Assembly: GCA_964445095.1 (NCBI GenBank)
Contig: CAYUJR010000002.1
Span: 5,176-69,175 of the forward strand
Origin: an uncultured Gammaproteobacteria bacterium
GTDB lineage: Bacteria; Patescibacteriota; Microgenomatia; Levybacterales; JACOYD01
Length of the DNA: 64,000 nucleotides
Reading direction: 5' to 3'
Part shown: positions 1-64,000 of the stretch, piece by piece
Layout of the letters: each line of letters opens with the position of its first letter
Position numbering within the stretch: the first letter of the stretch is position 1
The notes under the pieces: generated by a model
The model's database searches: none
Told to the model about the DNA's origin: nothing
What the model saw: the letters and a program-made list of their open reading frames with translations, nothing else
Translations under genes and position numbers: made by a program

Positions 1-681
1 GTGCGGGGGAATTTTAAGGATTTAGGGGAAATTGCACGTTCAAATGGTTTTGATAAGGTGAGCGGCATAATTTTTGATTTGGGAGTTTCCAGTCATCAAT
101 TAGAGACTGAAGAGAGAGGTTTTAGTTTTCAGAAGGATGCGCCGCTTGATATGAGAATGAATTCGTCAGCTGACGAACAAGCGGTTACAGCGGCAGACTT
201 AATTAATGGCTTAACTAGAAAGGAGTTATATGAGCTTTTTACTAAATTGGGTGAGGAGCAGTTTGCTGGGCCCATTTCTGACTCTATTATTAGGGCCCGT
301 CAAGTAAAACCCATTGCGACAACCGGTCAATTAGCAAAAGCGGTAGTAGATGTTTATAAAAAATATCATATGAAAAGAGGAAAAATTAATCCGGCAACAA
401 AAGTTTTTCAAGCTTTACGAATGGCTGTTAACGACGAGCTTAACAATTTAAGACAAGCCTTGCCGCAAGCCTTAGACCTGTTATTGCCCGGCGGCCGCTT
501 GGTGGTAATTAGCTTTCATTCCTTGGAGGATAGAATTGTTAAAAATTTTGCCAAAGAACAGCAGGCATTGGTCTTAGCGCGTATTTTAACAGAGAAACCA
601 GTTACGCCCGATTTTACGGAAATAGAAAGTAACCCCAGAGCTAGAAGTGCCAAGATGAGAGTGCTGGAAAAATTAGCATGA
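1..681 (+). CDS. rsmH: 16S rRNA (cytosine1402-N4)-methyltransferase RsmH/MraW, C-terminal part (5' end lies outside the window)
   Basis: Translation contains GIIFDLGVSSHQLE...ERGFSF...DAPLDMRM, the RsmH signature. First gene of the dcw cluster. Overlaps the next ORF by 4 nt (ATGA). Confidence 0.85.
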   Translation: MRGNFKDLGEIARSNGFDKVSGIIFDLGVSSHQLETEERGFSFQKDAPLDMRMNSSADEQAVTAADLINGLTRKELYELFTKLGEEQFAGPISDSIIRARQVKPIATTGQLAKAVVDVYKKYHMKRGKINPATKVFQALRMAVNDELNNLRQALPQALDLLLPGGRLVVISFHSLEDRIVKNFAKEQQALVLARILTEKPVTPDFTEIESNPRARSAKMRVLEKLA

Positions 682-962
682 ATAATCGTCATATTTTATT
701 ATTAAGCCTGGTTGTAATTTTAGTAATAGCTCTAACTGTGATGCAGGTAATTCTTTCCAATAAGCTGTCAACGGCAGGAAAAGAATTAGCCAAAATTCAA
801 AACGTGATTAATGAGCAGGAGTTAATTGGCGAGGAGTTGAGGATTAAAATAGCCAGCGCCAGCTCACTTACCGCCATTGCCCAAAATGCGGGAAAACTGG
901 GATTTGTCAAAGATAGCTCGCCGCTGGTGGTGGGCGGCAGCGAATTTGTGGCTCAACGATGA
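678..962 (+). CDS. ftsL: FtsL/DivIC-like small bitopic division protein
   Basis: 94 aa with an N-terminal TM helix then a coiled-coil. Sits between rsmH and ftsI as in canonical dcw clusters. 4-nt overlaps on both sides. Confidence 0.55.
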   Translation: MNNRHILLLSLVVILVIALTVMQVILSNKLSTAGKELAKIQNVINEQELIGEELRIKIASASSLTAIAQNAGKLGFVKDSSPLVVGGSEFVAQR

Positions 963-2647
963 TATGGCGAACACAAACCCTGTTTTTCTTTTTCTTATTT
1001 TTATTTTTTCTCGTAATTGCCAGACTCTTTTACTGGCAAATTATCCGAGGGAGTGAGCTTTTCCTGCAGGGTCTTTCCCAATACACCCAAACCACTGTTC
1101 ATTTACCCGAGCGGGGGAAGATCTATACTTCCGACAACTTTCCCTTGGTAGCTAATTCTCCCGGATATCTAGTTTTTGTTCAGGCAAGTCTGGTAAAAGA
1201 CCAGGACAGCAAAAAACAGCTCATCAATAAACTTTCTTATCAGCTTAGCCTAGAGGTGGCTTCTGTAGCTGCTACTTTAAATCAAGATTTGCCCTGGATT
1301 CCTATTAAGCAGCGAGTTGATAGATCAATAAAAGAGCAGATAGAAAGTTTAAAACTAACCGGAGTCGGATTTAACAGGCAGGATTTCCGCTTTTATCCGG
1401 AGGCTTCTCTGGCGGCTCATCTGACAGGGTTTACCGGTAAAGACGAGAGCGGGGCAGATAAGGGCTATTTTGGCCTGGAGGGATATTATGACAGAGAACT
1501 GCGCGGTAGAGTTGGCCGAGTCAAAGAGACCAAAGATGCTCAAGGAAAGCCGATTTTAATTGCCGAGCGGCTGGGAGAGAATAAAATTGACGGGCAAGAA
1601 CTAGTTTTACACCTTGATAGGAGAATTCAATTTATAGCAGAAAATGCCTTAAGAGAAGGCGTAGAGCGCTACGGGGCCAAGGGAGGAACAGTGGCGGTGA
1701 TGGATCCTCAAAGCGGAGGAATTATGGCCTCTGCCTCCTATCCCAATTATGAGCAGGAGAAATACTTTAATTATGGCGAGGAGCAGTTTCGCGATTCTCT
1801 AATTTCGGATACTTATGAGCCGGGTTCAACCTTTAAGGTTTTGACTATGGCGGCGGCGTTTAATGAGAATGCGGTGACGGTGGACACTAAATGCGACTCT
1901 TGTGGCGGTCCGGTGACTATTTTTGATTACACTATTAGAAATTGGAATGATAAGTATTTTCCAGATACTAATATGAGAGATGTGATTATTCATTCCGATA
2001 ATACCGGCATGGTCTTTGTCTCCAAAAAATTGGGACTGGATAAAATGTTTACTTATCTCGAGAAATTTGGTATTGGCAGTTCAACCGGCATTGATTTACA
2101 GGGTGAAGCAAGTAGTAAGCTGCGGCCAAAAGACCAGTGGTATCCGATTGATCTGGCGACAGCCGCTTTTGGTCAGGGAGTGGCGGTTACTCCGATTCAA
2201 ATGCTGACGGCGGTTTCGGCTCTGGCTAACGGCGGTCGCCTGATGGAGCCCCACGTGGTCGCCAAAATTAAAGATAGCGGCGGTAAGGAATTTAATATCA
2301 AGCCAAAAGTGGTGCGAGAAGTAATTTCTCCAAATACCGCTCAACTCATCACGGAGATGATGGTAAACGCGGTAGATAATGGTGAAGCTAAATTTGCCAA
2401 GCCTCGCGGTTATCGCATTGCCGGAAAAACCGGTACCGCCCAGATCCCGATAGCCGGACATTATGATCCCAACCGGACCGTGGCTTCTTTTGTCGGTTTT
2501 GCGCCGGCGGATGATCCTAAATTTGTGATGATTGTGATAATTCGTGAACCAACCGCTTCAGTTTTTGGTTCGGAAACCGCCGCCCCCATTTTCTTCAAAA
2601 TCACCCGAGAATTATTAAGTTACTACAACATCCCCCCGAAGGAGTAG
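959..2647 (+). CDS. ftsI: Peptidoglycan D,D-transpeptidase FtsI (class B PBP)
   Basis: N-terminal poly-Phe TM segment. SxxK (GSTFK), SDN (HSDNTG) and KTG(T) motifs are all present. Position follows ftsL. Confidence 0.9.
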   Translation: MIWRTQTLFFFFLFLFFLVIARLFYWQIIRGSELFLQGLSQYTQTTVHLPERGKIYTSDNFPLVANSPGYLVFVQASLVKDQDSKKQLINKLSYQLSLEVASVAATLNQDLPWIPIKQRVDRSIKEQIESLKLTGVGFNRQDFRFYPEASLAAHLTGFTGKDESGADKGYFGLEGYYDRELRGRVGRVKETKDAQGKPILIAERLGENKIDGQELVLHLDRRIQFIAENALREGVERYGAKGGTVAVMDPQSGGIMASASYPNYEQEKYFNYGEEQFRDSLISDTYEPGSTFKVLTMAAAFNENAVTVDTKCDSCGGPVTIFDYTIRNWNDKYFPDTNMRDVIIHSDNTGMVFVSKKLGLDKMFTYLEKFGIGSSTGIDLQGEASSKLRPKDQWYPIDLATAAFGQGVAVTPIQMLTAVSALANGGRLMEPHVVAKIKDSGGKEFNIKPKVVREVISPNTAQLITEMMVNAVDNGEAKFAKPRGYRIAGKTGTAQIPIAGHYDPNRTVASFVGFAPADDPKFVMIVIIREPTASVFGSETAAPIFFKITRELLSYYNIPPKE

Positions 2648-2649
2648 TT

Positions 2650-3240
2650 TTAGGGTGAGTAAAATAAAGACAATGCTCAATCCTACAGATTATTTAATCT
2701 ATTGAAGATGGATCAAATTTGGGAAAGTCTTCATTTAAATATGCAGAACGAGGATCCCTTTTGGAGAAACCAAAAGTCCTCCCTCTCTCTGGTTGTCGCC
2801 TGACCACAATCTCAACCTCTTCTCCTGCTCTTCTTGCTGCTTCTTCCAATTCTGCCACACCTGCTCTTAATGTTCTTTCTCCTGCTCCAGGGGTACGCTC
2901 ATAGAGAGTAGTAGGTTCTCCTATAAATTTAATTGAGCCATCTTCTCCCCTTTTTGTTCCTATGGGTCTTAATCCCACGACTGCGTTTAAGGCAATATTA
3001 TCGCCTGTGTGTCGCCGCCTGGTTTAGCTTCTTTTCTCATGTAGAAGAATTTAGCAAATAGTAATTCAAAAGTCAAGTGTATGTCTTGTGGCGTTGAGCT
3101 TCAAATGGCCTGTGATGAGTTCTATCGAACCATGCCATGGCTCTGAGTTTATCGAAGGGTTATAGCATTGAGCCTGCCGAAATGCTTGCCCTGAGTCCAT
3201 CGAATGGGGTAAAATATGGGAAGAAAATATGAGTTTATTT
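2650..3240. other. Anomalous GC-/CT-rich non-genic-looking segment between ftsI and lexA (degraded gene or structured RNA; not identifiable)
   Basis: Composition differs sharply from the flanking AT-rich DNA. Overlapping ORFs on both strands (2694-2978 minus; 2719-2904 plus). No SD or promoter context. The minus-strand ORF starts at GTG and is rich in AGA/GGA/GAA codons. Confidence 0.3.
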
Positions 3241-3246
3241 TTCCTC

Positions 3247-3276
3247 TTGACAGACTGACTATTTAGTCAGTATACT
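3247..3276 (+). promoter_or_regulatory. lexA promoter with embedded perfect palindromic operator (putative SOS box)
   Basis: TTGACA at 3247-3252, then 18 bp, then TATACT at 3271-3276. The ATG follows 9 nt later, so the mRNA is near-leaderless. The perfect inverted repeat ACTGACTA-TT-TAGTCAGT (3254-3271) fills the spacer. Confidence 0.6.
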
Positions 3277-3285
3277 GGATGGGTT

Positions 3286-3900
3286 ATGGATAAAATAACT
3301 GCCCGTCAGGCAGAAGTTTTGAAACTGATTTATAAATCGATTTCCGATTCCGGTTACCCCCCGACTTTGGCCGAACTGCGTGAGTCTTTGGATGTTTCTT
3401 CCAATCAGGCAGTTTTGGATATTCTAAAAATTTTAGAAGATAAAGGTTATATACAGAAAGAGGAAGGAACAGCAAGAACCATTAGAATTTTAGATAAAGG
3501 CATTAAAGAATTGGGTTTAAAGCAAGTTGCTCCTGTTGCAGGTATCAGCGCAGCCGGCCCATATATGCAAGCCTATGAAATTAATGAATGGAAAGTTATA
3601 GACGATGTACAAGTAACCCCAAAAGACCGTCTGGTAAGAATTTCCGGGGATTCCATGATTGAGGCAGGCATTAATGATGGAGACATTGTCATAGTTCGTG
3701 AATCTAAAGAATTTAAAAACAGGGATATAGTTTTAGCCAGAAATAATGATGAAACAACAGTTAAAAGGTTTGTGCATGATGACGGTAAGGTTTACTTAAA
3801 ACCGGAAAACCCAAAATATAGAAATATTCCCATATATCCGGAGACTAGATTATTGGGTAAAGTTGTAGGTATACTTGGGAAAAGTAAAATTAATGACTAA
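3286..3900 (+). CDS. lexA: LexA-type transcriptional repressor (S24 peptidase)
   Basis: Canonical LexA winged-HTH N-domain (TARQAEVLKLI...YPPTLAEL...GYI). Ala-Gly cleavage site (AAGP), GDSM serine and VKRF lysine are present. The palindromic operator lies in its own promoter. Confidence 0.9.
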   Translation: MDKITARQAEVLKLIYKSISDSGYPPTLAELRESLDVSSNQAVLDILKILEDKGYIQKEEGTARTIRILDKGIKELGLKQVAPVAGISAAGPYMQAYEINEWKVIDDVQVTPKDRLVRISGDSMIEAGINDGDIVIVRESKEFKNRDIVLARNNDETTVKRFVHDDGKVYLKPENPKYRNIPIYPETRLLGKVVGILGKSKIND

Positions 3901-4717
3901 TGTTATGATACCGCAAATTATAAACAGAACAGGATTAGACCATCAGCCTAACAGAAATAATGCTAAAAAGCTTTTATATCCGGAAGATTTTATAAATAAA
4001 ATTATGTGTGGGGATGCTATCGAAATAATGAAACAAATCCCTAATCAAAAAGTAGACCTAGTTGTTACTTCGCCTCCTTATAATCTCAAAAATTCTACCG
4101 GTAACGGAATGAAAGACGGACGAGGTGGTAAATGGGCAAATGCTGCACTACAAAATGGATACACACATCACGACGATTGTATGCCCCATGATAAATATGT
4201 TAAATGGCAAAAAGAATGTTTGAATGAAATGATGAGAATAATTCCAGAAGATGGCGCAATTTTTTATAATCATAAATGGCGTGTTCAGGATGGCTTATTA
4301 CAAGATCGCCAAGATATCGTGGCTGGATTTCCTGTCAGGCAAATTATTATTTGGAAGAGAAAAGGAGGTCTTAATTTCAATTCCGGTTACTTCTTGCCTA
4401 CTTATGAAGTTATTTACCTTATAGCTAAACCGAAGTTTAAATTAGCGCCAAAAGCAAATGCTTATGGTGATGTTTGGGAATTTACCCAAGAAATGAAAAA
4501 TGAGCATCCCGCTGCTTTCCCTGTCAAATTAATTGATCGTATCATTTCTTCAACCAATGCAAAAATAATTCTTGATCCTTTTATGGGTTCAGGTACAACA
4601 GCTATTTCTGCGATTAATTTTAATAGAAAATATATAGGTATTGATATTTCACCGGAGTATTGTAAGATGGCACAGGAGCGAATTGAGCGCCACAATGCGC
4701 AAATAAAACTCCTGTAA
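3893..4717 (+). CDS. Beta-class N4-cytosine/N6-adenine DNA methyltransferase of a type II R-M system
   Basis: Motif IV TSPPY (VVTSPPYNL) precedes motif I DPFMGSGTT, which is beta-group order. SPPY is typical of N4C MTases. The ORF is open from TTG 3875; the start is placed at ATG 3893 and overlaps the lexA stop. Confidence 0.8.
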   Translation: MTNVMIPQIINRTGLDHQPNRNNAKKLLYPEDFINKIMCGDAIEIMKQIPNQKVDLVVTSPPYNLKNSTGNGMKDGRGGKWANAALQNGYTHHDDCMPHDKYVKWQKECLNEMMRIIPEDGAIFYNHKWRVQDGLLQDRQDIVAGFPVRQIIIWKRKGGLNFNSGYFLPTYEVIYLIAKPKFKLAPKANAYGDVWEFTQEMKNEHPAAFPVKLIDRIISSTNAKIILDPFMGSGTTAISAINFNRKYIGIDISPEYCKMAQERIERHNAQIKLL

Positions 4718-4721
4718 AACT

Positions 4722-5519
4722 ATGGCAAGTAAACCGATTATTTATACAAAACAAACGCTAATTGATAAACTTAAAGAAATTGTGGTTATGGGTTGGATTC
4801 CAAACGCCCGGCGAGGTAATTCTGGGGGTATAGGAAATACATTAGAAGATTTACTTGGTATTAAAGAAAATAATTTACCAATTCCAAACGCCGCTGAATG
4901 GGAGTTAAAAACTCAACGTATTAATTCTTCTTCATTAACGACCCTTTTTCATTCAGAGCCCTCACCTCGAGCTATTCGTTTTGTTCCACAAGTTTTGTTG
5001 CCAAAATATGGATGGGCTCATCAGGAAGATGGCAAGAAATATGCCAAAGGTGAGATGAGTTTTCGGCAAACAATTCATGGTCAATCAAGAAGTGATCGTG
5101 GTTTTATGGTTATTATTGATCGTTCAGAGAAAAAGATTTTAATTTCCTTTGATTCAAAAAGTGTGGCCATAAAGCATAAAGACTGGCTCGAATCAGTGAA
5201 AAAACGTGTTGGATTAAAAGAACTTGACCCCCAACCATATTGGGGGTTTGATGATTTAGAACATAAAGCCGGAACAAAATTACTTAATACCTTCTATGTT
5301 CAAGCTGAAGTGAAAGTTGAACGTAAAAAAGAATATTATAAATATACAAAAATTATGATGCTCCAAAAATTCAGTTTTGAAGGATTTTTGAAAGCATTGG
5401 AAGAAGGAAAAATTCTTGTAGATTTTGATGCTCGTACAGGACATAATCATGGAACAAAGTTTAGGATGAGACAGGATTGTTTACCAATACTTTATGAAAA
5501 AGTAACGGTGATTATTTAA
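4722..5519 (+). CDS. Type II restriction endonuclease partner of the MTase (size and context fit MvaI/BcnI-like enzymes)
   Basis: Starts 5 nt after the MTase stop. At 265 aa it matches the size of monomeric MvaI/BcnI-family REases that pair with N4C MTases. No motif strictly recognised; the call rests on context. Confidence 0.5.
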   Translation: MASKPIIYTKQTLIDKLKEIVVMGWIPNARRGNSGGIGNTLEDLLGIKENNLPIPNAAEWELKTQRINSSSLTTLFHSEPSPRAIRFVPQVLLPKYGWAHQEDGKKYAKGEMSFRQTIHGQSRSDRGFMVIIDRSEKKILISFDSKSVAIKHKDWLESVKKRVGLKELDPQPYWGFDDLEHKAGTKLLNTFYVQAEVKVERKKEYYKYTKIMMLQKFSFEGFLKALEEGKILVDFDARTGHNHGTKFRMRQDCLPILYEKVTVII

Positions 5520-5567
5520 ACATTAATCAGAAAAAGAAATTTTGGAGAATTTAAGAAAGGTAAAGAT

Positions 5568-6230
5568 ATGAATTCAACAACAGAAAAACTCATAGAACGA
5601 GTTAGCCAACTTTTGTCTAAGGGGCAATCTGTCGCTGGGACACGATACAATGATAGTTCTGAACATGTTTTCGCTCCAGACGAAGTAAATAGTACCCCAT
5701 TTCATGCATGGAAGAATAACTCACAAAACTGCGTTTTAATGGTTTGTGGAGAAAACAGTCCTTATTATAAAAACTTTATTGAAGGAGTGAAAATAGCTCG
5801 CCCTAGCGATGTAGATCGTGGTATTGGCATACTCACAGCACTGAAAGAAGATTTGGAGTTAGGTTATTTAACCAAAGTTAGAGATTTGGTAAGCGCTGAA
5901 ATCTTTACAGATTTTATCGAAATGGCTCAGCACCTCTTGGATAATAACTATAAAGACCCTTCCGCTTCCCTGATAGGTGCTGTATTGGAAAATGGCTTGA
6001 GACAAATCGCACAGAAAAATACAGTTGAAGTCAAATCGGGCGATGACATAGGATCACTTAATACAAAGCTCGCAGACAAAGAAGTTTATAGTCGCTTGTT
6101 ACAGAAACAAATTCAGGCCTGGAAGGCAATAAGAGATAGTGCTGATCATGGTAAGTTTGAGGATTACAAAACAGAGGATGTTAAGGCTATGTTAGAAGGT
6201 GTGAAAAGATTTTTAACGGAGAATTTGTAG
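5568..6230 (+). CDS. HEPN-domain protein, Abi-like (DUF4145-like), RNase-type Rx4HG motif
   Basis: The C-terminal helical domain carries ...AWKAIRDSADHGKF..., i.e. R-x4-H-G. It sits immediately downstream of the R-M genes, as stand-alone HEPN/Abi genes often do. Confidence 0.55.
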   Translation: MNSTTEKLIERVSQLLSKGQSVAGTRYNDSSEHVFAPDEVNSTPFHAWKNNSQNCVLMVCGENSPYYKNFIEGVKIARPSDVDRGIGILTALKEDLELGYLTKVRDLVSAEIFTDFIEMAQHLLDNNYKDPSASLIGAVLENGLRQIAQKNTVEVKSGDDIGSLNTKLADKEVYSRLLQKQIQAWKAIRDSADHGKFEDYKTEDVKAMLEGVKRFLTENL

Positions 6231-6232
6231 AT

Positions 6233-6589
6233 ATGCAAAATCAGATACCAATAACAAATAAAATAAAAACCATCAAACTTGAGAAGATGCCAACTCTTAT
6301 TAAAGAGTTTATGGTTGATAGAACTCCTCGCAATAAAAACTTCGGCCAACTCTTAAAAATTTTCAATTCTTGCTACAAATCTTTTTCTCCTGATCCATCT
6401 AACGATTTGCGAATACTGAAGTACGTCGAGGATATGAAGAGTGGGGAATGGAATGATTTGATAATTATAACTTTTCAAAATGGACAGGCTATAGACGGTG
6501 TGCATAGAGGTATTGCATATCTAAAATGCGTAAAAGAAGGAAGTAAGGAGGATACTCTTCCGCAGATTTATTTAAGTAGAGTAAAATAA
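6233..6589 (+). CDS. Hypothetical 118-aa protein whose first 8 codons are duplicated at 6591
   Basis: The ORF starts 3 nt after the HEPN stop. The 24-nt segment holding its start (6231-6254) is repeated exactly at 6589-6612. Confidence 0.5.
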   Translation: MQNQIPITNKIKTIKLEKMPTLIKEFMVDRTPRNKNFGQLLKIFNSCYKSFSPDPSNDLRILKYVEDMKSGEWNDLIIITFQNGQAIDGVHRGIAYLKCVKEGSKEDTLPQIYLSRVK

Positions 6590-6590
6590 T

Positions 6591-6737
6591 ATGCAAAATC
6601 AGATACCAATAAATTGGCAGTTGAAAGCTGTAGAATTAGTAAGTAAATCGCACGAGGCAAGAAAGAAATCAAAAGAGCTTTTGGAAGAAGCGAAAAGAAA
6701 AGTTGAGGAAATGGTTGAAAAAGGAGGTGAGAATTAG
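6591..6737 (+). CDS. 48-aa coiled-coil small ORF (MQNQIPINWQ...EKGGEN) sharing its start with the preceding gene
   Basis: Not in the ORF track because it is under 60 aa. It has the same ribosome context and first 7 residues as 6233-6589. Its 3' end encodes the AAAGGAGGTGA SD of the next gene, and its stop overlaps that gene's GTG start. Confidence 0.4.
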   Translation: MQNQIPINWQLKAVELVSKSHEARKKSKELLEEAKRKVEEMVEKGGEN

Positions 6738-7108
6738 TGAAACTTGATGAATTTATAACGAATGTTTTAATGGATATTGACAATGGATTAGCAGTCGCAA
6801 AAGAAAAAGCTAATAGAAATTATTATGTGTCATCTACAGATAAAGGGGGAGTTAGTTTCGATATTGCCGTAACCACAACTTCTTCAAGTGGTTCAAAAGC
6901 CGAAGGAACAGCAAAAGTAGGCATAATCCAAGTTTTGGGTGCTGGTGTTAATGCCGGGTTAGAAAGTAAGGAAGAAAATAGTCATGTAAGCAGAATACGG
7001 TTTTTTGTTCATGTACCAAGTAGGACAAAAACTGAAATTGAAGAGGATTCTAGAGAAATAGCAGAGTTAAATAGAAGACAAAGAGAAGAATCTAGTTTTG
7101 GAACTTAG
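6737..7108 (+). CDS. Small cytoplasmic protein, trypco2-like (trypsin-co-occurring domain 2-like) pattern
   Basis: GTG start 7 nt after a strong SD. Pattern: an amphipathic helix, then VSFDIAVTTT...KAEGTAKVGIIQVLGAGVNAG...H.SRIRFFVHV, resembling trypco2 conflict-system domains. This is recalled from memory, not aligned. Confidence 0.35.
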   Translation: MKLDEFITNVLMDIDNGLAVAKEKANRNYYVSSTDKGGVSFDIAVTTTSSSGSKAEGTAKVGIIQVLGAGVNAGLESKEENSHVSRIRFFVHVPSRTKTEIEEDSREIAELNRRQREESSFGT

Positions 7109-7306
7109 CTGGATGACCTCCCTCTTTCATTTCTCCTTCGTCCTTTGGGACTATGGAAGGACACAGTAAAATTACGGAAGGGCAGGCACGCCGGTTTGCC
7201 CTGAGCGAGGCCAAAGGAAAGAAATTGCAATTGTGGAGGATAGTGTAGCACAGTAATTTTATGAAACAGATGAAAATTAAATTAGCAATTTTTGAAGGAA
7301 GTGAGT

Positions 7307-7325
7307 CGGTGACAAATTGTCACCG
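7307..7325. repeat. Perfect 19-nt palindrome CGGTGACAA-A-TTGTCACCG in the spacer after the defence-like operon
   Basis: Exact inverted repeat. No U-tract follows it, so it is more likely a protein-binding site than an intrinsic terminator. Confidence 0.6.
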
Positions 7326-7465
7326 TTTGAAAATGTTGGCTGTTTACGAGATAATTATTTACCAAGTAATATAATTAAAAAACTAAAATGAGCAATTATT
7401 ACAACATTTAAATTCCCGAGGTGTTTTTGGTTGCATTGCGGATATATTTCCATAAATAATACTAA

Positions 7466-7891
7466 ATGAATAAAGACAAAAGTTATACATGGAATGCCCC
7501 AGACAAAGAAGTTAGCCAGTTAAGCAGTAAAGAGATTGTAATAATATATATTCTTAAAAAGATTAGTCCCTATCTAACAACTCTAACAAGATTTTTCCCA
7601 TTCTCATTACTCTGGCAGGATCGAAGATTTCATTACAAACACAAAAAGATTGCTGACGCCGATGATCTTATTATTAAAATTGCCGGAGAAAAAGACTTTT
7701 GGTTTAAATTATTTTCTTACGATGAAGATGATCGTTTTTTAAACATTATCGGTAAATTTATACCTTTAAAAAAAGACTCTAGCAAAGATAAATTGTTCCA
7801 GTATTTTAGAAAGAAAATGGAGAATGAAGACTTTTATATAAATGACTTGGAGGATGGGAGAGTTAAAATTTCCTTAATGCAAAAGAAATAG
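7466..7891 (+). CDS. Hypothetical protein (AT-rich orphan)
   Basis: 141-aa ORF with no recognisable motif. Very AT-rich and isolated by a 357-bp spacer. Confidence 0.4.
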   Translation: MNKDKSYTWNAPDKEVSQLSSKEIVIIYILKKISPYLTTLTRFFPFSLLWQDRRFHYKHKKIADADDLIIKIAGEKDFWFKLFSYDEDDRFLNIIGKFIPLKKDSSKDKLFQYFRKKMENEDFYINDLEDGRVKISLMQKK

Positions 7892-8001
7892 ATATGAGAT
7901 TATAATCAAAACAAGCTGGTCCTTCGGTAGACTCAGGATAAAGGGATTTTGGAAATGTTTTAATTTTCGTTATACTTAAATAGTAGAGAGGAGGTGAGGA
8001 A

Positions 8002-8523
8002 ATGAATATTAAGAAATTGTTAATAGGTGGTGCGGCCGGGGCGATCATGTTTGCTGCGGTAGTCGCACCGGCTTTGGCAGCGGGTGGATTTGACCAGTTT
8101 GGCTATAACAGAACTGCCAGAAACTTTGTGGGTACCTGTTTAAGCTGGGGCATGGGTAAATATGGATGGACCCAGGCTCAAGCTCAAGCTTACTGCGGAG
8201 TTTACTCCAATGATAAACTGGTGATGAAATGGAATGCCGAGTGGGACCGGGGTAATGCCGAGGGTTGGGCAAACGGCCCGTATGATGCCTGGATTGATAA
8301 TGAGTGGAATGGCAGAAACAATGGGTCAGGGGAAATCTGGCATTATAAAATAGCCTGGGACAGGGGTTGCGCAGACTCCGGTACTCCTTCGGGAGCGGCT
8401 GTCAAAGGAGGGGCCTATTGTATTTGGGGGCCTTTTGCCATGCTGCAAAGCCAGGGGTCTGGTGCGGATAAAGTGCATTATTGGGATGTGCTGCTGGCGC
8501 CTGCCGGTTACGGAGCATATTAA
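8002..8523 (+). CDS. Secreted Trp/Gly-rich hypothetical protein (Sec signal peptide)
   Basis: Strong SD (GAGAGGAGGTGAGGAA) 6 nt before the ATG. Signal peptide with AxA site (APALAAGG). Higher GC than its neighbours. Three Cys. Confidence 0.6.
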   Translation: MNIKKLLIGGAAGAIMFAAVVAPALAAGGFDQFGYNRTARNFVGTCLSWGMGKYGWTQAQAQAYCGVYSNDKLVMKWNAEWDRGNAEGWANGPYDAWIDNEWNGRNNGSGEIWHYKIAWDRGCADSGTPSGAAVKGGAYCIWGPFAMLQSQGSGADKVHYWDVLLAPAGYGAY

Positions 8524-8572
8524 TATAAGGAGAAATGGAGTTTTGGGGCTTTCTGAGGTATAATAGAGCCTG

Positions 8573-9709
8573 ATGTGGCAGAGCCTCAAAAACATCTATC
8601 ACTTGGCCATGGCGGTGGTGGCTAATTTGTGGTTTGGTTTTCCCTCAAAAAAGCTGACGGTCATTGGCGTGACCGGCACTGACGGTAAGACGACTACTGT
8701 TAACCTCATTTACCATATCTTAAAAACCGCCGGAAAACAGGTTTCGATGATTTCTTCGGTGGGGGCGGTTATTAATAGCAAAAATTATGAGACAGGTTTT
8801 CATGTGACCACTCCCTCTTCCTGGAAACTGCAAAAGTTTATCAAGAAAGCAGAAGGTTATTTAGTTCTCGAAGTTACTTCGCACGCTCTTGACCAGTACC
8901 GTGTTTGGGGCATAGATTTTGCAATTGGGGTACTGACTAATGTTACCAATGAACATCTTGATTACCACAAAACCTGGGAACAATATGTGAAAGTCAAATC
9001 AAAGTTGTTAAAAAACGCCAAGATAGCAATTGTTAATAAAGATGACAACTCCTACGGAGTAATTTCCAATTTCCAATTTCCAATTTCCAATAAATTAATT
9101 ACTTATGGATTAAAAAACTTTTCTTTTAAGACAAAATTGATGGGGGAGTTTAATAAATATAATATTTTGGCGGCGGCGGCGGCGGCAAAGACTTTAGGAA
9201 TAAAAGATCAAGTGATAAAAAAAGCAATAGCCAGTTTCCAATTACCGATTGGCAGGATGGAAGTTGTTTATAACGGCGCGTTTATGGTTATTATTGACTT
9301 TGCTCATACTCCAAACGCCCTAGAGCAAGCTTTATCGACAGTGAAAAAAAATGTTAGTGGTCGGTTAATTCATATTTTTGGTAGTGCTGGAGAAAGAGAT
9401 TTTCAGAAACGGCCGGAAATGGGAAGAGTTTCTAGCAAATACGCAGACATTATTATTTTGACTGCGGAGGATCCACGTTCGGAATCGGTTGATAAGATTA
9501 TCGAAGAGATTGAATCAGGAATTAAAAAGTCAGGAGTTTTGAGGGTTCAAAACAGGCAGGAGGCGATTAATACTGCTATTAAAATGGCCAAAAAAGGAGA
9601 TGTGGTGTTACTTACCGGTAAAGGGCACGAACAGTCGATGAATTATGGTCGGGGGGAGGAGCCGTGGAGTGAACATGAAGCAGTTAAACAAGCACTTAAA
9701 AAAAGTTAA
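8573..9709 (+). CDS. murE: UDP-MurNAc-L-Ala-D-Glu:meso-DAP/L-Lys ligase MurE (short form)
   Basis: GVTGTDGKTTT P-loop and DFAHTPNALEQAL (MurE DNAAHTPDAL-like) motifs. TATAAT at 8559-8564 sits only 8 nt before ATG 8573; the true start could instead be M at 8609. Confidence 0.85.
   Translation: MWQSLKNIYHLAMAVVANLWFGFPSKKLTVIGVTGTDGKTTTVNLIYHILKTAGKQVSMISSVGAVINSKNYETGFHVTTPSSWKLQKFIKKAEGYLVLEVTSHALDQYRVWGIDFAIGVLTNVTNEHLDYHKTWEQYVKVKSKLLKNAKIAIVNKDDNSYGVISNFQFPISNKLITYGLKNFSFKTKLMGEFNKYNILAAAAAAKTLGIKDQVIKKAIASFQLPIGRMEVVYNGAFMVIIDFAHTPNALEQALSTVKKNVSGRLIHIFGSAGERDFQKRPEMGRVSSKYADIIILTAEDPRSESVDKIIEEIESGIKKSGVLRVQNRQEAINTAIKMAKKGDVVLLTGKGHEQSMNYGRGEEPWSEHEAVKQALKKS
9062..9089 (+). repeat. (ATTTCCA)x4 heptanucleotide array, in-frame in murE
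   Basis: Four perfect units. With flanking bases it forms a 30-nt insert encoding ISNFQFPISN. Confidence 0.9.
9169..9186 (+). repeat. (GGC)6 trinucleotide repeat in murE (poly-Ala)
   Basis: GGCGGCGGCGGCGGCGGC encoding AAAAAA. Confidence 0.9.
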
Positions 9710-11099
9710 ACGCATCCATTTTGTCGGGATTAAAGGCGTAGGGGTGGCGCCGTTGGCAATTTACGCCAAACAGGCCGGCGTTATTGTTAGTGGAAGTGAC
9801 ATTGAAGATGAGTTTATTACAGACTTGCCTTTGAAAGAAGCGGGCATATCCTGGACTGTGGGATTTGACTCCAAAGATTTACCTGACAAGTTGGACTTGG
9901 TAATTGCTACCGGTGCTCATGGTGGGATGACTAATTCGCAAGTGGCGGAAGCCAAAAAGCGGGGGATTGCCGTTTGGATGCAGGGCGAGGCAGTGGGTAA
10001 ATTTATGGAGGATTTTTTTGGTATTTCGGTCACCGGTTGCCATGGTAAAACTACCACCGCGGGCATGTTAGCCACGTTACTGGTTAAATCTGGTCTTGAT
10101 CCCTCATATATTGTCGGTTCGGGAACAATCCGGCCCCTCGGAGCGGCCGGACACAAAGGTAGGGGTAGATATTTTATTGCCGAAGCGGACGAGTACGCCA
10201 ATGAACCGACATTTGATAAAACTCCCAAATTTTTATATCAAGACCCCAAAATGATAATTCTCACCAACATTGATTTTGACCATCCGGATTTGTTTAACAG
10301 CATTGATCAAATTAGAGAAAGCATATTAAAATTCTTACAAAAACTGGGTAAAGACGGCGTGGCTATAGTTAATGGCGATGACAGTCAAATTCAAAAAATC
10401 CTTCCCCAGATTGGAGCTAAAGTAATTACTTTTGGCACTACGCCCAAAAATGATTTTTATCTAGCCCGCGTAGGTACCATTCCCGGTAAAACTACCCTTA
10501 ATATTATCAATAAAAATGTCAGTCTGGGTGAGTTCTTGCTTAGTCTGCCGGGAGTTCATAATGCCAAAAATGCCTTGGCGGTGGTGGTGGCGGCTTTGGA
10601 GCTGGGTATTTCTGTAGATAAAATAAAACAATATCTGCCGGTCTTTGCGGGAGCCAAAAGACGGTTTGAGTTAGTCGGTAAGTTAAAAAGCGGCGCCCAA
10701 GTTTACGATGATTACGCTCATCATCCCAAAGAAATTACCGAAACGCTTTTATCTGTCAAGCAATGGTTTCCCAAATCAAGAATAACTGTTATTTTTCAGC
10801 CTCACACTTATTCCAGAACCAAAGCCTTATTTATTGATTTTATCCACGCTTTTTCCCAAGCCGACCAGGTTATTTTTACCAATATTTATCCATCTTTGCG
10901 GGAAGAGCCGGATTTAACAGTTTCCTCTCAAAAACTGGCTGCCTCGACCGGTAAATTTCATCCCAGCGTTAAGTTTTTAGCCCAGCCTCGGGATGTGATA
11001 GAATATATAAACAATCAAGAATGGACGGAGAAAGATTTAATAATGACCATGGGAGCGGGAGACGTGTATAAGATTGCAGAAGCAATCTTGCGCGCATAG
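9675..11099 (+). CDS. murC: UDP-N-acetylmuramate--L-alanine ligase MurC
   Basis: IHFVGIKGVGVAPLA...SGSD N-terminus, GCHGKTTT and DDYAHHP motifs. The ORF is open from 9645; ATG 9675 is chosen and overlaps the murE 3' end. Confidence 0.9.
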   Translation: MKQLNKHLKKVKRIHFVGIKGVGVAPLAIYAKQAGVIVSGSDIEDEFITDLPLKEAGISWTVGFDSKDLPDKLDLVIATGAHGGMTNSQVAEAKKRGIAVWMQGEAVGKFMEDFFGISVTGCHGKTTTAGMLATLLVKSGLDPSYIVGSGTIRPLGAAGHKGRGRYFIAEADEYANEPTFDKTPKFLYQDPKMIILTNIDFDHPDLFNSIDQIRESILKFLQKLGKDGVAIVNGDDSQIQKILPQIGAKVITFGTTPKNDFYLARVGTIPGKTTLNIINKNVSLGEFLLSLPGVHNAKNALAVVVAALELGISVDKIKQYLPVFAGAKRRFELVGKLKSGAQVYDDYAHHPKEITETLLSVKQWFPKSRITVIFQPHTYSRTKALFIDFIHAFSQADQVIFTNIYPSLREEPDLTVSSQKLAASTGKFHPSVKFLAQPRDVIEYINNQEWTEKDLIMTMGAGDVYKIAEAILRA

Positions 11100-11132
11100 C
11101 GCTAAAAATTGCCGATGCAATTTTGTCAAATC

Positions 11133-11153
11133 CTAAATTCTAATTTCTAAATC
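11133..11153 (+). repeat. Three heptamer units CTAAATT-CTAATTT-CTAAATC abutting the murB ATG
   Basis: Occupies the expected SD position. Same ATTTCYA family as the murE array. Confidence 0.8.
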
Positions 11154-12146
11154 ATGAACATTATGGATAAAAAACTACAAGAATTGGAGAAAAATTTAGG
11201 GGCGGGTAGAGTTCGTGTCGGTGAGGTGATGAGCGCACATACTACCTTTAAAATTGGCGGGCCGGCCCAATTTTATTTTGAAGCAAATACCATTGACGAT
11301 TTGGTAAATGCAGTCAAAACAGCCAATAAATTAGATCTACCTTTTTTTGTTTTTGGCGGAGGTTCAAACATTATAGTTTCCGACAATGGCATTAAAGGTC
11401 TGGTGATTAAAAATAACTGCCGAAAATTCACCGTCTCTAAAATGAGCGGAAGCGTAAGGGGTAAAAAAGTGGGAGTTGATAAGGCATTGGTAGCGGCAGA
11501 AAGCGGAGCGCTAATGAATCAATTGGTGCGTTTTACCATCGACCAGGGTTTACAGGGTTTGGAATATCAATTGGGATTGCCGGGAACAGTAGGTGGGGCA
11601 ATATATATGAATTCCAATTTCCCCAAAAAGGGAGCCTACGCGGGAGACTCCCTATATCAGGCTAAGCTCATAACTCGAGAGGGAGAAATAAAAGAAGTTA
11701 GTAATTCTTATTTCCAGTTTGGTTACGATAAGAGCATCTTGCAAGAAACAGGGGAGATAGTTTTATCAGTAGTTTTTCGTTTTAAACCGGCCGATAAAAA
11801 AATATTGTGGGAAAAGGGAATGGAGGCCTTAAATTATCGCAGCCTAACTCAACCTAAGGGAGCATCAGCCGGTTGCACCTTCAGAAATATTTCCGTAGTT
11901 GATGCGGTTAGAATTCCCACCCCGCAGCAAATTACTTCCGCCGGATACTTAGTTGATAAGGCTGGGTTAAAAGGAAAACGAATAGGTGACGCCATGATTT
12001 CTCCGCTTCATGCCAACTTTATTCTGAATTTTGGTCGAGCTCATGCTCAAGATGTGACGTCGCTAGTTAAGCTCGCCAAAGACGAGGTTTATAAAAAATT
12101 CGGCGTAAATTTACAATTGGAGGTTAAAACCGTCGGTTTTAGTTAG
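11154..12146 (+). CDS. murB: UDP-N-acetylenolpyruvoylglucosamine reductase MurB
   Basis: HTTFKIGGPAQFYFEANTIDDL and GGGSNII FAD-binding motifs. Three heptamer units (CTAAATT CTAATTT CTAAATC) abut the ATG. Confidence 0.9.
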   Translation: MNIMDKKLQELEKNLGAGRVRVGEVMSAHTTFKIGGPAQFYFEANTIDDLVNAVKTANKLDLPFFVFGGGSNIIVSDNGIKGLVIKNNCRKFTVSKMSGSVRGKKVGVDKALVAAESGALMNQLVRFTIDQGLQGLEYQLGLPGTVGGAIYMNSNFPKKGAYAGDSLYQAKLITREGEIKEVSNSYFQFGYDKSILQETGEIVLSVVFRFKPADKKILWEKGMEALNYRSLTQPKGASAGCTFRNISVVDAVRIPTPQQITSAGYLVDKAGLKGKRIGDAMISPLHANFILNFGRAHAQDVTSLVKLAKDEVYKKFGVNLQLEVKTVGFS

Positions 12147-12157
12147 ATAAGCTCACT

Positions 12158-13480
12158 ATGAAAAAATACATTGTTAAGGGCGGAGTCCCATTAAGAGGTG
12201 AGGTGAGCGTTTCCGGAGCAAAAAACGTGGCGCTTAAGGCACTGGTGGCGGCCGCTCTAACCAGGGAGGAAGTAGAGATTGATAACGTTCCGCTGATTTC
12301 CGACTTGTTTATTATGATAGACATTATTCGTGAATTGGGAGGCGAGGTCAAGATTTTAGATCATCAGTTAAAAATTAGAGTAGGAGATATTAAAAAGCAT
12401 AAAATCTCGCTTGACAAAGCCAGCGAAATCAGAACTTCTTCAATGTTTCTCGCGCCACTACTGGCCAGAACCGGTCAGGCGATTATTCCCAATCCCGGCG
12501 GTTGCAGAATCGGCGCCCGGCCAATAGACAGGATAGTAGAAGGTTTGAAAAAACTGGGATGCGATATTATCTATGACAGTAATGATGGATACTTTCATGC
12601 CAAAACCAAAGGTTTGGTAGGCGCTCATCATAAATTTGATAAAAATACCCATACCGGAACGGAAACGATGATTTTGGCCGCAGTGCTGGCTCGTGGCCGG
12701 ACGGTGCTGGAGAATGCCGCTCAAGAGCCGGAAATAGATGAGCTGATAATTCTGCTTAACAACATGGGGGGAAAGGTTATTCGAAGCCGCTCTCGCACTA
12801 TTGTAATTGAAGGAGTAGAAAAACTTCATGGAACGAAATTTTCGATCGGCCCGGATAGAAACGAAGTAGTCACCTTTGCCCTGGCTGGATTGGCGACGGG
12901 TGGAGAGGCGACAGTAGTAGGTGCCGAAAAAAAATCAATCAAGGCTTTTTTAGATAAACTTTCCCAAGCTGGAGCAAATTGGCAGGAAGTTGAGAGAGGA
13001 ATACATTTCTCGGGTAAGAATCTGCGGTCTACAGAGGTGACGACTTCTTTTTTTCCGGGTTTTATGACTGATTGGCAGGGACCCTGGGCGGTGTTAATGA
13101 CCAAGGCTCAAGGCATATCAATAATTCACGAAACAGTCTACGAAAATAGATTCTCATATATTGGCGAGTTGTTAAGAATGGGGGCCAAAATTGAATTGTT
13201 TAACCCCAAAGTTAAAAACCCGCAAGAGCTCTATAATTTTAATTGGGCAGATGACAAAGATGAATACTTTCATGCTGCCAAAATTTACGGTCCCACCCCG
13301 CTGCATAATGCCGCTCTGTCAATCTCTGACTTACGGGCCGGAGCGACGTTGGTTTTAGCCGCTTTGGCGGCCTCGGGCGAAAGCGTTATTCATGGCATAG
13401 AGCATATTGACCGCGGATATGAAGATTTTGCGGGAAGATTAAAAAAACTTGGCGCCAATATCAAGAGGTTAGAGGATTAA
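12158..13480 (+). CDS. murA: UDP-N-acetylglucosamine 1-carboxyvinyltransferase MurA
   Basis: KGGVPLRGEVSVSGAKNVALKALVAAAL N-terminus typical of MurA/EPSP-fold enzymes. Length 440 aa. Confidence 0.9.
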   Translation: MKKYIVKGGVPLRGEVSVSGAKNVALKALVAAALTREEVEIDNVPLISDLFIMIDIIRELGGEVKILDHQLKIRVGDIKKHKISLDKASEIRTSSMFLAPLLARTGQAIIPNPGGCRIGARPIDRIVEGLKKLGCDIIYDSNDGYFHAKTKGLVGAHHKFDKNTHTGTETMILAAVLARGRTVLENAAQEPEIDELIILLNNMGGKVIRSRSRTIVIEGVEKLHGTKFSIGPDRNEVVTFALAGLATGGEATVVGAEKKSIKAFLDKLSQAGANWQEVERGIHFSGKNLRSTEVTTSFFPGFMTDWQGPWAVLMTKAQGISIIHETVYENRFSYIGELLRMGAKIELFNPKVKNPQELYNFNWADDKDEYFHAAKIYGPTPLHNAALSISDLRAGATLVLAALAASGESVIHGIEHIDRGYEDFAGRLKKLGANIKRLED

Positions 13481-13481
13481 T

Positions 13482-14708
13482 ATGCAGGCAATTTTACTAG
13501 CAGCTGGCAGTTCCAGTCGTTTTTATCCTTTTAACGGGACGCATAAATCAATGGTTTATCTTTTGGGCAAGCCGATACTAGCTCACGCAATTGATGGACT
13601 AAGAAGTATTGGCATAAAAGAGCTTATTATTGTAGTAAGAGATGATGGAATAGTTAAAGATTATTTTGGCGATGGTAAAAAATTTGGAGTAGAAATTAAT
13701 TATGTTGTCATAAATCAACCCTTGGGAATGGGTGATGCCCTACTTCAAGCTAAAAAACACCTTAAGGGTGATTTTATTTTTTTAGGGGGAAACCATGTTA
13801 ATAGTAACATTTTAGTTAGTAAATTATTGACTAACAGAAAAAATACTGATGCGGTAGTATTAATTAACCAAAGATTAAATACTTGGGAATATGGAGTTGT
13901 TAAGCTGGTAGGGCAGCAGGTTAAGGGAGTGGTGGAGAAGCCCAAGAAAGGTCAAGAACCGTCAAAATTTTGTTTAGTCAGTATCTATTTATTACCTATT
14001 AATTTTTTGGCGGTTTTAGAAAAAACTAAAGTGCATCAGTATAATTTTGAAGAGGCTTTGGATGAGTTTACCAAGATAGCAAAAGTCGCGGCAGTGGAGA
14101 TTAAAGAGGAGATAGCCACCTTAAAATACCCTTGGGATTTATTAAACGTTAAGAACATGCTGCTAAAAAAGATGAAAGACTATCGGGGAAAAAATGTCAA
14201 AATTGCCAAAAGCGCGGAAATTATTGGCGAAGTTTCTATTAGTGATGGTGTAGTAATTATGGAAGGAGTGCGTATTAAAGGTCCTGCTTATTTGGGAAAA
14301 AATGTGACAGTTGGTAATAATGCCTTGTTGCGTGGTGGAGTTGACGTGGAAGAGGGGTCGGTAGTTGGTTCTTATATGGAAGTTAAAAATAGTCTGGTAA
14401 TGAAAAATAGTACTACCCACTCCGGTTTTATTGGAGATTCAGTAGTTGGAGAAGCTTGCAAAATTGGCGCCCAATTTTGCACCGCTAATGTCAGAATTGA
14501 CAGAAAAACTATTCATGATAGTGGTCGTAAATTCTTAGGCGTAATTATGGGAAATAATGTTCATATCGGTATTAAATCATCCACCATGCCGGGAGTTATT
14601 ATTGGTAATAATGCTACCATTGGCCCCTCTACCACAGTTTTGCAAAACGTGTCTGATGATTCCCGTTACTACACCAAATTTGAAAAAATAGTGGAGGAGA
14701 AAAATTGA
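13482..14708 (+). CDS. GlmU-like bifunctional sugar-1-phosphate nucleotidyltransferase / left-handed beta-helix acyltransferase (archaeal-type)
   Basis: N-terminus LLAAGSSSRFYPF...K (NTP-transferase G-loop). C-terminal hexapeptide repeats. Lies between murA and glmS. Confidence 0.7.
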   Translation: MQAILLAAGSSSRFYPFNGTHKSMVYLLGKPILAHAIDGLRSIGIKELIIVVRDDGIVKDYFGDGKKFGVEINYVVINQPLGMGDALLQAKKHLKGDFIFLGGNHVNSNILVSKLLTNRKNTDAVVLINQRLNTWEYGVVKLVGQQVKGVVEKPKKGQEPSKFCLVSIYLLPINFLAVLEKTKVHQYNFEEALDEFTKIAKVAAVEIKEEIATLKYPWDLLNVKNMLLKKMKDYRGKNVKIAKSAEIIGEVSISDGVVIMEGVRIKGPAYLGKNVTVGNNALLRGGVDVEEGSVVGSYMEVKNSLVMKNSTTHSGFIGDSVVGEACKIGAQFCTANVRIDRKTIHDSGRKFLGVIMGNNVHIGIKSSTMPGVIIGNNATIGPSTTVLQNVSDDSRYYTKFEKIVEEKN

Positions 14709-15376
14709 AAAAGAAACTAATACTTTTTGATTTGGATAATACTCTTTTTAATTCTGCTTCTTTAAGAGAAGCGATTTTTCTTAAAGTAGGGCAAGTATTG
14801 GCCAGTGATAAAAGTGAGATTGGCATAATAAGCGCCGTTGCTTCACGGATTTATGACGAACTAATGCGGGAGTTTGGCATATTTGATCCAACGCTTTTTT
14901 TGGAAGAAGTATTCAACCAAACCGGTAAGGGTGATGCAAAAGAAAAAAGAGAAATAATTCGTTTTATTATGGATAGAAATACTATCAAGGGACATTTCCA
15001 TAAAGAGGTGATGAATATTTTACTGCAACTATCAAAAATCGGACATTTGGGGATTTATTCCCAGGGAGAGAAAAAATTGCAGCGCCGAAAAATATCTTTT
15101 ATCAAACACTTGTTGCAACCCAAAATAATTCATGTCACTCGAAGTAAAAAATCGCAAATGAGAAGAATTTTTCGAAAATACAATAACTATAAAATATTTT
15201 ATATTGACGATAGATTACCGATGTTACAGCTTGCCAAGGAGATAGGAACAGATGTGGTTGGCGTTTGGGTTAAACGCGGTGGATATGCTAAGATGCAGCA
15301 ACCAATCGCCGGTTTTAAACCTGATGCGCAATTTAGTGATATTAAAAAAATTGTGGAACTAGTTGCTAATTATTAA
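14705..15376 (+). CDS. HAD-superfamily hydrolase/phosphatase
   Basis: ILFDLDNTLF motif I (DxDxT). 4-nt overlap with the upstream gene. Confidence 0.7.
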   Translation: MKKKLILFDLDNTLFNSASLREAIFLKVGQVLASDKSEIGIISAVASRIYDELMREFGIFDPTLFLEEVFNQTGKGDAKEKREIIRFIMDRNTIKGHFHKEVMNILLQLSKIGHLGIYSQGEKKLQRRKISFIKHLLQPKIIHVTRSKKSQMRRIFRKYNNYKIFYIDDRLPMLQLAKEIGTDVVGVWVKRGGYAKMQQPIAGFKPDAQFSDIKKIVELVANY

Positions 15377-15386
15377 TTTCTAATTT
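15366..15386 (+). repeat. Three heptamer units CTAATTA-TTAATTT-CTAATTT abutting the glmS ATG
   Basis: Occupies the expected SD position. Confidence 0.8.
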
Positions 15387-17153
15387 ATGTGTGGAATATT
15401 CGGTTACGTAGGTAAAAAAAATGCCTCCGATGTTGTAATAGCCGGTTTAAAAAGACTGGAATACAGGGGTTATGATTCGTGGGGTATTGCCGTAGTAGCC
15501 GATGAAATAAAACTCAATAAAAAAGTGGGAGCGATCGGAGATATGCTTCCGTCATCCAACTTCCAACTTCCAGCCTCCAACATCGGTATTGGCCACACCC
15601 GCTGGGCTACTCATGGGGGAATCACCGAAACTAATGCTCACCCACATTTTTCCACTGATAAATCTTTTGCCCTAGCCCAAAATGGAATTGTGGAGAATTA
15701 TCAAGTATTAAAAGATGAACTTAAGGAAAGGGGTTACAAATTTTTTACAGAAACAGATACGGAGGTAATTGTCCGGTTAATAGAAGATAAATTGAAGCTA
15801 ATTAAAGACCTGCAGGAAGCTGTCAGAAAAGCTTTTTTGGAGCTTGAAGGTAGAAACACAATTATTATTTTGACTAAGGATGGTCAAATTATTTCTGCCA
15901 GAAATGGTTCTCCCTTGGTGGTTGGAGTTAATCAAAAAGAAGTATTTTTTTCATCCGATACTTTATCTTTTGCGCCATTCGTCAAAAAAGTAATAGTGAT
16001 AGATAATGGCCAGATGGTTTATTATAACGGTAAACTTAATGTAGTAGATATTAAGTCCGGCAAAAGTCTCCAATACCATCTTGAAAAGATCGATTTTAAA
16101 AACAGTAAGGTTGATAAAGAAGGCTACGACCATTTTATGTTAAAAGAAATTCATGAAAGTCCTTATGTGATTGGTCAAGTAATCAATCAAGCTCGTGGCT
16201 TAGACGCTCTTGGTAGAGCTATAAAGAAAGCTAAAACTGTCTACTGCGTCGCTATTGGCACAGCTGGTGGTGCTGCTTCCCAAATAGCCTTCTATTTAAG
16301 GGTTCATTCTGGGATTAAAGCCTTGAGTTTAACGGCAGCTAATGCTCTTGATTATTACCCTTTGTTTACCACAGACGATTTGATCATTAACCCCTCCCAA
16401 TCCGGAGAATCAGCTGATGTTTTGGAGGTTTTGGAAAAAGCTAAAGAAAAGGGAGTAAAAATCGCTTCTTATGTTAATATGCCGGGTTCAACTACGACCA
16501 GAATGTCAGATTTTAAGTTCATGTCTAATGCCGGACCGGAAATTTGCGTGATGTCCACAAAAGTTTATGCTTCTCAAATAGCCTGGGGGTATTTGCTGTC
16601 AAAAGTGGTAAGCAGAAAGCAGGAAGATGGACAGACAAACCTTAAGTCTTTATCTTTGGAGGTGGAAAAGTATTTAAATACCGAAAATAATCACGATTTG
16701 ATAAAAAACCTGGCAAAGGAGCTGGTTAAAAAACAGCACATTTTTCTTCTGGGTAAATACCAAAACTTAAATATAGCTCGCGAAGGTATGATTAAAATTA
16801 TCGAGGGTTCATACATTCATGCTCATGCTATGCCGGCAGGAGACTTAAAGCATTACGCCATTACTCTAATGGAAAAAGGGGTGCCAGTGATTGTAGTAGT
16901 TTCTGAAGATATAGCAAGAGATGATGTGATAAACGCCGTAAATGAGGTCAGAGCCAGAGGGGCTTGGGTAATAGGCATTGCGCCCAAATCACACCCGAGT
17001 TTTGATGTCCATCTACCAGTGCCTAATACAGGGGAAACATCAGCCATCATGAATATAATCCCTTTACAGCTTTTAGCTTATTATATGGCAGTAGAACTGG
17101 GTCACAATGTAGACAAACCCAGAAATATTGCTAAGAGTGTAACAGTCAAATGA
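15387..17153 (+). CDS. glmS: Glutamine--fructose-6-phosphate aminotransferase GlmS
   Basis: MCGIFGYVG Ntn-amidotransferase start with two SIS domains; 588 aa. Three heptamer units precede the ATG. An internal (TCCAACT)-type 4-unit array lies at 15555-15582. Confidence 0.92.
   Translation: MCGIFGYVGKKNASDVVIAGLKRLEYRGYDSWGIAVVADEIKLNKKVGAIGDMLPSSNFQLPASNIGIGHTRWATHGGITETNAHPHFSTDKSFALAQNGIVENYQVLKDELKERGYKFFTETDTEVIVRLIEDKLKLIKDLQEAVRKAFLELEGRNTIIILTKDGQIISARNGSPLVVGVNQKEVFFSSDTLSFAPFVKKVIVIDNGQMVYYNGKLNVVDIKSGKSLQYHLEKIDFKNSKVDKEGYDHFMLKEIHESPYVIGQVINQARGLDALGRAIKKAKTVYCVAIGTAGGAASQIAFYLRVHSGIKALSLTAANALDYYPLFTTDDLIINPSQSGESADVLEVLEKAKEKGVKIASYVNMPGSTTTRMSDFKFMSNAGPEICVMSTKVYASQIAWGYLLSKVVSRKQEDGQTNLKSLSLEVEKYLNTENNHDLIKNLAKELVKKQHIFLLGKYQNLNIAREGMIKIIEGSYIHAHAMPAGDLKHYAITLMEKGVPVIVVVSEDIARDDVINAVNEVRARGAWVIGIAPKSHPSFDVHLPVPNTGETSAIMNIIPLQLLAYYMAVELGHNVDKPRNIAKSVTVK
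15555..15582 (+). repeat. TCCAACT-TCCAACT-TCCAGCC-TCCAACA heptamer array, in-frame in glmS
   Basis: Encodes SSNFQLPASN, close to the murE insert peptide ISNFQFPISN. Confidence 0.9.
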
Positions 17154-17860
17154 AAAATATTCTTATTCTGCATGGTTGGGAATTGCGCGGCAGTGTTTAT
17201 AATCAGTTAAAAAAACTTCTGGAGAAAGAGGGTTTTACAGTTTTTGTTCCTGATTTGCCGGGGTTTGGTGAACGGCCATTGTCAAAACCGGTTTTAACTC
17301 TTGCCGATTATGTTAATTTCGTGAAAGATTTTATTAAAAAAAATATCAAACAAGATCTGGTTATTATTGGTCATTCTTTTGGGGCGCGGGTGGCGATTGT
17401 GCTAGCTTCACAAAACCCAGAAAATTTAAAAAAATTGGTATTAACCGGAGCGCCGGGAATTCGCCGACCCCTGCCTCTTCGTTCAAAAATTGCTTTTTTT
17501 CTGGCTAAAACTGCTAGTGGAATCTTTACTGTACCGCCATTCTCTTTTCTCCAAGGTTTTTTTCGAAAATTATTGTATAAATTTACCGGAGAATTTGATT
17601 ATTATAAAGCCGGAAACTTAAGAGAAACTTTTAAGAATATAATTGCTCACGAGCTGACAGATCATTTAGCAAAAATTAAAATACCAACATTACTGGTATG
17701 GGGAGAACAGGACTTGATTGTACCTGTTTCTGATGGTCAGGCAATGCGAGAGTTTATATCCAATGCCAAATTAATAGTTATTAGAACAGCCAATCATAAA
17801 TTGCCCTATCTTCAGCCGGATATTTTTGTCAAAACAATTTTACCCTTTCTCATAAAATGA
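17150..17860 (+). CDS. Alpha/beta-fold hydrolase
   Basis: GHSFGARVA (GxSxG nucleophile elbow). 236 aa. 4-nt overlaps with both neighbours. Confidence 0.7.
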   Translation: MKNILILHGWELRGSVYNQLKKLLEKEGFTVFVPDLPGFGERPLSKPVLTLADYVNFVKDFIKKNIKQDLVIIGHSFGARVAIVLASQNPENLKKLVLTGAPGIRRPLPLRSKIAFFLAKTASGIFTVPPFSFLQGFFRKLLYKFTGEFDYYKAGNLRETFKNIIAHELTDHLAKIKIPTLLVWGEQDLIVPVSDGQAMREFISNAKLIVIRTANHKLPYLQPDIFVKTILPFLIK

Positions 17861-19425
17861 TAGACAAAATTTTTTCAAACATTGTTATTATTGCTTTTAC
17901 AATTCGCACAATTCGCAGTGCTCTATTGCTGGTCGGGCTATGGCAAGTAAAAGAGTATCGTTTTGATAGATTGTGGATTCATTTGCGAGAAACACAAGTC
18001 GGCAGGGAATTTCTCTTTAGTAAAATATCAAACCTCAAATGGCTGCTCGTTATTCTTTATCCTCTAACTTATGCGATGCAATTTCCTGATTGGTTTTTTC
18101 CCTTGCTGGTGGTAGCTATTTATGGTTGGGAAATAATAACTACAAGGCAAATTAAACGTCCAGTTTTAACCGCTAAATCAGTCGTTTTAGTTGGGTTAAC
18201 TCTGTTTATGGCTTTTGTTTTTCTTAACCTACCGCTCTTTGAGATCTTTTTTTGGGTGTTGATACTGGATAAAAGCTTACCTTTGATAGTAGCTATAGTA
18301 GTCTTTTTGCTATCGTTTCCGACGGAAATCTGGCGAGATAGGATAATTCTGCAGGCAGAAGAATTACTGCGCCAGCGCAAAAAATTAACTGTTATTGGTG
18401 TTACCGGTAGTTTTGGCAAAAGTTCCACCAAGGAGTTTGTAGCTCAAGTTTTAAGTGAAAAATTTAAAGTCCTAAAAACTCCCGGTTCACAAAATACTCC
18501 AATTGGTATTGCCAAAACAATCATTAAAGGACTAAGAAAAGATACACAGGTTTTAGTAGTAGAAATAGGAGCTTATAAAATTGGAGAAATAGAAGAAGTT
18601 TGCCAAATTATCAAACCCTCGATAGGTATTTTAACAGGTATTAGCGCGCAGCACCTGTCTCTTTTTGGCAGTATAGATAATATTATTCAGGCTAAGTACG
18701 AACTGATAAAATCTTTACCAAAAAACGGCTTGGCAGTTTTTAACAGTAATAATTTATATTGTCGGGAGCTTTATCAAAAAACAAAAATTAATAAATTAAG
18801 ATATGGTTTTAGTCAGGAAAGTGATGTTAAAGTTAAAGACTGGAAAGTTAACCCGCAAGATTTGAGATTTACTTTTCAGATTGGCCGGACTCGGCAGTCG
18901 GTAAAAATTAATTTACTGGGACGCCATAACGTCGAAAATCTGCTGCCGGCGATTCTGGTGGCTCATCATTTAGGCATGACGCTAATACAAATAAAAAAAG
19001 CTCTGGAAAAAATTTCTTATCTGCCCCTGACCATGCAACCGATTAAGTTTATGAACGCCATGTTTATTGATGACACTTTTAATGCCAGCCCCGAAGGAGT
19101 CAATGCCGCCTTTGACTATCTAAAAGTTTTCAAAAAAAGAAGAAAAATTCTTATTCTTACTTCCCTGATTGAATTGGGAAAAGAAGCGGATAAAGTTCAT
19201 GAGAACTTAGGCCGAGAAGCCGGCAATATTTTTGATATCGTATATCTAACTAATAATAATTTTGCTCAAAGTTTTGCCGATGGCCTAAAAAGAGGAAAAA
19301 AAACAACTAATTTCCGAATTGCCAGAAGTAAAGAAATTAAGGAGATGCTTCTGGGAAATATAGAGAAGGGCGATGTAGTGCTTTTTGAAGGAAAAGAGGC
19401 GGGGACAGTTCTAAAATTACTATGA
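17857..19425 (+). CDS. murF: UDP-MurNAc-tripeptide--D-Ala-D-Ala ligase MurF with an unusual N-terminal polytopic membrane extension
   Basis: VIGVTGSFGKSSTKE P-loop and IDDTFNASPEGV (MurF IDDSYNANP) motifs. The first ~170 residues are hydrophobic with several predicted TM helices, replacing the usual short MurF N-domain. Confidence 0.8.
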   Translation: MIDKIFSNIVIIAFTIRTIRSALLLVGLWQVKEYRFDRLWIHLRETQVGREFLFSKISNLKWLLVILYPLTYAMQFPDWFFPLLVVAIYGWEIITTRQIKRPVLTAKSVVLVGLTLFMAFVFLNLPLFEIFFWVLILDKSLPLIVAIVVFLLSFPTEIWRDRIILQAEELLRQRKKLTVIGVTGSFGKSSTKEFVAQVLSEKFKVLKTPGSQNTPIGIAKTIIKGLRKDTQVLVVEIGAYKIGEIEEVCQIIKPSIGILTGISAQHLSLFGSIDNIIQAKYELIKSLPKNGLAVFNSNNLYCRELYQKTKINKLRYGFSQESDVKVKDWKVNPQDLRFTFQIGRTRQSVKINLLGRHNVENLLPAILVAHHLGMTLIQIKKALEKISYLPLTMQPIKFMNAMFIDDTFNASPEGVNAAFDYLKVFKKRRKILILTSLIELGKEADKVHENLGREAGNIFDIVYLTNNNFAQSFADGLKRGKKTTNFRIARSKEIKEMLLGNIEKGDVVLFEGKEAGTVLKLL

Positions 19426-20645
19426 TTGCTATTTCACTTTCTCCAAATACGCAAAAAAAGGATTATATGACAGCTCTTGCTCAGCTTTTCTCTCCCTGGT
19501 CTTATATCCATGGGCAATACGTCAAGAAAGTTGAGCAATGGTTTCAAAAATATTTTAATGCTCGTTTTGCCATTAGTTTTGACAGCGGCCGCTCGGCCCA
19601 ATACGCTATTCTCTCGGCGTTAGGGATAGGAAAAGGGGACGAGGTGTTAATTCAGGCTTTTACTTGCGTGGCAGTACCTAATTCTGTGTTGTGGACCGGA
19701 GCAAAACCCATTTTTGTTGATATAGAAAAAAATTCTTATAATATGTCGCTAGGGGATCTGGTAAAAAAGATTAACAAAAATAGTAAGGCCATAATTGTCC
19801 AGCATACTTTTGGTCAGGCGGCCAAAATTAGTGAAATTTGTCAAATTGCCAAAAAACACAAATTAGTATTAATCGAGGACTGCGCTCACGCGCTGGGCGC
19901 CAGCGTTAATAGTCAAAAACTAGGAACATTTGGAGAGGCGGCCTTTTTTAGTTTCGGACGCGATAAAGTGGTGTCTAGCGTTTTTGGAGGAATGGTTGTT
20001 ACCAGGGATAAGAGGATAGAGGAAAGGGTTAAGGAGTTTCAAAAAAATCTCGCGTATCCCTCAATTTTTTTGATAGTTCAGCAACTGCTTCATCCGATAT
20101 TTTTCTCCATGATTCTGCCAACTTATAATTTTTTTAATCTTGGTAAAGTTATTTTGAAAGTTAGTCAGGCGCTCCACTTATTAGGTAAACCAGTGATAGA
20201 AATGGAAAAGAAGGGACAGAGGCCCAGGTTTTATCCCCGAAAACTGCCTAATAGTTTGGCCAGACTAGCTCTAGTTCAGTTAGGGCGACTGGAAAGTTTT
20301 AATAAAAAAAGAAAGGTAATAGCCGCTGTATATGCCAAAGAGCTTAGTATCAAGATAAAAGACCAAGATATTCATGTCCGTTTTCCGCTTTTGGTTAATC
20401 GTCGAGACGAGTTATTAAAATCGGCCAAGAGTAGGGGAATTCTGCTGGGTGACTGGTATTCTCACGTGGTCGACCCCAAAGGTGTAGATTTGACAAAAAT
20501 CGGTTATGCTTTCGGTAGCTGTCCGATGGCAGAACAATCAGCAACCAAAATTGTTAATCTGCCAACCTATCCCAGGATGTCGGTTAATGATGCCCAAAAA
20601 GTTGTACGAATTGTCAAAAACTATGTTAATAATAAAAACAGTTGA
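19422..20645 (+). CDS. DegT/DnrJ/EryC1/StrS-family PLP-dependent sugar aminotransferase
   Basis: ...FDSGRSAQYAILSALGIGKGDEV...AFTCVAVPNSV... and a conserved SFGRDK lysine region. Confidence 0.8.
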   Translation: MIAISLSPNTQKKDYMTALAQLFSPWSYIHGQYVKKVEQWFQKYFNARFAISFDSGRSAQYAILSALGIGKGDEVLIQAFTCVAVPNSVLWTGAKPIFVDIEKNSYNMSLGDLVKKINKNSKAIIVQHTFGQAAKISEICQIAKKHKLVLIEDCAHALGASVNSQKLGTFGEAAFFSFGRDKVVSSVFGGMVVTRDKRIEERVKEFQKNLAYPSIFLIVQQLLHPIFFSMILPTYNFFNLGKVILKVSQALHLLGKPVIEMEKKGQRPRFYPRKLPNSLARLALVQLGRLESFNKKRKVIAAVYAKELSIKIKDQDIHVRFPLLVNRRDELLKSAKSRGILLGDWYSHVVDPKGVDLTKIGYAFGSCPMAEQSATKIVNLPTYPRMSVNDAQKVVRIVKNYVNNKNS

Positions 20646-21639
20646 TAATAAAGACAATTGGGAAAAATTTTTGCTTGCTCAACCCTATCAGCCTTTTTTC
20701 CAGAGTTGGAGTTGGGGAGAAATACAGGAAGGGTTAAGGAATCGTGTTTTGAGACTTGGTGTTTATGACCCTTCAACAAGTTCAGGGCTGGTGGGTATTT
20801 GTCAGATCGTCGAAGTTAGGGCTAAACGCGGTAATTACTTTCACCTGCGGCATGGTCCGCTATTGACAAATTTTAAGAAACAATTCCCCTTGTTAATAGC
20901 TGAAATTATTAAGATAGCCCGCGCCGCCAAGATGGACTTTATTCGGATGTCACCATTATTGACCGAAGACTTTGAGATTAAGTTTTTACAAAAACGGGGG
21001 CTTCGTAATTCTCCAATTCATAATATGGATGCGGAAAATGCTTGGGTTTTGGAACTTAACATTAGTGAAGAAGAATTATTAAAGCAGATGAGGAAGACCA
21101 CTCGTTACTTAATTAAAAAAGGGGAGCGGTCAGGTTTAGAGATTACCCCAGCCAAGTCAACGGATGATACTAAAACTTTTCTTAAACTTTATCAAAAGAC
21201 TGCTCAAAAACACGGCTTTGTCCCCCACGGGGGGATTGGGGAAGAAATTGAAGTGTTTAAAAAGGATGGGCAGGCAGAATTGTTTTTGGCGCGGTACAAA
21301 AAAAAGATAATTTCTGGGGCATTGGTGATATTTTATGGTAATTCGGCCATTTACCATCATGGGGCGACAGACCCAAAGTACGAATATCTCTCCCCTTCTT
21401 ATTTACTGCAATGGGAAGCGATCAAAGAAGCTAAAAAAAGAGGAAAGAAAATCTATAATTTTTGGGGAGTGGTTCCCCCATCAAAACCTCACCATCCCTG
21501 GCAGGGTTTGACTCTTTTTAAAACCGGCTTCGGCGGCCGTCGCGTCAACTTCATCCACGCCCAAGACCTGCCGTTAACGCCTTGGTATTGGAAAACATAT
21601 ATAATTGAGACTATAATGAGGATTAGGAAAGGATATTGA
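20623..21639 (+). CDS. FemAB-family peptidyltransferase (peptidoglycan cross-bridge formation, FemX-like)
   Basis: FemAB-like length and composition, e.g. YHHGATDPKYEYLSPSYLLQWEAIKEAKKRGKKIYNFWGV. The ORF is open from 20506; start placed at ATG 20623 to avoid a long overlap. Confidence 0.6.
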   Translation: MLIIKTVDNKDNWEKFLLAQPYQPFFQSWSWGEIQEGLRNRVLRLGVYDPSTSSGLVGICQIVEVRAKRGNYFHLRHGPLLTNFKKQFPLLIAEIIKIARAAKMDFIRMSPLLTEDFEIKFLQKRGLRNSPIHNMDAENAWVLELNISEEELLKQMRKTTRYLIKKGERSGLEITPAKSTDDTKTFLKLYQKTAQKHGFVPHGGIGEEIEVFKKDGQAELFLARYKKKIISGALVIFYGNSAIYHHGATDPKYEYLSPSYLLQWEAIKEAKKRGKKIYNFWGVVPPSKPHHPWQGLTLFKTGFGGRRVNFIHAQDLPLTPWYWKTYIIETIMRIRKGY

Positions 21640-22260
21640 GTGGAAGTTGCATCGGCTGTAGCAAGAGTTGCACGAAGAACTGTTGAGGGTCGTACTCACG
21701 CCCCAGATGTGATTAGTTGGATTGAGACAAATCCGGTCGAACTTCAAAATCTACTTGATAATTTTGATAAGGTTATTAATAGATTTAATAGTATAAATTT
21801 AGGAGAACCTCCAGTTAGTTTAATTAATGCCATAATAGTCAAAGGAGAGCTTAGTCAAGATCAATTACCAACTTTTAATACAATAATTTCACAATCTCAA
21901 TCAGCTTTCTCCAAAGGATTTCGTTCTTTTGTTAATACACTGAAAGATATGAATAAAATGATGGAAAGAGGCGAAACTACGCAAGCCGAACCGTTTCTTG
22001 CTTTCCATAAGACCGAAACAGATACTCCGGCTTTAGTTATAGGTGGCATTTTCCATACATATGAAGAAATGTTGATGCGTGATCCAAAATTTTCCGGGCG
22101 ATTCAAATGGGGACAATTAGTAGATGCACTTGTTGAAACACTAGCCGAAGATAAAACAAATCCTCTTTATGATGCGGTGGCAAATAAAAGTAGACTGGAT
22201 TGGATTGATGGATGGGAAGGATTTTCGGAGCAATTTCGTAAAGAAAATGGATTTAATTAA
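21640..22260 (+). CDS. Hypothetical protein
   Basis: 206-aa ORF with a GTG start after an AGGAAAGGA SD. No recognisable motif. Confidence 0.45.
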   Translation: MEVASAVARVARRTVEGRTHAPDVISWIETNPVELQNLLDNFDKVINRFNSINLGEPPVSLINAIIVKGELSQDQLPTFNTIISQSQSAFSKGFRSFVNTLKDMNKMMERGETTQAEPFLAFHKTETDTPALVIGGIFHTYEEMLMRDPKFSGRFKWGQLVDALVETLAEDKTNPLYDAVANKSRLDWIDGWEGFSEQFRKENGFN

Positions 22261-22267
22261 ATGAAAA

Positions 22268-22597
22268 ATGAGTAAATTTGTTAAAATTGTTGTTTATGTG
22301 CCAGAAAGTCATGCCGATATTATCAGACAAGCTATGGGAAATGCCGGAGCCGGAGTAATTGGCAATTATAGTCACTGCACTTTTTCTATTAAAGGCAAGG
22401 GGAATTATAAACCCCTAGAAGGAGCGAAACCATTTATTGGAGAAGTAGGAAAATTTGAAGAGGTGGAGGAAGAAAGAATAGAAACAGTTTGTCCTCAAAA
22501 AAAAGTTAAAGAGGTAATAGAAGCTATTAAAGAAGTCCATCCGTATGATGAAGTAGCCCTAGATATTTATTCGTTGCTAAGTAAAAAAGATTTATGA
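22268..22597 (+). CDS. Small PII/CutA-like protein related to the insert domain of Nif3 (YqfO)-family proteins
   Basis: 109 aa. The C-terminal EVHPYDEVALDIYSL resembles the HPYEEPAYD signature. Pattern recalled from memory. Confidence 0.35.
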   Translation: MSKFVKIVVYVPESHADIIRQAMGNAGAGVIGNYSHCTFSIKGKGNYKPLEGAKPFIGEVGKFEEVEEERIETVCPQKKVKEVIEAIKEVHPYDEVALDIYSLLSKKDL

Positions 22598-23106
22598 AGA
22601 CGATTTTGTATATGGCTATAACTGCTAATGGGTTTATTGCCAGAACTGATGGTAACACAGATTGGACGTCAGAGGAGACTTGGAATGAGAGCTATTTCAA
22701 GCTCTTAAAAAGAACTGGAAATTTAATTATTGGCCATAATACATATGACATTATGCCGCCAAAAGAATTTTTACCAGAAGTTTTGTATATAGTTCTTACC
22801 AAAGGTAAGCCTCTCAAGAAAAAAGTCCCTAATGTTATTTTTACGAATCAAACTGCAAAAGAAGTTCTAAAAATGCTTAGCGACAAGGGTTTTGAAGAGA
22901 TATGTATAGGAGGTGGCAGTATAATAAATTCCTCTTTCATCAAAGAAAATTTAATAGATGAGATAATTCTAGATGTTGAGCCAATTGTTTTTGGGAAAGG
23001 GATCCAGCTTTTTGCCCCGGAAGACTTTGAATATAAATTAAAACTGCTGTCAGTTAAAAACTTAAACAAAAACACAGTTCAATTACATTATAAGGTTTTG
23101 AAGTAA
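22594..23106 (+). CDS. Dihydrofolate-reductase-family protein (RibD C-terminal-domain-like)
   Basis: MKTILYMAITANGFIARTDGNTDW start and 170 aa length are typical of the RibD_C/DHFR-like family. Confidence 0.6.
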   Translation: MKTILYMAITANGFIARTDGNTDWTSEETWNESYFKLLKRTGNLIIGHNTYDIMPPKEFLPEVLYIVLTKGKPLKKKVPNVIFTNQTAKEVLKMLSDKGFEEICIGGGSIINSSFIKENLIDEIILDVEPIVFGKGIQLFAPEDFEYKLKLLSVKNLNKNTVQLHYKVLK

Positions 23107-23161
23107 GGCTCCAATAAACTTTGCTACTGCGGGATTAAATGTAGTATAATAACCCAATCTT

Positions 23162-24169
23162 ATGCAGTTGTTGGGTTTAATTATACTTTCTACCTTTATC
23201 ACCGGTCTACTGCTTGTTCCTTTTATTGACTTTCTCTATAAGATGAAGTTCCAGCGGCAAAAGCAGAAGACACGGGATGTTTTTAATAGACATACTCCCA
23301 TTTTTGATAAATTTCATGCCTGGAAAGCCGGTACGCCTTTTGGCGGAGGAGTATTAATTTTAGCAGTAGTGACAGTTTTGACTCTGTGGGCCTACGGCAT
23401 TTTTGAGATTAACATCAAAGGCTGGGAGCTATTTGTTCTGCTTTTTTCTTTTCTGTCCTTTGGGGCGTTGGGATTTTACGATGACCTAAAAAAAATGATT
23501 AATGGCAAAAAGTCAGATTTTTTTGGATTGCGTTTTCGTTATAAATTTTTCATCCAATGGGTGCTGGCCTTTATTATCGGCACTATTTTTTATACTCAAC
23601 TCGGCTACGACTTTTTCTTCATCCGTTTTTTAGGCGAATTTAATATTGGAATTTTATACATTCCTTTGGCGGCTTTTATTATTGTTTCTTTTACCAATGC
23701 CTTTAATATTACAGATGGTTTGGATGGCTTGGCCGGCGGACTTTTCCTCATTTGCATGATTGCTTTCCTGGTTATTTCAGCCGGTTTATTAAATCAGTGG
23801 CTGGGAATTTTTATTGCCATACTAATTGGTTCAGTCATCGCCTTTTTATACTTTAATATTTTTCCGGCCCGGCTGTGGTTGGGAGACGTTGGCTCAATGT
23901 CTCTGGGGGCAATGCTGGCGGTAGTTGGACTTTTAACGGGAAAAATTACCGCTTTGGCTATTATCGGCGGCGTTTTTGTAATAGAAGTAGCTTCTTCTCT
24001 TTTTCAGATTTTGGCAAAGAGATTTTTAGGTAAAAAAATTCTGCCTGTCACCCCCTTTCATCTCTTTTTACAAAACCAGGGATGGGAAGAGCCCAAAATT
24101 GTGATGCGACTATGGCTGCTGGGAGTTCTTTTTGCCGTAGTAGGGCTCTTTATCGCCGGTATTAAGTAA
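23162..24169 (+). CDS. mraY: Phospho-N-acetylmuramoyl-pentapeptide transferase MraY
   Basis: NAFNITDGLDGLAGG signature and polytopic membrane topology. Confidence 0.92.
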   Translation: MQLLGLIILSTFITGLLLVPFIDFLYKMKFQRQKQKTRDVFNRHTPIFDKFHAWKAGTPFGGGVLILAVVTVLTLWAYGIFEINIKGWELFVLLFSFLSFGALGFYDDLKKMINGKKSDFFGLRFRYKFFIQWVLAFIIGTIFYTQLGYDFFFIRFLGEFNIGILYIPLAAFIIVSFTNAFNITDGLDGLAGGLFLICMIAFLVISAGLLNQWLGIFIAILIGSVIAFLYFNIFPARLWLGDVGSMSLGAMLAVVGLLTGKITALAIIGGVFVIEVASSLFQILAKRFLGKKILPVTPFHLFLQNQGWEEPKIVMRLWLLGVLFAVVGLFIAGIK

Positions 24170-24177
24170 ATTTCTTC

Positions 24178-24942
24178 ATGAATAATTATCCAATCGGCAT
24201 TCTTGATTCTGGAGTTGGGGGTTTATCTATCTGGCGAGAATTAGTCCGTCAGTTGCCCCGCGAGAGCACCGTTTACCTGGCGGACCAGCAAAACTTCCCT
24301 TACCGCCAGAAAAAAGGCTACGAACTCTACCAAATTGTTTCCCAGAGAGTTAACTGGTTTTTAAAAAATAACATTAAGCTGTTGGTAATTGCTTGTAATA
24401 CTGCCACAGTGCATACCCTTGATAAGCTTCGTCAAAATTTTTCAATTCCCATGGTGGGAATAGTTCCCGTTGTCAAAAAAGCAGCCGAGTTAAGCCGAAA
24501 GAAAAAAATCATCGTTTTGGCAACTTCGGCTACAGTCAAAAGTAGATATTTAAAAAAACTCATTGAAAAATTTGCCAACAGCTGCCAGGTTTTTACCCAC
24601 GGGCTTGATGAGATAGTTGACCAAATTGAAGACCTACAAAAAGTGGTTATTACAGAAGAATTAGCCACTTTATTAAAAAAAGATGTTGATGTGGTGGCGC
24701 TGGGTTGTACCCACTACGGTTTTATTAAACCGCAATTGCAAAAACTTTTTGGTAAAGAAGTACTGATTCTCGAGCCTGCCGGAGCTGTCACCAGACAGGT
24801 CAAGCGAGTTTTAACCAACAATCAGACTCTGGCTGGAAAGACAAAACCGCGCTATACTTTTTATACCACGGGAGATGTGGAAAAGTTTAATAAGCAATTA
24901 GGGGTTTTACTAAAGAAAGAATACAGAGTAAACAAGTTATGA
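24178..24942 (+). CDS. murI: Glutamate racemase MurI
   Basis: IGILDSGVGGLSI and VIACNTATV motifs, including the catalytic Cys pair. Confidence 0.88.
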   Translation: MNNYPIGILDSGVGGLSIWRELVRQLPRESTVYLADQQNFPYRQKKGYELYQIVSQRVNWFLKNNIKLLVIACNTATVHTLDKLRQNFSIPMVGIVPVVKKAAELSRKKKIIVLATSATVKSRYLKKLIEKFANSCQVFTHGLDEIVDQIEDLQKVVITEELATLLKKDVDVVALGCTHYGFIKPQLQKLFGKEVLILEPAGAVTRQVKRVLTNNQTLAGKTKPRYTFYTTGDVEKFNKQLGVLLKKEYRVNKL

Positions 24943-26246
24943 AAAAGTTTAATATTAAAGAAAAAAAAGTTTTGGTCATGGGATTAGGTTTATTGGGCGG
25001 AGGGGTAGCAGCCGCCCGTTATTTTGCACGAAAAGGAGCTAGAGTAACCGTAACTGATTTACGATCTCGAAAGACTCTTCTACCTTCAATTAAAAAACTT
25101 TCAAGGTTACCAATACGATTTATACTAGGCGAACACAGAATAGAAGATTTTGCTAATACAGACTTAATCATTCGCAATCCCGATGTAATGCCCGACTCCC
25201 CATACTTAGAAGTTGCCAGAAAAAAGGGGATTCCCATAGAGATGGCGGAAAGTTTTTTTGCCAAGAACTGCCCGGGTAAAATAATCGGAGTCACGGGAAC
25301 GCGGGGTAAGTCAACTACCGCCACTCTCATTGCTAAAATCTTACAAGATGCGGGAAAAGATGTGGTATTGGCAGGCAACGTGGCAGGAATTGGCACTCTT
25401 ACCTATCTTGATAAAATTGACGTTCGGACAATTGCGGTTCTTGAGCTTTCTTCTTTTCAGTTAAACGCATTAGGTGAGGTTAAGATTAGCCCTGACATTG
25501 CGGTTATTACCAATATTTATCCTGAACATCTTAATCACTATGCTACTTTTGATAACTACGTTGCTGACAAAAAAAATATCTTCCGCTATCAGACCAAGAA
25601 AGACTATCTGGTGCTTAATAAAAACAGCAAGTTTTCTCAAGATTTTGCCAAAGAGGCTCCCTCTAAAGTAATATTTTTTGACTCCGACAATTTATCAAAA
25701 AACTTACCAACCAAATTATTAGGCGAGCACAATAGAGAAAATATAGCGGCGGCTTTAGCGGTGGGACAACTGTTGGGAGTAGAAATGGACTTAATGAGAA
25801 AAACCATCGCTAACTTTAGTCCACTGCCCTATCATCTAGAAAATGTGAGAACTATTAAGAAAATTAAATTTATCAATGACGGAGTCAGTACTTCGCCGGA
25901 GGCTACCATAGCCGCTCTTAATACGTTGAATGGTAATATTATCCTTATTTTGGGCGGTAATGATAAAAAATTAGATTTTAGAGAGCTGGGTTTACTAGTG
26001 TCACGAAAAGTAAAGGCCATTATTATAATGCGAGGAACAGCCGAGTCAAAGATTAAAAAAGCAATTCCCCAAAAGGGGTTGATAAAGGGAGAATTTGATA
26101 ATCTTAGAGAAACAGTCCGGTCAGCCTGGGCGCTTGCCAAGCCGGGAAGTATAATCCTTTTTTCTCCTGCAGCCACCTCTTTTAACTGGTTTAGTAATAC
26201 CTACCAACGAAGTAAGCTGTTCACTGAAATTGTGAAGAGTTTATAA
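24939..26246 (+). CDS. murD: UDP-MurNAc-L-Ala--D-Glu ligase MurD
   Basis: VLVMGLGLLGGG Rossmann start and GVTGTRGKSTT P-loop. Lies between murI and ftsW. Confidence 0.9.
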   Translation: MKKFNIKEKKVLVMGLGLLGGGVAAARYFARKGARVTVTDLRSRKTLLPSIKKLSRLPIRFILGEHRIEDFANTDLIIRNPDVMPDSPYLEVARKKGIPIEMAESFFAKNCPGKIIGVTGTRGKSTTATLIAKILQDAGKDVVLAGNVAGIGTLTYLDKIDVRTIAVLELSSFQLNALGEVKISPDIAVITNIYPEHLNHYATFDNYVADKKNIFRYQTKKDYLVLNKNSKFSQDFAKEAPSKVIFFDSDNLSKNLPTKLLGEHNRENIAAALAVGQLLGVEMDLMRKTIANFSPLPYHLENVRTIKKIKFINDGVSTSPEATIAALNTLNGNIILILGGNDKKLDFRELGLLVSRKVKAIIIMRGTAESKIKKAIPQKGLIKGEFDNLRETVRSAWALAKPGSIILFSPAATSFNWFSNTYQRSKLFTEIVKSL

Positions 26247-26251
26247 GTGTT

Positions 26252-27322
26252 ATGAGAAATATTGACTTATCTATTTTTTTGATTACAGTCGTACTGGTTC
26301 TTTTTGGAGTTTTGATGGTTTATGATGCTTCATCCGTTATCGCCTTTCGGGATTTTGGCGATAAATACCACTTTATCAAAGATCAAATTAGATGGGTAGC
26401 GGTAGGATTTATTTTTTTAGTTTTTTTTGCCAATTTGGATTACCATTTATTAATAAAATTGGCAATACCGCTCTTCATTTTAACCATAGTTTTTTTAGTG
26501 AGTGTTTTTATACCGGGCTTGGGGATAAAAGCCTCGGGAGCCAGCCGTTGGCTTGATTTTAAATTTTTCGTGCTGCAGCCGACAGAGTTTGCTAAATTAT
26601 CGCTGACAATTTATTTGGCAGCTTGGTTTGCCAATAAGGAAAAAGGCAGGTTTTGGGCTTTTCTATTATTGTTAATGGTGGTAGTGGGATTAGTCATTGC
26701 CCAGCCAGATATGGGGACTGGTATAATTTTAGCTAGTACTTCCATCGCTCTTTATTTTTTATCGGGAGCCAGTATTCTCCACTTTTTACTTATTTTGCCT
26801 ATTTTTGCCCTGACTGCTTTTGCCTTTATCAAAATTGCTCCGTATCGAATGGCTCGAGTACTGACCTTTTTTGACCCGCTGCGCGATCCGCAGGGCACCT
26901 CATATCATATTCAACAAATTTTAATTGCCCTGGGTTCAGGGGGTCTAGTTGGTCTGGGATTAGGACAGTCAAAGCAAAAATTTGAATATCTGCCGGAGGC
27001 CATGACTGACTCGATTTTTGCCATCATCGGTGAAGAAATAGGCTTTATAGGCACTCTATTTTTACTTCTGCTTTTTATCTTACTTTTTGCCAGATGTTTT
27101 AAGGTGGCGCGGGAGGCCCGAGATAATTTTGGCAGACTTTTAGCCGGAGGGATAGTCAGCTTTCTTGCTATTCAAACAGTTATTAATATTGGAGCGCAGG
27201 TGGCTCTTCTGCCGCTAACCGGCGTTCCCCTGCCATTTATATCCTACGGCGGCTCTTCTTTAATAATTTCTCTATCGGCAATTGGTATTATTCTAAATAT
27301 TTCCAAAGTAAAAGATAAATAA
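26252..27322 (+). CDS. ftsW: SEDS-family peptidoglycan glycosyltransferase FtsW
   Basis: 10-TM SEDS protein between murD and murG. Conserved C-terminal ...PLPFISYGGSS. Confidence 0.85.
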   Translation: MRNIDLSIFLITVVLVLFGVLMVYDASSVIAFRDFGDKYHFIKDQIRWVAVGFIFLVFFANLDYHLLIKLAIPLFILTIVFLVSVFIPGLGIKASGASRWLDFKFFVLQPTEFAKLSLTIYLAAWFANKEKGRFWAFLLLLMVVVGLVIAQPDMGTGIILASTSIALYFLSGASILHFLLILPIFALTAFAFIKIAPYRMARVLTFFDPLRDPQGTSYHIQQILIALGSGGLVGLGLGQSKQKFEYLPEAMTDSIFAIIGEEIGFIGTLFLLLLFILLFARCFKVAREARDNFGRLLAGGIVSFLAIQTVINIGAQVALLPLTGVPLPFISYGGSSLIISLSAIGIILNISKVKDK

Positions 27323-27324
27323 AG

Positions 27325-28374
27325 ATGAAGATTCTAATAACCGGTGGACATTTAGCGCCTTTACTGGCAGTATTGGAGGAGTTACCTAAAGAAGCTCAAG
27401 TGCTGTTGGTGGGTAGAAAACATGCTTTTGAGGGAGATAAAAGTCTTTCTTTAGAATTTCAAATAACTAGGAAGCTCAAAATTCCTTTTCAGGAAATTAC
27501 CACCGGCAGGCTGCAGCGGACATTCACCAAATATACAATTCAATCATTGCTCAAATTTCCCTGGGGTTTTTGGCAAGCCTGGGGAATAATTAAAAAATAT
27601 CAACCCGACGTCATTCTTTCTTTCGGCGGCTATATTTCTCTGCCGGTGGTATTAGCAGGAGCAATACTGCGAATACCAATCGTAGTGCATGAACAGACGC
27701 TTAGTGCGGGTTTGGCTAACAAAATCGCCTCACTTTGGGCCCATAAGATATGCATTTCCTGGGAGGAAAGCAAAAAATATTTTCCAACTGCAAAAACAGT
27801 TTTAATCGGTAATCCGGTTAGAAGTTTTAAAATTGACAAACTCCCCTTTAAAATTTCCGACGAGGCTCTACCCCTGCTCTATATTACCGGTGGAAGTACA
27901 GGCTCACACGCTTTAAATAACCTCGTTGCTAAAAACCTGGAGAAGCTGGTGACAAAATTTCGCATTATTCATCAAATTGGAGGCAGTTGGGATTTTAAAT
28001 CAAGAAAGAGATATTTATCTATAAAATTTATTAATCCATCGGATGTGGGGATAATTATTAGCAGAGCAGATTTGATAATTAGTCGAGCGGGGATTAATAC
28101 CATTAGCGAGTTGCTGTTCTTTAAAAAACCCGCTCTGCTGCTTCCCCTCAATAAAGAACAAATAGAAAATGCCTTATTTTTTAAAAAATTAGGACTGGGA
28201 GAAATTTTAGCGGGAGGAAATATTTCCAGTAAAGACTTTTATAATGCTATCATTCTAATGATGGAAAACTATAATAAATATAAAATAAATAAAAATGTGA
28301 CAGAACTAATCCGATCGGATGCCAGTAAAAATTTAGTTGCTATTATTTATGAAGTCTGTAAGCAGAAATATTAA
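27325..28374 (+). CDS. murG: Lipid II synthase MurG (UDP-GlcNAc:MurNAc-pentapeptide-undecaprenol GlcNAc transferase)
   Basis: MKILITGGH...GG start and a GT28 C-domain. Lies between ftsW and ftsA. Confidence 0.85.
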   Translation: MKILITGGHLAPLLAVLEELPKEAQVLLVGRKHAFEGDKSLSLEFQITRKLKIPFQEITTGRLQRTFTKYTIQSLLKFPWGFWQAWGIIKKYQPDVILSFGGYISLPVVLAGAILRIPIVVHEQTLSAGLANKIASLWAHKICISWEESKKYFPTAKTVLIGNPVRSFKIDKLPFKISDEALPLLYITGGSTGSHALNNLVAKNLEKLVTKFRIIHQIGGSWDFKSRKRYLSIKFINPSDVGIIISRADLIISRAGINTISELLFFKKPALLLPLNKEQIENALFFKKLGLGEILAGGNISSKDFYNAIILMMENYNKYKINKNVTELIRSDASKNLVAIIYEVCKQKY

Positions 28375-28756
28375 TGGTAAATCAAGAAGGCGCCTATTTA
28401 TAGCGATAGCTCTGGTAATTATTTTTTTGACGCTTACGGCTGTAGGTTTTTTAAAAAATTGGAGCTTACCGTCTTTTTCCAGCGAAACAGTCACGCCGCT
28501 ACCCGCAATTGATCCGATTAATCAATTAACCAATTTGCTGTCGGAAAAAAATATCCCGGTTAGCTTTCCCCTGATAGCCACCGGTTCCGGAATTTTAGCT
28601 CGACTGACAGATGGAGGCGAAGTTTATCTATCAATTAATAAAGATTTTACTTCCCAAGTTGAGACTTTACAGATAATGTTGGCTCGTTTTAAAATAGAAG
28701 GCAAACAAATGAAAAAAATAGATCTTCGCTGGGCACAGCCAATTGTGGTATACTAA
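28337..28756 (+). CDS. Short FtsQ/DivIB-like bitopic division protein
   Basis: Basic N-terminus and TM helix (RRRLFIAIALVIIFL), small extracytoplasmic domain ending IDLRWAQPIVVY. Lies between murG and ftsA. Confidence 0.45.
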   Translation: MLLFMKSVSRNINGKSRRRLFIAIALVIIFLTLTAVGFLKNWSLPSFSSETVTPLPAIDPINQLTNLLSEKNIPVSFPLIATGSGILARLTDGGEVYLSINKDFTSQVETLQIMLARFKIEGKQMKKIDLRWAQPIVVY

Positions 28757-28761
28757 AAAAG

Positions 28762-30078
28762 ATGACTAAACCTACGCAAATTGTGGTGGGGATAGACGTG
28801 GGCACAAGTAAGATTGTGACTATGGTAGCTGGTTTTACCTCTGATAATGCTCCTTGGGTCAATGTTCTAGGAGTTGCCAGCGCCCCTGCAGACGGCATAA
28901 AAAGCGGACAAATTGTCGATATCAATAGTGCGGTGACTGTTATTAATGCGTCTCTTGAGGCAGCCGAGAGAATGGCCGGACACTCTGCTTCTCATGCAGT
29001 AGTTTCTATCAGCGGCAAGCACATAGAAAGTCAAAATTCACGGGGGGTAGTGGCAGTGTCTAGCCCAGAGCGAGAAATTTCTCAAAATGATATTACCAGG
29101 GTTTTGGAAGCGGCCAAAGCCATCTCTCTTCCCACCGCCCGAGAGGTTATCCATGTTATTCCCAGAATGTTTATTGTTGATGGCCAGGAGGGTATTAAAG
29201 ACCCAATTGGCATGACTGGAGTGAGACTAGAAGTTGATACTCATATTGTCAGCGCCAACTCCACCGCTCTTAATAACTTGGTTAAAGCTATCGAAGAGGT
29301 TGGGGTGGACGTGGATGATGTTATTTTTAGCGGTTACGGCTCAAGTCTGGCAGTGTTATCTCCTACCGAAAAAGATTTGGGAGTGGTGCTAGTAGATATC
29401 GGAGCAGGTACTACCGATATCTGTATTTTTATCGAAGGATCACTTTCTTACTCAAGCGTGTTGCCAATTGGGGCCCGTCATATCAGCAATGACTTGGCTA
29501 TTGGGCTGCGAATATCTTTTGAGTCGGCAGAAAAGATAAAATTATTTTTAACTCCTAAAAAGTCAAAAACAGTTTTAACTCCAGAAGATCCGGCAGAAAA
29601 AGAAGAAAAAACTATCAAAGAAGGAGACGAAATTGATTTAGCAGCGCTTGGGATGGCAGAAGAGATTAGAAAAGTTTCCAAGAAAACTTTAATTGAGGGA
29701 ATTATTAAACCTAGACTCAACGAAATTTTTACCATGGTGGGACTGGAAATCAAAAAAAGCGGTTTTGGAGGTCAAACCCCATCCGGGGTGGTGTTAACCG
29801 GAGGCGGAGCGCTGACCGTAGGTGCGCCAGAGGCTGCCAAGAAGATGTTGTCTATGCCGGTGCGGGTAGCTGTCCCGCAAGAGATGAACGGTTTAATTGA
29901 TGAGATAGAACATCCCAGTTTTGCTACCGCCGTGGGGTTGGTCAAATATGCCGGTATGGAGATTGATGAGCAAGCCGGTCTGCCCTTTGGCCTAGCCATG
30001 CCCAAAATTCCCTTTAACTTTCCCATGAAAAAGAGCTTTGGCAAAGTGATCGATTTTCTAAAATCCTTCCTACCATAA
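28762..30078 (+). CDS. ftsA: Cell division protein FtsA
   Basis: IVVGIDVGTSKIVTMV actin-fold phosphate-1 motif. 438 aa. Directly upstream of ftsZ. Confidence 0.9.
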   Translation: MTKPTQIVVGIDVGTSKIVTMVAGFTSDNAPWVNVLGVASAPADGIKSGQIVDINSAVTVINASLEAAERMAGHSASHAVVSISGKHIESQNSRGVVAVSSPEREISQNDITRVLEAAKAISLPTAREVIHVIPRMFIVDGQEGIKDPIGMTGVRLEVDTHIVSANSTALNNLVKAIEEVGVDVDDVIFSGYGSSLAVLSPTEKDLGVVLVDIGAGTTDICIFIEGSLSYSSVLPIGARHISNDLAIGLRISFESAEKIKLFLTPKKSKTVLTPEDPAEKEEKTIKEGDEIDLAALGMAEEIRKVSKKTLIEGIIKPRLNEIFTMVGLEIKKSGFGGQTPSGVVLTGGGALTVGAPEAAKKMLSMPVRVAVPQEMNGLIDEIEHPSFATAVGLVKYAGMEIDEQAGLPFGLAMPKIPFNFPMKKSFGKVIDFLKSFLP

Positions 30079-30130
30079 AAATTTTTATGGGGTTGCAAAG
30101 ATAAAAAACTTGTGGTAGGATGCGGGCAAG

Positions 30131-31228
30131 ATGCTGATTCGTCCTCAAACTCCCAATTTTGCCAAAATCCGCGTCATCGGAATTGGCGGCGGCGGCAATA
30201 ATGCCGTTACCTCGATGATTACCGTTAATCAAATCCAAGGAATTGAGTTTGTGACAGTAAATACCGATGCCCAAGCTCTCCTTATGTCTCAAGCCGCTAC
30301 TAAAGTACAAATTGGGGAAAACTTGACTAAAGGATTAGGCAGTGGCGGGGATCCCGAAATTGGACAAAAAGCAGCCGAGGAATCTGGAGAAAAATTAAAA
30401 GACCTAATTGCCGGTTCAGACATGGTTTTCTTGACTGCGGGGTTTGGTGGCGGTACCGGAACGGGAGCTACTCCAGTAATTGCCAAAATCGCCAAAGATG
30501 GGGGAGCGCTGACGGTGGCGGTCATTACCAAACCCTTTACTTTTGAGGGGACCAGACGCATGGTGGCGGCAGAAGAAGGTATAGAGAATTTAAAAGATAA
30601 AGTTGATACGTTAATTGTCATACCTAATCAGAGAATTCTAGATGTGGTAGACAAAAAAGTTTCATTGATAGAGGCCTTCCGAGTGGCCGATTCGGTGCTT
30701 GGGCAAGGGGTGCAGGGAATTTCTGACCTTATTACCATGCCGGGATTGGTCAACGTGGATTTTGCCGATGTCAGAACTATTATGAAAGATGCCGGTTCGG
30801 CTCTAATGGGAATTGGTACCGGCGTGGGAGAAAATAGAGCTCAAACTGCCGCCCGGAGCGCCATCGCTTCTCCTTTGCTGGAAGTCTCAATAGAAGGAGC
30901 TCGGGGAGTGTTATTTAATATTATCGGCGGACCGGATCTGACCATGAATGAAGTTGATGAAGCGGCCCGAATTATTTCAGAGAGTGCCGATCCCGATGCC
31001 AATATTATTTTTGGGACTACCATTGATGACACCATGCACGATCAGATAAAAATTACAGTGATTGCCACCGGTTTTGATCAGGCTAGGCAGCGACTAAAAG
31101 ATTTGTCTAAGCCTCTTGAAGCAACCAGAGTCCCCCAACCGCCAACATCAGTCGCTGAAGAAGAGATTGTTAAAAAGGAAGAAGAAGACATTTTCGACAT
31201 CCCAGCCTTCTTAAGACAGAGGAATTAA
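30131..31228 (+). CDS. ftsZ: Cell division GTPase FtsZ
   Basis: [10 protein letters not shown] tubulin signature and NTDAQAL motif. C-terminal DIPAFLR peptide. Confidence 0.95.
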
Positions 31229-31256
31229 ATAGCCTGCTGATATAGTCTCTGTTATA

Positions 31257-31856
31257 ATGCCGCTTATGTATATTTACTTTGAAGATTGGAGTGCTTTTAA
31301 GTGGATGCTTGGGGGAAAGGGTGTACCTAGAAGATTTATTGCAGATAGATTTATTAAGGCTATTGCTTCGGAAACTCACCCGCAAGACTTGGGATATAGC
31401 GGTGTGGTTTTGGAGTATGATGCAAATCCATTTAGGGCTGATTCGACATATGTAATTGGACCATCTGATAGCACGTTTACTTATAATGGACAAGAACTGG
31501 AAGAACAAATAGCAGCTTTAAGTTTAACGTATAATGAGAAAAACAGATTTCGGGCACTACTGCGTTTTGGATTCGATCAAAGATTAAAGTATGTTGAACA
31601 GGCAGTAACCACTGTAATTGGAGGAAGGCGATTAAAAGACCATCCGGTAGATACAGTAGATGTTCATTTAGATAAACGAACAGGTAGTAGGTTGCCGCAT
31701 TTTGATTTTTTTACAGAAGGAACTTTGGATAGGCTTAATAGAATAATAGGTTTTAGAGATAGGGAAAATATTTTGTTTTCTCCCCGTGAAGGTAGATTTT
31801 TTAGACAAGGAACTCCTCGAGCGCGGTTAGAAGGAAATAACATAATAAGAAGATAG
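31257..31856 (+). CDS. Hypothetical protein
   Basis: 199-aa ORF after ftsZ. No recognisable motif. Confidence 0.4.
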   Translation: MPLMYIYFEDWSAFKWMLGGKGVPRRFIADRFIKAIASETHPQDLGYSGVVLEYDANPFRADSTYVIGPSDSTFTYNGQELEEQIAALSLTYNEKNRFRALLRFGFDQRLKYVEQAVTTVIGGRRLKDHPVDTVDVHLDKRTGSRLPHFDFFTEGTLDRLNRIIGFRDRENILFSPREGRFFRQGTPRARLEGNNIIRR

Positions 31857-31880
31857 ATTTTTTTCTTAGCAATGAATAAC

Positions 31881-31912
31881 AAGGTCGGACCTTATGTCAA
31901 GGTCCGACCTTA
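31881..31912. repeat. REP-like hairpin repeat, copy 1 (13-bp stem, 5-nt loop)
   Basis: AAGGTCGGACCTT-ATGTC-AAGGTCCGACCTT followed by A. Identical to the copy at 32635-32666. Confidence 0.8.
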
Positions 31913-31941
31913 ATAATCTAAACTTTAATAACATAACGTAC

Positions 31942-32619
31942 TCACAATTCATCTTCCAGAATTAATTCGCCAAGTAGCTCTGTTGATTCTTGACTATAGT
32001 CTTCAACAAAGCTCTGATAAGATAGAACATCTTTTAAGCCTTTTAGTTGGGCATTACGGAAATAGCCAAGAATTTCCTGCGGTTTAATCCAGCTTGCTTC
32101 TTTCTTACCTAAATAATAGTGGTAACTTGAAAAATCTATAAAATCGATTGATGGACTAGAGATATTAATTGGATTAAGGTGGATGTATCGTGAAAGGTGA
32201 AGAAGATAAGATTCGGTTTCAATAAGCGCGGCTTTATATTTATTTTGAAAAAGAGAACCCACGCGTTGATATTTCTTATTGAAGTACATAGCGTAGCTAG
32301 TTAATACACGCCTCGTGAGTTTTATAATCCCATCTATAGTATGCTGTTTTATTTGTAAATGAATATGATTTGGCATAAGAGAAAACGCAAGAAGGTCTAC
32401 CTCGGATGATAAGTTTAATCTAATGAATCTTCTAAGACGCATATGAAGATCTGCTTGTTGTTTGATTTCTTCAACAGGAGAAAGATACAGCTTTAAATAA
32501 TAGAGGAATGTTGCGCAATCTTGCTTATCTATGAAGATTTGCCGTTTTTCTACGCCACGATTATAGATGTGATAATATCCATTCTCAACATATGTCTTAA
32601 CAGTATTTTTAGCAGGCAT
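31942..32619 (-). CDS. IS200/IS605-family Y1 (HUH) transposase, RAYT-like
   Basis: HUH motif (MPNHIHLQIK) and C-terminal catalytic-Tyr helix RYIHLNPINI (Y1_Tnp yixxNP pattern). Flanked by identical hairpins. Confidence 0.8.
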   Translation of the reverse strand: MPAKNTVKTYVENGYYHIYNRGVEKRQIFIDKQDCATFLYYLKLYLSPVEEIKQQADLHMRLRRFIRLNLSSEVDLLAFSLMPNHIHLQIKQHTIDGIIKLTRRVLTSYAMYFNKKYQRVGSLFQNKYKAALIETESYLLHLSRYIHLNPINISSPSIDFIDFSSYHYYLGKKEASWIKPQEILGYFRNAQLKGLKDVLSYQSFVEDYSQESTELLGELILEDEL

Positions 32620-32634
32620 ATCTTTATATTAATT

Positions 32635-32666
32635 AAGGTCGGACCTTATGTCAAGGTCCGACCTTA
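32635..32666. repeat. REP-like hairpin repeat, copy 2
   Basis: Exact 32-nt copy of 31881-31912 in the same orientation. Sits 16 nt upstream of the transposase start codon. Confidence 0.8.
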
Positions 32667-32717
32667 TTTGTTTGGCGGCTTGCGGGTTAGTTCGGTTTCT
32701 ATTACAATATAGTTTGT

Positions 32718-35534
32718 ATGTTTAAACCGGTGACGCCGCAAGTTGATTTTCCCAAGCTGGAAGAAGAAATACTGCAGTATTGGAAGAAAAATAAGATTTT
32801 TGAGAAATCACTTGCCAAAGATACTCCCAAAGGTAACTGGACTTTTTTAGATGGGCCGCCGTTTATTACCGGCCTTCCTCATTACGGCAGTCTTCTTTCA
32901 AGTATCCCCAAAGATTTATTTCCTCGTTACAAAACCATGCAAGGTTATCGAGTTAGACGAGTTTGGGGATGGGATTGCCATGGATTACCGGCCGAAAATA
33001 AAGTAGAGCAGGAACTGGGAATAAAAAGAAAGAGAGATATTGAAGAAAAAATTGGTATTAAAAAGTTTATCGAGTCCTGCAAGCTTTATGTTAAAAATGT
33101 TTCTTCCGAATGGCAATGGTACGTTAATCATGTGGGGAGATGGGTGGATTTTGAGAATGCTTATAAAACCATGGACTTATCATACATGGAAACGGTGATG
33201 TGGGTATTTAAGCAGATGTACGACAAAGGATTTATCTACAAAGGTCTTCGAGTACTCCTCTATTGTCCACATTGTGCGACGCCAATTTCCAATTTTGAGG
33301 TAGCTATGGATGCCGATAACTTTAAGGACTTATCCGATCCGTCCACAATTTATAAATATCAGCTAGCTGGTAAGCCAAAAACATATTTACTGGCTTGGTC
33401 AACCACGCCGTGGAACAAAATTGTAACCCCGGCTCTGGCTGTAAATCCTAAACTTACATATGCAAAAGTAAAACTGGGACAGGAAAATTATATTCTAGCT
33501 AAAACCACCCTGAAAATTTTGGGAAATGAAAAATATCAAGTTGTGGAGGAGTTTGGGGGTGAAAAACTGGTTGGTCAAAAATTTGTCCCCCATTACGACT
33601 ATTACAAAATTGATAAAGGTAAAAAAGCTTTTATAGTAGTCGGCGGCGACTTTGTAACTGCGGAAGAAGGAACTGGTATCGTCACGCTAGCCGTCTACGG
33701 CGAGGAAGATTTGGCCGTCATGCAAAAGGAAAACATACATATAGAAGTCCATCTCAATGAAGAAGGAATCGTTAAAAGTGAAGTGCCGAAATTTGGCGGT
33801 CTATATTATCTTAAGGCCAATGAAGCTGTCAACGAAGATCTTAAAGAAAGAAGATTAATTTATCGGGAAGAAGATTATATTCATACAGTTCCCACCTGCT
33901 GGCGATGCGGTACTAGGCTTTATTATGCGCCGCAAAACGCTTGGTATGTTGCCGTGCAAAAATTAAAAGTCCAAATGGAGAAAACTAATGAGTTCATTAA
34001 TTGGTTTCCTGAGCACTTTAAGCACGGACGTTTCTTAAAAAGTTTACAATCTGCCCCTGACTGGAATATTTCCAGAAACCGTTATTTTGGTTCGCCTGTC
34101 CCTGTTTGGGAATGTATGTGTGGTGAGCGTTTTGTGCCGGGGTCTATCAAAGAATTGGAAGAAAGAGCTGATCAAAAGATTACAGATTTGCATAAACCAC
34201 AGATTGACGAAATTACGATTACCTGTAAGAACTGTAGTAAAAAAGTAAAACGAGTACCGGAGGTTTTGGATAGCTGGATAGAGGCAGGAAGCGCTTCATT
34301 CGCCGAGCGCCACTTTCCATTTGAGAAGAAAATAAGATTGTCAGAATTTTTTCCGCCTGATTTTATTGTAGAATATACAGGGCAAATTCGTGCCTGGTTT
34401 TATGTTTTACATGTGATTGCCGCGGCTCTTTTAGACTCACATGCCTTTAAAAATGTTATTGTAACGGGTGTTATTTTGGGAACAGACGGAAGAAAGATGA
34501 GTAAAAACTACGGTAACTATCCGGATCCTCGGGAAATGCTTGGGAAATATGGCGGAGATGCGCTGCGTTTATATCTGATGGGTAGCCCGGTTATGAAAGG
34601 CGAGGATATTCTTATTTCGGAGGAACAATACAGAAATCAAGTACGAGGATTACTTTTAATTCTTTGGAATGTATACAATTTCTTTGTAGTTAATGCCAAT
34701 GCTGATAAATGGATACCGCCTTCTAATAATCAAAAATTTAAACCTATTCATGTTCTTGATCAGTGGATTTTATCTCGCCTTCATGGAAACGTCAGTAATG
34801 TTACTAAGGCGCTTGAAAGATTTGATACGGTTGATGCAATAGGTCATGCGGGAATCCTTTTTATTCACGATTTGTCAAACTGGTATGTGAGAAGAATTCG
34901 CGACCGGGTTGGACCAAGCGCACCTAATAGTCAAGACAAAAAAGATGCTTATCAAACTCTGTGGCTTGTTCTTAGTGAATATTGCAAAGTGCTTGCGCCC
35001 ATAATTCCCTTCGTTACGGAAGAAATCTATAAAAATCTGACTGGAGAAGAGTCAGTTCATCTTGCAAGCTGGCCTGCACTTAATAAGTCTTTACGTGATG
35101 TTAAGCTTGAAAAAGATATGAACAACGGGATAAATTTGGCTTCGGTTATTCACTCATTTCGTAAGACGGCGACTCTTAAAGTGCGGATTCCGCTGCAAAC
35201 ACTTACCTACGAAGGTCCTCAGCAATTATCAGATGAGGCAAGAAAGGTTGTTGAGGATGAAGTTAATGTGTATAAACTTATCTATCAGGGTAAAAGTAAA
35301 GAATATACGGTTACCGGTGATACAAGCGAGAAGAACCAAGATCTAGTTGCCGGAGAGGCTAGAGAAATTATCAGGCAAATTCAGCAAGAAAGAAAAAAGT
35401 TGGGAACTCGACTTGATGAAAAGGTTGATGTGTTTTTGCCCGACTGGCCAGAAGATTTTACAGAAGTTATTAAAAGTCAGGCTTTGGTTAAAAACATTGC
35501 CAAGGGAAACGAGTTTTTTGTTAAGCGGTTATGA
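32718..35534 (+). CDS. ileS: Isoleucyl-tRNA synthetase, type 2 (eukaryote-like)
   Basis: PPFITGLPHYGS (HIGH-region variant of type-2 IleS), WDCHGLP, KMSKNYGN (KMSKS). 938 aa. Confidence 0.92.
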   Translation: MFKPVTPQVDFPKLEEEILQYWKKNKIFEKSLAKDTPKGNWTFLDGPPFITGLPHYGSLLSSIPKDLFPRYKTMQGYRVRRVWGWDCHGLPAENKVEQELGIKRKRDIEEKIGIKKFIESCKLYVKNVSSEWQWYVNHVGRWVDFENAYKTMDLSYMETVMWVFKQMYDKGFIYKGLRVLLYCPHCATPISNFEVAMDADNFKDLSDPSTIYKYQLAGKPKTYLLAWSTTPWNKIVTPALAVNPKLTYAKVKLGQENYILAKTTLKILGNEKYQVVEEFGGEKLVGQKFVPHYDYYKIDKGKKAFIVVGGDFVTAEEGTGIVTLAVYGEEDLAVMQKENIHIEVHLNEEGIVKSEVPKFGGLYYLKANEAVNEDLKERRLIYREEDYIHTVPTCWRCGTRLYYAPQNAWYVAVQKLKVQMEKTNEFINWFPEHFKHGRFLKSLQSAPDWNISRNRYFGSPVPVWECMCGERFVPGSIKELEERADQKITDLHKPQIDEITITCKNCSKKVKRVPEVLDSWIEAGSASFAERHFPFEKKIRLSEFFPPDFIVEYTGQIRAWFYVLHVIAAALLDSHAFKNVIVTGVILGTDGRKMSKNYGNYPDPREMLGKYGGDALRLYLMGSPVMKGEDILISEEQYRNQVRGLLLILWNVYNFFVVNANADKWIPPSNNQKFKPIHVLDQWILSRLHGNVSNVTKALERFDTVDAIGHAGILFIHDLSNWYVRRIRDRVGPSAPNSQDKKDAYQTLWLVLSEYCKVLAPIIPFVTEEIYKNLTGEESVHLASWPALNKSLRDVKLEKDMNNGINLASVIHSFRKTATLKVRIPLQTLTYEGPQQLSDEARKVVEDEVNVYKLIYQGKSKEYTVTGDTSEKNQDLVAGEAREIIRQIQQERKKLGTRLDEKVDVFLPDWPEDFTEVIKSQALVKNIAKGNEFFVKRL

Positions 35535-36601
35535 GTCGAGTTTTAAAGTTTGACCTATTAATTCCCATTTTTATTCTCATCTTTTTTAGTCTAACGACTC
35601 TAGTTTCGCTTGATTTTGCTCTTTTTAGAAACCAACTAATCTTTACTTTTCTTGGCTTAATAGTTTTTTTCACCCTTTCTTTGATAGATTATAGAGTCCT
35701 TAAAAAATTAGCAAGTCCTATATTAATTTTTTCTTTAATTGCTCTTTATCTAGTTTTACTGATAGGAATTGAAGCTAGGGGGGCTACGCGGTGGCTCGCG
35801 ATAGGAGGATTGCGTCTTCAATTATCAGAAATTCTTAAGCCCTTTTTGCTGGTTAGCTTTGCCTCTTTTTTAATTCGTCAAAAACTTTTCTTCATGGCGT
35901 TTTTAGCGACTCTAGTAGTTATCGGCCTAGTTGTTCTGCCGATATTTTTTCAACCTGACCTAGGGAACACTTTGGTTTATATTTTTACCGCAGTCATTAT
36001 CTTTATTTTTTATGGGGTGCCTATTATTTGGTTTATGGCGCCCACTCTTGTTTTAGCTATCGCTTCACCAATTTTATGGCAGATATTACGCGACTATCAA
36101 AGAGAGAGGATTATATCTTTTATCAATCCAACTCTTGACCCCCAAGGCATTTCTTATAATTTAATTCAATCTGTGATAGCGATAGGCGGAGGACAATTTT
36201 TTGGCAAAGGATTAGGGCACGGCACACAATCTTTGCTGAAATTTCTACCCGAACGTCATACGGATTTTATTTTTAGCACAATTGCTGAAAATTTTGGTTT
36301 TGTGGGTGCCGTTATTGTAATTGCGGCATTCGTTTTTCTATTGTTTAGAATATATGATGCTTTAAATAAAGTTGATGACCAGTTTGGTAAGCTGATTTGC
36401 GGGGGCGTTTTCTCCTTTTTATTAGTACATTTTATTATTAATATAGGAGGTAATTTGGGAGTTTTACCGATTACCGGTATAACACTGCCTCTGGTTTCTT
36501 ATGGCGGAAGCTCCCTCTTGTCCACATTTATACTACTGGGGCTGGTTAGCTCTATAGCTAATTTGACAGCAAGAAGCCCTCAAGTACTGGAAATTCGCTA
36601 G
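35531..36601 (+). CDS. rodA: SEDS-family protein RodA (second SEDS paralogue)
   Basis: Polytopic, ending PLVSYGGSS. 4-nt overlap with ileS. Confidence 0.75.
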   Translation: MSRVLKFDLLIPIFILIFFSLTTLVSLDFALFRNQLIFTFLGLIVFFTLSLIDYRVLKKLASPILIFSLIALYLVLLIGIEARGATRWLAIGGLRLQLSEILKPFLLVSFASFLIRQKLFFMAFLATLVVIGLVVLPIFFQPDLGNTLVYIFTAVIIFIFYGVPIIWFMAPTLVLAIASPILWQILRDYQRERIISFINPTLDPQGISYNLIQSVIAIGGGQFFGKGLGHGTQSLLKFLPERHTDFIFSTIAENFGFVGAVIVIAAFVFLLFRIYDALNKVDDQFGKLICGGVFSFLLVHFIINIGGNLGVLPITGITLPLVSYGGSSLLSTFILLGLVSSIANLTARSPQVLEIR

Positions 36602-36625
36602 TTTTTCTGCTACAATTCATAAAAT

Positions 36626-36940
36626 ATGGATTACGCAGTCATCAAAACCGGTGGAAAACAGTATAAAGTCAGTGAGGGAGAAACGATTGAAGTAGATAAG
36701 TTAGCTGCTAGTAAAGATGGCGTGGTAAATTTTGACCAGGTCTTATTGGTAGTAAGAGAAAACAAAATAGAGATCGGCACTCCGACTGTGGCTGATGTGA
36801 CTGTTAAGGCTAAAGTGCTGGAACAGAAAAAAGGAGAAAAAATAAGAGTAGCCAAATTTAAATCTAAAGTCCGTTATCGCCGCGTCATGGGCTTCCGGTC
36901 ACTACTAACAAAAGTTAAAATTGAAAAAATCGGAAAGTGA
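36626..36940 (+). CDS. rplU: 50S ribosomal protein L21
   Basis: MDYAVIKTGGKQYKVSEGETIEV start, canonical for L21. Confidence 0.95.
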   Translation: MDYAVIKTGGKQYKVSEGETIEVDKLAASKDGVVNFDQVLLVVRENKIEIGTPTVADVTVKAKVLEQKKGEKIRVAKFKSKVRYRRVMGFRSLLTKVKIEKIGK

Positions 36941-37003
36941 TATATTTTGATAGTCTTGACTTATGTGAAAAGTCCTACTAAAATATGCTAGTTTTCACAA
37001 AAG

Positions 37004-37024
37004 TTTCAAATTTTAAATTTCAAT
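37004..37024 (+). repeat. Three heptamer units TTTCAAA-TTTTAAA-TTTCAAT abutting the rpmA ATG
   Basis: Same placement as at murB and glmS. Confidence 0.75.
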
Positions 37025-37276
37025 ATGGCACATACAAAAGCACAAGCAGCCACCAAGGGCAATAGAGATTCAATCTCTAAAAGATTGGGCGTCAAACTTT
37101 TTGGCGGACAAAAGACTTTTCCTGGTAATATCATCATCAGACAACGGGGAAGCAAAGTTCATCCCGGAGAGGGCGTAAGGATGGGGCGGGATTTTACCAT
37201 TTTTGCCGTCAAGGAAGGGCAGATTAATTTTAAAACACATCGTGGACGTGCATTCGTGGAGGTCATAAATGGATAA
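37025..37276 (+). CDS. rpmA: 50S ribosomal protein L27
   Basis: [16 protein letters not shown]...GGQ start, canonical for L27. Three heptamer units (TTTCAAA TTTTAAA TTTCAAT) abut the ATG. Confidence 0.95.
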
Positions 37277-38081
37277 GCAGGAAGAAAGAATTTTTGAAAT
37301 AGATATAAATTTACTGGAAACAAATCCTCATCAGCCGCGGGGAATTATTATTCCGGAGTCTTTAACGGAATTAGTAGATTCTATTAGAGAACAGGGGATA
37401 CTTGAGCCATTGGTGGTAGCTAAGACCCCAGCCGGCTATCAAATAATTGCCGGTGAACGGCGATGGCGGGCGGCTAGAATTGTGGGGCTCAAAAACGTGC
37501 CGGTAGTTATTAAAGAGACTTCACCGCAAGGGATGCTTGAGATGTCCATCGTAGAGAATATTCAAAGAGAAGATTTAAACCCAATAGAAAGAGCGCAAGC
37601 TTACAGAAAATTGATTGACGATTTTGGTATTACGGTAGGAGAAATAGCCACTAAAATCGGTAAAAGTGTCCCTTACGTTTCTAATACTCTAAGACTTTTG
37701 GCACTTCCTGATGCCATTAAAGATTCTCTAGCGGCAAATGTGGTAGTTGAAGGACAAGTTAGACCGCTTCTGGCACTGGGAGATCAAAAATTAATGATAG
37801 AGGCCTTTAAAATGTTGCTGCGTCGGGGAGGAACTGTGCGTATGGCTGAAGAATTAGCCAGAAAATTAAAGGATCAAATTGTAAAAACTAAGCTTACTCC
37901 TGCCTTGGGACTTTTGGGGCAAGAGCTAGAGGTATTGGAAGAAGATTTACGAAAGAAGCTAGAAGCCGATGTGAGGGTTGATCAAACCAAAAATCGTGCC
38001 CGCTTTATAATTGTTTTCCGAGGAACACCCGAAGAAACTACACAAAAAGTTAAAAAGTTTTCTCAGCTCCTACAATCTTAA
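37269..38081 (+). CDS. parB: ParB/Spo0J-family partition protein (orphan; no parA adjacent)
   Basis: [10 protein letters not shown]...[13 protein letters not shown] ParB box and an HTH. Its start overlaps the rpmA stop. Confidence 0.85.
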
Positions 38082-38610
38082 AAGAACTCAAGGGCCAATA
38101 GACGATAAATGATCGGCCAATTATTTGCTCCCTTTTAACAAAACCCCATTCGCGAGAATCAGAACTATTGGTTCTGTTGTCTCCCAAGACAAAATATGAA
38201 CCTGCGGGAACTGTATATTCTACCCCCTCTTTAATAGTTGAACCAGAATATGTTTTGATATCTGCCGGAAGGTATTGTTCAATGAGCAGCTGGCCATTGA
38301 TAAAAACCCGGCCTTTTTCAATTTTTACTTGATCGGCGGATTTAGCAATAATTCGTTTAATGTAGTCACGTTCTAGATTATTGGGAGCTTTAAAAACAAT
38401 GACTTCCCCTACTTGAGGAGGACGAAGTCTATAGGAAATTTTGTCGGTTAAAATATATTCTTTATTATGGAAGTTGGGAAACATGGAGTCGCCTACTACC
38501 TGATGTGGTTGGGCAAAAAGCCAATAGATGAGAGCAAAAATTGCCGCGGCCGTAACGATGGTTTGCAGGCTGTCTGCTAAAAAAGAACCAATTCTACGGG
38601 TCAGCGGCAT
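38050..38610 (-). CDS. lepB: Signal peptidase I (S26)
   Basis: GDSMFPNF catalytic Ser box, K in ...YIKRIIA, and GDNRTNSSDSR box. Confidence 0.9.
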   Translation of the reverse strand: MPLTRRIGSFLADSLQTIVTAAAIFALIYWLFAQPHQVVGDSMFPNFHNKEYILTDKISYRLRPPQVGEVIVFKAPNNLERDYIKRIIAKSADQVKIEKGRVFINGQLLIEQYLPADIKTYSGSTIKEGVEYTVPAGSYFVLGDNRTNSSDSREWGFVKREQIIGRSFIVYWPLSSFKIVGAEKTF

Positions 38611-38617
38611 ATTAAAA

Positions 38618-39775
38618 TTATTGTTTCAGATTGACTGGTCGTGTGTCAAGGACAAAACCGCTACGAAGAATATCTGAACCATATTTTCTTTTTAGCATCA
38701 GAATAGTTTTTACTCGCGGTATTAAATTATTTTCTTTTTTGAGTTTTGATGTCCTGACGCCTAGCAGGCGAACTTTAGTTTTTTTATCCCAGGCTGTATT
38801 AAATAATTCTACTGCCTGATGATACAGTTCGCTAGGATTTTTGGGAAAATCAGAGATTGTTTTACTTTTTTGTTTATCGGTAAAGTTGGGATAGCGAAGT
38901 GATATCCCCACGCATCCGGCGGTTAAATTTTTATCCAGTAATTCATAAAATACTTCGTCACATAATTGAAAAAGAATAGAGTTGATATGGCTGGCGTTAT
39001 TAGTATTTTTTGCTAAGGTAGTTGAGCGGCCGATGCTTTTTATTTCTGCTCTTTCTCCAAACCAGATATTGTCAATTCCGCAAGCCGCCAGGTACAGATT
39101 ATATCCAAATTTACCCAAAAGATTTGTTAGTTTAATCTCATTCTTTACCAAATCGGCGATTATTTTAATGCCGTTATTCCCTAGAACTATTTGTGTTTTG
39201 GGACCAACTCCGGGTAAATACTCAACAGGTAGAGGATGGACAATTCTTTTAATATCTTCTTTGCCAATAGTAAATAATCCATTTGGTTTACCTAGGTTAC
39301 AGGCAATTTTAGCCAGTATTCTAGAAATAGATAACCCTATAGAAACCGGTAGACTGACCTGGTTTTGAACTTGGCGGCGTATTTTCTCACACAGTATTTT
39401 TGTATCGGGGTATAATTCTTGGCATCCAGTAAAGTCCAGGAAACCTTCGTCTAAGCCGGTTTGTTCAAGCTTAGGAGTAAACCTTTTTATAATTGTTAAA
39501 ACCATCGCCGAATGAGCTTGGTAGGCAGAAAAATTTCCCCCCACGTAAATCCCTTGTGGACATAAAATTCTCGCTTGGTAGACAGGCATTCCAGATTTAA
39601 CTCCGTAGCTTCGGGCTTCATAAGAAGCAGTTGAAACAACGCCGCGGTTAACATTTTGACCTTGAGGATCAACTCCACAGACAATAACTGGTTTACCGCG
39701 CAGTCTGGGGTTTAGTTTTTGTTCAACCGAAGCAAAAAAGGCATCTAAATCAAAATGAGCAATGGGCAGAAACAT
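38618..39775 (-). CDS. dinB: DNA polymerase IV (Y-family) DinB
   Basis: IAHFDLDAFFASVE catalytic start with SYEARSYGVKSGMP. 385 aa. Confidence 0.9.
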   Translation of the reverse strand: MFLPIAHFDLDAFFASVEQKLNPRLRGKPVIVCGVDPQGQNVNRGVVSTASYEARSYGVKSGMPVYQARILCPQGIYVGGNFSAYQAHSAMVLTIIKRFTPKLEQTGLDEGFLDFTGCQELYPDTKILCEKIRRQVQNQVSLPVSIGLSISRILAKIACNLGKPNGLFTIGKEDIKRIVHPLPVEYLPGVGPKTQIVLGNNGIKIIADLVKNEIKLTNLLGKFGYNLYLAACGIDNIWFGERAEIKSIGRSTTLAKNTNNASHINSILFQLCDEVFYELLDKNLTAGCVGISLRYPNFTDKQKSKTISDFPKNPSELYHQAVELFNTAWDKKTKVRLLGVRTSKLKKENNLIPRVKTILMLKRKYGSDILRSGFVLDTRPVNLKQ

Positions 39776-39864
39776 AGTAAGTTTATATTTCCATAAAAAA
39801 TCCGAAAAGTCAATCGGTAAATTGAGGTTACCTGGCTATTTATGTTAAAATACTAAAAAAAGAT

Positions 39865-39936
39865 GGACTCGTAGCTCAGCGGTAGAGCGCTGCATTCACA
39901 TTGCAGATGCCAGAGGTTCAAATCCTCTCGAGTCCA
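39865..39936 (+). tRNA. tRNA-Val (anticodon CAC)
   Basis: Acceptor stem GGACTCG/CGAGTCC with discriminator A. D-arm GCTC-AGCGGTA-GAGC. Anticodon stem-loop CTGCA-TTCACAT-TGCAG. T-arm AGAGG-TTCAAAT-CCTCT. 72 nt; CCA not encoded. Confidence 0.85.
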
Positions 39937-39946
39937 CCCGCGCTTT

Positions 39947-40936
39947 ATGAAGATTGTTTTTCTCTGCCGCTTTTCTGCTTATAGAGTTGGTGGTGTGGAA
40001 ACGCATGTAAAAAAAGTTGCCGCCGGGTTAGAAAATAAGGGCCATACAGTTAATATTATCAGTAACATCAAATATCCGAAGATAAAATTTTTAGGGTTAC
40101 TGGTCATTTGGTGGCAGTTATTAAAAACATTTAAAGTTATTAAAACGGCTGATGTCGTTCATGTTCATGACGTTTTTATCTGGTATCTGCCGCTTCGTTT
40201 TCTATTCCTCAAAAAGCCTGTTTTTATTACTTTCCATGGCTATGAGACCAAATTTCCTCCTTCAAGATGGTCAATATTAATTAGAAAAATTAGCGAGAAA
40301 TTATCTTGGGGAAATATTTGCGTTGGTGATTATATTAAAAAATGGTATGGGACAAAGCCGACTTACACCACCTATGGTGGCGTAAGAATACTACCAATAA
40401 ATACCAATACTACAAATACTACCAATAAAAATAATAAACTCAAAATTTTATTTATTGGAAGATTAGAGAAGGATACGGGAGTTAATATTTATTTACAAGT
40501 CTTAAAGATTCTTAAGAAGAAAAGAATTAGGTTTGAGTTTGAAGCCTGTGGAGATGGACAGTTGCGGAGTGAGGTAGAAAAAATTGGCCAAGTCCATGGT
40601 TTTGTCAAAGATATATCTTTCTATTTAGCGAGGTCGGACCTGGTTTTTAGCTCGTCTTATCTTTCTATTTTAGAAGCAATGGTGAATAAAAAGCTGGTCT
40701 TTGCAGTTTTTAATAATCCGCTTAAAGAAGATTATCTCAAAATGACTTCTTTTGCTCAATGGATAATTATTGAAAATTCGTCGATTAAGTTGGTCAAAAA
40801 AATGCAATACTACTTAAGTCATAAAATTACCCGAGAAAAATTAACAAACAGGGCTTATCAGTGGGTCAAAAGTCAAACATGGGAGGAGGTCGTAAAAGTT
40901 TATGAAAGTTTCCATAGTGGTTACGGTCTTAAATGA
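39947..40936 (+). CDS. GT-B glycosyltransferase, family 4/group 1
   Basis: GT4-type N-terminus (RVGGVETHV) and a C-terminal EX7E-like region. Contains an Asn/Thr-rich low-complexity insert from short tandem repeats at 40387-40435. Confidence 0.7.
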   Translation: MKIVFLCRFSAYRVGGVETHVKKVAAGLENKGHTVNIISNIKYPKIKFLGLLVIWWQLLKTFKVIKTADVVHVHDVFIWYLPLRFLFLKKPVFITFHGYETKFPPSRWSILIRKISEKLSWGNICVGDYIKKWYGTKPTYTTYGGVRILPINTNTTNTTNKNNKLKILFIGRLEKDTGVNIYLQVLKILKKKRIRFEFEACGDGQLRSEVEKIGQVHGFVKDISFYLARSDLVFSSSYLSILEAMVNKKLVFAVFNNPLKEDYLKMTSFAQWIIIENSSIKLVKKMQYYLSHKITREKLTNRAYQWVKSQTWEEVVKVYESFHSGYGLK

Positions 40937-41834
40937 AGAAGAGACAATAGGTGAGCTATTATCGTCAATACTTCAACAATCTGCGTTGCCAGATGAGGTG
41001 ATTGTTGTTGATGGAGGTTCAACTGACCTGACGGTCAGTAATATCAAATATCAAATATCAAATATCAAATATTTCAAAAGCAGATTAAGACCTTTTATTA
41101 AAAAAAGTAATAGGGCAATAGGTAGAAATTACGGGATTTCCAAGGCAAAAAATGAGATTGTCGCTCTCACCGACGCGGGATGCATTCTTGATAAAAATTG
41201 GTTAAAAAATATTACAACTCCATTCGAGAGTACAGAGGTCGATGTCGTTGCCGGATTTTATCAAGGATTACCGAAGAGTATTTTTGAAAAGTGTCTGGTG
41301 CCTTATGCTCTGGTTATGCCCGATAAGGTTAACCCCAAAACATTTCTGCCCGCTTCACGCTCGATGGCGCTGCGACGATCTATTTGGCAAAGGGCTGGTG
41401 GTTTTCCGGAAGAATTTTCAGATAATGAAGATTATGTATTTGCTCATAAATTAAAGAAAATGCATGCCAAAACTGTTTTTCAGAAAAAAGCGGTGGTTTT
41501 TTGGATGCCCAGAAAAAACTTGATAGAAGCTTTTATGATGTTTTTCAAGTTTGCTAAAGGGGATATGGAGGCCCAAATTGTCAGACCAAAGGTAGTATTA
41601 TTATTTCTGCGCTATATAATCGGACTGACTTTGGTTATACTGAGTATAGAAAGAATTTGGTTACCATCATATTTTTTAATACTAGTCACGGTTTATTTAT
41701 TTTGGGCAATTGGGAAAAATTATCGATATGTGGCTGACTGGCGAGCAATTTTTATCTTGCCACTTTTACAGCTAACAGCAGATACATCTGTTTTAACAGG
41801 AAGTATTTATGGGATATACAAAAGAGGCAATTAA
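40902..41834 (+). CDS. GT-A family 2 glycosyltransferase with C-terminal TM segments
   Basis: VSIVVTVLNEE...DEVIVVDGGSTD (GT2 DxD region). Contains an (ATATCAA)4 array at 41041-41075. Confidence 0.75.
   Translation: MKVSIVVTVLNEEETIGELLSSILQQSALPDEVIVVDGGSTDLTVSNIKYQISNIKYFKSRLRPFIKKSNRAIGRNYGISKAKNEIVALTDAGCILDKNWLKNITTPFESTEVDVVAGFYQGLPKSIFEKCLVPYALVMPDKVNPKTFLPASRSMALRRSIWQRAGGFPEEFSDNEDYVFAHKLKKMHAKTVFQKKAVVFWMPRKNLIEAFMMFFKFAKGDMEAQIVRPKVVLLFLRYIIGLTLVILSIERIWLPSYFLILVTVYLFWAIGKNYRYVADWRAIFILPLLQLTADTSVLTGSIYGIYKRGN
41041..41075 (+). repeat. (ATATCAA)x4 plus a degenerate fifth unit, in-frame in a GT2 gene
   Basis: Encodes SNIKYQISNIKYF. Confidence 0.9.
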
Positions 41835-43020
41835 GGGAATTTCCTGGGTGACTGCTTTTAGGGGAGTCTCCAGAGGAATAGCCTTTACGAGAACCATTAT
41901 TTTAGCCCGTCTTCTAACGCCGTCTCAATTTGGACTGGTCGGTATAGCTACCATTATTTTGGGATTAGTCGAGATGTTGACTGAAACAGGAATTAACATT
42001 TTCCTTGTCCAAGAGAAGAAAATCGACAAATTTTTGGATACAGCCTGGATAATATCTATTATTCGCGGTTTTATTATAGCCATTTTAATTGCCGCAACAG
42101 CTCCTTTAGTTGCTAAATTTTTCAATAGTACCGAGAGTTATCAGTTGCTGTTACTCATCAGTCTGGTTCCTATTATTAGAGGTTTTATTAATCCCGCTAT
42201 AGTTAGCTTTCAAAAAGAACTAGCTTTTGATAGGGAGTTTTGGTTTCGTTTATCTATATTTCTAGTTGATTCGCTGACCGCAATTATTCTAACCTTTATC
42301 ACGCGCTCCGCCACCAGTCTTATTTTCGGTTTTATAATAGGTGCTTTAGTAGAAGTCGCGTTATCATTTCTAGTAGTTTTACCAAAACCCGTATTCCGTT
42401 TTAACCTTTCTCATGCGGGAGAAATTTTTCATAAGGGTAAGTGGGTAACAGCTTTCTCGCTTACCAACTACGCCTTTCAAAATGGAGATAGTGCCGTAAT
42501 TGGTAGATTATTAGGCTCTTTTTCTCTTGGTCTTTATCAGGTCGGTTATAAATTAGCCAATATCCCAACGGAAGTGGTAGATAGCATCTCGCGGGTAACC
42601 TTTCCGGTCTATACCAAGATAGCCGGAGACAAAACTAGGCTAAAACGGGCGTTTTTTAGAACCATCGCCGGGGTGGCTATTCTGACTATTCCCTTCGGCA
42701 TTATTCTATTTTTATTTACCAGAGAGCTTGTTTTATTGTCGTTGGGAGAAAAATGGTTAGAAGTGGTGCCGACTCTTAAAATATTGGCTATTTTTGGAGT
42801 GGTGCGGGCAATTTACGCTTGCGCCTCACCTCTTTTTTTATCGGTCAAAAAACAAAAATATGTGACAGTAGTTACTTTGGTTAGTTTCGGGGGATTGATA
42901 ATTTCCATTATTCCTTTAATATCTCGCTTTGGCATTATCGGAGGAGCACTGTCAGCATTAACCGGCGTCACGCTCGCTTTACCCTTGACTATTTATTTTT
43001 GCTGGAGAATTCTTAAATGA
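41809..43020 (+). CDS. Wzx-like polysaccharide flippase (MOP superfamily)
   Basis: 12-TM protein with a Wzx-type N-terminus (RGVSRGIAFTRTIILARLL...FGLVGI). Confidence 0.7.
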   Translation: MGYTKEAIKGISWVTAFRGVSRGIAFTRTIILARLLTPSQFGLVGIATIILGLVEMLTETGINIFLVQEKKIDKFLDTAWIISIIRGFIIAILIAATAPLVAKFFNSTESYQLLLLISLVPIIRGFINPAIVSFQKELAFDREFWFRLSIFLVDSLTAIILTFITRSATSLIFGFIIGALVEVALSFLVVLPKPVFRFNLSHAGEIFHKGKWVTAFSLTNYAFQNGDSAVIGRLLGSFSLGLYQVGYKLANIPTEVVDSISRVTFPVYTKIAGDKTRLKRAFFRTIAGVAILTIPFGIILFLFTRELVLLSLGEKWLEVVPTLKILAIFGVVRAIYACASPLFLSVKKQKYVTVVTLVSFGGLIISIIPLISRFGIIGGALSALTGVTLALPLTIYFCWRILK

Positions 43021-43766
43021 TAAGCGCTGTTATTTTAACAAAAAACGAAGAAAAAAATATTGAAGTTTGCTTGAAGAGTCTGGATTTTTGCGATGAGATA
43101 ATCGTGATTGATGATAATTCTGCAGATAAGACGGTGGAGTTAGCAAAAAAATCAAAAGCAAAAGTATTTGCTAGGACGCTTAATAATGATTTTTCTCGTC
43201 AAAGAAATTTTGGATTAGAAAAAGCCCACGAGGAATGGGTATTATTTATTGACGCCGATGAAAGAGTATCTCCATCGCTTTGCGATGAAATAACCCAATT
43301 AACTAATAACCCAATAACCCAATGTAATGGATTCTATATCAAGAGACGAGATTTTATGTGGGAAAATGAGTTAAAGTATGGTGAGACTGGAGATATAAAA
43401 TTATTACGATTAGCCAGAAAGGAAGGGGGCAAATGGGAGGGGAGAGTTCATGAGAAATGGAAAGTTAAAGGTAAACTGGGTGAGCTGAAAAATCTCCTGC
43501 TTCATTATCCTCATCAAACAATTACGGAATTTTTGCGAGAGATAAATTTCTACACCGATATTCGAGCTCAAGAACTTTACGAAAAAGGGACCAGCGTATA
43601 CTGGTGGTCAATTATTCTTTATCCTAAGGTAAAGTTTTTCCGAAACTTTTTTGTCAAAAAAGGTTTTCTTGACGGACTGCCGGGGCTAATCCTGGCTCTA
43701 ATGATGAGTTTTCATTCATTTTTAGTTAGAGGCAAATTATGGTTAATGCAGCAAAAGAAAAACTAG
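43017..43766 (+). CDS. GT-A family 2 glycosyltransferase
   Basis: ISAVILTKNEE...IIVIDDNSADKT, with DAD in FIDADE. Contains short AATAACCC repeats at 43291-43322. Confidence 0.75.
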   Translation: MISAVILTKNEEKNIEVCLKSLDFCDEIIVIDDNSADKTVELAKKSKAKVFARTLNNDFSRQRNFGLEKAHEEWVLFIDADERVSPSLCDEITQLTNNPITQCNGFYIKRRDFMWENELKYGETGDIKLLRLARKEGGKWEGRVHEKWKVKGKLGELKNLLLHYPHQTITEFLREINFYTDIRAQELYEKGTSVYWWSIILYPKVKFFRNFFVKKGFLDGLPGLILALMMSFHSFLVRGKLWLMQQKKN

Positions 43767-44935
43767 TAATTATTCTTATTTTAACTTTGGCTTTAGGGCA
43801 GTTAGTTAGAATACCAATAGAATATCAAGGTCTGCAAAGTATTTATATTACTCCTTTTGATCTGATAGCCGTAATATTAGTGACGTTATGGATTATGAGT
43901 AAGCCAAATCTAGCGCAGGCAGAATTAGCTCAACCGATAGCGATTTTTGCCGGTCTGGCTTTGTTATCCCTAGTAGTTAACGCTAGGAATCTTTTATCAA
44001 ATGAGCTTATCGCCTCTTCTCTTTATTTTTTTCGTTGGTTAATGCTAACTTCTTTATATTTTATAGTAAAAGATTTTACTCTGCAATTTAAGAAAAGGTT
44101 GTTGGGGTGGCTAGTATTGAGCGGGATGTTAGTGGTTTTGGCGGGAATAATTCAATATTTTTTCTACCCTGATTTGCGAAATCTTTATTATGCCGGGTGG
44201 GATGAACATCTTTATCGTGTTTTTTCCACCTTTCTTGACCCTAATTTCGTCGGGGCATTTTTTGTGCTTAATTTTATTCTCATGTTAGTATTAGCTCTAC
44301 ACACCAGGAGTGTAGCCTGGAAATTTAGAATACTAGTTATTGGGGCAGTTTTAACTTTGGTGGCAATTTTACTAACACATAGCAGAAGTGCTTACGTGAT
44401 GTTTTTTGTTACCAATATAATGCTACTTTTACTTACTAAAAAAAAGATGCTTTTGATATTTATGGCGGTTTTTATTATTGGAATAATTCTTTTGCCAAAA
44501 AATTTACCCGGCGAGGGAGTTAATCTCGCTCGGACCGCCTCGGTTGCGGCTCGACAACAAAGCATGGAGCGGGCAGTAAAAATTTGGCAAGACCATCCGT
44601 TATTTGGCGTAGGATTTAATGCCTATCGATATGCACAAAAACAATACGGTTTTTTACCGGAGGATAATTGGCAGACGCTTCATTCCGCGGCAGGAACAGA
44701 TAATAGTTTTCTTTTTGTGGCTTCAACAACCGGAACAGTGGGTTTATTATCCTTTTTTTATTTATGGTACTGGGTAGTAAGACTTACCTGGCGGCAAAAA
44801 CAGAGGCAAATTTCCCAAGTTGTGCTGGTTTTGGTGGTGGGAATTTTAGTTAACAGTCTTTTTATAAATAGCCTTTTTTTTGAAAGTATACTGGCCTGGA
44901 TATGGATACTGGTGGGGATTAGGGAGAAAAATTGA
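43739..44935 (+). CDS. O-antigen ligase/polymerase-family membrane protein (Wzy_C/WaaL-like)
   Basis: Polytopic. Carries a THSRSAYV loop motif typical of the O-antigen ligase domain. Confidence 0.6.
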   Translation: MVNAAKEKLVIILILTLALGQLVRIPIEYQGLQSIYITPFDLIAVILVTLWIMSKPNLAQAELAQPIAIFAGLALLSLVVNARNLLSNELIASSLYFFRWLMLTSLYFIVKDFTLQFKKRLLGWLVLSGMLVVLAGIIQYFFYPDLRNLYYAGWDEHLYRVFSTFLDPNFVGAFFVLNFILMLVLALHTRSVAWKFRILVIGAVLTLVAILLTHSRSAYVMFFVTNIMLLLLTKKKMLLIFMAVFIIGIILLPKNLPGEGVNLARTASVAARQQSMERAVKIWQDHPLFGVGFNAYRYAQKQYGFLPEDNWQTLHSAAGTDNSFLFVASTTGTVGLLSFFYLWYWVVRLTWRQKQRQISQVVLVLVVGILVNSLFINSLFFESILAWIWILVGIREKN

Positions 44936-45629
44936 CTTTTCTTTCCAAAGACGTTTCGTTGCCGGCCGGGTCAAGAGATTTTATATTAATGATATTTTCC
45001 CCATTAGTCAGTTTAAAGAGATAAGAAAATTTACCCTCGCTATCGACAATTGCCCGAAAGTCATTAACAGTCACGGTTGAGTCGACATCGGTTTTTCCTC
45101 TCACTTCAACCGTATTTTCTCCGCCGGCAAAGGATTGATTTGATGTTGGGTTGGTAACCTCAAGCATGGGCCCAGTATCATCAAAAATGACGGTTTGTTC
45201 CGGCGAAAAATCACTGGTATTATCGTTGTCGCGCGTCCTGGCTTTAATTGAATTCTGTCCGCTGTTAAGCTTAAGACTGGCAATTTCAAATTTACCAACG
45301 TGGTCTGATTTAATTGTATTGACAAGACTATTGCCCACAAAAACTTCTATTTCTTTATCTGTAATTGCTAAACCACTAATTTTGATGGTAGCGGAATTAG
45401 TAGCTATGGGGAGCGGGTCAAGCTGTGGCGGCTGGATAAATGATGGTTTATCAGATTGAGTTTGAATGTTTGACTGTCCAATTTGGGCAAGCAGCGGTAT
45501 ACCAAGTTTAAAAATGGCAATGATAATCAGAATAGTTCCGGCTACAGTCAATATAAAATTTCTTTTACTTTGCTTTTCTACTTTCCGTAGGATTCGCGAG
45601 CGATTGCGCCTCATATTAGCTACTCCCAT
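44919..45629 (-). CDS. Membrane-anchored protein with Ig-like beta-sandwich repeats
   Basis: Signal-anchor (FILTVAGTILIIIAIF) followed by Thr/Asn/Val-rich repeats typical of Big-like domains. Confidence 0.5.
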   Translation of the reverse strand: MGVANMRRNRSRILRKVEKQSKRNFILTVAGTILIIIAIFKLGIPLLAQIGQSNIQTQSDKPSFIQPPQLDPLPIATNSATIKISGLAITDKEIEVFVGNSLVNTIKSDHVGKFEIASLKLNSGQNSIKARTRDNDNTSDFSPEQTVIFDDTGPMLEVTNPTSNQSFAGGENTVEVRGKTDVDSTVTVNDFRAIVDSEGKFSYLFKLTNGENIINIKSLDPAGNETSLERKVNFSP

Positions 45630-47146
45630 TCCATGGTGGCTGGTGGTTTAGTAGTTATATCATACACTACCCGAGAAATTCCCTCAACCTCGCTGGTTAA
45701 GCGTGAGGTAATTTTTTGCAGCAGCTGGTAGGGAACTTTACCCCAGTCTGCCGTCATGCGATCTTTAGAAGTAACTAGGCGGAGTGCTACTACCTCGCCT
45801 AAAAAGCGGCCATCCCCCTTAACGGAAGTACTGTTAACTCCCGTAAGAACGGGAAAAGAATGAAGAAGTTTTTTATACCAACCGGCTTTTTTAACTTCCT
45901 CGACTACAATTTGGTCTGCTTGTTGAGCTAGTAAAAGACGAATAGGCGTAACCTCTCCCATAATGCGAATGGCAAAGCCGGGACCTGGATGTGGTTGTTG
46001 GTTTATTATTTCTGGAGGAATTGCCAATTTTTTGGCCAGCTGTCGGACTTGGTCGGTATACAAAAAGCGGATTGGTTCTAGTAATTTAAGTTTAAGATTT
46101 TTTGGTAGACCCCCTACATTATGATGAGACTTAATATTGACAGCATTTTTTGTTCCTTTACTTTCGATCACATCAGAGTAAATGGTTCCCTGGACTAAAA
46201 AGTCAACGTTTTTGTATCTTTTAATCACCTGCTGAAATAAATCGATGTAAAGCTTGCCAATGCGTTTTCGCTTTTCTTCCGGATCAGCTACTCCTTTCAG
46301 CGTTTTTAAAAAGACATCCTCTTTTTTAAGAATAATAGGTATGAGGTCAAGCTTACTTTGAAAAAAATCTTTTACTCTTTCGGTTGTACCTGTTCGCATT
46401 AGCCCACTGTCGACGTAGACTGGCAGGAGTCGCTTGCCAATAGCTCGAGCCACCAAGGTAGCGGCCACTGTCGAATCCAGTCCGCCTGACACTGCCGCCA
46501 GAGCCCGAGAGCTACCGACGTCTTTTTTAATTTTGTTGATAATACTCTGGAGATCGATAGAGTATTTAGTAGTGGTAACTTGACAAACGTGTTCTAAAAA
46601 ATTTTTTAAAATAAGCAGGCCGTGTTCCGTATGCTCAACTTCGGGATGGAATTGCACTCCATAAATTCGCCGTTGTTCGTTGGCCATGACCGTACCCTGG
46701 ATGCGGTCCGACTGACCAATAAAGCTAAAGCCGGGCGGGGGCAGAACTACCTCATCACCATGGCTCATCCAGATACGGGAGTGAGGGGAAATAGAATCTA
46801 GCAGAGGAGAAGAGAGATTAATTTTTAAGGTGGCTGGTCCATCTTCCCGCACTTTTCCCCGCCTAACTTTTCCTCTCAATAGATGAGCGATTAGTTGCTG
46901 GCCATAGCAAATTCCCAGAATGGGAATACCCAGGGTAAAAATTTTCCTCTCAAGGGTAGGTGCGCCTTTTTCATAGACCGAAGCAGGACCGCCGGATAAA
47001 ATAATTCCCTGGGGTTTTATTTTCTTGATTTGAGTTAAGGCTTGTTCCGGTTCAATAATAGAGACAGTTGCGCCTAGCTCTTTAATTCGGCGGGCGATTA
47101 AGTGGCAGGTTTGGGAACCAAAATCAACAACAACTATCATAGACAA
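45620..47146 (-). CDS. guaA: GMP synthase (glutamine-hydrolysing) GuaA
   Basis: Class I GATase N-domain (ICYGQQL Cys). SGGLDSTV PP-loop. 508 aa. Confidence 0.92.
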   Translation of the reverse strand: MSMIVVVDFGSQTCHLIARRIKELGATVSIIEPEQALTQIKKIKPQGIILSGGPASVYEKGAPTLERKIFTLGIPILGICYGQQLIAHLLRGKVRRGKVREDGPATLKINLSSPLLDSISPHSRIWMSHGDEVVLPPPGFSFIGQSDRIQGTVMANEQRRIYGVQFHPEVEHTEHGLLILKNFLEHVCQVTTTKYSIDLQSIINKIKKDVGSSRALAAVSGGLDSTVAATLVARAIGKRLLPVYVDSGLMRTGTTERVKDFFQSKLDLIPIILKKEDVFLKTLKGVADPEEKRKRIGKLYIDLFQQVIKRYKNVDFLVQGTIYSDVIESKGTKNAVNIKSHHNVGGLPKNLKLKLLEPIRFLYTDQVRQLAKKLAIPPEIINQQPHPGPGFAIRIMGEVTPIRLLLAQQADQIVVEEVKKAGWYKKLLHSFPVLTGVNSTSVKGDGRFLGEVVALRLVTSKDRMTADWGKVPYQLLQKITSRLTSEVEGISRVVYDITTKPPATMEWE

Positions 47147-48777
47147 TTTCGCAAGAATTCAATAAAAATTGGGTGAGGCGACAGCGGTCTGCTTTTATAT
47201 TCGGGATGTCCTTGAGTACCAAGATAAAAGGGGTGGTTGGGGATTTCGATAATTTCTGCCAAGTTTTCTACCACCGAGCGAGCAGAAATAATCAGGCCAT
47301 TTTTTTCAAAAAGAGAGGTAAACTTATCATTAAATTCATAGCGATGTCGGTGTCTCTCGCTGGTTAAGCCGGTCTTCTTGTTTAAGAACGCATCGTTCTT
47401 ATTATAAATATCCCAAGTTAGCGTCCCCCTTTTAACTACTGCCTGCCAGGCGCCCAGCCTCATGGTACCGCCATAAGCGCGATGTTCCATAAACTTTTTT
47501 TGGGCCGGCATCAGATGAATAACAGGATGAGAAGTTTTTGGATCGTTTTCCGTAGTGTTGGCATCCTCGAGGTTTAATACATCGCGAGCAAAAGAGATAA
47601 CTGCCAACTGCATGCCGTAGCAAAGACCTAAATAGGGGATTTTTTTATCACGGGCAAAGCCGGCGGCCTTAATCATTCCTTCCGCTCCTCGCTCTCCCCA
47701 GCCAATCGGTACAATTATGCCATCAACTTTTCCTAAAGACTCTTCTGGTTTAAACACTTTTTCTGCATCCACCCAGTGGGTTTTTAAATTGATGTTGTGA
47801 TATAGGGCGCCGTGAGACAGAGCGTCAAAAAGAGCGGCGTAAGAATCGCGTAACTGATAATTGCCAGTGCCAAAATATTTGCCGACAATGGCAATCTCGA
47901 CTGTTTTATTTTTTGGGCTGTTAATTTTTTCGACTAATTTTACCCAACTGGTTAAAGCCGGTTTTTTAAAAGGCAGGCCCAGTTTCCGGCAAATTTTGCT
48001 GTCTAAATTCTGCTCTCGCAGTTGTAGCGGAATTTTATAAACAGAGGAAACATCGGGGCTCGAAATAATATCATCTTCATGCATATTACAAAATAAGGCA
48101 AAGCGCTGCCTTCGGCGTAAATCTAAATACCGGTCAGAACGAGCGATGATAAAATCCGGTTGAATTCCCATAGAATTGAGCGTCTTGACAGACAGTTGGG
48201 TAGGTTTGGTTTTGGGCTCGCCCAGATGCGGCGGCGTCGGCACATAACTGACATGAACATGAATGACATCTCGGGGGTTTTTTAAGGTTAAAATTCTGGC
48301 AGCCTCATAGTATAAGGCATTTTGATATTCTCCCACGGTTCCGCCGAGTTCAATAATGACGATTTGCATACCTTTACCAGCCCGATTAATTCTTCTCTTA
48401 ATCTCGTCGGTAACATAGGGAATGGCCTCCACATCCTCCCCTTGATATTCAAAGGCCCGTTCTTTATCAATCACCGTTTTATAAATTTGACCCATGGTAA
48501 CAAAATTATTTTCTCCCATATTTTCATTAAGAAATTTTTCATAACTGCCAATATCCATGTCTGTTTCCGTACCGTCCTCGCATAGAAATGGGTCGCCATG
48601 TTCAATGGGGTTGATAGTACCGGCATCTAAATTTAGATAATTTTCAAACTTTACGGGGGCGATTTTAAATCCGGCACTTTTTAAAAGAAGTGCGATAGAG
48701 GCGGTGGTGATTCCCTTACCAATACCAGAGATTACTCCACCGGAAACAAAAATGTACTTAAGGTTTTCGCGCGGCAT
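47137..48777 (-). CDS. pyrG: CTP synthase PyrG
   Basis: KYIFVSGGVISGIGKGITTAS start and a C-terminal GATase with GLCYGMQ. Confidence 0.95.
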   Translation of the reverse strand: MPRENLKYIFVSGGVISGIGKGITTASIALLLKSAGFKIAPVKFENYLNLDAGTINPIEHGDPFLCEDGTETDMDIGSYEKFLNENMGENNFVTMGQIYKTVIDKERAFEYQGEDVEAIPYVTDEIKRRINRAGKGMQIVIIELGGTVGEYQNALYYEAARILTLKNPRDVIHVHVSYVPTPPHLGEPKTKPTQLSVKTLNSMGIQPDFIIARSDRYLDLRRRQRFALFCNMHEDDIISSPDVSSVYKIPLQLREQNLDSKICRKLGLPFKKPALTSWVKLVEKINSPKNKTVEIAIVGKYFGTGNYQLRDSYAALFDALSHGALYHNINLKTHWVDAEKVFKPEESLGKVDGIIVPIGWGERGAEGMIKAAGFARDKKIPYLGLCYGMQLAVISFARDVLNLEDANTTENDPKTSHPVIHLMPAQKKFMEHRAYGGTMRLGAWQAVVKRGTLTWDIYNKNDAFLNKKTGLTSERHRHRYEFNDKFTSLFEKNGLIISARSVVENLAEIIEIPNHPFYLGTQGHPEYKSRPLSPHPIFIEFLRNCL

Positions 48778-48847
48778 GATTTATCATAACAAAAACAACA
48801 AAAATAGTCAAGAGAAAAAAACCAAGGGATCAGAGGTGTTTAGACAT

Positions 48848-49537
48848 TTATTTACTTAAAATTTCAGAATGCATTACTCTAAAGGCCTGTGAGCTTCCGT
48901 CTTTAACAAATATTTCGGGTATCACTCCTAAGGGGGAAAGAGAAAGACTCTGCTTATGATAATCTACTTTAGTAGGTATACCATGGAGCGGAACACTAAA
49001 AGACCCACCAGCTTCTGATTCTAAAGCTGCCGTTACCCCTCCATTAGTAGCTGGTACGTTTATATATGGTTTGCCATCAATTAAAATATTTTCTAGATTT
49101 CTCTTGTCGTTCAAATACACTGCCGTAAAATTGCCGTCCAAACCTGATCGATAAATCAACCACGCTTGCCCTTTTTGATGATCAATTGCTTCCCAGGGGT
49201 TATTAACGATCTCTACTAAAGTACCACTGCCGCCTTTGTATCCCACAGCGGGACCAGTTTGAATATCATCTGAATATGCTGGGGAAGCAAACCATCTTAA
49301 TCTTGTAGCTCCTTTATTAATTGTCACAACTCCTCTAACTATTTCTAATGGTTGTCCAGGTTTTATCCTTTCTCTCATTAGTTCTTGAAATCTAATTGCT
49401 TCTGGGGGTAATTGTTCTTCCTGACGATATGCAAGACATGATGTCACTAGCAACGGAGAAACTACAACTAAACTACCTCCTAGTGAGAGTTTTTGTAAAA
49501 ATTTTCTTCGTGTGCTTCCGCGTTCCAACACCTGCAT
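48848..49537 (-). CDS. Hypothetical exported protein with twin-arginine signal peptide
   Basis: STRRKFLQKLSLGG matches the S/T-R-R-x-F-L-K Tat consensus. Confidence 0.55.
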   Translation of the reverse strand: MQVLERGSTRRKFLQKLSLGGSLVVVSPLLVTSCLAYRQEEQLPPEAIRFQELMRERIKPGQPLEIVRGVVTINKGATRLRWFASPAYSDDIQTGPAVGYKGGSGTLVEIVNNPWEAIDHQKGQAWLIYRSGLDGNFTAVYLNDKRNLENILIDGKPYINVPATNGGVTAALESEAGGSFSVPLHGIPTKVDYHKQSLSLSPLGVIPEIFVKDGSSQAFRVMHSEILSK

Positions 49538-49595
49538 AAGTAGAAGTATTATATCACACTATATCACATCTTGTCAAATAAAATGGTTATTGGCC

Positions 49596-50780
49596 TCATT
49601 TTAACTCAAAAGGTACTCTCACCATAGAATGAGGATTATCCCATATTCCTCGAGAGTAGACCAAAACTCCAGTTCTATCCGTAATTTGATCTGTAGGTTT
49701 ATTTAAAGACCAAAGGCTCGGATTACTGGCCCATAACTGACCTCTTTTATGAGGATATTGCCCTTGAGGAAATTTTAAGATAAGCTTAGCCTCGTCCCAG
49801 GTTAAACCATCGTTTGAAGTAGTTACGCAAAATCCAACATGCGTTTCAAAAACAGCCAGGTATTTACCTAAATAGGTATTATAGCTTACACTAGGGAGTG
49901 CGGCATACCCACTCTCCGCTATATCGGCTGGTATAGGAATAACTGGTGATACAGTAGTGGGGGAAACTTCAACTCCTTTTTGAAAACCATTTTTTGTATA
50001 ATGTTCGAAGGCTCCAACATTATCCCCTTTTACCTCTGTTCTAGAAAGGTGAATTTGATATTCTCGCCCTTCATGAGAAGGCCAATAAATATAATAAACA
50101 TAGACAAATCGCTTATCCCCTTCCTCTTTAATAATCGCACAAGGTTGACCTACTCCAGTAACATTTTTTCCAGGTTGTAATGCATCAGCTGCTTTTAAAG
50201 CAACTCCTTTATCCAACCAATTTTTTCCTCCATCAACTGATTCTAAAATACCAATAGTACTCGTGAAGTTACGATAATCTAAAGAACCATCTCTATTTGC
50301 CCATTGTTCATTGTGGGTTATCCCAAAAAGATGATTAGGATTTTCCTTGTTTAACTGAAGGATGCTTGTAATTGCAGTATATCCATTTCTATATTCCCCC
50401 CCCCTATCAGGGCCAACCACAGGTATGGCTTGTCCTTGCTGGTTACGTTCTCTTGGTATAAATAGACTTCCTTTATCTTCTAGCATGGCGAACGAAGCTG
50501 CATTTCCAGAAACATAATATTCCCGCCTTCCATCGGGAAAAGTTATATAAGGAATATGGCCGTCGGGAGTCCAGTTGATACCATATTTTGACAGCTGAAT
50601 TGGTTCCTCTTTACCAAGCATCATCAAATCATTTTCCGGAGTTTCAAATCCTCCTCTGGTTGACCGTTCATTAACAAGCAGTGCGCCTCGTCCTAGAGCA
50701 ACAGCTCCCAATCCAATCGCTCCCCATTTAATTGCAGTTCGTCGAGTTATTTGAAGTCGTTTAGGTGTATCTTCTGCCAT
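49596..50780 (-). CDS. Tat-signal exported protein, beta-propeller/glycosidase-like (function unknown)
   Basis: ITRRTAIKWGAIGLGAVALG Tat-type leader. Rich in W/Y/G, as in propeller folds. Confidence 0.45.
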   Translation of the reverse strand: MAEDTPKRLQITRRTAIKWGAIGLGAVALGRGALLVNERSTRGGFETPENDLMMLGKEEPIQLSKYGINWTPDGHIPYITFPDGRREYYVSGNAASFAMLEDKGSLFIPRERNQQGQAIPVVGPDRGGEYRNGYTAITSILQLNKENPNHLFGITHNEQWANRDGSLDYRNFTSTIGILESVDGGKNWLDKGVALKAADALQPGKNVTGVGQPCAIIKEEGDKRFVYVYYIYWPSHEGREYQIHLSRTEVKGDNVGAFEHYTKNGFQKGVEVSPTTVSPVIPIPADIAESGYAALPSVSYNTYLGKYLAVFETHVGFCVTTSNDGLTWDEAKLILKFPQGQYPHKRGQLWASNPSLWSLNKPTDQITDRTGVLVYSRGIWDNPHSMVRVPFELK

Positions 50781-53700
50781 ATTTTATTAAATACATTATA
50801 GCCGATATTATGAGCAATAGAAAGCCTAGATACTCGAGGTATTGGGGAAGATAAAGAATGACGAGGCTGGAAGCTGGAGGCTGGAAGCTGGAATTATTCA
50901 GCACCCATCCATTAGCCCAGTTGTTAACTAGGACGTGGTTTTTAATTTCTCTACCAAACACCATTGGTAGTATTTGACATTTGACATTTGACATTTGACA
51001 TTGATACGCTTTCCATCCTGTGTCATAAGACTGGGAAAGAACAAGGACGGGATTATTAATTGTTAAATTGTTAAATTGCTCAATTGTTATGGAATAAAGA
51101 CTGGGGTTGGGGTGATTGACCTCGAGCTCGGTTAATCTGACAGGAAACTGGTTAGTGCTTGATTTTTTCAAAACCAGACCGGTTAGGAATTTATAGGGGA
51201 TGGGGTTGACAGTAATTTTACCCAGTTCATTAGTGGATTTTTCTTTACCGATTGAGACATTGTCAAAATGGAGGACGTATCCTACCCCGTCTTTTTCCAT
51301 GGGAGGCTGGATAAAATAGCTAGACGCTAAATGCTTGCTGCTAGACGCTGGTAAATAAGTTTCAATGTCGGCACGTCTCGAGTTGGGGTTTTCCAGCCAA
51401 AAAAGAATAGGGCGACCAGAGATGTTTTTAGTTTCCGCTGTAATAAGGTAGGCCATGTCATGCGTCAAATTGGGTAGATTAAAAGCGGTACAGTTACTGT
51501 TATTTATTAACGTCAATCGCAAGAAGCCGCGGACAACATTGTCGCAATTGACAGTAGTCGGTTCAATCTCGGCACTGAAGTAGCCGCCGGCTTTGGGAAC
51601 TTTGACCTCGATATTTTTGCCGTCAAAAAAGACATCAAGCGGCACGGTTTTTGTTTGAGACAAGTCATTGGGGTCAACCCAGGTTAAGATTTGACTACTT
51701 GGTGGTGGCACTTCTAAAACATAGTTGTCGCTACCGGCAGGTAGAGTTTTACTAAAGGCAAAATAATCGCCCCTGTCTTCTACCGTAAATTCTAAATCTT
51801 GTTGGCTCCTGCCCGTAAATAAACTCCTAAATGGATAGTAAAAACTGGAAGCTGGAGATTGGATGCTAGAAGCTAGATAATAACCATTATCATTAAAGGC
51901 GCGGTCGTAATTATTCCATTTGTAAATGGGGCCGGTAGTAGCGAGATTTTCTGCCAAAAAGACAAAGTTGTTAACCGGCGCTTCAAGATTTACTCGATAA
52001 ACTTTAATTTTGCCTGCTTGCGCAGGCGAGCCGAATTGTTGGGTTAGGGTGACTTTATTTGAATTTTTAAGCGTCTCTTCCAATTCATCCAGATAAAGCG
52101 CCTTGGAAGAGGGAGGATTAATAATATTTTCATCAACCAGCAGCCACCTGATTTGATATTTTTCAAGGACATTTTCAAGTAACGCAGGATTTTTAGAATA
52201 AACAGCATAAGAAGCTTCCCAATAATAATTCTCATTATATGGAGACCACCGGTCAAATTCCCGATCGAGCAACGGTTGTTTTAAACCAAACCACAAAAAT
52301 CCTGCACCTTCATACTGCCAATCATAGTAAGCCCAGCCCCAAAAAGTATGGACGGGAAATTCGGCAATTCTGCCTGTTGTTTCCTGCTTGTTTAACCAGT
52401 TAAACATAGCAAAATACTCCTTTGGTATTTGTACTTTCATGCTATGACTGATTAAGTTTCCTTTAAATGCTGGCCACATATAATAAACAAGGGCAATTAA
52501 TATAGTTAAAGCTTGTAGTAAATAAAGTATTCGTTCTTTTTTTACCCTTTTAATTAATAGTCCAGTTAGCCAATTCAAGGCAACTGCAAAATAAACGGTG
52601 TAAGCAAAGAGTAGTAAAATAGAAAATTTAGTAAAGGGAAAGCGGAGAGCCTCTCTAAAAAAGGGGACCTCATTTTGTAAAAAGGCAAAAATTTCTCTAA
52701 AAAGCGGCAGATCATTAGCAATAAATAAAAACGAGACAATAAAAACAGGTAAAATTGCTAAACCATACTTTTCTTGTCTGCGAAATACTATAGCTATTCC
52801 TCTTAAAACTAAAGTAAAAATACCGTAAGCAATAAAATTTGCAATCGGGCTATTTAGATGTGGAGTCCACTCATCAAATAAACTAATAGATTCTTGTTTT
52901 TTGTCATCATATTCTCCCCAGTCAAATAAAAAGTTTTTCAAAATTGCCGTGTCTTTGATGGTGCCAAATTGTCTGCCAGTTAAAAAAGCTTTTTCCGAGA
53001 ATTGAGTATGAATTTTTGAGTCGACTACATCCTTGCCGTGACTTGCAACAAAATAAATATTAGGCAATAACCAGAAGCTATTTAATACGAGAGTGGTCAG
53101 TAGAATTAACAAAGCTCGCCGAATAGTCTCCTTGAAAGAGAAAAAGGCTAAAGTACTAATATATAATAGTAAACCCAAAAAATAGGCATAAAAAAGCGTG
53201 GCGGTGTGGGCCATAGAGGTTGACAGAATAGTTATTAATGAGAAAAATATCAGATTTCTGCTTGTTCCATTCTCTAAATATTTACTGGTAAAAAGAAATA
53301 GCCAGGGAAGGGTGGCAAAGTGGGTGGCAAACATCTCCAGCGGTACATAATAATGTTGAAGGGTAGCTAGATTTAAAAGATATAGCAGAGCTCCACTAAA
53401 AGCGGCTGTTTGGCCAGCTATGCGGGGCAAGTTTTTTAAAATAACCCGTTCTAGAAAAAAGTAAGTCCCCAGCGTGCCAGCAATTAGAGTCAAGAAAAAA
53501 TAGCCGTAGCGCAAAAATGAGTCGGGAAGAATAAGCGAAGATAAATAATAAATAAACATTCGGGGAAGCTCCGAAGCATGGGCTTGCGAAGCAACAGCCC
53601 CCAGTCCTTGATGTTCTTGCCAAACACCAAAGAAAATTCGTTTAAAATAAAGTCCAAAGTCAAACTCCGGATGTAGCGTATCCCAACCGGAAAGATAAGT

Positions 53701-53793
53701 GCCAGGCGAATAATTTACCCAACAAATAATAACAGTAAGAATAAATAATGCTAAAGGAAAAATATTTCTTTTAAATATTGGAGATATTCGCAT
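50761..53793 (-). CDS. Large (1010 aa) polytopic membrane protein with huge extracytoplasmic domain; GT-C-like (YfhO/AftD-like) candidate
   Basis: About 12 N-terminal TM helices, then roughly 550 aa soluble, then a C-terminal TM. Carries three heptamer-array inserts (50866-50893, 50973-51000, 51846-51877). Confidence 0.5.
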   Translation of the reverse strand: MRISPIFKRNIFPLALFILTVIICWVNYSPGTYLSGWDTLHPEFDFGLYFKRIFFGVWQEHQGLGAVASQAHASELPRMFIYYLSSLILPDSFLRYGYFFLTLIAGTLGTYFFLERVILKNLPRIAGQTAAFSGALLYLLNLATLQHYYVPLEMFATHFATLPWLFLFTSKYLENGTSRNLIFFSLITILSTSMAHTATLFYAYFLGLLLYISTLAFFSFKETIRRALLILLTTLVLNSFWLLPNIYFVASHGKDVVDSKIHTQFSEKAFLTGRQFGTIKDTAILKNFLFDWGEYDDKKQESISLFDEWTPHLNSPIANFIAYGIFTLVLRGIAIVFRRQEKYGLAILPVFIVSFLFIANDLPLFREIFAFLQNEVPFFREALRFPFTKFSILLLFAYTVYFAVALNWLTGLLIKRVKKERILYLLQALTILIALVYYMWPAFKGNLISHSMKVQIPKEYFAMFNWLNKQETTGRIAEFPVHTFWGWAYYDWQYEGAGFLWFGLKQPLLDREFDRWSPYNENYYWEASYAVYSKNPALLENVLEKYQIRWLLVDENIINPPSSKALYLDELEETLKNSNKVTLTQQFGSPAQAGKIKVYRVNLEAPVNNFVFLAENLATTGPIYKWNNYDRAFNDNGYYLASSIQSPASSFYYPFRSLFTGRSQQDLEFTVEDRGDYFAFSKTLPAGSDNYVLEVPPPSSQILTWVDPNDLSQTKTVPLDVFFDGKNIEVKVPKAGGYFSAEIEPTTVNCDNVVRGFLRLTLINNSNCTAFNLPNLTHDMAYLITAETKNISGRPILFWLENPNSRRADIETYLPASSSKHLASSYFIQPPMEKDGVGYVLHFDNVSIGKEKSTNELGKITVNPIPYKFLTGLVLKKSSTNQFPVRLTELEVNHPNPSLYSITIEQFNNLTINNPVLVLSQSYDTGWKAYQCQMSNVKCQILPMVFGREIKNHVLVNNWANGWVLNNSSFQPPASSLVILYLPQYLEYLGFLLLIISAIMYLIKYGRRYT
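50866..50893. repeat. (GCTGGAR)x4 heptamer array inside the 1010-aa membrane-protein gene
   Basis: The minus-strand reading TTCCAGC TTCCAGC CTCCAGC TTCCAGC encodes SSFQPPASSL. Same family as the glmS array. Confidence 0.9.
50973..51000. repeat. (TTTGACA)x4 heptamer array inside the same gene
   Basis: The minus-strand reading (TGTCAAA)4 encodes QCQMSNVKCQ. It is one transition away from the GT2 ATATCAA unit. Confidence 0.9.
51846..51877. repeat. Degenerate heptamer array (CTGGAAG CTGGAGA TTGGATG CTAGAAG) inside the same gene
   Basis: The minus strand encodes ...SSIQSPASSF... Confidence 0.6.
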
Positions 53794-53801
53794 ATTGTAA
53801 G

Positions 53802-54716
53802 TTAAGTTTTTATTGCACTGGGTGTACTAGGTATTATTGGATTTTGGAATGGAGTTGTTAAAATTTTAGTGTATATAAAGTAATAAAGATTATTAACAGT
53901 CTGCGGTGGGAAAAATTCCGATAACGCTTCAGCGAAAAAATTATAACCGTGAAGTGCGTATTTTATTATATCAAAAACAAATCGACTATCACGATATCTT
54001 TCTAAGTCTGAAGGCGTCAGGTTATCGCCGCTTCTTCCTCTGCTAGGACGACCTAAAGTTGACGACATATCTGAGTAGAACTTACATTTTTCTTGTACTT
54101 CAGGCTCCAGTCTATCACAACCGCCGCTTTCTAGAGCTCGTTTATTAAAAATACTGTATTTTTCTTCAATCCTTTGATATAACTCGCCCTCCGGATTTCT
54201 TAACTCTGAAAGTTTTTTACCTAATATTCTCTCAACGTTTAGTACCCATGGCGTCCAACCTGCAGGGCTAAGACCATCAGGATGATTTCTTGGTATCCAG
54301 AGATCCACCAACTTTTCAAGAAATGTTTCATGAAATCGAAATTGTGGATAGTTTTCAGGTAAAAATTGGTCTGGGAATATTTGTATAGCATACTCGTGTG
54401 GAGATAAATATTCACCTCTATTTTCCCTAATTATTTTTAAACGCAAACCCTTAGATTCGTTTCTGTAAAAGTGACGGGGAATTCTGTCTAAAGATGATTC
54501 CAATAGATCGAGCTCCTGTTTATGCCAGTAGCCTGCACGAACATCTGCAGAAAAATTAATATCAAATCTTATTGCAATCTCACGTTCTAGTTGTTGCACT
54601 GTTTGAAGCTCTGTAGGTTCTCTAAAGACATGAAAATTCTCTACGGCTTTTCCTACAGCTAAACCTGCCAAACTTGCTGATGCTCCAATAATTAACTCTC
54701 TTCGTGTGAATGGCAT
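53802..54716 (-). CDS. Hypothetical exported protein with Tat-type signal
   Basis: FTRRELIIGASASLAGLAVG leader. Confidence 0.5.
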   Translation of the reverse strand: MPFTRRELIIGASASLAGLAVGKAVENFHVFREPTELQTVQQLEREIAIRFDINFSADVRAGYWHKQELDLLESSLDRIPRHFYRNESKGLRLKIIRENRGEYLSPHEYAIQIFPDQFLPENYPQFRFHETFLEKLVDLWIPRNHPDGLSPAGWTPWVLNVERILGKKLSELRNPEGELYQRIEEKYSIFNKRALESGGCDRLEPEVQEKCKFYSDMSSTLGRPSRGRSGDNLTPSDLERYRDSRFVFDIIKYALHGYNFFAEALSEFFPPQTVNNLYYFIYTKILTTPFQNPIIPSTPSAIKT

Positions 54717-54733
54717 AGACGAAGTATAGCATA

Positions 54734-56308
54734 CTATAAGTCTTTTATCAAGGTGATTTCATAGATGGATAAATTATCTCCATCAGGTAAGGAGTATTGT
54801 TTAATTAGCTTTACTTTCTCAGGGTAAGAATGAATTAAATATTCTTTTAATTGTTTTAGGATAGATAAATGACGTAGCACACCTTCTGGGCCAAAGCTTT
54901 CATTTGGAATCAAAACGTAATCAAAATAAGCTAAATATGCCTTCATTTTTGATGTTTCAGTAAACGGGTTTAAATTGTAAGGAGCCCTAAATTTTATGGA
55001 AGTATTTCTCTGTTTTCTCTGATGTAGTTCTAAATTCATTGCATTAAGCTCACTTTTATCGACTAAAACTAAAACTTTTATGAGCTCATTCGAATTTATT
55101 GAGCTTAAGTCAGCAATAATTTGCTTGTGGGGCCAGACCGTTGTTTCATGTTTCGGGGCCAAATATTGACTGGTGTTTTTACCCAAGTTAATATAGTCAA
55201 TCCAACCGACTATAGGAAGCTTAACTGCTCTTTGATAGTCAACTATTTTGGGATTGAAAGGAAAGCCAAAAGACAGACTAAAGAAATATAGAAAAAAATA
55301 TAGGCCAACGAATAGACTTATCAAAATACCCCAAAATTTTATAGCATTAATTATTTTTAATAACAGAAAGCCAATAGCCATTGAGGCAAAAGGTAATATA
55401 GGTAAAATATAGCGCGGGTCCTTATTGGGAATAAAGGTAAAAATGAGATAAATAGAGAATATAACTACGGTAATTAAAATACCCTTTTCTCTTTTGGTAT
55501 AAATAAGCACCGGAATAGCTACCAAAAGTAGGATTATTCCTAGCCAGGTTAAATGAAAGTTAACTAAAATCGACAAATAATAAGTAAAATTTGGTATACT
55601 TAATAGCGCCTGAGGATCAACTGCTTCAGCTGTAAAACTGACTTTTGCCCGGTTTAATATATTAGTAAAATTAATAAGATACCAGGGTAAACTGATTAAG
55701 GCAACTGTGCCTAACGATATGAACAAGTTTTTTAGATGAATTTTTTTAAGCGAAATTATAATAGGAATTAATAAATAAACTATTGCTACCCATTTTGTTA
55801 GCAGAGCAAAGCTTAAGAAAATTGTTGCTAATAATGAAGTTCTTAGATTCGCAAATTTTTTTGATTTTTCCAGGAAATATAAACTACCTAAAATCAAGGC
55901 TATCAGCGGTATTTCTAGTAAAAAATTCCGGGACTGGCTATAGACAACAGGTAAAAAAGAGAAAAAAAGAGCTGAAAATATGGCTATTTTCCCATCATTA
56001 AAAACTTCTTTGGTGTAAAGATATAAGAAACTTATTGCCATAAGGAAAAACCCAGTTACCACTAAAGGCCCAATTAATAGCAGTGGTCCAGTAAAAATCA
56101 TTATTAATGCAACTATAAGATGTGCTAATGGTGGATAATAATCCGAAATCTGGAAAAAATTAACTTGACCTTGACCTTTAAAGAAATCTACGAGGTCAAA
56201 AGAGATTAGAGTATGGCCTGCTTGATCCCAAGCTAAAGGTGATTTATCAAGTAAGATCCAAATTAAATTAGCCAGAAAATGAAAAGCAAGAAGTAGAAAC
56301 AACGGCAT
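54734..56308 (-). CDS. GT-C fold glycosyltransferase (ArnT/PMT family-39/83-like)
   Basis: Polytopic, with an N-terminal loop ...DKSPLAWDQAGH... resembling the GT-C catalytic loop. 524 aa. Confidence 0.55.
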   Translation of the reverse strand: MPLFLLLAFHFLANLIWILLDKSPLAWDQAGHTLISFDLVDFFKGQGQVNFFQISDYYPPLAHLIVALIMIFTGPLLLIGPLVVTGFFLMAISFLYLYTKEVFNDGKIAIFSALFFSFLPVVYSQSRNFLLEIPLIALILGSLYFLEKSKKFANLRTSLLATIFLSFALLTKWVAIVYLLIPIIISLKKIHLKNLFISLGTVALISLPWYLINFTNILNRAKVSFTAEAVDPQALLSIPNFTYYLSILVNFHLTWLGIILLLVAIPVLIYTKREKGILITVVIFSIYLIFTFIPNKDPRYILPILPFASMAIGFLLLKIINAIKFWGILISLFVGLYFFLYFFSLSFGFPFNPKIVDYQRAVKLPIVGWIDYINLGKNTSQYLAPKHETTVWPHKQIIADLSSINSNELIKVLVLVDKSELNAMNLELHQRKQRNTSIKFRAPYNLNPFTETSKMKAYLAYFDYVLIPNESFGPEGVLRHLSILKQLKEYLIHSYPEKVKLIKQYSLPDGDNLSIYEITLIKDL

Positions 56309-56424
56309 ACAAAAAATATATCATACTATAAGTCTTTCGTCAAGAAGCGATAGGGGAGTTATGCAAACAACCCCGTTTAAAATTTAAAACGGGGTTGCTG
56401 TACTACGATATTTTGGGCAGCGGG

Positions 56425-57420
56425 TTAATAATTCTTAAACTTGGCAGTCCAGCCTTTACCAGCATTTGCAATAGCTTCTTGCAAATTGGCTCCCCGGCCC
56501 GCACTATGTTCCCACACGCCAAAAGCTCTGGTATTTAGATCCAGATAGACAATTGTTACTCTACTGCAACCTTCAAGTCCGCAATTTGAGTCGCTTCTAT
56601 GTGAAGTTGCTACCATTTGCTTAGCTTGACCTTCAGACCAGAAAGCACTATTTTCTGCCTCACTACCTCCCGGATGTCTCATACCTAAGGTGGCCGCAGG
56701 TTGGTAGTCGGTTAACCTTACTATGGTATTTCTTGGGCTATCTTGCTTGCCATCTGGGTAAAGACCTCTAACAACAATTAAGTAGTTTCGACCCTTTTCT
56801 GCTGGTGCTTCGACTTTCATATCAGTACCAGCGATTTCAAAACTTAATTGAGGAGCGCTAAACACCGCCCATCCGCCTTCTGAAGCCAGATATGATGCTG
56901 GTGGGTCAGTAACAAATGAGTGTTGGCTATCTGGACTAAATGGTCTAATATGACCTTTGCTATCCCACATAGTTTGCCACCCATTAGGATTATCTCCCCA
57001 GGGATTATTCTTGCTTTTAGATTCAAAATCTGGTCCCACCCATAAAAAGCCAGGTTCTGCGGCAAAAGCTTCCATGCCCTGACCAAGGCTAGATTTAAAA
57101 CTACCCCGGGCCAGTTCTACGTTACTGGCGCTGTCAGGAATACCAACTGTTTTTACCCCACCCCTATCAACCATCTGAACAGGGTCTTTTTGGTCCGGTG
57201 ATGGAGCAGCCCCAGCTCTATCCGGGAGTGGTGCTCTGCCTCCGCCAGATTGAGTTCTGCTTCTATTTTCTCCAGCTGCGTCTGTCTTTGAAGCTCCTGA
57301 TAATAACCATGCTACACCAGCACCACCACCAAGAGCGCCTAATCCACCAGCTGCTACCAATCCAAGCAGTCTCCTTCTTGATGGCTGAGGTACTTGTCCT
57401 AGTTGTCTTTCTTGTGCCAT
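56425..57420 (-). CDS. Hypothetical exported protein with Tat-type signal
   Basis: SRRRLLGLVAAGGLGALGG leader. Its 5'UTR (GGGGGTGAAAGAT) is the same 13-mer as in the next gene. Confidence 0.55.
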   Translation of the reverse strand: MAQERQLGQVPQPSRRRLLGLVAAGGLGALGGGAGVAWLLSGASKTDAAGENRSRTQSGGGRAPLPDRAGAAPSPDQKDPVQMVDRGGVKTVGIPDSASNVELARGSFKSSLGQGMEAFAAEPGFLWVGPDFESKSKNNPWGDNPNGWQTMWDSKGHIRPFSPDSQHSFVTDPPASYLASEGGWAVFSAPQLSFEIAGTDMKVEAPAEKGRNYLIVVRGLYPDGKQDSPRNTIVRLTDYQPAATLGMRHPGGSEAENSAFWSEGQAKQMVATSHRSDSNCGLEGCSRVTIVYLDLNTRAFGVWEHSAGRGANLQEAIANAGKGWTAKFKNY

Positions 57421-57455
57421 TTATCTTTCACCCCCTTTTCCGTTATCAATCCTTA

Positions 57456-58034
57456 TTACGGATAAACGACTCTAGTTTCTCGAATTTTTCCAGTTTGACC
57501 ATCAATAACAACAACGTCAACCGGACCGGTCAGTCCACCACCGTCCCGACCATTTTTATTCGCGGGATCTCTTAGAGAACTAACCCTTTCATCTATAAGT
57601 TCTTGTAACTGGTTTCCATCTAACCGCGTACTGCCATTTGGTTTCGGAGTAACTCCTACCCAATTATATTTTGCTCTTACAACTGGATTAACCTCTGCTC
57701 CTCCATTTGATAAACCAACAGGACCTTCGGCCAATATTAGACTAGCGCGATCCTGACTAGCCCCTTTCCCTACGAACTCTACTCCACGACCGGCAGAGTC
57801 TGTAAAAGTAAAATCCCCAGTAGTAACAGCCACGACATTGCCATCAGCTGTGCTAAGTCCTAATGGTACCTTGTCACCGGGATTTCCTTCTGGAATACCT
57901 ACTGCAGAATAACCCCACTTAATCCACGAACCATCTGCCCGTGCTTCCCTTGACCCTAATCCGACAGCTGCTAATCCTGCGCCTGTTGCTATTGCTGCTC
58001 CTGCCTTTAACGCTTCACGTCTACTAAAACCCAT
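57456..58034 (-). CDS. Hypothetical exported protein with Tat-type signal
   Basis: FSRREALKAGAAIATGAGLAAVG leader. Same GGGGGTGAAAGAT RBS context as 56425-57420. Confidence 0.55.
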   Translation of the reverse strand: MGFSRREALKAGAAIATGAGLAAVGLGSREARADGSWIKWGYSAVGIPEGNPGDKVPLGLSTADGNVVAVTTGDFTFTDSAGRGVEFVGKGASQDRASLILAEGPVGLSNGGAEVNPVVRAKYNWVGVTPKPNGSTRLDGNQLQELIDERVSSLRDPANKNGRDGGGLTGPVDVVVIDGQTGKIRETRVVYP

Positions 58035-58049
58035 AATCTTTCACCCCCT

Positions 58050-58676
58050 TCATCTTTTCTTTACTCTTACTAAATAAACACCACTTGTCAAAGCGAGAAG
58101 AGAGAGAACGGTAAATAATATAGTATGTTCTGGGCCGGTGGGCGGAAGAACCGGAGCGCCTTTTTGGGGAAGAACTTTGCGCTCCAGACAAACTTGGGCG
58201 GTGTCGCGGTCTTTATCCTCGCCGCTTACCGCTTCTGCCACATTGACTACGCATACTACGCTTTTGTCTTTAGGAAATTTATCAGCTCCGGCCACTTTGA
58301 CTTTTATCTCCTGCTCTTTTTCTTCGCCCACTTTCAAGTCTTTAATTTGAAATTGGGGATTACCGTCAGTTTTTAAGAGGTCCGGCAGAATATCTAAAAC
58401 ATTGATGGCGTCAAAAGTGTTGTCTCCCACATTTTTAACTTTAATTTTAAAAGTAACTTGTTCGCCAGGGGAGAATTTGTGGTCGTTAAGACCCAGGTTA
58501 TCCACAAACTTTTTATTGCGGGGATCAAAAACTTCTTTATTAACCTGCAGTTTACCGGTTCTAATGCAAACTTCTTTTCCTCCATATTGAGTTTCGCAAC
58601 GAACAGCCGCCAGCGATGGTTTTACCAGAAAAAAACCCGCCAACATAATTATTAATAATATAGAAAAGGTCTTCAT
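58050..58676 (-). CDS. LPXTG-anchored cell-wall surface protein (sortase substrate)
   Basis: Sec signal peptide. C-terminal LPPTG, then a hydrophobic stretch and a KKR tail. Upstream promoter: TTGACA (plus-strand 58737-58742, reverse complement), 17 bp, then TATAAA (58714-58719). Confidence 0.8.
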   Translation of the reverse strand: MKTFSILLIIMLAGFFLVKPSLAAVRCETQYGGKEVCIRTGKLQVNKEVFDPRNKKFVDNLGLNDHKFSPGEQVTFKIKVKNVGDNTFDAINVLDILPDLLKTDGNPQFQIKDLKVGEEKEQEIKVKVAGADKFPKDKSVVCVVNVAEAVSGEDKDRDTAQVCLERKVLPQKGAPVLPPTGPEHTILFTVLSLLALTSGVYLVRVKKR

Positions 58677-58761
58677 AAAAACAAAAACCTACCATTTAGG
58701 CAGATTAAGAACTTTTATAGCAATAATTTATTAGTTTGTCAAGTAAGAGCTTTGTAAGAGT

Positions 58762-59557
58762 TTAGTCTGTCAATACGGGCTCCGCGACAATTATTAATCT
58801 CTTCCAAGTAGTGCCGGGCGGCCAGCAGGTTTGTAAAATCAGGCGCTGGCTGCCGTTACTGCTTTTTGTTAACCAAGAAGTGTCATTGGCTGCGGTAACA
58901 TGTTTTTGCGAAACTTTATATTTGTAGGCTTTGTTTAGAAAAAAAACATAAATTTCATCATTTGGCTCTAGCTCCCGTAGCAGATAAAAAATAGCATTAT
59001 ATTGGGAAACGTTCCAGGCCACATCGGTTGAATGAGCAAACAGATAAGTTGCGCCATCTATGCCGGGAAAGCGGGAGCCGGCCGCGTGAGCCACTCCTCT
59101 CATTAATGCCTCCTTCATGGCCTCCGGATTACTGGGGTCAACGTTAGAAATAACTGGGGCTCGAGCATTAATTTTAGGAATATACAAAGAAAAGTTAGTA
59201 TTTTGGATGTTAAATTGAGTAGCTAATTTTTGCGTTTCATAAAAATCTTGATTAATGGCCGCCTCATATTCATTTTGAGCTAGTAAAAAGGAGAAACCGC
59301 TAAAACTTTGTTGTTGGGGAGCGACCTTGGTTATTTGACCGCTTCTATAATTTAATTCGGCAGACACCACCGGCCAAAAAGTGATTAAAATTCCGGCCAG
59401 AGCCGCCACTATCAATCCATGGCCAAACAGCCGGACAATCCGCCAGGTCAGACGGCGGATAGTTTCCCTTTTCTCCTCAAAAATCACCCCGCTGGTTTTT
59501 AGCATAAAGGTAAATTCAATTATAGCACGTTGAAGCCACAATTGTTTAACTTGCATT
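58762..59557 (-). CDS. Sortase (C60 cysteine transpeptidase)
   Basis: N-terminal TM anchor, His in YLFAHST, catalytic LILQTC (TLxTC-type). Adjacent to the LPPTG protein gene. The ORF is open to 59823; start placed at ATG 59557. Confidence 0.6.
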
Positions 59558-59590
59558 TTACTTAAACCTATAGTATACTTATTTACAAAT

Positions 59591-61438
59591 ATGAATGAAC
59601 GTTCTACCGCAGTTGAGCAGTTTAGATTGTCAAGAAGAAGTCTTTTGGGTTTAGGAGCAGCGTCAGCATTAGGTGGGATAGCTGCTGGACCAATTACAAG
59701 AGTATTACAATACGGAGATAGTATTCGATTTATGTTGGATAGAAGGTCGTGGAACACAGAAGAAAATTCATACTTTCCGCCAGTTCCAGACAATATATTA
59801 TCTAGAGAAGCATCTGACCGCATTCTTGATGCATTAAATCTCGTAGCAGAAAATCAGTATTCTCATACAATTACACCAGAAGCATTTCAGGTAATTATTC
59901 AACGCCCCGCCAGAATTGCTAGTTTATACTTCCACCCTAACGAAAATAAAACCCTGCAAGAAACAGATAGGGATTTTGCTGATCATTGTGTACGATTTTT
60001 TACTGCTATGAAGAGCCAGGCTGATTTTATGGAAACGGATTTTATCGCCACCTTGCTAATGTACCAAGTTTCAGGTGACGCCAATTCAACCCAACGAGCA
60101 TTTAATAAAGATATCATGGAAGAACGAGTACGTGTTGCATTAAATATAGCAAGGAAGGAACTTGGACCTATCGCATCAGATGCGCTGATCAATATTTTGA
60201 GAGAAACAGAATTATTAGATTTTGCAGTACCATATTATGCAATGCCTCGGTTGGAGGGAGTTGTAACTATGGGCATTCATGATATAGAGACGGTTATAAC
60301 AGCACGTTCCCTAAGAGATTTTGAACAAACGTTGCCAGATAAATGGATACAAGTAGCTCATTATCTAAAAACTCGTGCTCCAAAATTTTTTTCACAATAT
60401 GGTAGTTACGCTGAAATGTATGACCAGTTTGAGGCAGAATCGGAACAGCTTAAACAAGACTTAATGAGCTTACCTCAATTTGGTGAATATCTTAGTAGAT
60501 TATATACACCTGAAGTTATGCGAAGAATTCTCACGACGGATGATCAGGTAGATGCCTATCAATTACAAAGAACCACACTTTTTTGGGCGAATGTTTCAGA
60601 GATTAATGTCAAGAATGGGTTTGCGATGCAAGCGCCTGGTAGAAAAAGAACTGAACAGCAAGCGCTTGAGCGCACCCTTCAACAATATGTGCAAGCAGGA
60701 TCACCAATCCCTTTTTTCTTAGACCAAATTTTAAACCCCAAAATACTACAAATGATTTCGGCCGATGCTAATCGTGGTAATACGACAGCCCAGGAGCTCC
60801 TTGCTAGGTGTAAAAAGTTTGAAGCTGATGGCGAGCGACTAATTGTTGCAGATCGAGCAATAATTGCGGCACTTGCCGAAGAACAGACTGAACAAGATAT
60901 GCAATTCCAACTTGTTACAGGGCAAGCATATGTACGGATGTTACTCCATGATGCATACACATTTACTCATAGAAAATCCCCTAAAGATGGGAAAATTAGG
61001 TATGATAATTCTGACGAGCTTGCTTATGATGCGTTTATGGCAAATGGGAACCGTGAAAATTCACCAACATATCAGCTTGCAGGAACGCGGCCTCTGCATC
61101 GTGCGACATTACCCTTTAGAACACCCGATATAGAATTTGATACAATGCAAGACTTTATTGAACAAGTTTATAGGCAGGTTGAAACGCTAGATCCACAAAT
61201 GGACTTTAAGAAATTTTCTAATTATTTATTTCTACTACTTATTGAGCGTTTTCTAGAACCATTTATAGGAATAAAAAATTACTATCCATCTATAGACCAG
61301 GAAAGCGCAAGAAGGGCATCAGTATTTCTTCATAAAGCAGAGGCATTCGGTGTAGATAGAAAAATAATCACGCCACCACATTGCAACTGGATGCGTGCTA
61401 TTGAAGCAACTACGGGGTACATTAACACTATGCAGTAA
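59591..61438 (+). CDS. Large hypothetical exported protein with Tat-type signal
   Basis: LSRRSLLGLGAASALGGIAAG leader. 615 aa. TATACT sits 11 nt before the ATG. Confidence 0.55.
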   Translation: MNERSTAVEQFRLSRRSLLGLGAASALGGIAAGPITRVLQYGDSIRFMLDRRSWNTEENSYFPPVPDNILSREASDRILDALNLVAENQYSHTITPEAFQVIIQRPARIASLYFHPNENKTLQETDRDFADHCVRFFTAMKSQADFMETDFIATLLMYQVSGDANSTQRAFNKDIMEERVRVALNIARKELGPIASDALINILRETELLDFAVPYYAMPRLEGVVTMGIHDIETVITARSLRDFEQTLPDKWIQVAHYLKTRAPKFFSQYGSYAEMYDQFEAESEQLKQDLMSLPQFGEYLSRLYTPEVMRRILTTDDQVDAYQLQRTTLFWANVSEINVKNGFAMQAPGRKRTEQQALERTLQQYVQAGSPIPFFLDQILNPKILQMISADANRGNTTAQELLARCKKFEADGERLIVADRAIIAALAEEQTEQDMQFQLVTGQAYVRMLLHDAYTFTHRKSPKDGKIRYDNSDELAYDAFMANGNRENSPTYQLAGTRPLHRATLPFRTPDIEFDTMQDFIEQVYRQVETLDPQMDFKKFSNYLFLLLIERFLEPFIGIKNYYPSIDQESARRASVFLHKAEAFGVDRKIITPPHCNWMRAIEATTGYINTMQ

Positions 61439-61489
61439 TACACAAAAATCACCCCACTGCCGGTTAACATAAAAACAGTGCTGATTATA

Positions 61490-62674
61490 CTATATTTTAA
61501 GGGGTAACTCCAGAATAAATGTAGAACCTTTCTGTAATTTGCTATAAATCTTAACTCTTCCCTTATGAGCTTTAATAATTTGAGAAGAAATATATAAACC
61601 TACCCCTAAACCGTTTGAGTGTTTGTTTGAATAATCAGTTCGTTTGAAAAGATCAAAAATAAGCTCTTGATCTTTTGGGGAAATTCCAATTCCCTGGTCT
61701 TTTATAGCAAGTCTGGCTATATTCTTATCATTTGATATTTGAATACTAATAGGTTTACCTTCTCCATATGCAATAGCATTTGATAAAAGATTAGTTATTG
61801 CTTGCTCGAGTCTTGCTTTATCAAATTTTCCCGAAACAGCAGAATTTGCTTCAAATTTTATTTTATATTTCTCCTTTTTTAAAATTTCCGAAAAATTTTC
61901 TAACACTTTTTTTGTAATCTGGACCAGATCAGTTTCTTCCGGTTTCAATTTCATCCTACCTGTTGTTATAAGGGAAATATCTAACAAATCATTAATCATT
62001 GCGGTTAGATTCTTTATCTGTTTTTCAGAAATTTTTATTACTTTCATAAGCTGGGGAACAGAAAAATTGGCAAAGGAAACATTTTGAATAGTATTCAACA
62101 AATTGTGTAGCTTAAGAAGCATTATAGTGAGAGGAGTTCTTAACTCATGAGACACAACAGAGAGAAACTCATCCCTTGCCTTAATTTCGCTTTGAGCTTT
62201 TGTATATGCGTCATGAAGTTGCACGAGTGAAAGTGCATAACTTTTTTCTTGCCTTTTTAGCCTGTTTATAATATTTGTTCGTCGAATACTATCTATAAGT
62301 AAACTCGCTACTACAGCACCGATGATAAAGAAGACAATTTCTAGAGATAAACCTATTCCAAATTTGAAAAAAGCCACCACAGAGATGATTATAGTTGCTA
62401 AAAGAGCAGGGCTTAAACCGCCAATACCGCCGCAAAGTAACACAAGAATAAGATAGAAAATAAAAATCGGCGTCTTATCGGGATAGAGTTTTACTAAAGG
62501 GGTTACAAAATAAGCAACCACGGAAACGGTAATAGAAAATCCGTATGTAATAAAAATATTTAACCATCTATGCGATATATACTTTTTTGAATACGTATAT
62601 AATTTTGTATATGATTTTTTTTGAGCATTTAGACTATTTTCCATATAGAAAAGCTTTCTAAAATATCTACCCAT
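61490..62674 (-). CDS. Sensor histidine kinase (DUF4118/KdpD-like membrane sensor + HisKA + HATPase_c)
   Basis: H-box VSHELRTPLT. N, G1 and G2 boxes (NAIAYG, KDQGIGI, GLGVGLYI). Four N-terminal TM helices. Confidence 0.85.
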   Translation of the reverse strand: MGRYFRKLFYMENSLNAQKKSYTKLYTYSKKYISHRWLNIFITYGFSITVSVVAYFVTPLVKLYPDKTPIFIFYLILVLLCGGIGGLSPALLATIIISVVAFFKFGIGLSLEIVFFIIGAVVASLLIDSIRRTNIINRLKRQEKSYALSLVQLHDAYTKAQSEIKARDEFLSVVSHELRTPLTIMLLKLHNLLNTIQNVSFANFSVPQLMKVIKISEKQIKNLTAMINDLLDISLITTGRMKLKPEETDLVQITKKVLENFSEILKKEKYKIKFEANSAVSGKFDKARLEQAITNLLSNAIAYGEGKPISIQISNDKNIARLAIKDQGIGISPKDQELIFDLFKRTDYSNKHSNGLGVGLYISSQIIKAHKGRVKIYSKLQKGSTFILELPLKI

Positions 62675-62746
62675 GGAATATACCAGCTTTTTTTATTTAA
62701 TTCAAGAAAATCTACTAGTTAGCTAATGTGGTATAATCCAGGTAAA

Positions 62747-63673
62747 ATGAAAAAAACAATCCTTATCGTAGAGGATGATGCGGATTTAAGGGTTTTTTTA
62801 CGTAAAATTCTAGCGGCAAATAACTTCAGAGTGTTAGAAGCTGCTGATGGAGCAGAAGCTTTAGAAAAAGTAGAAAACGAATTGCCTGAATTGGTAATAT
62901 TAGATTTTGGGTTACCCCTTGTCCCCGGAGAAACTGTTTGTGTCAAAATTAAAGAAAATCATCCTGAAATAATTGTAATTGCAGTTACTGAAAAAAAACT
63001 AAGCTCTGATGTCGTCCGTGGTTTACAAATTGGAGCAGATGATTATATCAGCAAGCCTTTTGTGGCCGAAGAATTGATTGCCAGAATTGATGCAAGACTA
63101 AAAAGCGTAAAAAGTGAGGACGCTCCTGTCAAAACAAAATCACAGGATCTAAAATCAAATGAACCTAGATTGGTATTTAGGGAAAGTGTTGTTTTAATTG
63201 CCATAAGACTTATTATGGTTGAACTGCTTTTTGGGCTGACAATAGTTTTATCAACCTCACTTTTTTCTTTCCTAGGAACTCTTTTACAAACATCTAATAC
63301 TTTTGCCTTGAATTCAATTATTCTAGTTACAATATTTATTTCTAATATAGTATTTGTGGTTTTTATTATACTGAAGTGGGGATCCGAATTTATTGAATTG
63401 ACTCAAGATAGCCTGATTAAACATAAGGGGATCCTTAACAAAACAGAAGAGAAATATGCCTGTAACTTTGTAGAAACAATTACCATTGAGCAATCTATGC
63501 TTGGAATTATGTTCAATTATGGAACAATAGAGTTATATGACCCGGCTCTAAAAGAGCGGATTTATCTTGTAAATATAGCGAGTCCAAAAAAATACAGAGA
63601 GATTATAGAAAAAAGAGTTTCCAAAGGTCGGGATCGGCCAATACCATTTGTTGCTCAGCAAGAGGGGGGATAA
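62747..63673 (+). CDS. Response-regulator receiver fused to a membrane-anchored bPH-like (YdbS/YdbT-type) domain; no DNA-binding output
   Basis: REC domain: ILIVEDD, phosphoacceptor D in LVILDF, and K in ISKPF. Then two TM helices and a roughly 100-aa domain with bPH_2-like features. Extended -10 TGgTATAAT at 62729-62737; ATG 62747 preferred over 62726. Confidence 0.7.
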   Translation: MKKTILIVEDDADLRVFLRKILAANNFRVLEAADGAEALEKVENELPELVILDFGLPLVPGETVCVKIKENHPEIIVIAVTEKKLSSDVVRGLQIGADDYISKPFVAEELIARIDARLKSVKSEDAPVKTKSQDLKSNEPRLVFRESVVLIAIRLIMVELLFGLTIVLSTSLFSFLGTLLQTSNTFALNSIILVTIFISNIVFVVFIILKWGSEFIELTQDSLIKHKGILNKTEEKYACNFVETITIEQSMLGIMFNYGTIELYDPALKERIYLVNIASPKKYREIIEKRVSKGRDRPIPFVAQQEGG

Positions 63674-64000
63674 TATGTTTGAAGTAAAAGAGGTTCAAGC
63701 AAAATCTATTCTGACAGAGACACATCTGAAAGACGCTGACTTTGACTATAGCGTCAATCCTTACATTGGTTGTCGTTTCGGCTGTATTTACTGCTATGCC
63801 AGTTTTATGGGAAGGTTTGTGGGAAAAAAAGTAAAGGATTGGGGAGAATATGTTTATGCCAAAGTCAACGCCCCAGAGTTACTCGAGAAGGAAATTAAGA
63901 AATTAAAGAACAAAGGTAAAGGTAAGACAATTTGGTTTAGTTCAGTCACCGATCCATATCAAGGACTAGAGATGAAATATCAATTAACCAGAAAATGCTT
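63674..64000 (+). CDS. Radical-SAM protein, SPL/DNA-photolyase-like family (3' truncated by window edge)
   Basis: CRFGCIYC is a CxxxCxxC cluster in the context typical of the spore-photoproduct-lyase family. The ORF runs off the window end. Confidence 0.7.

What the first reader, a model, noticed from the sequence alone, without database searches (positions are those of the whole stretch)
31881..32666. RAYT/IS200-like Y1 transposase bracketed by two identical 32-nt hairpin repeats (REPtron-like)
The minus-strand gene has the HUH motif (NHIHLQ) and the C-terminal RYIHLNP tyrosine helix of IS200/IS605 TnpA/RAYT. AAGGTCGGACCTT-ATGTC-AAGGTCCGACCTT-A occurs at 31881-31912 and again at 32635-32666 in the same orientation; each copy is itself a 13-bp-stem hairpin. 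This is the architecture of REP-associated tyrosine transposases. The repeat may be dispersed genome-wide as a REP family. The element sits at the 3' end of the dcw operon, right in front of ileS.
Basis: seen in the sequence. Interest (0 to 1): 0.6.

Follow-up and report, generated by a model that had tools for sequence, protein, structure and literature searches.

The report
Hairpin-flanked Y1 transposase cassette in CPR
A small gene for a single-strand-DNA cutting enzyme (a relative of REP-associated transposases) sits between two identical 32-base hairpin repeats as a recent insertion in front of ileS in a Candidate Phyla Radiation bacterium, and comparison with about 80 relatives shows the enzyme and its 13-base palindromic sites evolve together, a little-described variant of a known kind of element.

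Summary
The 32-mer occurs exactly twice (31881-31912, 32635-32666; none expected), and each copy folds into a 13-bp hairpin. The minus-strand ORF between them (225 aa) is a Y1 HUH protein with invariant H85/H87/Y145. Its best structural match is E. coli TnpAREP. The link between gene and hairpins holds across the family: in 80 homologous loci, 13-nt units (RRGG-N5-CCYY) lie within 90 nt upstream in 67/75 and downstream in 62/77 (background 0.014). The N5 core differs between genomes but matches within a locus. The window's 32-mers are doublets of two inverted units, like miniature REPINs. The 5' doublet carries the gene's promoter (TTGACA-17-TAATAT, 6 nt before the ATG). The two closest relatives lack the cassette at this site. 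Solo doublets are not seen elsewhere in the window, but they occur in related genomes, some in frame inside nadE and pyrF. By its motifs the protein is a class-2, subclass-2.1-like (TIRYT / group 1 RAYT) enzyme. It is neither a canonical RAYT nor an IS200 transposase.

The parts
31881..32666 (-). Whole cassette: doublet, Y1 gene, doublet (786 bp). It is an insertion relative to the closest relatives.
   Evidence: Relatives with 93% and 85% identical FtsZ (L108, L111) have ORFan-ileS only 32 and 47 nt apart, with no Y1 gene and no units. GC is about 34% against 40-48% in the flanking genes. Similarity to L002/L110 (96.4%) stops 5 nt or less beyond the outer foot of the 3' doublet.
32635..32666 (.). 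5'-side palindromic doublet. Units are at 32635-32647 and 32653-32665, the loop at 32648-32652. It forms a 13-bp hairpin.
   Evidence: Exact repeat; fold. In homologs, units lie within 90 nt upstream in 67/75 loci. The hairpin ends 11-18 nt before the ATG in most loci.
32626..32654 (-). Promoter-like site of the Y1 gene. The -35 TTGACA (32654-32649) lies at the loop/arm junction of the 5' doublet. After a 17-nt spacer (the second arm) comes the -10 TAATAT (32631-32626). The ATG follows 6 nt downstream, so the mRNA is probably leaderless.
   Evidence: Consensus scan, 10/12 matches. The same layout is found in 32/74 homolog upstream regions against 1/68 control regions, and the -10 ends exactly 6 nt before the ATG in 21.
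31942..32619 (-). Y1 HUH ssDNA endonuclease/transposase gene, 225 aa. It is class 2, subclass-2.1-like: HUH = H85/H87, catalytic Tyr = Y145, and a conserved C-terminal tail at 150-225.
31881..31912 (.). 3'-side palindromic doublet. Units are at 31881-31893 and 31899-31911, the loop at 31894-31898. It lies 29 nt after the stop codon and looks like a terminator on the gene strand.
   Evidence: Exact repeat; fold; terminator-like call on the minus strand. In homologs, units lie within 90 nt downstream in 62/77 loci.

Best explanation
This is a REPtron/TIRtron-type cassette of the Candidate Phyla Radiation. A class-2 Y1 HUH enzyme is bracketed by its own cognate DNA sites. The site is a 13-nt palindromic unit (here AAGGTCSGACCTT; in general RRGG-N5-CCYY). 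In the window each flank carries two inverted units 5 nt apart, and on single-stranded DNA these fold into a 13-bp hairpin, a miniature REPIN.

Inferred by homology to IS608/ISDra2 TnpA and E. coli TnpAREP: the enzyme binds these hairpins on transiently single-stranded DNA. It nicks and rejoins them through a 5'-phosphotyrosine on Y145, with H85/H87 holding the metal.

Shown comparatively: the unit's core differs between genomes, but all copies in one locus share it. That includes both flanks, copies inside the gene, and nearby solo copies. Protein and sites therefore co-evolve. Solo doublets with the window's exact sequence type occur in a related genome, some in frame inside housekeeping genes.

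The 5' doublet also holds the gene's -35 box, and the ATG lies 6 nt after the -10. Occupation or extrusion of the hairpin should therefore throttle transcription (an inferred autoregulation). The 3' doublet probably terminates transcription.

In this genome the whole cassette is a recent arrival between an ORFan and ileS. In several other lineages the gene is a stable, vertically inherited, single-locus resident.
For: Fold and catalytic residues: Pfam Y1_Tnp above cutoff. H85, H87 and Y145 are invariant. The Tyr aligns with ISDra2 Y132. The AF2 model has pLDDT 89, and its best PDB match is 4ER8 TnpAREP-REP (E 1.5e-6), followed by ISDra2 and IS608 TnpA.

Cognate sites: units lie within 90 nt upstream in 67/75 loci and downstream in 62/77, against 0.014 expected. 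An identical 13-mer is on both sides in 36/72. There are 13 distinct cores. The stem is 100% paired, 9/13 pairs change on both sides, and the covariation score is 0.60 against 0.15, 0/500 shuffles.

Internal units identical to the flank units occur in 29/80 genes.

Solo cognate doublets: JACOYD01 (L011, L015, L002:1185) and L033, L054, L092. A scan of 596 Gb for the doublet pattern found 18 loci, all in Patescibacteria.

Promoter.

Insertion: empty sites in L108 and L111, and low GC.

Stability elsewhere: in L019 against L020 the Y1 gene is 74.8% identical and the uvrA/uvrB flanks are 74-77%. P0111 sits in one context on 24 contigs.
Against: No biochemical data exist for any member of this family. 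No copy of the unit lies outside the cassette in the 64-kb window, so dispersal in this genome is unproven. Copy number in relatives is low, roughly one solo doublet per 75 kb of flanking sequence. Published surveys found no REPs next to subclass 2.1 genes (PMC6006769), so the family assignment and the REP association sit uneasily together. The doublet set used for the covariation test was pre-selected for at most 1 mismatch between arms. The flanks are too diverged (69-75% nt) to place the insertion boundaries to the base, and the slot is hypervariable, so loss in the relatives cannot be strictly excluded.
Confidence: 0.62

Rival explanations
1. It is an autonomous IS200/IS605-style insertion sequence. 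The unit hairpin-gene-hairpin transposes as one piece by single-strand peel-and-paste, with the two doublets acting as left and right ends. Solo doublets are by-products or decayed ends.
For: The closest relatives have empty sites. The 3' half of the cassette is 96.4% identical to L002/L110, while the neighbouring ftsA-ftsZ is only 70% identical, and the similarity stops at the hairpin foot. The JACOYD01 contig breaks inside the gene, as contigs often do at repeats. The two doublets are identical and in the same orientation. The literature describes group 1 RAYTs as the most IS-like (PMC5581495).
Against: The Y motif is YIHLNP (class 2) and not Y---Q, and the protein has an 80-aa tail absent from IS200 TnpA. 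There is one copy in 64 kb. The gene stays in one context across 24 contigs and diverges at the same rate as uvrA/uvrB in a syntenic pair. Solo doublets form their own sub-family (U-GACAT-U) and occur without gene remnants. Flank orientation is direct in some loci and inverted in others. The 96% match could be a repeat-induced assembly join.
Confidence: 0.22
2. It is a domesticated, immobile Y1 gene whose flanking hairpins are only its own regulatory elements: an operator/promoter upstream and a terminator downstream. On this reading there is no transposition of anything, and similar palindromes elsewhere are unrelated terminators or protein-binding sites.
For: The promoter is embedded in the 5' doublet at a fixed distance from the ATG. 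Both doublets score as terminator-like. The gene is stable and vertically inherited in several lineages. There are no extra copies in the window.
Against: Solo doublets with the same locus-specific core occur kilobases away and on other contigs of the same MAG. Units sit in frame inside nadE, pyrF and the Y1 gene itself, where they cannot be terminators. There is an 18-nt unit-plus-spacer indel between nadE orthologs. The cassette itself shows presence/absence.
Confidence: 0.1
3. The association is a coincidence, or the hairpins belong to another system, for example binding sites of an unrelated palindrome-binding protein or uptake-type signals that merely accumulate in CPR intergenic DNA.
For: The 13-mer is a perfect dyad of the kind bound by dimeric dsDNA-binding proteins. 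The same TCSGA core is found in many CPR phyla.
Against: Units are about 60-fold enriched at both ends of the Y1 gene in about 80 independent loci. The core changes in step at both ends. Background density is 0.15 per kb.
Confidence: 0.04

Closest known systems
TIRYT / TIRtron = TnpAY1 subclass 2.1 = group 1 RAYT (Di Nocera 2013, PMC3733652; Bertels 2017, PMC5581495; Quentin 2018, PMC6006769)
   Same: The motif signature matches: NHxH, FQ in place of W[EQ], Y[IV]HLNP, a proximal tail with SS(Y), and a length of about 225-238 aa. It aligns over 194 aa (28% identity, E 2e-24) with a 235-aa Rhodospirillum plasmid protein carrying NHIH / WQ / YIELNP / WSSY. It is low copy. The gene is flanked by short repeats that are sometimes self-complementary and sometimes form small families.
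   Different: No Bac_DnaA_C or HTH_23/28 tail is detectable. The flanks are 13-nt RRGG-N5-CCYY palindromes, often as hairpin doublets, and not GGGGWSAS TIRs. Quentin et al. found no REP-like sequences near 2.1 genes. CPR is not mentioned in what I read of these surveys.
E. coli REPtron: TnpAREP (RAYT, subclass 2.2; PDB 4ER8) with REP/BIME
   Same: It is the best structural match. It has the Y---NP motif. The gene is flanked by its cognate extragenic palindromes arranged as inverted pairs (REPINs). The gene is single copy.
   Different: The window protein scores below the NCBIfam equivalog cutoff and phmmer finds no sequence match to 4ER8. The hairpin has no GT[AG]G foot and no bulge. The units are 13 nt against about 35 nt. 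There are tens of copies at most, not hundreds. The promoter lies inside the 5' palindrome.
IS200/IS605 TnpA (IS608, ISDra2) with subterminal hairpins
   Same: The fold and the HUH/Tyr chemistry are shared. Hairpins sit near both ends of a one-gene element. The cassette is present or absent between relatives.
   Different: The window protein has the class 2 motif (NP, not Q), a longer protein and no tnpB. Both flanks carry identical perfect palindromes. The gene is stable and syntenic in many lineages. There are solo hairpin families.
REPIN (Bertels & Rainey 2011, PMC3337134)
   Same: Two inverted repeat units separated by a short spacer form a hairpin. They are associated with a single-copy Y1 gene. 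Solo copies form sequence sub-families.
   Different: The whole doublet is only 31 nt. Copy number is low. The associated protein is not a group 2/3 RAYT.
In-gene palindromic insertions: subclass 2.4 RAYTs with REPs inside their own gene (PMC6006769) and Rickettsia palindromic elements (own knowledge: Ogata et al. 2000)
   Same: In relatives of the window element, units lie in frame inside the Y1 gene (29/80) and inside nadE, pyrF and other genes.
   Different: The positions in Y1 are before the HUH motif and after the Y motif, not between them. The inserts are 13-31 nt and not about 100-150 nt. None of this is present in the window itself.

Membership tests
Y1 HUH transposase superfamily (Pfam PF01797 Y1_Tnp) | Match to the family HMM above the curated cutoff | tested here: met
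   35.1 bits against a cutoff of 23
Y1 HUH transposase superfamily (Pfam PF01797 Y1_Tnp) | HUH motif and a single catalytic Tyr on the following helix | tested here: met
   H85, H87 and Y145 are invariant in 28 sequences. The profile alignment puts NHIHL on ISDra2 DHVHL and Y145 on Y132 (E 0.06).
Y1 HUH transposase superfamily (Pfam PF01797 Y1_Tnp) | TnpA-like fold | tested here: met
   AF2 model with pLDDT 89. Foldseek hits: 4ER8 at E 1.5e-6, then ISDra2, IS608 and IS200 TnpA at 5e-5 to 1e-3.
IS200/IS605 TnpA (class 1, subclass 1.1) | Y motif Y---Q; core-only protein of about 150 aa | tested here: not met
   The motif is YIHLNP and the protein is 225 aa with a conserved tail (criteria from Table 1).
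IS200/IS605 TnpA (class 1, subclass 1.1) | Several near-identical copies per genome | tested here: inconclusive
   One copy in the 64-kb window. The rest of the genome is not available.
Canonical RAYT / TnpAREP (NCBIfam NF047646; subclasses 2.2, 2.4, 2.5, 2.7, 2.8) | Equivalog HMM above cutoff | tested here: not met
   35.8 bits against a cutoff of 80
Canonical RAYT / TnpAREP (NCBIfam NF047646; subclasses 2.2, 2.4, 2.5, 2.7, 2.8) | Class 2 Y motif Y---NP | tested here: met
   YIHLNP
Canonical RAYT / TnpAREP (NCBIfam NF047646; subclasses 2.2, 2.4, 2.5, 2.7, 2.8) | Flanking REPs with a 5' GT[AG]G tetranucleotide at the hairpin foot | tested here: not met
   The feet read ...AAC|AAGG and ...ATT|AAGG, with no GTAG or GTGG. 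Homolog flanks lack it as well.
Canonical RAYT / TnpAREP (NCBIfam NF047646; subclasses 2.2, 2.4, 2.5, 2.7, 2.8) | The same palindrome dispersed in many extragenic copies in the host genome | tested here: inconclusive
   There are 0 further copies in 64 kb. A related MAG has at least 3 solo doublets, and other lineages have 1 nearby solo each.
TnpAY1 subclass 2.1 / TIRYT / group 1 RAYT | Motif signature NH[V/Y/F]H, W[EQ] or FQ, YIELNP or Y[IV]HLNP, tail with SS, about 238 aa | tested here: met
   NHIH, LFQN, YIHLNP, FSSY, 225 aa (against Table 1). Full-length alignment to a protein with the 2.1 signature. NHIH departs from the listed hydrophobic residues by Ile for Val.
TnpAY1 subclass 2.1 / TIRYT / group 1 RAYT | C-terminal HTH (Bac_DnaA_C, HTH_23 or HTH_28) | tested here: not met
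   No Pfam hit besides Y1_Tnp at E<=0.1. The tail is helical in the model.
TnpAY1 subclass 2.1 / TIRYT / group 1 RAYT | Flanking terminal inverted repeats, many with GGGGWSAS; no REP-like hairpins | tested here: not met
   The flanks are AAGGTCSGACCTT hairpin doublets in direct orientation. Some distant homologs have inverted single units, and a few read GGGGTCAC.
REPIN | Two inverted REP units with a spacer, able to form a hairpin | tested here: met
   13 + 5 + 13 nt with perfect complementarity
REPIN | A replicating population of tens to hundreds of copies per genome | not testable with these tools

The most novel reading that the evidence does not exclude
Candidate Phyla Radiation bacteria carry a large, undescribed REPIN-like system. 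It consists of a subclass-2.1-like Y1 enzyme family (about 800 clusters at 50% identity) and a 13-nt palindromic unit whose 5-nt core tracks the enzyme lineage. The units homogenise across all copies of a genome. They supply the enzyme gene's own promoter. They spread as 18-nt (6-codon) unit-plus-spacer steps that stay in frame. They therefore colonise surface loops of housekeeping proteins (nadE, pyrF, mnmA-like and others) and two loops of the enzyme itself, in genomes that have almost no intergenic space.
Probability: 0.4. Interest if true: 0.72.

Novelty: new variant of a known kind. Interest (0 to 1): 0.55.

Why it matters
Subclass 2.1 / group 1 is the largest class of RAYT-like proteins. 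It is also the class for which no cognate DNA is established: surveys report no REPs next to its genes. In this family the cognate site is obvious, short, and varies in step with the protein. That makes specificity directly testable with oligonucleotides and core swaps.

It also extends REP/RAYT biology to the CPR. These genomes are about 1 Mb with minimal intergenic DNA. There the same palindromes appear in frame inside essential genes, so a selfish or domesticated DNA element would be shaping protein loops.

For annotation, the gene should not be called an IS200 transposase. The hairpins are also a likely cause of contig breaks in CPR assemblies.

Tried and rejected
- A direct phmmer search of the protein against PDB found nothing relevant. 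A profile gave only a marginal ISDra2 hit, so fold search was needed.
- Rfam: no family near its gathering score over 31200-33000. The hairpins are not a known RNA.
- Viral contigs: no exact doublet. Phage records: one weak partial protein hit. PADLOC: none. PHROGs: one marginal hit. There is no sign of a phage or defence origin.
- The window protein and the 100%-identical FtsZ (P0241) are not retrievable by exact look-up. The rest of the source genome could therefore not be examined.
- I looked for further unit copies in the window. There are only the four arms, plus one 2-mismatch 13-mer at 40630, which is within chance.
- I looked for target-site duplication or an extended stem shared between the outer flanks. 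L029 shows complementarity, but the window and other loci do not, so I dropped the idea.
- I considered that direct orientation of the two doublets argues for IS200-like ends. I rejected this because homologs show both direct and inverted arrangements, and a perfect palindrome reads almost the same on both strands.
- I considered TTGACA in the loop as a cleavage motif. I rejected this in favour of a promoter role, because solo doublets in other phyla carry unrelated loops and the -10 and ATG spacing is conserved.
- The left end of the JACOYD01 copy could not be obtained because the contig ends inside the gene. The 96% against 70% contrast may therefore be a repeat-induced assembly join and not transfer.
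- The ORFan upstream (31257-31856) has no family match and no similarity to the ORFans at the same slot in relatives.

Full report
**Observation.** The 32-mer AAGGTCGGACCTTATGTCAAGGTCCGACCTTA is present exactly at 31881-31912 and 32635-32666, both on the + strand. No other match with up to three mismatches exists in the 64-kb window, and none occurs in 100 shuffles. Each copy folds as single-stranded DNA into a 13-14 bp stem with a 5-nt loop (about -15 kcal/mol, z about -8), equally well on either strand. Between the copies lies a 225-aa ORF on the minus strand (31942-32619) with NHIHL and RYIHLNP. Upstream on the + strand are ftsA, ftsZ and a 199-aa ORFan. Downstream are ileS and ftsW/rodA. 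One point was missed: each 13-nt arm is itself a dyad (AAGGTC-S-GACCTT). The 32-mer is therefore two inverted copies of a single 13-nt unit.

**The protein.** It passes Pfam Y1_Tnp (35 bits, cutoff 23). It fails the NCBIfam equivalog for REP-associated tyrosine transposases (35.8 against 80). More than 8000 homologs were found, and the best are 60-74% identical. All named ones come from Microgenomates-group CPR bacteria. An exhaustive profile search counts 805 clusters (50% identity) at E<=1e-30. In an alignment of 28 members, H85, H87 and Y145 are invariant, and so is much of an 80-residue C-terminal tail. A profile of this alignment aligns the HUH motif and Y145 with the HUH motif and the catalytic Y132 of ISDra2 TnpA. 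An AlphaFold model (pLDDT 89) matches E. coli TnpAREP bound to its REP hairpin best (4ER8, E 1.5e-6). ISDra2, IS608 and IS200 transposases follow.

**The hairpins belong to the gene.** I fetched 80 metagenomic loci with homologs of 44-74% identity, plus several long contigs.
- A 13-nt unit of the form RRGG-N5-CCYY lies within 90 nt upstream of the start in 67 of 75 distinct loci.
- It lies within 90 nt downstream of the stop in 62 of 77.
- The density in the remaining 292 kb of the same contigs is 0.15 per kb, which is 0.014 expected per 90 nt.
- The 5-nt core differs between loci (13 cores among the doublets), but the same 13-mer is found on both sides of the gene in 36 of 72 loci.

Close relatives carry doublets like the window's. 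More distant ones carry a single unit inside a longer stem, often with the core reverse-complemented between the two flanks, so that they look like terminal inverted repeats. On 20 doublets the 13-bp stem is 100% paired. Nine of 13 pairs change on both sides, and the covariation score is 0.60 against 0.15 in shuffles, with 0 of 500 reaching it. This set was chosen for at most one arm mismatch, so the pairing percentage is partly built in. The diversity of compensated cores is not.

**Promoter.** On the gene strand the window reads TTGACA (at the loop/arm junction of the 5' doublet), 17 nt (the second arm), TAATAT, 6 nt, ATG. The same arrangement, TTGACA at 5/6 or better, 16-18 nt, then TAnnnT, occurs in 32 of 74 distinct upstream regions against 1 of 68 control regions. 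In 21 the -10 ends exactly 6 nt before the ATG. This points to a leaderless transcript whose promoter is physically part of the palindrome. Both doublets also score as terminator-like.

**Dispersal.** The window holds no other unit. A scan of one genome per species (596 Gb) for AAGGTCSGACCTT-N5-AAGGTCSGACCTT returned 18 loci, all in Patescibacteria of several phyla, and several MAGs contributed two or three contigs.
- One MAG (JACOYD01) has the window's loop. It carries three solo doublets that share the variant U-GACAT-U, with a central mismatch. The gene-flanking copy is U-GACAT-U'.
- Two of these solo copies lie in frame inside nadE and pyrF, read as RSDL-xx-RSDL. They fall in stretches that are 5-9 residues longer than in solved orthologs.
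- The nearest nadE ortholog differs at that spot by exactly 18 nt, one unit plus spacer. It retains a unit-like AAGGAGCGACCTT.
- Similar in-frame doublets occur in Saccharibacteria genes.
- Three other lineages show a solo doublet with the locus-specific core 1-2 kb from the Y1 gene.

Copy number appears low, in line with the roughly 12 occurrences reported for 16-mers flanking group 1 RAYTs (PMC5581495).

**Mobility of the cassette.** The closest available relatives, by FtsZ at 93% and 85% identity, have ftsA-ftsZ-(ORFan)-ileS-ftsW-L21. Only 32 and 47 nt separate the ORFan from ileS, and there is no Y1 gene and no unit within 12 kb. The cassette is also poorer in GC than its neighbours. It is therefore most simply an insertion in the window's lineage. 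The ORFans in this slot are unrelated to one another, which shows the slot is hypervariable. The 3' half of the gene plus the 3' doublet is 96.4% identical to the end of a JACOYD01 contig, whose ftsA-ftsZ is only 70% identical. The similarity ends within 5 nt of the hairpin foot. That would indicate recent transfer. However, the contig stops inside the gene, and a 31-nt repeat is exactly where an assembler can mis-join, so I treat this as suggestive only. Elsewhere the gene is stable. Two Daviesbacteria-like contigs keep it between uvrA and uvrB with the same divergence as the flanks (74.8% against 74-77%). One Levybacteria protein is found in a single context on 24 contigs from many samples.

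**Classification.** Using the criteria of Quentin et al. 2018 (PMC6006769):
- YIHLNP places the protein in class 2 and excludes IS200 proper (Y---Q).
- The combination NHxH, FQ, Y[IV]HLNP, an SS-containing tail and about 230 aa is the signature of subclass 2.1 (Bertels' group 1; the TIRYTs of Di Nocera 2013).
- A 235-aa Rhodospirillum plasmid protein with that signature aligns over 194 residues, including the start of the tail.

Two things do not fit. No HTH/DnaA_C domain is detectable. The literature also reports no REP-like sequences near 2.1 genes, only GGGGWSAS-type inverted repeats in some. The canonical RAYT features are absent too: there is no GTAG foot and the equivalog score is not reached. 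I found no paper linking RAYT-type elements with CPR.

**Mechanism, with status of each step.**
- Shown: the fold, the catalytic residues, and conserved, co-varying palindromes at both gene ends. Also shown are the promoter geometry, the empty sites, and solo and intragenic copies in relatives.
- Inferred from IS608, ISDra2 and TnpAREP biochemistry: the enzyme binds the hairpins on single-stranded DNA at the replication fork. It cuts and rejoins through Y145, which copies or moves doublets and occasionally the whole cassette.
- Inferred from geometry: hairpin occupancy represses the gene.
- Unknown: the cleavage position, the strand, and any benefit to the host.

**Rivals.**
- An IS200-like autonomous element (0.22) explains the empty sites. 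It does not explain the class-2 protein, the stable syntenic copies or the gene-less doublet families.
- A purely regulatory pair of hairpins around a domesticated gene (0.10) explains the promoter and terminator. It does not explain in-frame copies in other genes or cognate solo copies.
- Coincidence (0.04) is excluded by the roughly 60-fold enrichment and the matched cores.

**Novelty.** The kind, a Y1 gene bracketed by cognate palindromes, is known. Several things do not appear in the literature I could search:
- the 13-nt unit and 31-nt doublet;
- the association with a 2.1-like enzyme;
- the promoter inside the palindrome;
- the CPR host range.

In relatives, the in-frame colonisation of the enzyme's own gene (29/80) and of housekeeping genes is also unreported there. 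I rate this a new variant of a known kind, of moderate to good interest.

Noticed in passing
L037, L049, L064, L061, L056, L069, L047, L092, L072, L102 and others (gene-internal positions about nt 150-185 and 430-500): In 29 of 80 homologs, the same 13-mer that flanks the Y1 gene also lies in frame inside it. It sits at two fixed loops: after 'YLxP' before the HUH motif, and right after the Y motif. The encoded peptides include LGSDP, QGFNP and EVRPL. The core differs between loci but matches the flanks within each locus. The window gene has none. In-gene REPs were described as unique to subclass 2.4, and at another position.
   Followed up: partly
L011:2372-2402 (nadE), L015:3162-3192 (pyrF), L003:2817, L012:1773, L014:19, L018:7502, L004:98, L005:7078: Solo doublets lie in frame inside long ORFs of several CPR phyla, mostly read as RSDL-xx-RSDL. 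Because the unit is a dyad with its centre at a Ser wobble position, both orientations encode RSDL. Unit plus spacer is 18 nt, or 6 codons, so gaining or losing one keeps the frame.
   Followed up: partly
Alignment A3 (NadE orthologs P0130, P0133, P0145, P0150, P0153, P0154, P0214, P0215), columns about 140-195: The same NadE loop carries other insertions in other Microgenomates. They are much longer (up to about 60 aa), contain HLEGG...SFEV, and look like translated palindromes. This loop is an insertion hot spot.
   Followed up: no
L017:20-125 and L006:1915-2000 (MAG133, JAYEKQ01): Two contigs share a nearly identical segment of about 250 bp. It holds tandem arrays of AAGGTCCGACCTT with period 18, followed by (GGGAACTT)n. 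The copy numbers differ between the two contigs.
   Followed up: no
window 31257-31856; L108:7148-7723; L111:6942-7529; L110:7133-9651: The slot between ftsZ and ileS is hypervariable. Close relatives carry unrelated ORFans of about 190-199 aa. JACOYD01 carries an NYN-domain gene, two ORFans and a GATase bracketed by doublets.
   Followed up: partly
L019/L020 (uvrA ... Y1 ... uvrB) and L113-L122 (Transglut_core-uvrC-Y1): In two independent context types the Y1 gene sits next to nucleotide-excision-repair genes, each preceded by a Transglut_core gene. In L106 the uvrC-SecG interval has a holin-like gene in place of Y1.
   Followed up: no
L106:1804-2046, 4269-4541, 8891-9145, 15363-15602: There are four small free-standing GIY-YIG ORFs within 20 kb of a Microgenomates contig. 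One position differs between L106 and L107, which suggests mobile homing-endonuclease-like genes.
   Followed up: no
window 32695-32720; L108:7740-7758; L111:7560-7579: ileS is preceded by a conserved (C)TACAAT 7-9 nt before its ATG in the window and in both relatives. Leaderless transcription may be common in this lineage and not special to the Y1 gene.
   Followed up: no
P0396, P0436, P0454, P0457, P0460, P0475, P0481 and others: Some family members are 350-430 aa long. They have the full 225-aa Y1 module at the N-terminus followed by about 170-200 extra residues of unknown nature.
   Followed up: no
window 40630-40642: GAGGTCGGACCTG is a 2-mismatch match to the 13-nt unit. About one such match is expected by chance.
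   Followed up: no

Follow-up and report, generated by a model that had tools for sequence, protein, structure and literature searches.

The locus raises the question of whether a dense group of proteins with twin-arginine (RR) leaders, encoded among glycosyltransferase and sortase genes, belongs to one cell-surface system, and by which route these proteins are exported. A 64-kb stretch of DNA (the window) was analysed, and ten ORFs were confirmed in the island at 48848-61438 (Table 1). The island had been read as a cell-envelope cluster in a preliminary description, and the gene content agrees, since it includes a pair of GT-C-type transferases as well as a sortase and its LPPTG substrate. 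The region rather probably represents one lineage's elaborated copy of a conserved Microgenomates-type (CPR) cell-surface module, the RR proteins of which are most likely exported by Tat.

Table 1. Coordinates of the island genes and neighbouring features in the 64-kb window.
Feature	Position	Strand	Basis
229-aa exported orphan, RR leader and lipobox	48848..49537	-	leader, lipobox
394-aa RR-leader GH183-like propeller	49596..50780	-	sub-threshold Pfam, GH183-like fold
1010-aa AftD-like GT-C glycosyltransferase	50761..53793	-	sub-threshold Pfam, homologues
304-aa RR-leader orphan	53802..54716	-	leader, no family match
524-aa PMT/ArnT-type GT-C glycosyltransferase	54734..56308	-	Pfam PMT_2, PMT
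331-aa RR-leader protein, large unannotated family	56425..57420	-	leader, homologue family
192-aa RR-leader protein, small family	57456..58034	-	leader, homologues
208-aa DUF11/CLIPPER LPPTG surface protein	58050..58676	-	Pfam, sorting signal
Sortase, probably 247 aa	58762..59505	-	Pfam Sortase, revised start
615-aa RR-leader protein, rare family	59591..61438	+	leader, locus scans
Two-component system: histidine kinase; response regulator with bPH_2	61490-62674; 62726-63673	-; +	Pfam
Upstream polysaccharide cluster	39947..44935	+	Pfam, NCBIfam, transmembrane prediction

A conserved module with lineage-specific additions

Nine loci from other genomes and metagenomes contain an AftD-like GT-C of 1000-1260 aa together with subsets of the module genes (DUF11/CLIPPER LPXTG protein, secreted 'slot' protein, PMT-type GT-C, 615-aa family, and sortase), so the grouping is not a chance one. 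In loci L012-L019, the AftD-like GT-C homologues lie beside 615-family, PMT_2, 331-family, CLIPPER, and sortase genes; in L015 and L018 the module genes are collinear on one strand, with overlapping ends in L015. A conserved core exists, and the four other RR genes (encoding 192, 304, 394, and 229 aa) are lineage-specific additions, an aspect that the preliminary description missed. The core comprises a sortase that would link the small DUF11/CLIPPER protein via LPPTG to peptidoglycan, a beta-rich secreted 'slot' protein, represented in this window by the 331-aa family, one PMT/ArnT-type and one giant AftD-like GT-C, and, often, the 615-aa exported protein. The four additional exported proteins would have been added to this scaffold in this genome.

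The RR genes might instead have arrived recently as an island from a foreign donor, such as one of the Tat-rich, high-GC Actinobacteria or Chloroflexi, in which case the leaders would be donor relics, non-functional in the host. Such an origin would fit the GC content of 0.44 at 56-58 kb versus about 0.37-0.40 nearby, the Ala/Gly-rich 331- and 192-aa proteins, the occurrence of the 331-aa family in the 55% GC genome L017, and the mosaic structure of the locus, the close relative L008 having a swapped passenger domain and no 192-aa gene (an insertion/deletion mapped by blastn). However, the third-position GC of the six RR genes (0.25-0.30) does not exceed the host mean of 0.33 +/- 0.065, and the extra GC is accounted for by first-position Ala/Gly codons. 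The closest relatives of all families are CPR/Microgenomates-type sequences, and low-GC relatives keep the core module in synteny. A foreign origin is therefore considered very improbable.

Twin-arginine leaders and the export route

The ORF translations bore out the six [S/T]-R-R-x-hydrophobic leaders reported for the island: TRRKFLQ (229 aa), TRRTAIK (394 aa), TRRELII (304 aa), SRRRLLG (331 aa), SRREALK (192 aa, with a cleavage-type site ARA|D), and SRRSLLG (615 aa). Their unusual density was likewise borne out by the sequence. The pattern [ST]RR.[FLIVMA][LIVMAF] occurs eight times in the window proteome (20,450 positions), and seven of these occurrences fall within the first 30 residues versus 0.11 expected. 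It marks 6/10 island genes but 1/55 of the remaining window genes (Fisher p=1.7e-5); the one outside gene encodes an FtsQ-like membrane anchor (28337). By comparison, a Saccharibacteria genome in which the Tat system is complete was reported to have four predicted Tat substrates in total (PMC6031116).

The cores of the six leaders are Ala/Gly-rich and weakly hydrophobic. Their h-regions span 12-27 uncharged residues (12, a borderline run, in the 394-aa protein) and have a maximum Kyte-Doolittle 12-residue mean of 1.6-2.2; the Sec signal of the LPPTG protein reaches 3.1 by the same measure, and the FtsQ anchor 3.6. In these features, and in the N-terminal S/T-R-R-x-hydrophobic-hydrophobic motif, they resemble substrates of minimal Gram-positive TatA/TatC systems (Bacillus subtilis TatAd-TatCd, PhoD). 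The 192-aa protein has a basic residue ahead of the AxA site (SREARA|D), as in Tat signals, and the 229-aa signal looks to be of the Tat-lipoprotein type because its leader precedes a lipobox (LVTS|C34), a combination known from Tat lipoproteins. The full F-L pair is present in one of the six leaders and K at +4 in two. Unlike known Tat substrates, none of the six proteins exceeded the thresholds of the curated Tat-signal HMMs (TIGR01409, PF10518); with TIGR01409 (cut-off 16.7), the 229-aa protein scored 16.2, another 13.3, and four were not reported.

Among 68 RR-type leaders across the homologue families, S/T was found at -1 in 43, F at +2 in 39, L at +3 in 42, and K at +4 in 21; judged by sequence, these preferences are those of the canonical Tat consensus, S/T-R-R-x-F-L-K. 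RR-type and Sec-type leaders interchange among homologues and, since the RR types reproduce this consensus, the leaders can be called Tat-like by sequence. RR-type leaders were less hydrophobic than the Sec-, lipoprotein-, or anchor-type leaders of their homologues within each family (p=0.01, 0.0009, and 0.065). Pfam TAT_signal was matched in 3/17, 5/74, and 1/12 members of the homologue families, and P0002 is named a twin-arginine signal protein by NCBI. Members of the 615-aa family always keep the second Arg and replace the first by Lys only (KR in L013 and L015).

The same leaders could be ordinary Sec signals or membrane anchors with an Arg-Arg n-region, the proteins then crossing SecYEG unfolded without Tat while the envelope module stands. 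Several leaders lack a clear AxA site, all six proteins fall under the HMM thresholds, and homologues carry Sec-type, lipoprotein, or anchor leaders. In contrast to Bacillus subtilis-type Tat, neither tatA nor tatC was found near the substrates, within the window or the 20 fetched related loci, and the use of Tat is therefore inferred. The KEGG Tat module was rated incomplete across all freshwater CPR classes (PMC9166423, supplement); nevertheless, TatA and TatC were reported in the class Microgenomatia (PMC9166423). Against plain Sec export stand the N-terminal position of seven of the eight motifs, six of them in one cluster, the full consensus including K at +4 kept by homologues, for which Sec signals have no reason, and the systematically lower hydrophobicity on homologous cargo. 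Sec export thus appears unlikely, though it deserves consideration. Because all six non-anchored exported proteins carry RR-type signals, the most likely route is export in the folded state by a minimal TatA/TatC translocase, whose genes would lie in another part of the genome.

The cargo itself would have no intrinsic need for Tat, as homologues readily use Sec-type leaders; unlike Tat substrates, the island families do so in other lineages. The earlier suggestion of cofactor-containing cargo found no backing, the cargo showing no cofactor-binding domains. In the 331-aa protein, a disordered linker leads into a beta-rich domain of about 250 aa; its family is large and unannotated and shares a conserved NCGxxGCS motif. 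The predicted model of this protein is confident, yet no PDB or Pfam match was obtained. No Pfam or PDB match was found for the 192-aa protein, whose family has eleven representatives; the one from Candidatus Blackburnbacteria adjoins a 394-aa protein and a response regulator. The 615-aa protein, also with no Pfam or PDB match, has no transmembrane segment past the leader; its rare family yielded only two homologues among 5.8 billion clusters, plus three via locus scans, and adjoins the AftD-like GT-C in L012, L013, L014, and L015. For the 304-aa protein, only itself was found among the listed HMMER hits to cluster representatives, with no sequence match in Pfam, NCBIfam, or PDB. When 1.84 billion cluster representatives were searched exhaustively with HMMER, the 229-aa protein found only itself among the best 150 of 190 hits; its gene has a perfect 12/12 sigma-70-like site nearby (49577-49548).

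Glycosyltransferases and proposed glycan remodelling

The 1010-aa GT-C has about seven transmembrane segments at its N-terminus, one at its C-terminus, and a large domain outside the membrane, a giant layout like that of AftD. GT-C_AftD is its best Pfam relation, below the gathering score (E=0.0075), and was matched in 2/4 homologues (best E=1.7e-5). Full-length homologues (33-46% identity) occur in L012-L019, and the acidic first-loop motif W37-D38-x-L-H-P-E43 is invariant; no PDB sequence relative of the 1010-aa family was found. The 524-aa GT-C passes the Pfam thresholds for PMT_2 (30.0 vs 26.1) and PMT (27.2 vs 22.7) and has nine or more transmembrane segments with a WDQAGH motif in the first loop. 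Its homologues occur in L014, L015, L017, and L018, where the two GT-C genes directly adjoin; in the island they are separated by the 304-aa gene.

None of the RR proteins had been credited with a recognisable domain, which does not hold for the 394-aa protein. It is a glycoside-hydrolase-like five-bladed beta-propeller distantly related to DUF4185/GH183, with a Pfam match below the gathering score and an Asp-box (SVDGGKNW). Its gene start overlaps the end of the 1010-aa GT-C gene by 20 nt. As in GH183, the first blade contains an invariant Asp; unlike in GH183, the acid/base Asp 18 residues past the nucleophile is not conserved, being Ser/Asn in this family, and the invariant E158 and E312 suggest a catalytic set other than that of GH183. 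A DUF4185-like gene again adjoins a sortase and GT-C in L019, while the module was not found near those of L002, L004, and L020. The mycobacterial arabinan machinery combines the GT-C arabinofuranosyltransferase AftD with the GH183 (DUF4185) endo-D-arabinanases AraH1/AraH2 and EndoMA1 (PMC10115798, PMC10509167). Unlike in that system, no decaprenyl-phospho-arabinose synthesis genes were identified and the host is a CPR bacterium rather than a mycolate actinobacterium.

Extracytoplasmic glycosylation by a GT2 polyprenyl-phosphate sugar synthase and a GT-C transferase is represented by actinobacterial Ppm1/Pmt protein O-mannosylation and by the ArnC/ArnT and CsbB/YfhO-type systems; Pro/Thr-rich linkers are of the kind glycosylated by Pmt enzymes. 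The PMT-type 524-aa protein agrees with this scheme, as do the Pro/Thr-rich linkers in many 331-family members. So do GT2s beside the module in L008, L016, and L017, which best resemble dolichyl-/undecaprenyl-phosphate sugar transferases (ArnC, AglJ, dolichyl-phosphate hexose transferases), below the equivalog thresholds. Unlike in those systems, two different GT-C enzymes stand in tandem, and the nearest GT2 genes of the window are 7-10 kb off in a separate Wzx/Wzy cluster. This upstream cluster encodes a GT4, a GT2 with two C-terminal transmembrane segments, a Wzx-type flippase, a second GT2, and a Wzy/O-antigen-ligase-like protein, and possibly supplies the island with lipid-linked sugar donors, a link that we infer. 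In the proposed mechanism, cytoplasmic GT2 enzymes would load polyprenyl phosphate with sugars, which the two GT-Cs would move outside the membrane to a wall-associated glycan or to Ser/Thr/Pro-rich linkers of exported proteins, the small GT-C priming and the large one extending. The glycan would be trimmed or remodelled by the 394-aa propeller, with the 331- and 615-aa proteins as extracytoplasmic partners. Glycosylation of the Tat-type substrates themselves is only one of several possibilities.

Sortase pair and wall context

The 208-aa protein carries a Sec-type signal, a single DUF11/CLIPPER domain, and a sorting signal in which LPPTG is followed by a hydrophobic stretch and KKR (Pfam Gram_pos_anchor 22.4 vs cut-off 20), and is the predicted sortase substrate; homologues occur in L013 and L015-L019. 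The adjoining sortase (Pfam Sortase, E=6e-21) has an N-terminal membrane anchor and the catalytic cysteine within LQTC. Its listed ORF (58762-59823) was rejected because it overlaps the 615-aa gene; the true start is most likely M107 at 59505 (247 aa), as a -10/-35-like site at 59548-59519 and a 239-aa orthologue in L019 fit it. Judging by the FemAB and Mur genes within the window, the wall is probably of the Gram-positive type, with cross-bridges to which a sortase could anchor proteins.

The pair resembles Gram-positive sortase-anchored DUF11/CLIPPER proteins, whose domain often forms an internal isopeptide bond (PMC12617251), in its Ig-like domain, LPXTG-type signal, basic tail, and neighbouring membrane-anchored sortase. 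It differs from them in lying inside a glycosyltransferase module and in having a sortase that is not assignable to any known class, and its single short domain differs from the long multi-repeat adhesins. Sortase-based assembly of a pilus or adhesin was also considered, with a CLIPPER pilin, a class C-like sortase, GT-Cs glycosylating the fibre, and RR proteins as accessory or tip factors instead of enzymes that remodel a glycan. CLIPPER domains are typical of adhesin stalks and pilins (PMC12617251), a weak RrgB isopeptide-domain match was obtained, two CLIPPER paralogues flank the L019 sortase, and an SLH-domain protein adjoins the L018 module. The best sortase models are class D (SrtD) and class C with nearly equal scores, but no class model, whether C, D, or E, comes near its threshold (about 50 bits vs 140-165). 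No pilin motif and no further sortase came to light, most module loci lack the sortase while the GT-C pair is always kept, and the GH183-like enzyme is left unexplained. A pilus is accordingly judged improbable, and the glycan-modifying surface module is preferred. The adjacent two-component system (61490..63673) may regulate the cluster, to which it is weakly associated; a histidine-kinase homologue (30% identity) flanks the module in L015.

A conserved cell-envelope module

The ten ORFs that the preliminary description had grouped into an island were all present, and the cluster is kept in related genomes: homologues of the 1010-aa membrane glycosyltransferase (GT-C) adjoin other island families in nine loci, and those in the module loci are 33-46% identical over their length. 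The recurring set comprises a DUF11/CLIPPER LPXTG anchor protein (CLIPPER; here 208 aa), a secreted beta-rich "slot" protein (here of the 331-aa family), a PMT-type GT-C (here 524 aa), a giant AftD-like GT-C (here 1010 aa), and a 615-aa protein. Specific to the window are a 192-aa gene between the CLIPPER and 331-aa genes, a 304-aa gene between both GT-C genes, and, following the large GT-C, genes of 394 and 229 aa; each of these four additions carries a twin-arginine (RR) leader. As an envelope module, the island is genuine, conserved, and not random; it is made up of known kinds of systems and not categorically new.

Module genes in fetched loci of other genomes and metagenomes
Locus	Genes	Arrangement
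L012	GT-C, 615-aa family	divergently transcribed
L013	615-aa family, GT-C, secreted 312-aa protein, CLIPPER	
L014	sortase-like protein, 615-aa family, GT-C, PMT_2, 331-aa family	
L015	histidine kinase, CLIPPER, 403-aa protein, PMT_2, GT-C, 615-aa family	one strand, gene ends overlap
L016	331-aa family, GT2, 545-aa protein (without Pfam or BLAST match to PMT_2), GT-C, CLIPPER	
L017	CLIPPER, 331-aa family, PMT_2, GT-C, GT2	
L018	SLH protein, CLIPPER, 331-aa family, PMT, GT-C	collinear
L019	DUF4185-like protein, sortase, CLIPPER, 311-aa protein, GT-C	

The nearest relatives are named Candidatus Levybacteria or Microgenomates, and FtsZ clusters at 90% identity with a protein from Candidatus Microgenomates. 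A foreign origin of the RR genes, judged by GC content, was rejected: the raised GC at 56-58 kb is due to Ala/Gly first-position codons, and the GC3 of these genes (0.25-0.30) is host-like, which makes a recent foreign origin unlikely. The only two GTDB-representative genomes with the 615-aa family (L013 and L014) are titled "uncultured Gammaproteobacteria" and "uncultured Pseudomonadales" MAGs; their contigs have a GC content of 40-46% and contain sortase-like and LPXTG-type genes and a CPR-like module, and the titles could be the result of mis-binning or mislabelling.

Coordinates of features in the window and in fetched loci
Feature	Location	Strand
Island of ten ORFs	48848-61438	
Restriction-modification region	3875-6230	
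Secreted 173-aa protein	8002-8523	
FemAB-family gene	20506-21639	
tRNA-Val (anticodon CAC)	39864-39939	
GT4/GT2/Wzx/GT2/Wzy polysaccharide cluster	39.9-44.9 kb	
Promoter-type match upstream of 229-aa gene	49548-49577	minus
Leader-coding DNA, 394 aa	50673-50744	
Leader-coding DNA, 304 aa	54636-54707	
Leader-coding DNA, 331 aa	57310-57381	
Leader-coding DNA, 615 aa	59630-59701	
Segment aligned with L008:1-980	57172-58128	
Response regulator	62726-63673	
242-aa lipoprotein-type gene	L016:9088-9816	
UbiA-family neighbourhoods	L017:1398-3787; L002:15600-17616	
192-aa homologue, Blackburnbacteria	L005-L007, around 10619-12195	

Glycosyltransferases, sortase, and anchor protein

Both expected GT-C-type enzymes were recovered, the 524-aa protein above Pfam thresholds (PMT_2, 30.0 against a gathering score of 26.1; PMT, 27.2 against 22.7) and the 1010-aa protein as AftD-like by architecture. 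The former has at least nine hydrophobic segments and the motif W-D-Q-A-G-H in its first outside loop (W-D-E-A-G-H in L014). In the latter, about seven hydrophobic segments at the N-terminal end are followed by ~540 residues on the outside and, at 978-996, by a transmembrane segment; the protein resembles AftD in its multi-spanning N-terminal domain, acidic first loop, large outside domain, and C-terminal transmembrane segment. Its GT-C_AftD score of 14.7 (E=0.0075; alignment over residues 57-592) is below the gathering score of 26; the model matched two of four homologues (best E=1.7e-5), and no PDB sequence relative was found with the family profile. Residues W37, D38, H41, P42, and E43 of the first-loop motif W-D-x-L-H-P-E show no variation across four homologues. 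In L008, L016, and L017, GT2 genes adjoin the module; their best resemblance, at scores below threshold, is to polyprenyl-phosphate sugar synthases. The window also contains a separate polysaccharide cluster, preceded at a distance of 8 bp by the only tRNA gene of the window. UbiA-family prenyltransferase genes occur a few kb from module genes in two loci, next to an FAD-dependent oxidoreductase in L017 and a GT4 (MraY/WecA-type) in L002.

The sortase (Pfam domain, E=6e-21) and its adjoining LPPTG substrate were likewise present. The sortase has LQTC where sortase A has TLxTC, and it scored below the thresholds of the NCBIfam class models, the best scores being 51.9 for SrtD (threshold 140), 51.2 for class C (160), and 49.3 for class D (165). 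Its ORF stood but its listed start did not, since the ORF overlaps the 615-aa gene; the true start is probably at 59505. The 208-aa substrate is a single DUF11/CLIPPER domain followed by LPPTG, 21 mostly hydrophobic residues (PEHTILFTVLSLLALTSGVYL), and VRVKKR, ending in KKR, with Gram_pos_anchor above threshold. Elsewhere in the window, Mur ligases and FemAB form part of a division and cell-wall (dcw) cluster, the FemAB-family gene being located inside the mur cluster; together these imply a Gram-positive-type wall with cross-bridges. Peptide cross-bridges of peptidoglycan are the usual attachment point of sortase substrates.

Twin-arginine leaders and their passenger proteins

Six island proteins had been described as carrying S/T-R-R-x-hydrophobic leaders, and S/T-R-R-x followed by two hydrophobic residues was indeed located at positions 4-16 in all six: TRRKFLQ in the 229-aa protein (leader ending in a lipobox, LVTS-C), TRRTAIK in 394 aa, TRRELII in 304 aa, SRRRLLG in 331 aa, SRREALK in 192 aa (leader ending in SREARA-D), and SRRSLLG in 615 aa. 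A full F-L pair occurs in one of the six and K at +4 in two. Uncharged Ala/Gly-rich runs of 12-27 residues follow the motif, and the h-regions reach a maximal 12-residue Kyte-Doolittle mean of 1.6-2.2, well under the 3.1 of the Sec signal in the adjoining LPPTG protein. In the window proteome (20,450 positions), the RR pattern occurred eight times, seven of them within the first 30 residues (0.11 expected), and it was found in 6 of the 10 island genes against 1 of the 55 others, an FtsQ-type anchor (Fisher p=1.7e-5). By these pattern counts, the local concentration of Tat-type leaders in the island is unusual.

Some of the window leaders may be related by descent or by exchange: the leader-coding DNA (72 nt) showed an identity of 0.56 for the 394/304 pair (codon-shuffled control, 0.38 +/- 0.05) and 0.60 for the 331/615 pair (control, 0.43 +/- 0.05). 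The locus is mosaic. In L008, a locus of a close relative, the end of the LPXTG gene is kept (83% nucleotide identity). The 331-aa leader and linker are also kept there (80% nucleotide and 73% amino acid identity), followed by an unrelated passenger domain and then by a paralogous 390-aa gene; the 192-aa gene is absent. The arrangement suggests an exchange of passenger domains downstream of a constant leader.

Curated Tat-signal models missed the six proteins or fell just short of their cut-offs. TIGR01409 (cut-off 16.7) scored 16.2 for the 229-aa and 13.3 for the 192-aa protein, both below the cut-off, and did not report the 394-, 304-, 331-, and 615-aa proteins; PF10518 (TAT_signal) reported none of the six, and 3 of 17, 5 of 74, and 1 of 12 members in three sets of homologues. 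One homologue is annotated by NCBI as a Tat-signal protein. Within the 394-, 331-, and 192-aa families, some members have RR leaders and others have classical Sec, lipoprotein, or anchor leaders; the RR-type leaders are less hydrophobic than non-RR leaders on homologous cargo in all three. The 68 RR-type homologue leaders reproduced the consensus S/T-R-R-x-F-L-K, and the sole substitution seen at the first Arg in the 615-aa family is R-to-K. No tatA or tatC gene was found in the 64-kb window by regular expressions or by phmmer with Tat queries from E. coli and B. subtilis, nor by regular expressions and phmmer in any fetched related locus; TatA and TatC have been reported in Microgenomatia (PMC9166423). 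Overall, functional Tat targeting appears somewhat likely. A literature search on Tat or sortase modules in CPR returned general statements only, and no support was found for the suggestion of cofactor-bearing cargo. Since the same families can carry either Tat- or Sec-type leaders, the leader type would be expected to follow tatC from genome to genome; if it does so, this would show how one export route replaces another as genomes shrink.

The earlier statement that no Tat substrate has a recognisable domain was incorrect for the 394-aa protein, a GH183-like enzyme with the five-bladed beta-propeller catalytic domain of this type. Its own Pfam PF13810 score (23.8) is below the gathering score of 39.5; matches at E<=0.01 were obtained for 9 of the 17 members of its family (best, 9e-7). 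In EndoMA1 of GH183, the nucleophile Asp33 and the acid/base Asp51 are ~18 residues apart (PMC10509167). The 394-aa family has an invariant Asp in the first blade (D73, in TPDGH), and most members have Ser-Gly-Asn, not Asp, at +18 to +20 from it; the invariant E158 and E312 are alternative catalytic candidates. A PDB sequence search with this family matched only sialidase Asp-boxes.

PDB sequence searches gave no real relative for the other five RR proteins, nor for the 615- and 192-aa family profiles. The 331-aa family is large and secreted, with a confident model and no structural or Pfam relative. The 192-aa family is small and includes Candidatus Blackburnbacteria, in which the homologue lies beside a 394/395-aa protein and a response regulator. 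For the 615-aa protein, only two homologues were found among 5.8 billion clusters, and locus scans added three more. In an exhaustive representative search queried with a concatenate of the 229-, 304-, 331-, and 192-aa proteins, the 229- and 304-aa proteins matched only themselves among the best 150 of 190 HMMER hits. Several candidate relationships were rejected. The C-terminal extensions of two proteins (P0146 and P0167) were considered as a 192-like/331-like domain fusion and are not matched by the 331-family profile. The 311-, 312-, and 345-aa slot proteins of L019, L013, and L012 were considered as remote 331-family members; they have an N-C...G-C motif in common with this family, and hhalign gave a probability of 1.2%. 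The likeness of the 229-aa protein to the RR lipoprotein adjoining the module in L016 is confined to the leaders. The latter, a 242-aa protein with a Tat-type lipoprotein leader (SRRTFMK...LSGC), is encoded directly beside a 331-family gene on a 592-kb contig. Directly upstream of the 229-aa gene, a sequence matches the sigma-70-type promoter at 12 of 12 positions (TTGACA, 18 nt, TATAAT, with an extended -10 TG).

Possible role and genomic surroundings

CPR bacteria, very small and for the most part uncultured, are believed to live on the surface of other cells; to our knowledge, almost nothing is known of their surface chemistry. In the mechanism inferred for the module, GT2 enzymes would produce polyprenyl-phosphate sugars, and the PMT-type and AftD-like GT-C enzymes would attach these, on the outer side of the membrane, either to a wall glycan or to linkers in exported proteins. 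The GH183-like propeller would trim the product, the sortase would fix the CLIPPER protein onto peptidoglycan, and the 331- and 615-aa families would serve as conserved extracytoplasmic partners, the six RR proteins being exported via TatAC. A further reading, tentative and rather improbable, takes the recurring set as a previously undescribed CPR machine for the building and remodelling of a surface glycan or glycoprotein layer of furanoside type (arabinan- or galactan-like), with its outside components, including the new-fold 331-aa family, delivered folded by Tat. If this were true, Tat would be a main route of envelope biogenesis in some ultra-small bacteria, and a furanoside-based glycan would extend arabinan-like wall chemistry beyond Actinobacteria. 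The recurring surface module also offers concrete targets: the tandem GT-C pair, the GH183-like hydrolase, the 331-aa family, and the rare 615-aa partner.

A two-component system is located just after the island; its response regulator has a membrane-associated bPH_2 domain in place of a DNA-binding output. Inside the mur cluster, a secreted 173-aa protein with a Sec signal and no Pfam match is encoded by a gene of unusually high GC (0.52), with 31% Ala+Gly in the product. The restriction-modification region, which immediately follows lexA and the dcw cluster at its ftsI end, contains an N4/N6 DNA methylase paired with an MvaI/BcnI-family endonuclease, together with a protein showing a weak, sub-threshold HEPN match.

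Follow-up and report, generated by a model that had tools for sequence, protein, structure and literature searches.

Heptanucleotide arrays in the loops of an AftD-like GT-C protein of a Microgenomates bacterium and their probable origin

Short tandem repeats within the gene for a surface protein can be read as a source of selected variation or as a tolerated by-product of mutation, and the locus analysed here raises the question of which reading applies. The window (64,000 nt of contig CAYUJR010000002.1) contains a gene for a large membrane protein with heptamer arrays, and their concentration in one surface-exposed product was taken in the original prediction as a hint of tolerated or selected variability in a host- or phage-facing molecule.

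The gene product and its four arrays

The gene was located at 50761..53793 on the minus strand as an intact ORF of 1010 aa, with 910 homologues in Microgenomates/CPR. An AlphaFold model of the product (pLDDT 92.1, pTM 0.92) was compared with the PDB using Foldseek; the top match was mycobacterial AftD (6w98_A, E 1.3e-18), which argues for the GT-C fold originally proposed, followed by STT3, PglB, AftA and Emb. The Pfam GT-C_AftD profile scored 14.7 bits, under its 26-bit cutoff. In our probable reading, this Microgenomates (CPR) bacterium encodes here an AftD-like glycosyltransferase of the GT-C fold that is as yet uncharacterised. A PMT-family GT-C enzyme is encoded among the neighbouring genes.

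Model helices delimit an N-terminal transmembrane GT-C core (aa 1-440, 52474..53793, minus strand) of ~11 helices, with structural matches to AftD, STT3 and PglB and with short K/R-rich loops at every other position, as in the positive-inside rule. Directly after TM1, alignments and model place the motif GWDTLHPE (aa 36-43, 53665..53688, minus strand) in the first extracytoplasmic loop; it is invariant in alignment A1, at least 90% conserved in alignment A2, and includes the acidic residues D38 and E43, for which the GT-C paradigm would suggest a catalytic role. The core is followed by a beta-rich soluble domain containing all four arrays (aa 441-980, 50854..52473, minus strand; DSSP on the model), a C-terminal transmembrane helix (aa 983-1009, 50767..50847, minus strand; hydropathy peak at aa 985-1003) and a K/R-rich cytoplasmic tail, KYGRRYT. 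An N-in/C-in topology, with the beta-rich domain and its arrays extracytoplasmic as had been anticipated, is supported by the positive-inside rule, by the acidic pair D38/E43 being placed within the first outer loop, and by analogy with AftD.

All three heptamer arrays of the original prediction were recovered, one perfect, one near-perfect and one decayed, together with an overlooked fourth of period 8. The perfect array, in loop B (50972..51002, minus strand), is a 31-nt run of ATTTGAC x4.4 (TRF, 100% matches; coding-strand unit AATGTCA) and encodes QCQMSNVKCQI (aa 931-941, local pLDDT 84). The near-perfect array, in loop C (50863..50893, minus strand), was called by TRF as GCTGGAR x4.4 (period 7, 90% matches) and also as period 14 x2.1 (100% matches); its coding-strand unit is TTCCAGC/TTCCAGC-C, and its peptide, NSSFQPPASSL (aa 967-977), lies in a coil between strands 960-964 and 976-981 of the model (local pLDDT 81-86). 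The array in loop A (51845..51873, minus strand; CTGGAAG CTGGAGA TTGGATG CTAGAAG) fell below TRF calling at a score of at least 30, and encodes ASSIQSPASS (aa 641-650; coil, pLDDT 77). Because it shares with loop C the 13-mer CTGGAAGCTGGAG, whose sole occurrences in the window are those at 50867, 50881 (1 mismatch) and 51845 (0.04 expected), it was identified as a decayed copy of the loop C unit TTCCAGC. The period-8 array, in loop B0 (51058..51089, minus strand; plus-strand unit AATTGTTA x4.0, TRF, 83% matches), encodes ITIEQFNNLTI (aa 902-912). The model places each of the four arrays in a coil loop of this beta-rich domain, where pLDDT dips locally. The description of the arrays as inserts holds in part: the query loops (13, 18, 25 and 19 aa) are longer than the family base classes (~9, 15, 16 and 15 aa), but by 3-9 aa rather than by clean blocks of 7 aa, which counts against the explanation favoured below.

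Period-7 arrays in the window and across the lineage

Perfect arrays of at least three copies in the window were of period 7 only (n=3), and none of this period were found on average (0.0) in 100 dinucleotide shuffles of the window. In-frame arrays with units related to those of the GT-C gene were also found in three cytoplasmic enzymes of the same window, namely MurE (AATTTCC x4.4, ISNFQFPISN), GlmS (TCCAACT x3.9, SNFQLPASN) and a GT2 enzyme (AATATCA x4.7, NIKYQISNIKY), so that concentration in a surface protein is not supported as a sign of selected host- or phage-facing variability.

The survey was extended to 127 homologue loci, duplicate contigs included (1.7 Mb of Microgenomates loci). 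TRF called 189 arrays of period 7, three- to four-fold more than of periods 6, 8 and 9 (47, 58 and 47), and the excess was larger among perfect arrays (37 versus 3, 2 and 3). Array density was 40-135 arrays/Mb in the Microgenomates groups and 13.7/Mb in WWE3-like loci; the units comprised dozens of distinct heptamers, and more than half of the arrays lay in frame within ORFs. Unit relatedness was far higher within genomes (10 of 39 pairs) than between them (88 of 1852; permutation p ~0.0002). Seeds arising purely at random would not be expected to give this pattern, which counts against the favoured explanation, although part of the difference could stem from base composition or codon usage. 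An excess of heptanucleotide simple sequence repeats in prokaryotes is known, and polymerase slippage has been proposed for it, as cited in PMC4679880 and PMC4692102; we found no literature report of heptamer arrays in CPR/Microgenomates.

Coding arrays carried marks of filtering. Lengths of 31-32 nt accounted for 23 of 63 coding arrays and 5 of 46 non-coding arrays (Fisher p = 0.0035), non-coding lengths being broadly spread. The G content of coding-strand units was just 10%. Thirteen units lacked stops in either orientation; nine of them place C-rich sequence on the coding strand and none places G-rich sequence there (p = 0.004), an orientation that leans to polar, uncharged peptides.

Within the GT-C gene, 42 of the 47 arrays lay at aa 568-999, in clusters at ~600-670, 800-875, 898-940 and 956-973. 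Lag-7 amino-acid autocorrelation was raised in all four loops, and lengths clustered at 9, 15-16, 22-24, 36-37 and 44 aa in loop A and at 15-16, 22-23 and 29-30 aa in loop B. The MurE loop likewise fell into classes of 41-43, 48-50 and 54-57 aa among 82 orthologues, so that in both families lengths step by ~7 aa (21 nt, three units). Compared with P0243, which has no array, the window MurE loop is longer by exactly 7 aa, and the peptide without an array already contains the seed AATTTCCAAT, as in a clean insertion of local sequence. GlmS with an array is only 2-3 aa longer than array-less GlmS, not 7, which also counts against the favoured explanation; its arrays occupy one site with homogenised, species-specific units (CTTCCAA; CCAATTT, perfect, x4.7; CTACCAW).

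Heptamer-type peptides recur in the same loops of GT-C, MurE and GlmS orthologues. The homologues' peptides in the GT-C loops are unrelated to those of the query. In P0002, the closest homologue (64% identity), loops A, B0 (AACCTAC x5) and C hold perfect arrays whose units are unrelated; the collections searched contained no relative closer than 64% identity. Among closer pairs, L023 and L026 (93% nt identity) differ in loop C by exactly 7 aa, an intergenic array differs by one unit (7 nt) between 96.5%-identical contigs, and the intragenic arrays of L031 and L036 (98.7% identical) are identical. With hypervariable loops, ~7-aa length steps and such differences between close relatives, the suggestion that variability is tolerated was borne out. 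Selection specific to the surface was not, since loop hot spots of the same kind are seen in MurE and GlmS orthologues and since the GT-C gene, with 20.5% of the bases, holds 47 of 159 arrays, a modest enrichment (p = 0.0045); this enrichment may reflect a degree of positive selection acting on how variable the outer-domain loops are.

Origin of the arrays and alternative explanations

We consider it probable that the arrays arise from a lineage-wide 7-nt slippage bias combined with selection that retains in-frame, stop-free changes encoding polar peptides in permissive loops. Because the same repeats occur lineage-wide, cytoplasmic housekeeping enzymes included, they are read as by-products of slippage that flexible loops tolerate and not as a device for surface variation. 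Each array would be the local outcome of a mutational bias to 7-nt tandem duplication, presumably through replication slippage, and would be selectively neutral. The seed would likely be one unit plus 3-4 nt of microhomology (~1.4 copies), and the change surviving in genes would add three units at once (21 nt, 7 aa), giving the typical 4.4-copy, 31-32-nt array. Surviving units would be stop-free in all three frames read, their peptides 7-aa-periodic, uncharged and polar (S, T, N, Q, P, F, L), and their sites structurally permissive loops. The four variable outer-domain loops would be permissive in this sense, so that arrays could arise, homogenise, decay and be replaced repeatedly in the GT-C family. 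Counting against this explanation, growth from ~1.4 to 4.4 copies in essential genes needs a three-unit event or a viable frameshifted intermediate, for which classical single-step slippage does not account.

A dispersed DNA- or RNA-level element, or a sequence-directed copy-and-paste process that writes genome-specific heptamer families in blocks of about four units, is an unlikely alternative. It would resemble GGACCGG x4 of Geobacter metallireducens, GGGAATC x4 of Xanthomonas and Nostoc, and TAACTGA of Beggiatoaceae and cyanobacteria, and the known dispersed heptamer families are likewise reported to favour four units and to include copies within genes (PMC2700814, PMC4692102). The far higher unit sharing within genomes fits this process, although the p value was computed without control for base composition or codon usage, as does the distribution of TTCCAAT, TTCCAAC and TTCCAGC (twice) over three window genes and of AATATCA and AATGTCA over two. 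Two loops of a single gene share a unit in the window GT-C gene and in L001, and nearly so in L017, and GlmS arrays replace the loop with small net change in length. The heptamers nevertheless differ by the dozen across loci, the MurE array is a clean insertion matching a local seed, the ~4.4-copy mode is confined to coding arrays as a reading-frame filter predicts, and an associated enzyme or template was not identified. We regard as quite unlikely a contingency locus, in which highly frequent slips of one unit, by shifting the frame, would turn the glycosyltransferase, or else its C-terminal anchor, ON or OFF and thereby alter the surface that hosts or phages meet. The unit is not a multiple of 3 and lies in an envelope glycosyltransferase, a classical target class; a change of one unit truncates the protein at aa 644-664 in loop A or 949-952 in loop B, and leads to a stop at 986 or read-through in loop C. 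The one-unit intergenic difference points the same way, as does the L040 orthologue, with its frame broken exactly in loops B and C, but this is 1 of ~118 orthologues and assembly error is possible there. With just ~4 copies, and with one array decayed and one imperfect, the tracts are not kept perfect; they lie near the 3' rather than the 5' end, belong to loops that shift in in-frame 7-aa quanta, and have equivalents in essential cytoplasmic MurE and GlmS, where an OFF state would probably be lethal. Intragenic arrays also did not differ between L031 and L036.

Protein-level selection for a functional peptide, such as an S/T/P-rich linker or O-glycosylation site required by the outer domain, with incidental DNA periodicity, seems very improbable. 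The near-identical SSFQPPASS and SSIQSPASS in two GT-C loops, the neighbouring PMT-family enzyme and the polar, uncharged bias of the coding strand would favour it, but the repeats are perfect in DNA, synonymous positions included, the same peptides are found in MurE and GlmS, which are cytoplasmic, QCQMSNVKCQ of the third array is not S/P-rich, and the corresponding loops of homologues hold unrelated peptides, with loss in close relatives. That longer repeats were collapsed to about k-mer length in metagenome assembly, or that junctions are chimeric, is scarcely credible: several arrays do measure 31-33 nt, near a common k-mer size, but the 31-32-nt mode recurs in contigs of many assemblies whose names imply various assemblers and k = 119-141 (k141_, k127_, k139_, NODE_, scaffold_), every ORF is intact, decayed arrays are present, and orthologous loops fall into 7-aa length classes.

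Comparison with known systems

Contingency tracts of Haemophilus, Neisseria and Campylobacter are long and perfect, usually lie near the 5' end and show single-unit polymorphism. The arrays described here share with them a non-triplet repeat in the ORF of a surface-modifying glycosyltransferase, where one unit more or less shifts the frame, but have ~4 copies, are partly decayed, lie near the 3' end, change by in-frame three-unit steps and occur also in essential cytoplasmic genes. Repeats within Borg ORFs typically have unit lengths divisible by 3, whereas the 7-nt Microgenomates unit makes the frame cycle and insertions come in 21-nt quanta. Borg repeats create new disordered regions in proteins and are otherwise similar, being recent, perfect, fast-evolving in-ORF repeats that add polar, low-complexity loops or linkers (PMC9879509).

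The prokaryotic heptanucleotide repeats of Mrazek, Guo and Shah (2007), as described in PMC4679880 and PMC4692102, likewise exceed neighbouring unit lengths, have units that vary by locus and have a proposed origin in polymerase slippage; the Microgenomates arrays are distinguished from that account by being mostly in frame, changing in three-unit (7-aa) steps, recurring in orthologous loops and being homogenised within species. GGGAATC/GGGGAYT arrays of Xanthomonas and Nostoc (PMC4692102) have the heptamer, the ~four-unit preference and variation in length and sequence among close relatives in common with ours, but they are G-rich, form G-quadruplexes, comprise one unit family per genome and are mostly intergenic and under-represented in coding regions, whereas the Microgenomates arrays have many units and are G-poor on the coding strand, with no G-quadruplex possible. 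The four-fold GGACCGG of Geobacter metallireducens (PMC2700814) forms one GC-rich family with 49 copies, whose annotation is that of putative regulatory RNA elements, in contrast to the many, only partly genome-shared families seen here. TAACTGA direct repeats of Beggiatoaceae, cyanobacteria and Bacteroidetes (PMC4679880) have one dominant unit, mostly upstream of start codons, with translational regulation proposed; they resemble the Microgenomates arrays in their 2-6 copies, in the 7-aa-periodic peptide obtained by reading a heptamer in three frames, and in intergenic clusters of several different arrays, as in L023, L033 and L014.

AftD itself (PDB 6w98) is longer (~1400 versus ~1010 aa) and shares 12% sequence identity with the GT-C protein, and the Microgenomates bacterium lacks mycolyl-arabinogalactan, but this mycobacterial arabinofuranosyltransferase has the same arrangement of GT-C core, large extracytoplasmic beta-rich domain and C-terminal membrane anchor.

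An AftD-like membrane protein and its gene neighborhood

Family assignment of the 1010-aa protein encoded by the intact ORF 50761..53793(-) was not achieved by sequence: Pfam PF11847 (GT-C_AftD) scored 14.7 bits (E 0.0075; gathering cutoff 26 bits) and was matched at E <= 0.01 by just 1 of 25 family members, a PDB profile search reached AftD at E 0.43 only, and the assignment was decided by fold. An AlphaFold model generated from 92 homologues (pLDDT 92.1, pTM 0.92) was searched against the PDB using Foldseek, and the top match was mycobacterial AftD (6w98_A, E 1.3e-18, query-normalized TM-score 0.53), followed by STT3, PglB, AftA and EmbA/B/C; the fold is therefore GT-C, as the original prediction had read it. 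Acidic residues are a feature of GT-C enzymes in their first extracytoplasmic loop, which follows TM1. The model places the motif GWDTLHPE right after TM1, its D38 and E43 are invariant in one family alignment (A1) and at least 90% conserved in a second (A2), and we infer a catalytic role for both. Short K/R-rich loops were counted at aa 1-10, 338-343, 411-421 and 1004-1010, and further ones at aa 119-123 and 219-223 were read from the sequence and the model helices; the N terminus and C-terminal tail are thus K/R-rich, and such loops recur at alternate positions along the helix bundle. Given the charged ends, the alternating loops and the position of GWDTLHPE, aa 441-977 are predicted to be extracytoplasmic, consistent with AftD, and to be followed by a final anchor helix (983-1009).

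Homologues of the protein (n=910) carry the names Blackburn-, Davies-, Levy-, Gottesman-, Shapiro-, Roizman- and Woesebacteria, which identifies the organism as a member of Microgenomates (CPR); the closest homologue is 64% identical. No relative above 64% identity was present in the scanned metagenome and genome collections, and the 90% clusters for the protein hold a single member. Many MAG records with a Microgenomates-type GT-C protein ('binchicken', SRP-derived; L049 and L001 among them) are titled 'uncultured Gammaproteobacteria' or 'Pseudomonadales', which look like wrong taxonomic labels.

Two genes upstream, a 524-aa GT-C protein of the PMT_2 family is encoded at 54734-56308 (-), and in the locus of the closest homologue (L001) the orthologue comes right after a PMT gene, so that the PMT/AftD-like pair is conserved; these gene contexts suggest a role in envelope glycans. 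The surrounding gene run (48848-56308, -) is envelope-related and includes three proteins with N-termini that are twin-arginine-like by eye (RRKFLQKL..., TRRTAIKWG..., FTRRELIIG...), one of which has a weak DUF4185 match. The 3' end of the GT-C ORF overlaps the annotated ATG of the downstream ORF 49596-50780 by 20 nt (50761-50780), and the real start of the latter may be further in. Genes switch convergently from the plus to the minus strand at ~44.9 kb, and cumulative GC skew no longer rises from ~47 kb; this interval may be a replication terminus. Array units in the window are C-rich on the coding strand, opposite to the local G-rich skew.

Arrays in four loops of the outer domain and their turnover in the family

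The original prediction named three heptamer arrays in this gene. Two are clean: ATTTGAC x4.4 in loop B (50972-51002, aa 931-941), 100% perfect over 31 nt by Tandem Repeats Finder (TRF) and direct reading, and GCTGGAR x4.4 in loop C (50863-50893, aa 967-977), for which TRF gave 90% at period 7 and 100% at period 14 (x2.1). The third, in loop A (51845-51873, aa 641-650), is real but degenerate and lies under the TRF threshold. It is a decayed copy of the loop C unit, since both share the exact 13-mer CTGGAAGCTGGAG, which occurs nowhere else in the window and would be expected there 0.04 times. A fourth array, AATTGTTA x4 at period 8 in loop B0 (51058-51089, aa 902-912), had been overlooked. The peptides quoted earlier for aa 931-941, 967-977 and 641-650 were correct, and their anticipated extracytoplasmic position agrees with the topology prediction, which places all four arrays within aa 441-977. 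In the model, all four are in coil of the beta-rich outer domain, where local pLDDT dips to 77-86. The loops that hold them measure 13, 18, 25 and 19 aa and exceed the base-class lengths of the family, but not by clean 7-aa blocks.

Across 118 non-redundant loci, the GT-C gene accounts for 20.5% of bases yet holds 47 of 159 period-7 arrays (p = 0.0045), and 42 of these 47 map to aa 568-999 in clusters at ~600-670, 800-875, 898-940 and 956-973, which are the four loops of the window gene. In L001, perfect arrays occupy loops A, B0 and C with the unrelated units ACCTACA, AACCTAC and AACTATC. Loop lengths in the family go in steps of ~7 aa (loop A 9, 15-16, 22-24, 36-37 and 44 aa; loop B 15-16, 22-23 and 29-30 aa; loop C 14-15, 19 and 22 aa), and in each of the four loops lag-7 amino-acid autocorrelation exceeds that at other lags (0.089-0.145 vs 0.03-0.08).

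Whole-unit copy change was also found between close relatives, as differences of 7 nt (L023/L033) and 21 nt (L023/L026) and as length classes 7 or 14 aa apart in MurE and the GT-C loops. The GT-C loci L023 and L026 (93% DNA identity) differ by one large indel of exactly 7 aa/21 nt, in loop C, the sequence of which is rewritten between nearly identical flanks (L023 5616-5714, L026 4396-4473). An intergenic array in the 96.5%-identical contigs L023 and L033 differs in length by exactly one unit of 7 nt, and the intragenic arrays of a 98.7%-identical pair (L031/L036) are identical. The idea that variability is tolerated in these loops is thus upheld, by the ~7-aa length steps and by the exact 7-aa change in loop C. 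The L040 orthologue (1900-2050) has two frame breaks that fall precisely within loops B and C, with degenerate heptamer-like sequence that contains stops; this copy may be a pseudogene or an OFF variant, or may reflect an error in assembly.

Intergenic composite elements, several per contig, consist of a hairpin-like core (…GTATTATGCATGAAAATGCATTATCCCCACAATACATAAT…) flanked by clusters of differing heptamer arrays (L023 1121-1310 and 5928-6257; L033 41-314, 1838-2132 and 3734-3887; L026 5159-5256), and one array in those of L023/L033 is the array with the one-unit difference. In L001, the array pair TAACTTG x3.9 + TGTTACT x5.4 occurs twice (13798-13881 and 14553-14636), at a spacing of 755 nt, suggesting either a repeated element or the duplication of a segment.

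Arrays in cytoplasmic enzymes and across the lineage

No period other than 7 has perfect arrays of at least 3 copies in the window; 3 such period-7 arrays were observed, and none ever arose in dinucleotide shuffles. In-frame arrays are carried by three cytoplasmic enzymes: a MurE-type Mur ligase (ORF 8573-9709, +; perfect AATTTCC x4.4 at 9061-9091, peptide ISNFQFPISN), GlmS (ORF 15387-17153, +; TCCAACT x3.9 at 15555-15581, peptide SNFQLPASN) and a GT2 glycosyltransferase (ORF 40902-41834, +; perfect AATATCA x4.7 at 41040-41072, peptide NIKYQISNIKY). The further suggestion that a concentration of arrays in a surface protein reflects selected host- or phage-facing variability is therefore unsupported. 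On the coding strand, the unit family TTCCARY (x4) is found in MurE, GlmS and GT-C loops A and C, and the family AATRTCA (x2) in GT2 and GT-C loop B, the GT2 unit AATATCA being one mismatch from AATGTCA of the GT-C gene; these two families are known from 64 kb of genome, and arrays in the lineage have many different units. Weak intergenic arrays were present directly before a MurB-like ORF start at 11154 (AAATTCT x3.6, 11128-11152) and before a small ORF starting at 37035 and read as L27 (TTTCAAA x2.9, 37004-37023). An A-rich, AATACTACC-like repeat with overlapping periods 9, 19 and 28 (40383-40444, inside ORF 39947-40936, +) differs in kind from the heptamer arrays.

The lineage was surveyed in 127 loci around GT-C homologues (1.85 Mb, duplicate contigs among them), with imperfect arrays called by TRF. 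Period 7 gave 189 TRF arrays vs 47, 58 and 47 at periods 6, 8 and 9, and 37 perfect arrays vs 3, 2 and 3. Head-to-tail 7-nt copies are thus in excess over both chance and other unit lengths, as expected of heptanucleotide SSRs. Density was 40-135 arrays per Mb in Microgenomates groups vs 13.7 per Mb in WWE3-like loci, a difference that points to a property of the replication/repair machinery. Searches of the fetched loci with MurE, GlmS and GT2 by tblastn gave no matches.

Among 82 MurE orthologues, the array loop measures 41-43 aa (array-less), 48-50 aa (+7, e.g. ISNFKFLISK) or 54-57 aa (+14), and the window MurE equals the array-less orthologue P0243 plus exactly NFQFPIS. Removal of the insertion from the window sequence would leave AATTTCCAAT, or 1.4 copies with AAT microhomology, and addition of three units to this 1.4-copy stretch would yield the observed 31 nt. 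In GlmS, the array site is located just before the conserved GIGHTRWATHG. Depending on the strictness of periodicity, 7-aa-periodic peptides occur at this one loop in about a third to nearly half of the 84 orthologues, with an estimate of about 35-40, in the families LPxSNFQLPxSN, TLNSELxTLNS and LDSxLxTLDS, and the DNA at the site has a species-specific homogenized unit (CTTCCAA in the window, perfect CCAATTT x4.7 in L128, CTACCAW in L131). Array-less relatives have no periodicity there, and GlmS with an array is just 2-3 aa longer than array-less GlmS, which a simple model leaves unexplained. A neighbor-joining tree with Fitch parsimony gave at least 20 gains or losses among the 84 sequences, a mere hint of patchiness because tree and classifier are crude.

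Origin of the arrays and relation to known heptanucleotide repeats

Signs of filtering were sought in 109 strictly called arrays, 63 in long open frames and 46 non-coding. Coding arrays peak at 31-32 nt (23/63 vs 5/46 non-coding, Fisher p = 0.0035), and non-coding arrays range widely (23-45 nt). The G content of coding-strand units is 10%, and 13 units have no stop whichever way they are read, of which 9 are C-rich and 0 G-rich on the coding strand (p = 0.004), the C-rich orientation giving peptides of S, T, N, Q, P, F and L. Selection at the protein level for the array peptide itself is an unlikely explanation. A G-quadruplex role was ruled out, the units being G-poor. An assembly artefact behind the arrays is likewise unlikely, and k-mer collapse as the cause of the 31-nt length was ruled out, as the mode recurs in assemblies with contig names indicating k = 119-141.

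The best-supported explanation is a lineage-wide bias to 7-nt tandem duplication that is filtered inside genes. By this bias, 7-nt units would be tandemly duplicated, and inside genes an array would survive if it grew in frame by three units at a time, had a unit without stops, encoded a polar peptide and lay in a permissive loop. The GT-C protein would offer such permissive sites in the loops of its outer domain, so that arrays would be born, homogenized and decayed there again and again. Phase variation, in which slippage by one unit would switch the GT-C protein ON or OFF, appears unlikely. A change of +/-1 unit would truncate the protein, the L040 orthologue is broken precisely at two array loops, and the tracts are non-triplet units inside an ORF, as in contingency loci; however, they are short and partly decayed (~4.4 copies, one with a mismatch and one decayed) where contingency loci have long perfect tracts, they are near the 3' end of the gene, like arrays occur in essential cytoplasmic genes, changes across the family are in-frame quanta, and the intragenic arrays of L031/L036 are invariant.

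Active, sequence-biased heptamer-writing in Microgenomates, whether directed or by copy-and-paste and as opposed to passive slippage, would install tracts of ~30 nt and ~4 copies at permissive sites in many genes, or overwrite existing ones, with heptamers preferred by the genome. This process is doubtful, and would account for genome-specific unit families (units are shared in 10/39 pairs within genomes vs 88/1852 between, permutation p about 0.0002), for how essential genes could pass from 1.4 to 4.4 copies with no viable intermediate, for near length-neutral replacement in GlmS and for homogenization within species; if it is real, CPR bacteria would have a new, built-in source of diversity in protein loops. 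The favored reading, a 7-nt slippage bias with a reading-frame filter, would make and remove 7-residue loop segments at recurrent hot spots, essential enzymes included, and would give the proteins of a large uncultured lineage a simple, general way to evolve their loops. Alignments and dN/dS scans will go wrong at the array loops, the arrays are potential strain markers, and non-triplet repeats in CPR surface genes should not be called contingency loci without a genome-wide baseline.

Literature searches on heptamers or SSRs in CPR, Patescibacteria and Microgenomates returned nothing relevant, and heptanucleotides are unmentioned in Lin and Kussell 2012. An excess of heptanucleotides in prokaryotes and a proposal of polymerase slippage are already published (cited in PMC4679880 and PMC4692102). 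Four-unit heptamer arrays are known from Xanthomonas and Nostoc (PMC4692102), and the four-unit heptamer elements of Geobacter are also found within genes (PMC2700814). The arrays described here differ from these known heptanucleotide SSRs in their 7-aa quanta, their hot spots in orthologous loops of essential enzymes and their homogenization within species, three features that are apparently unreported.
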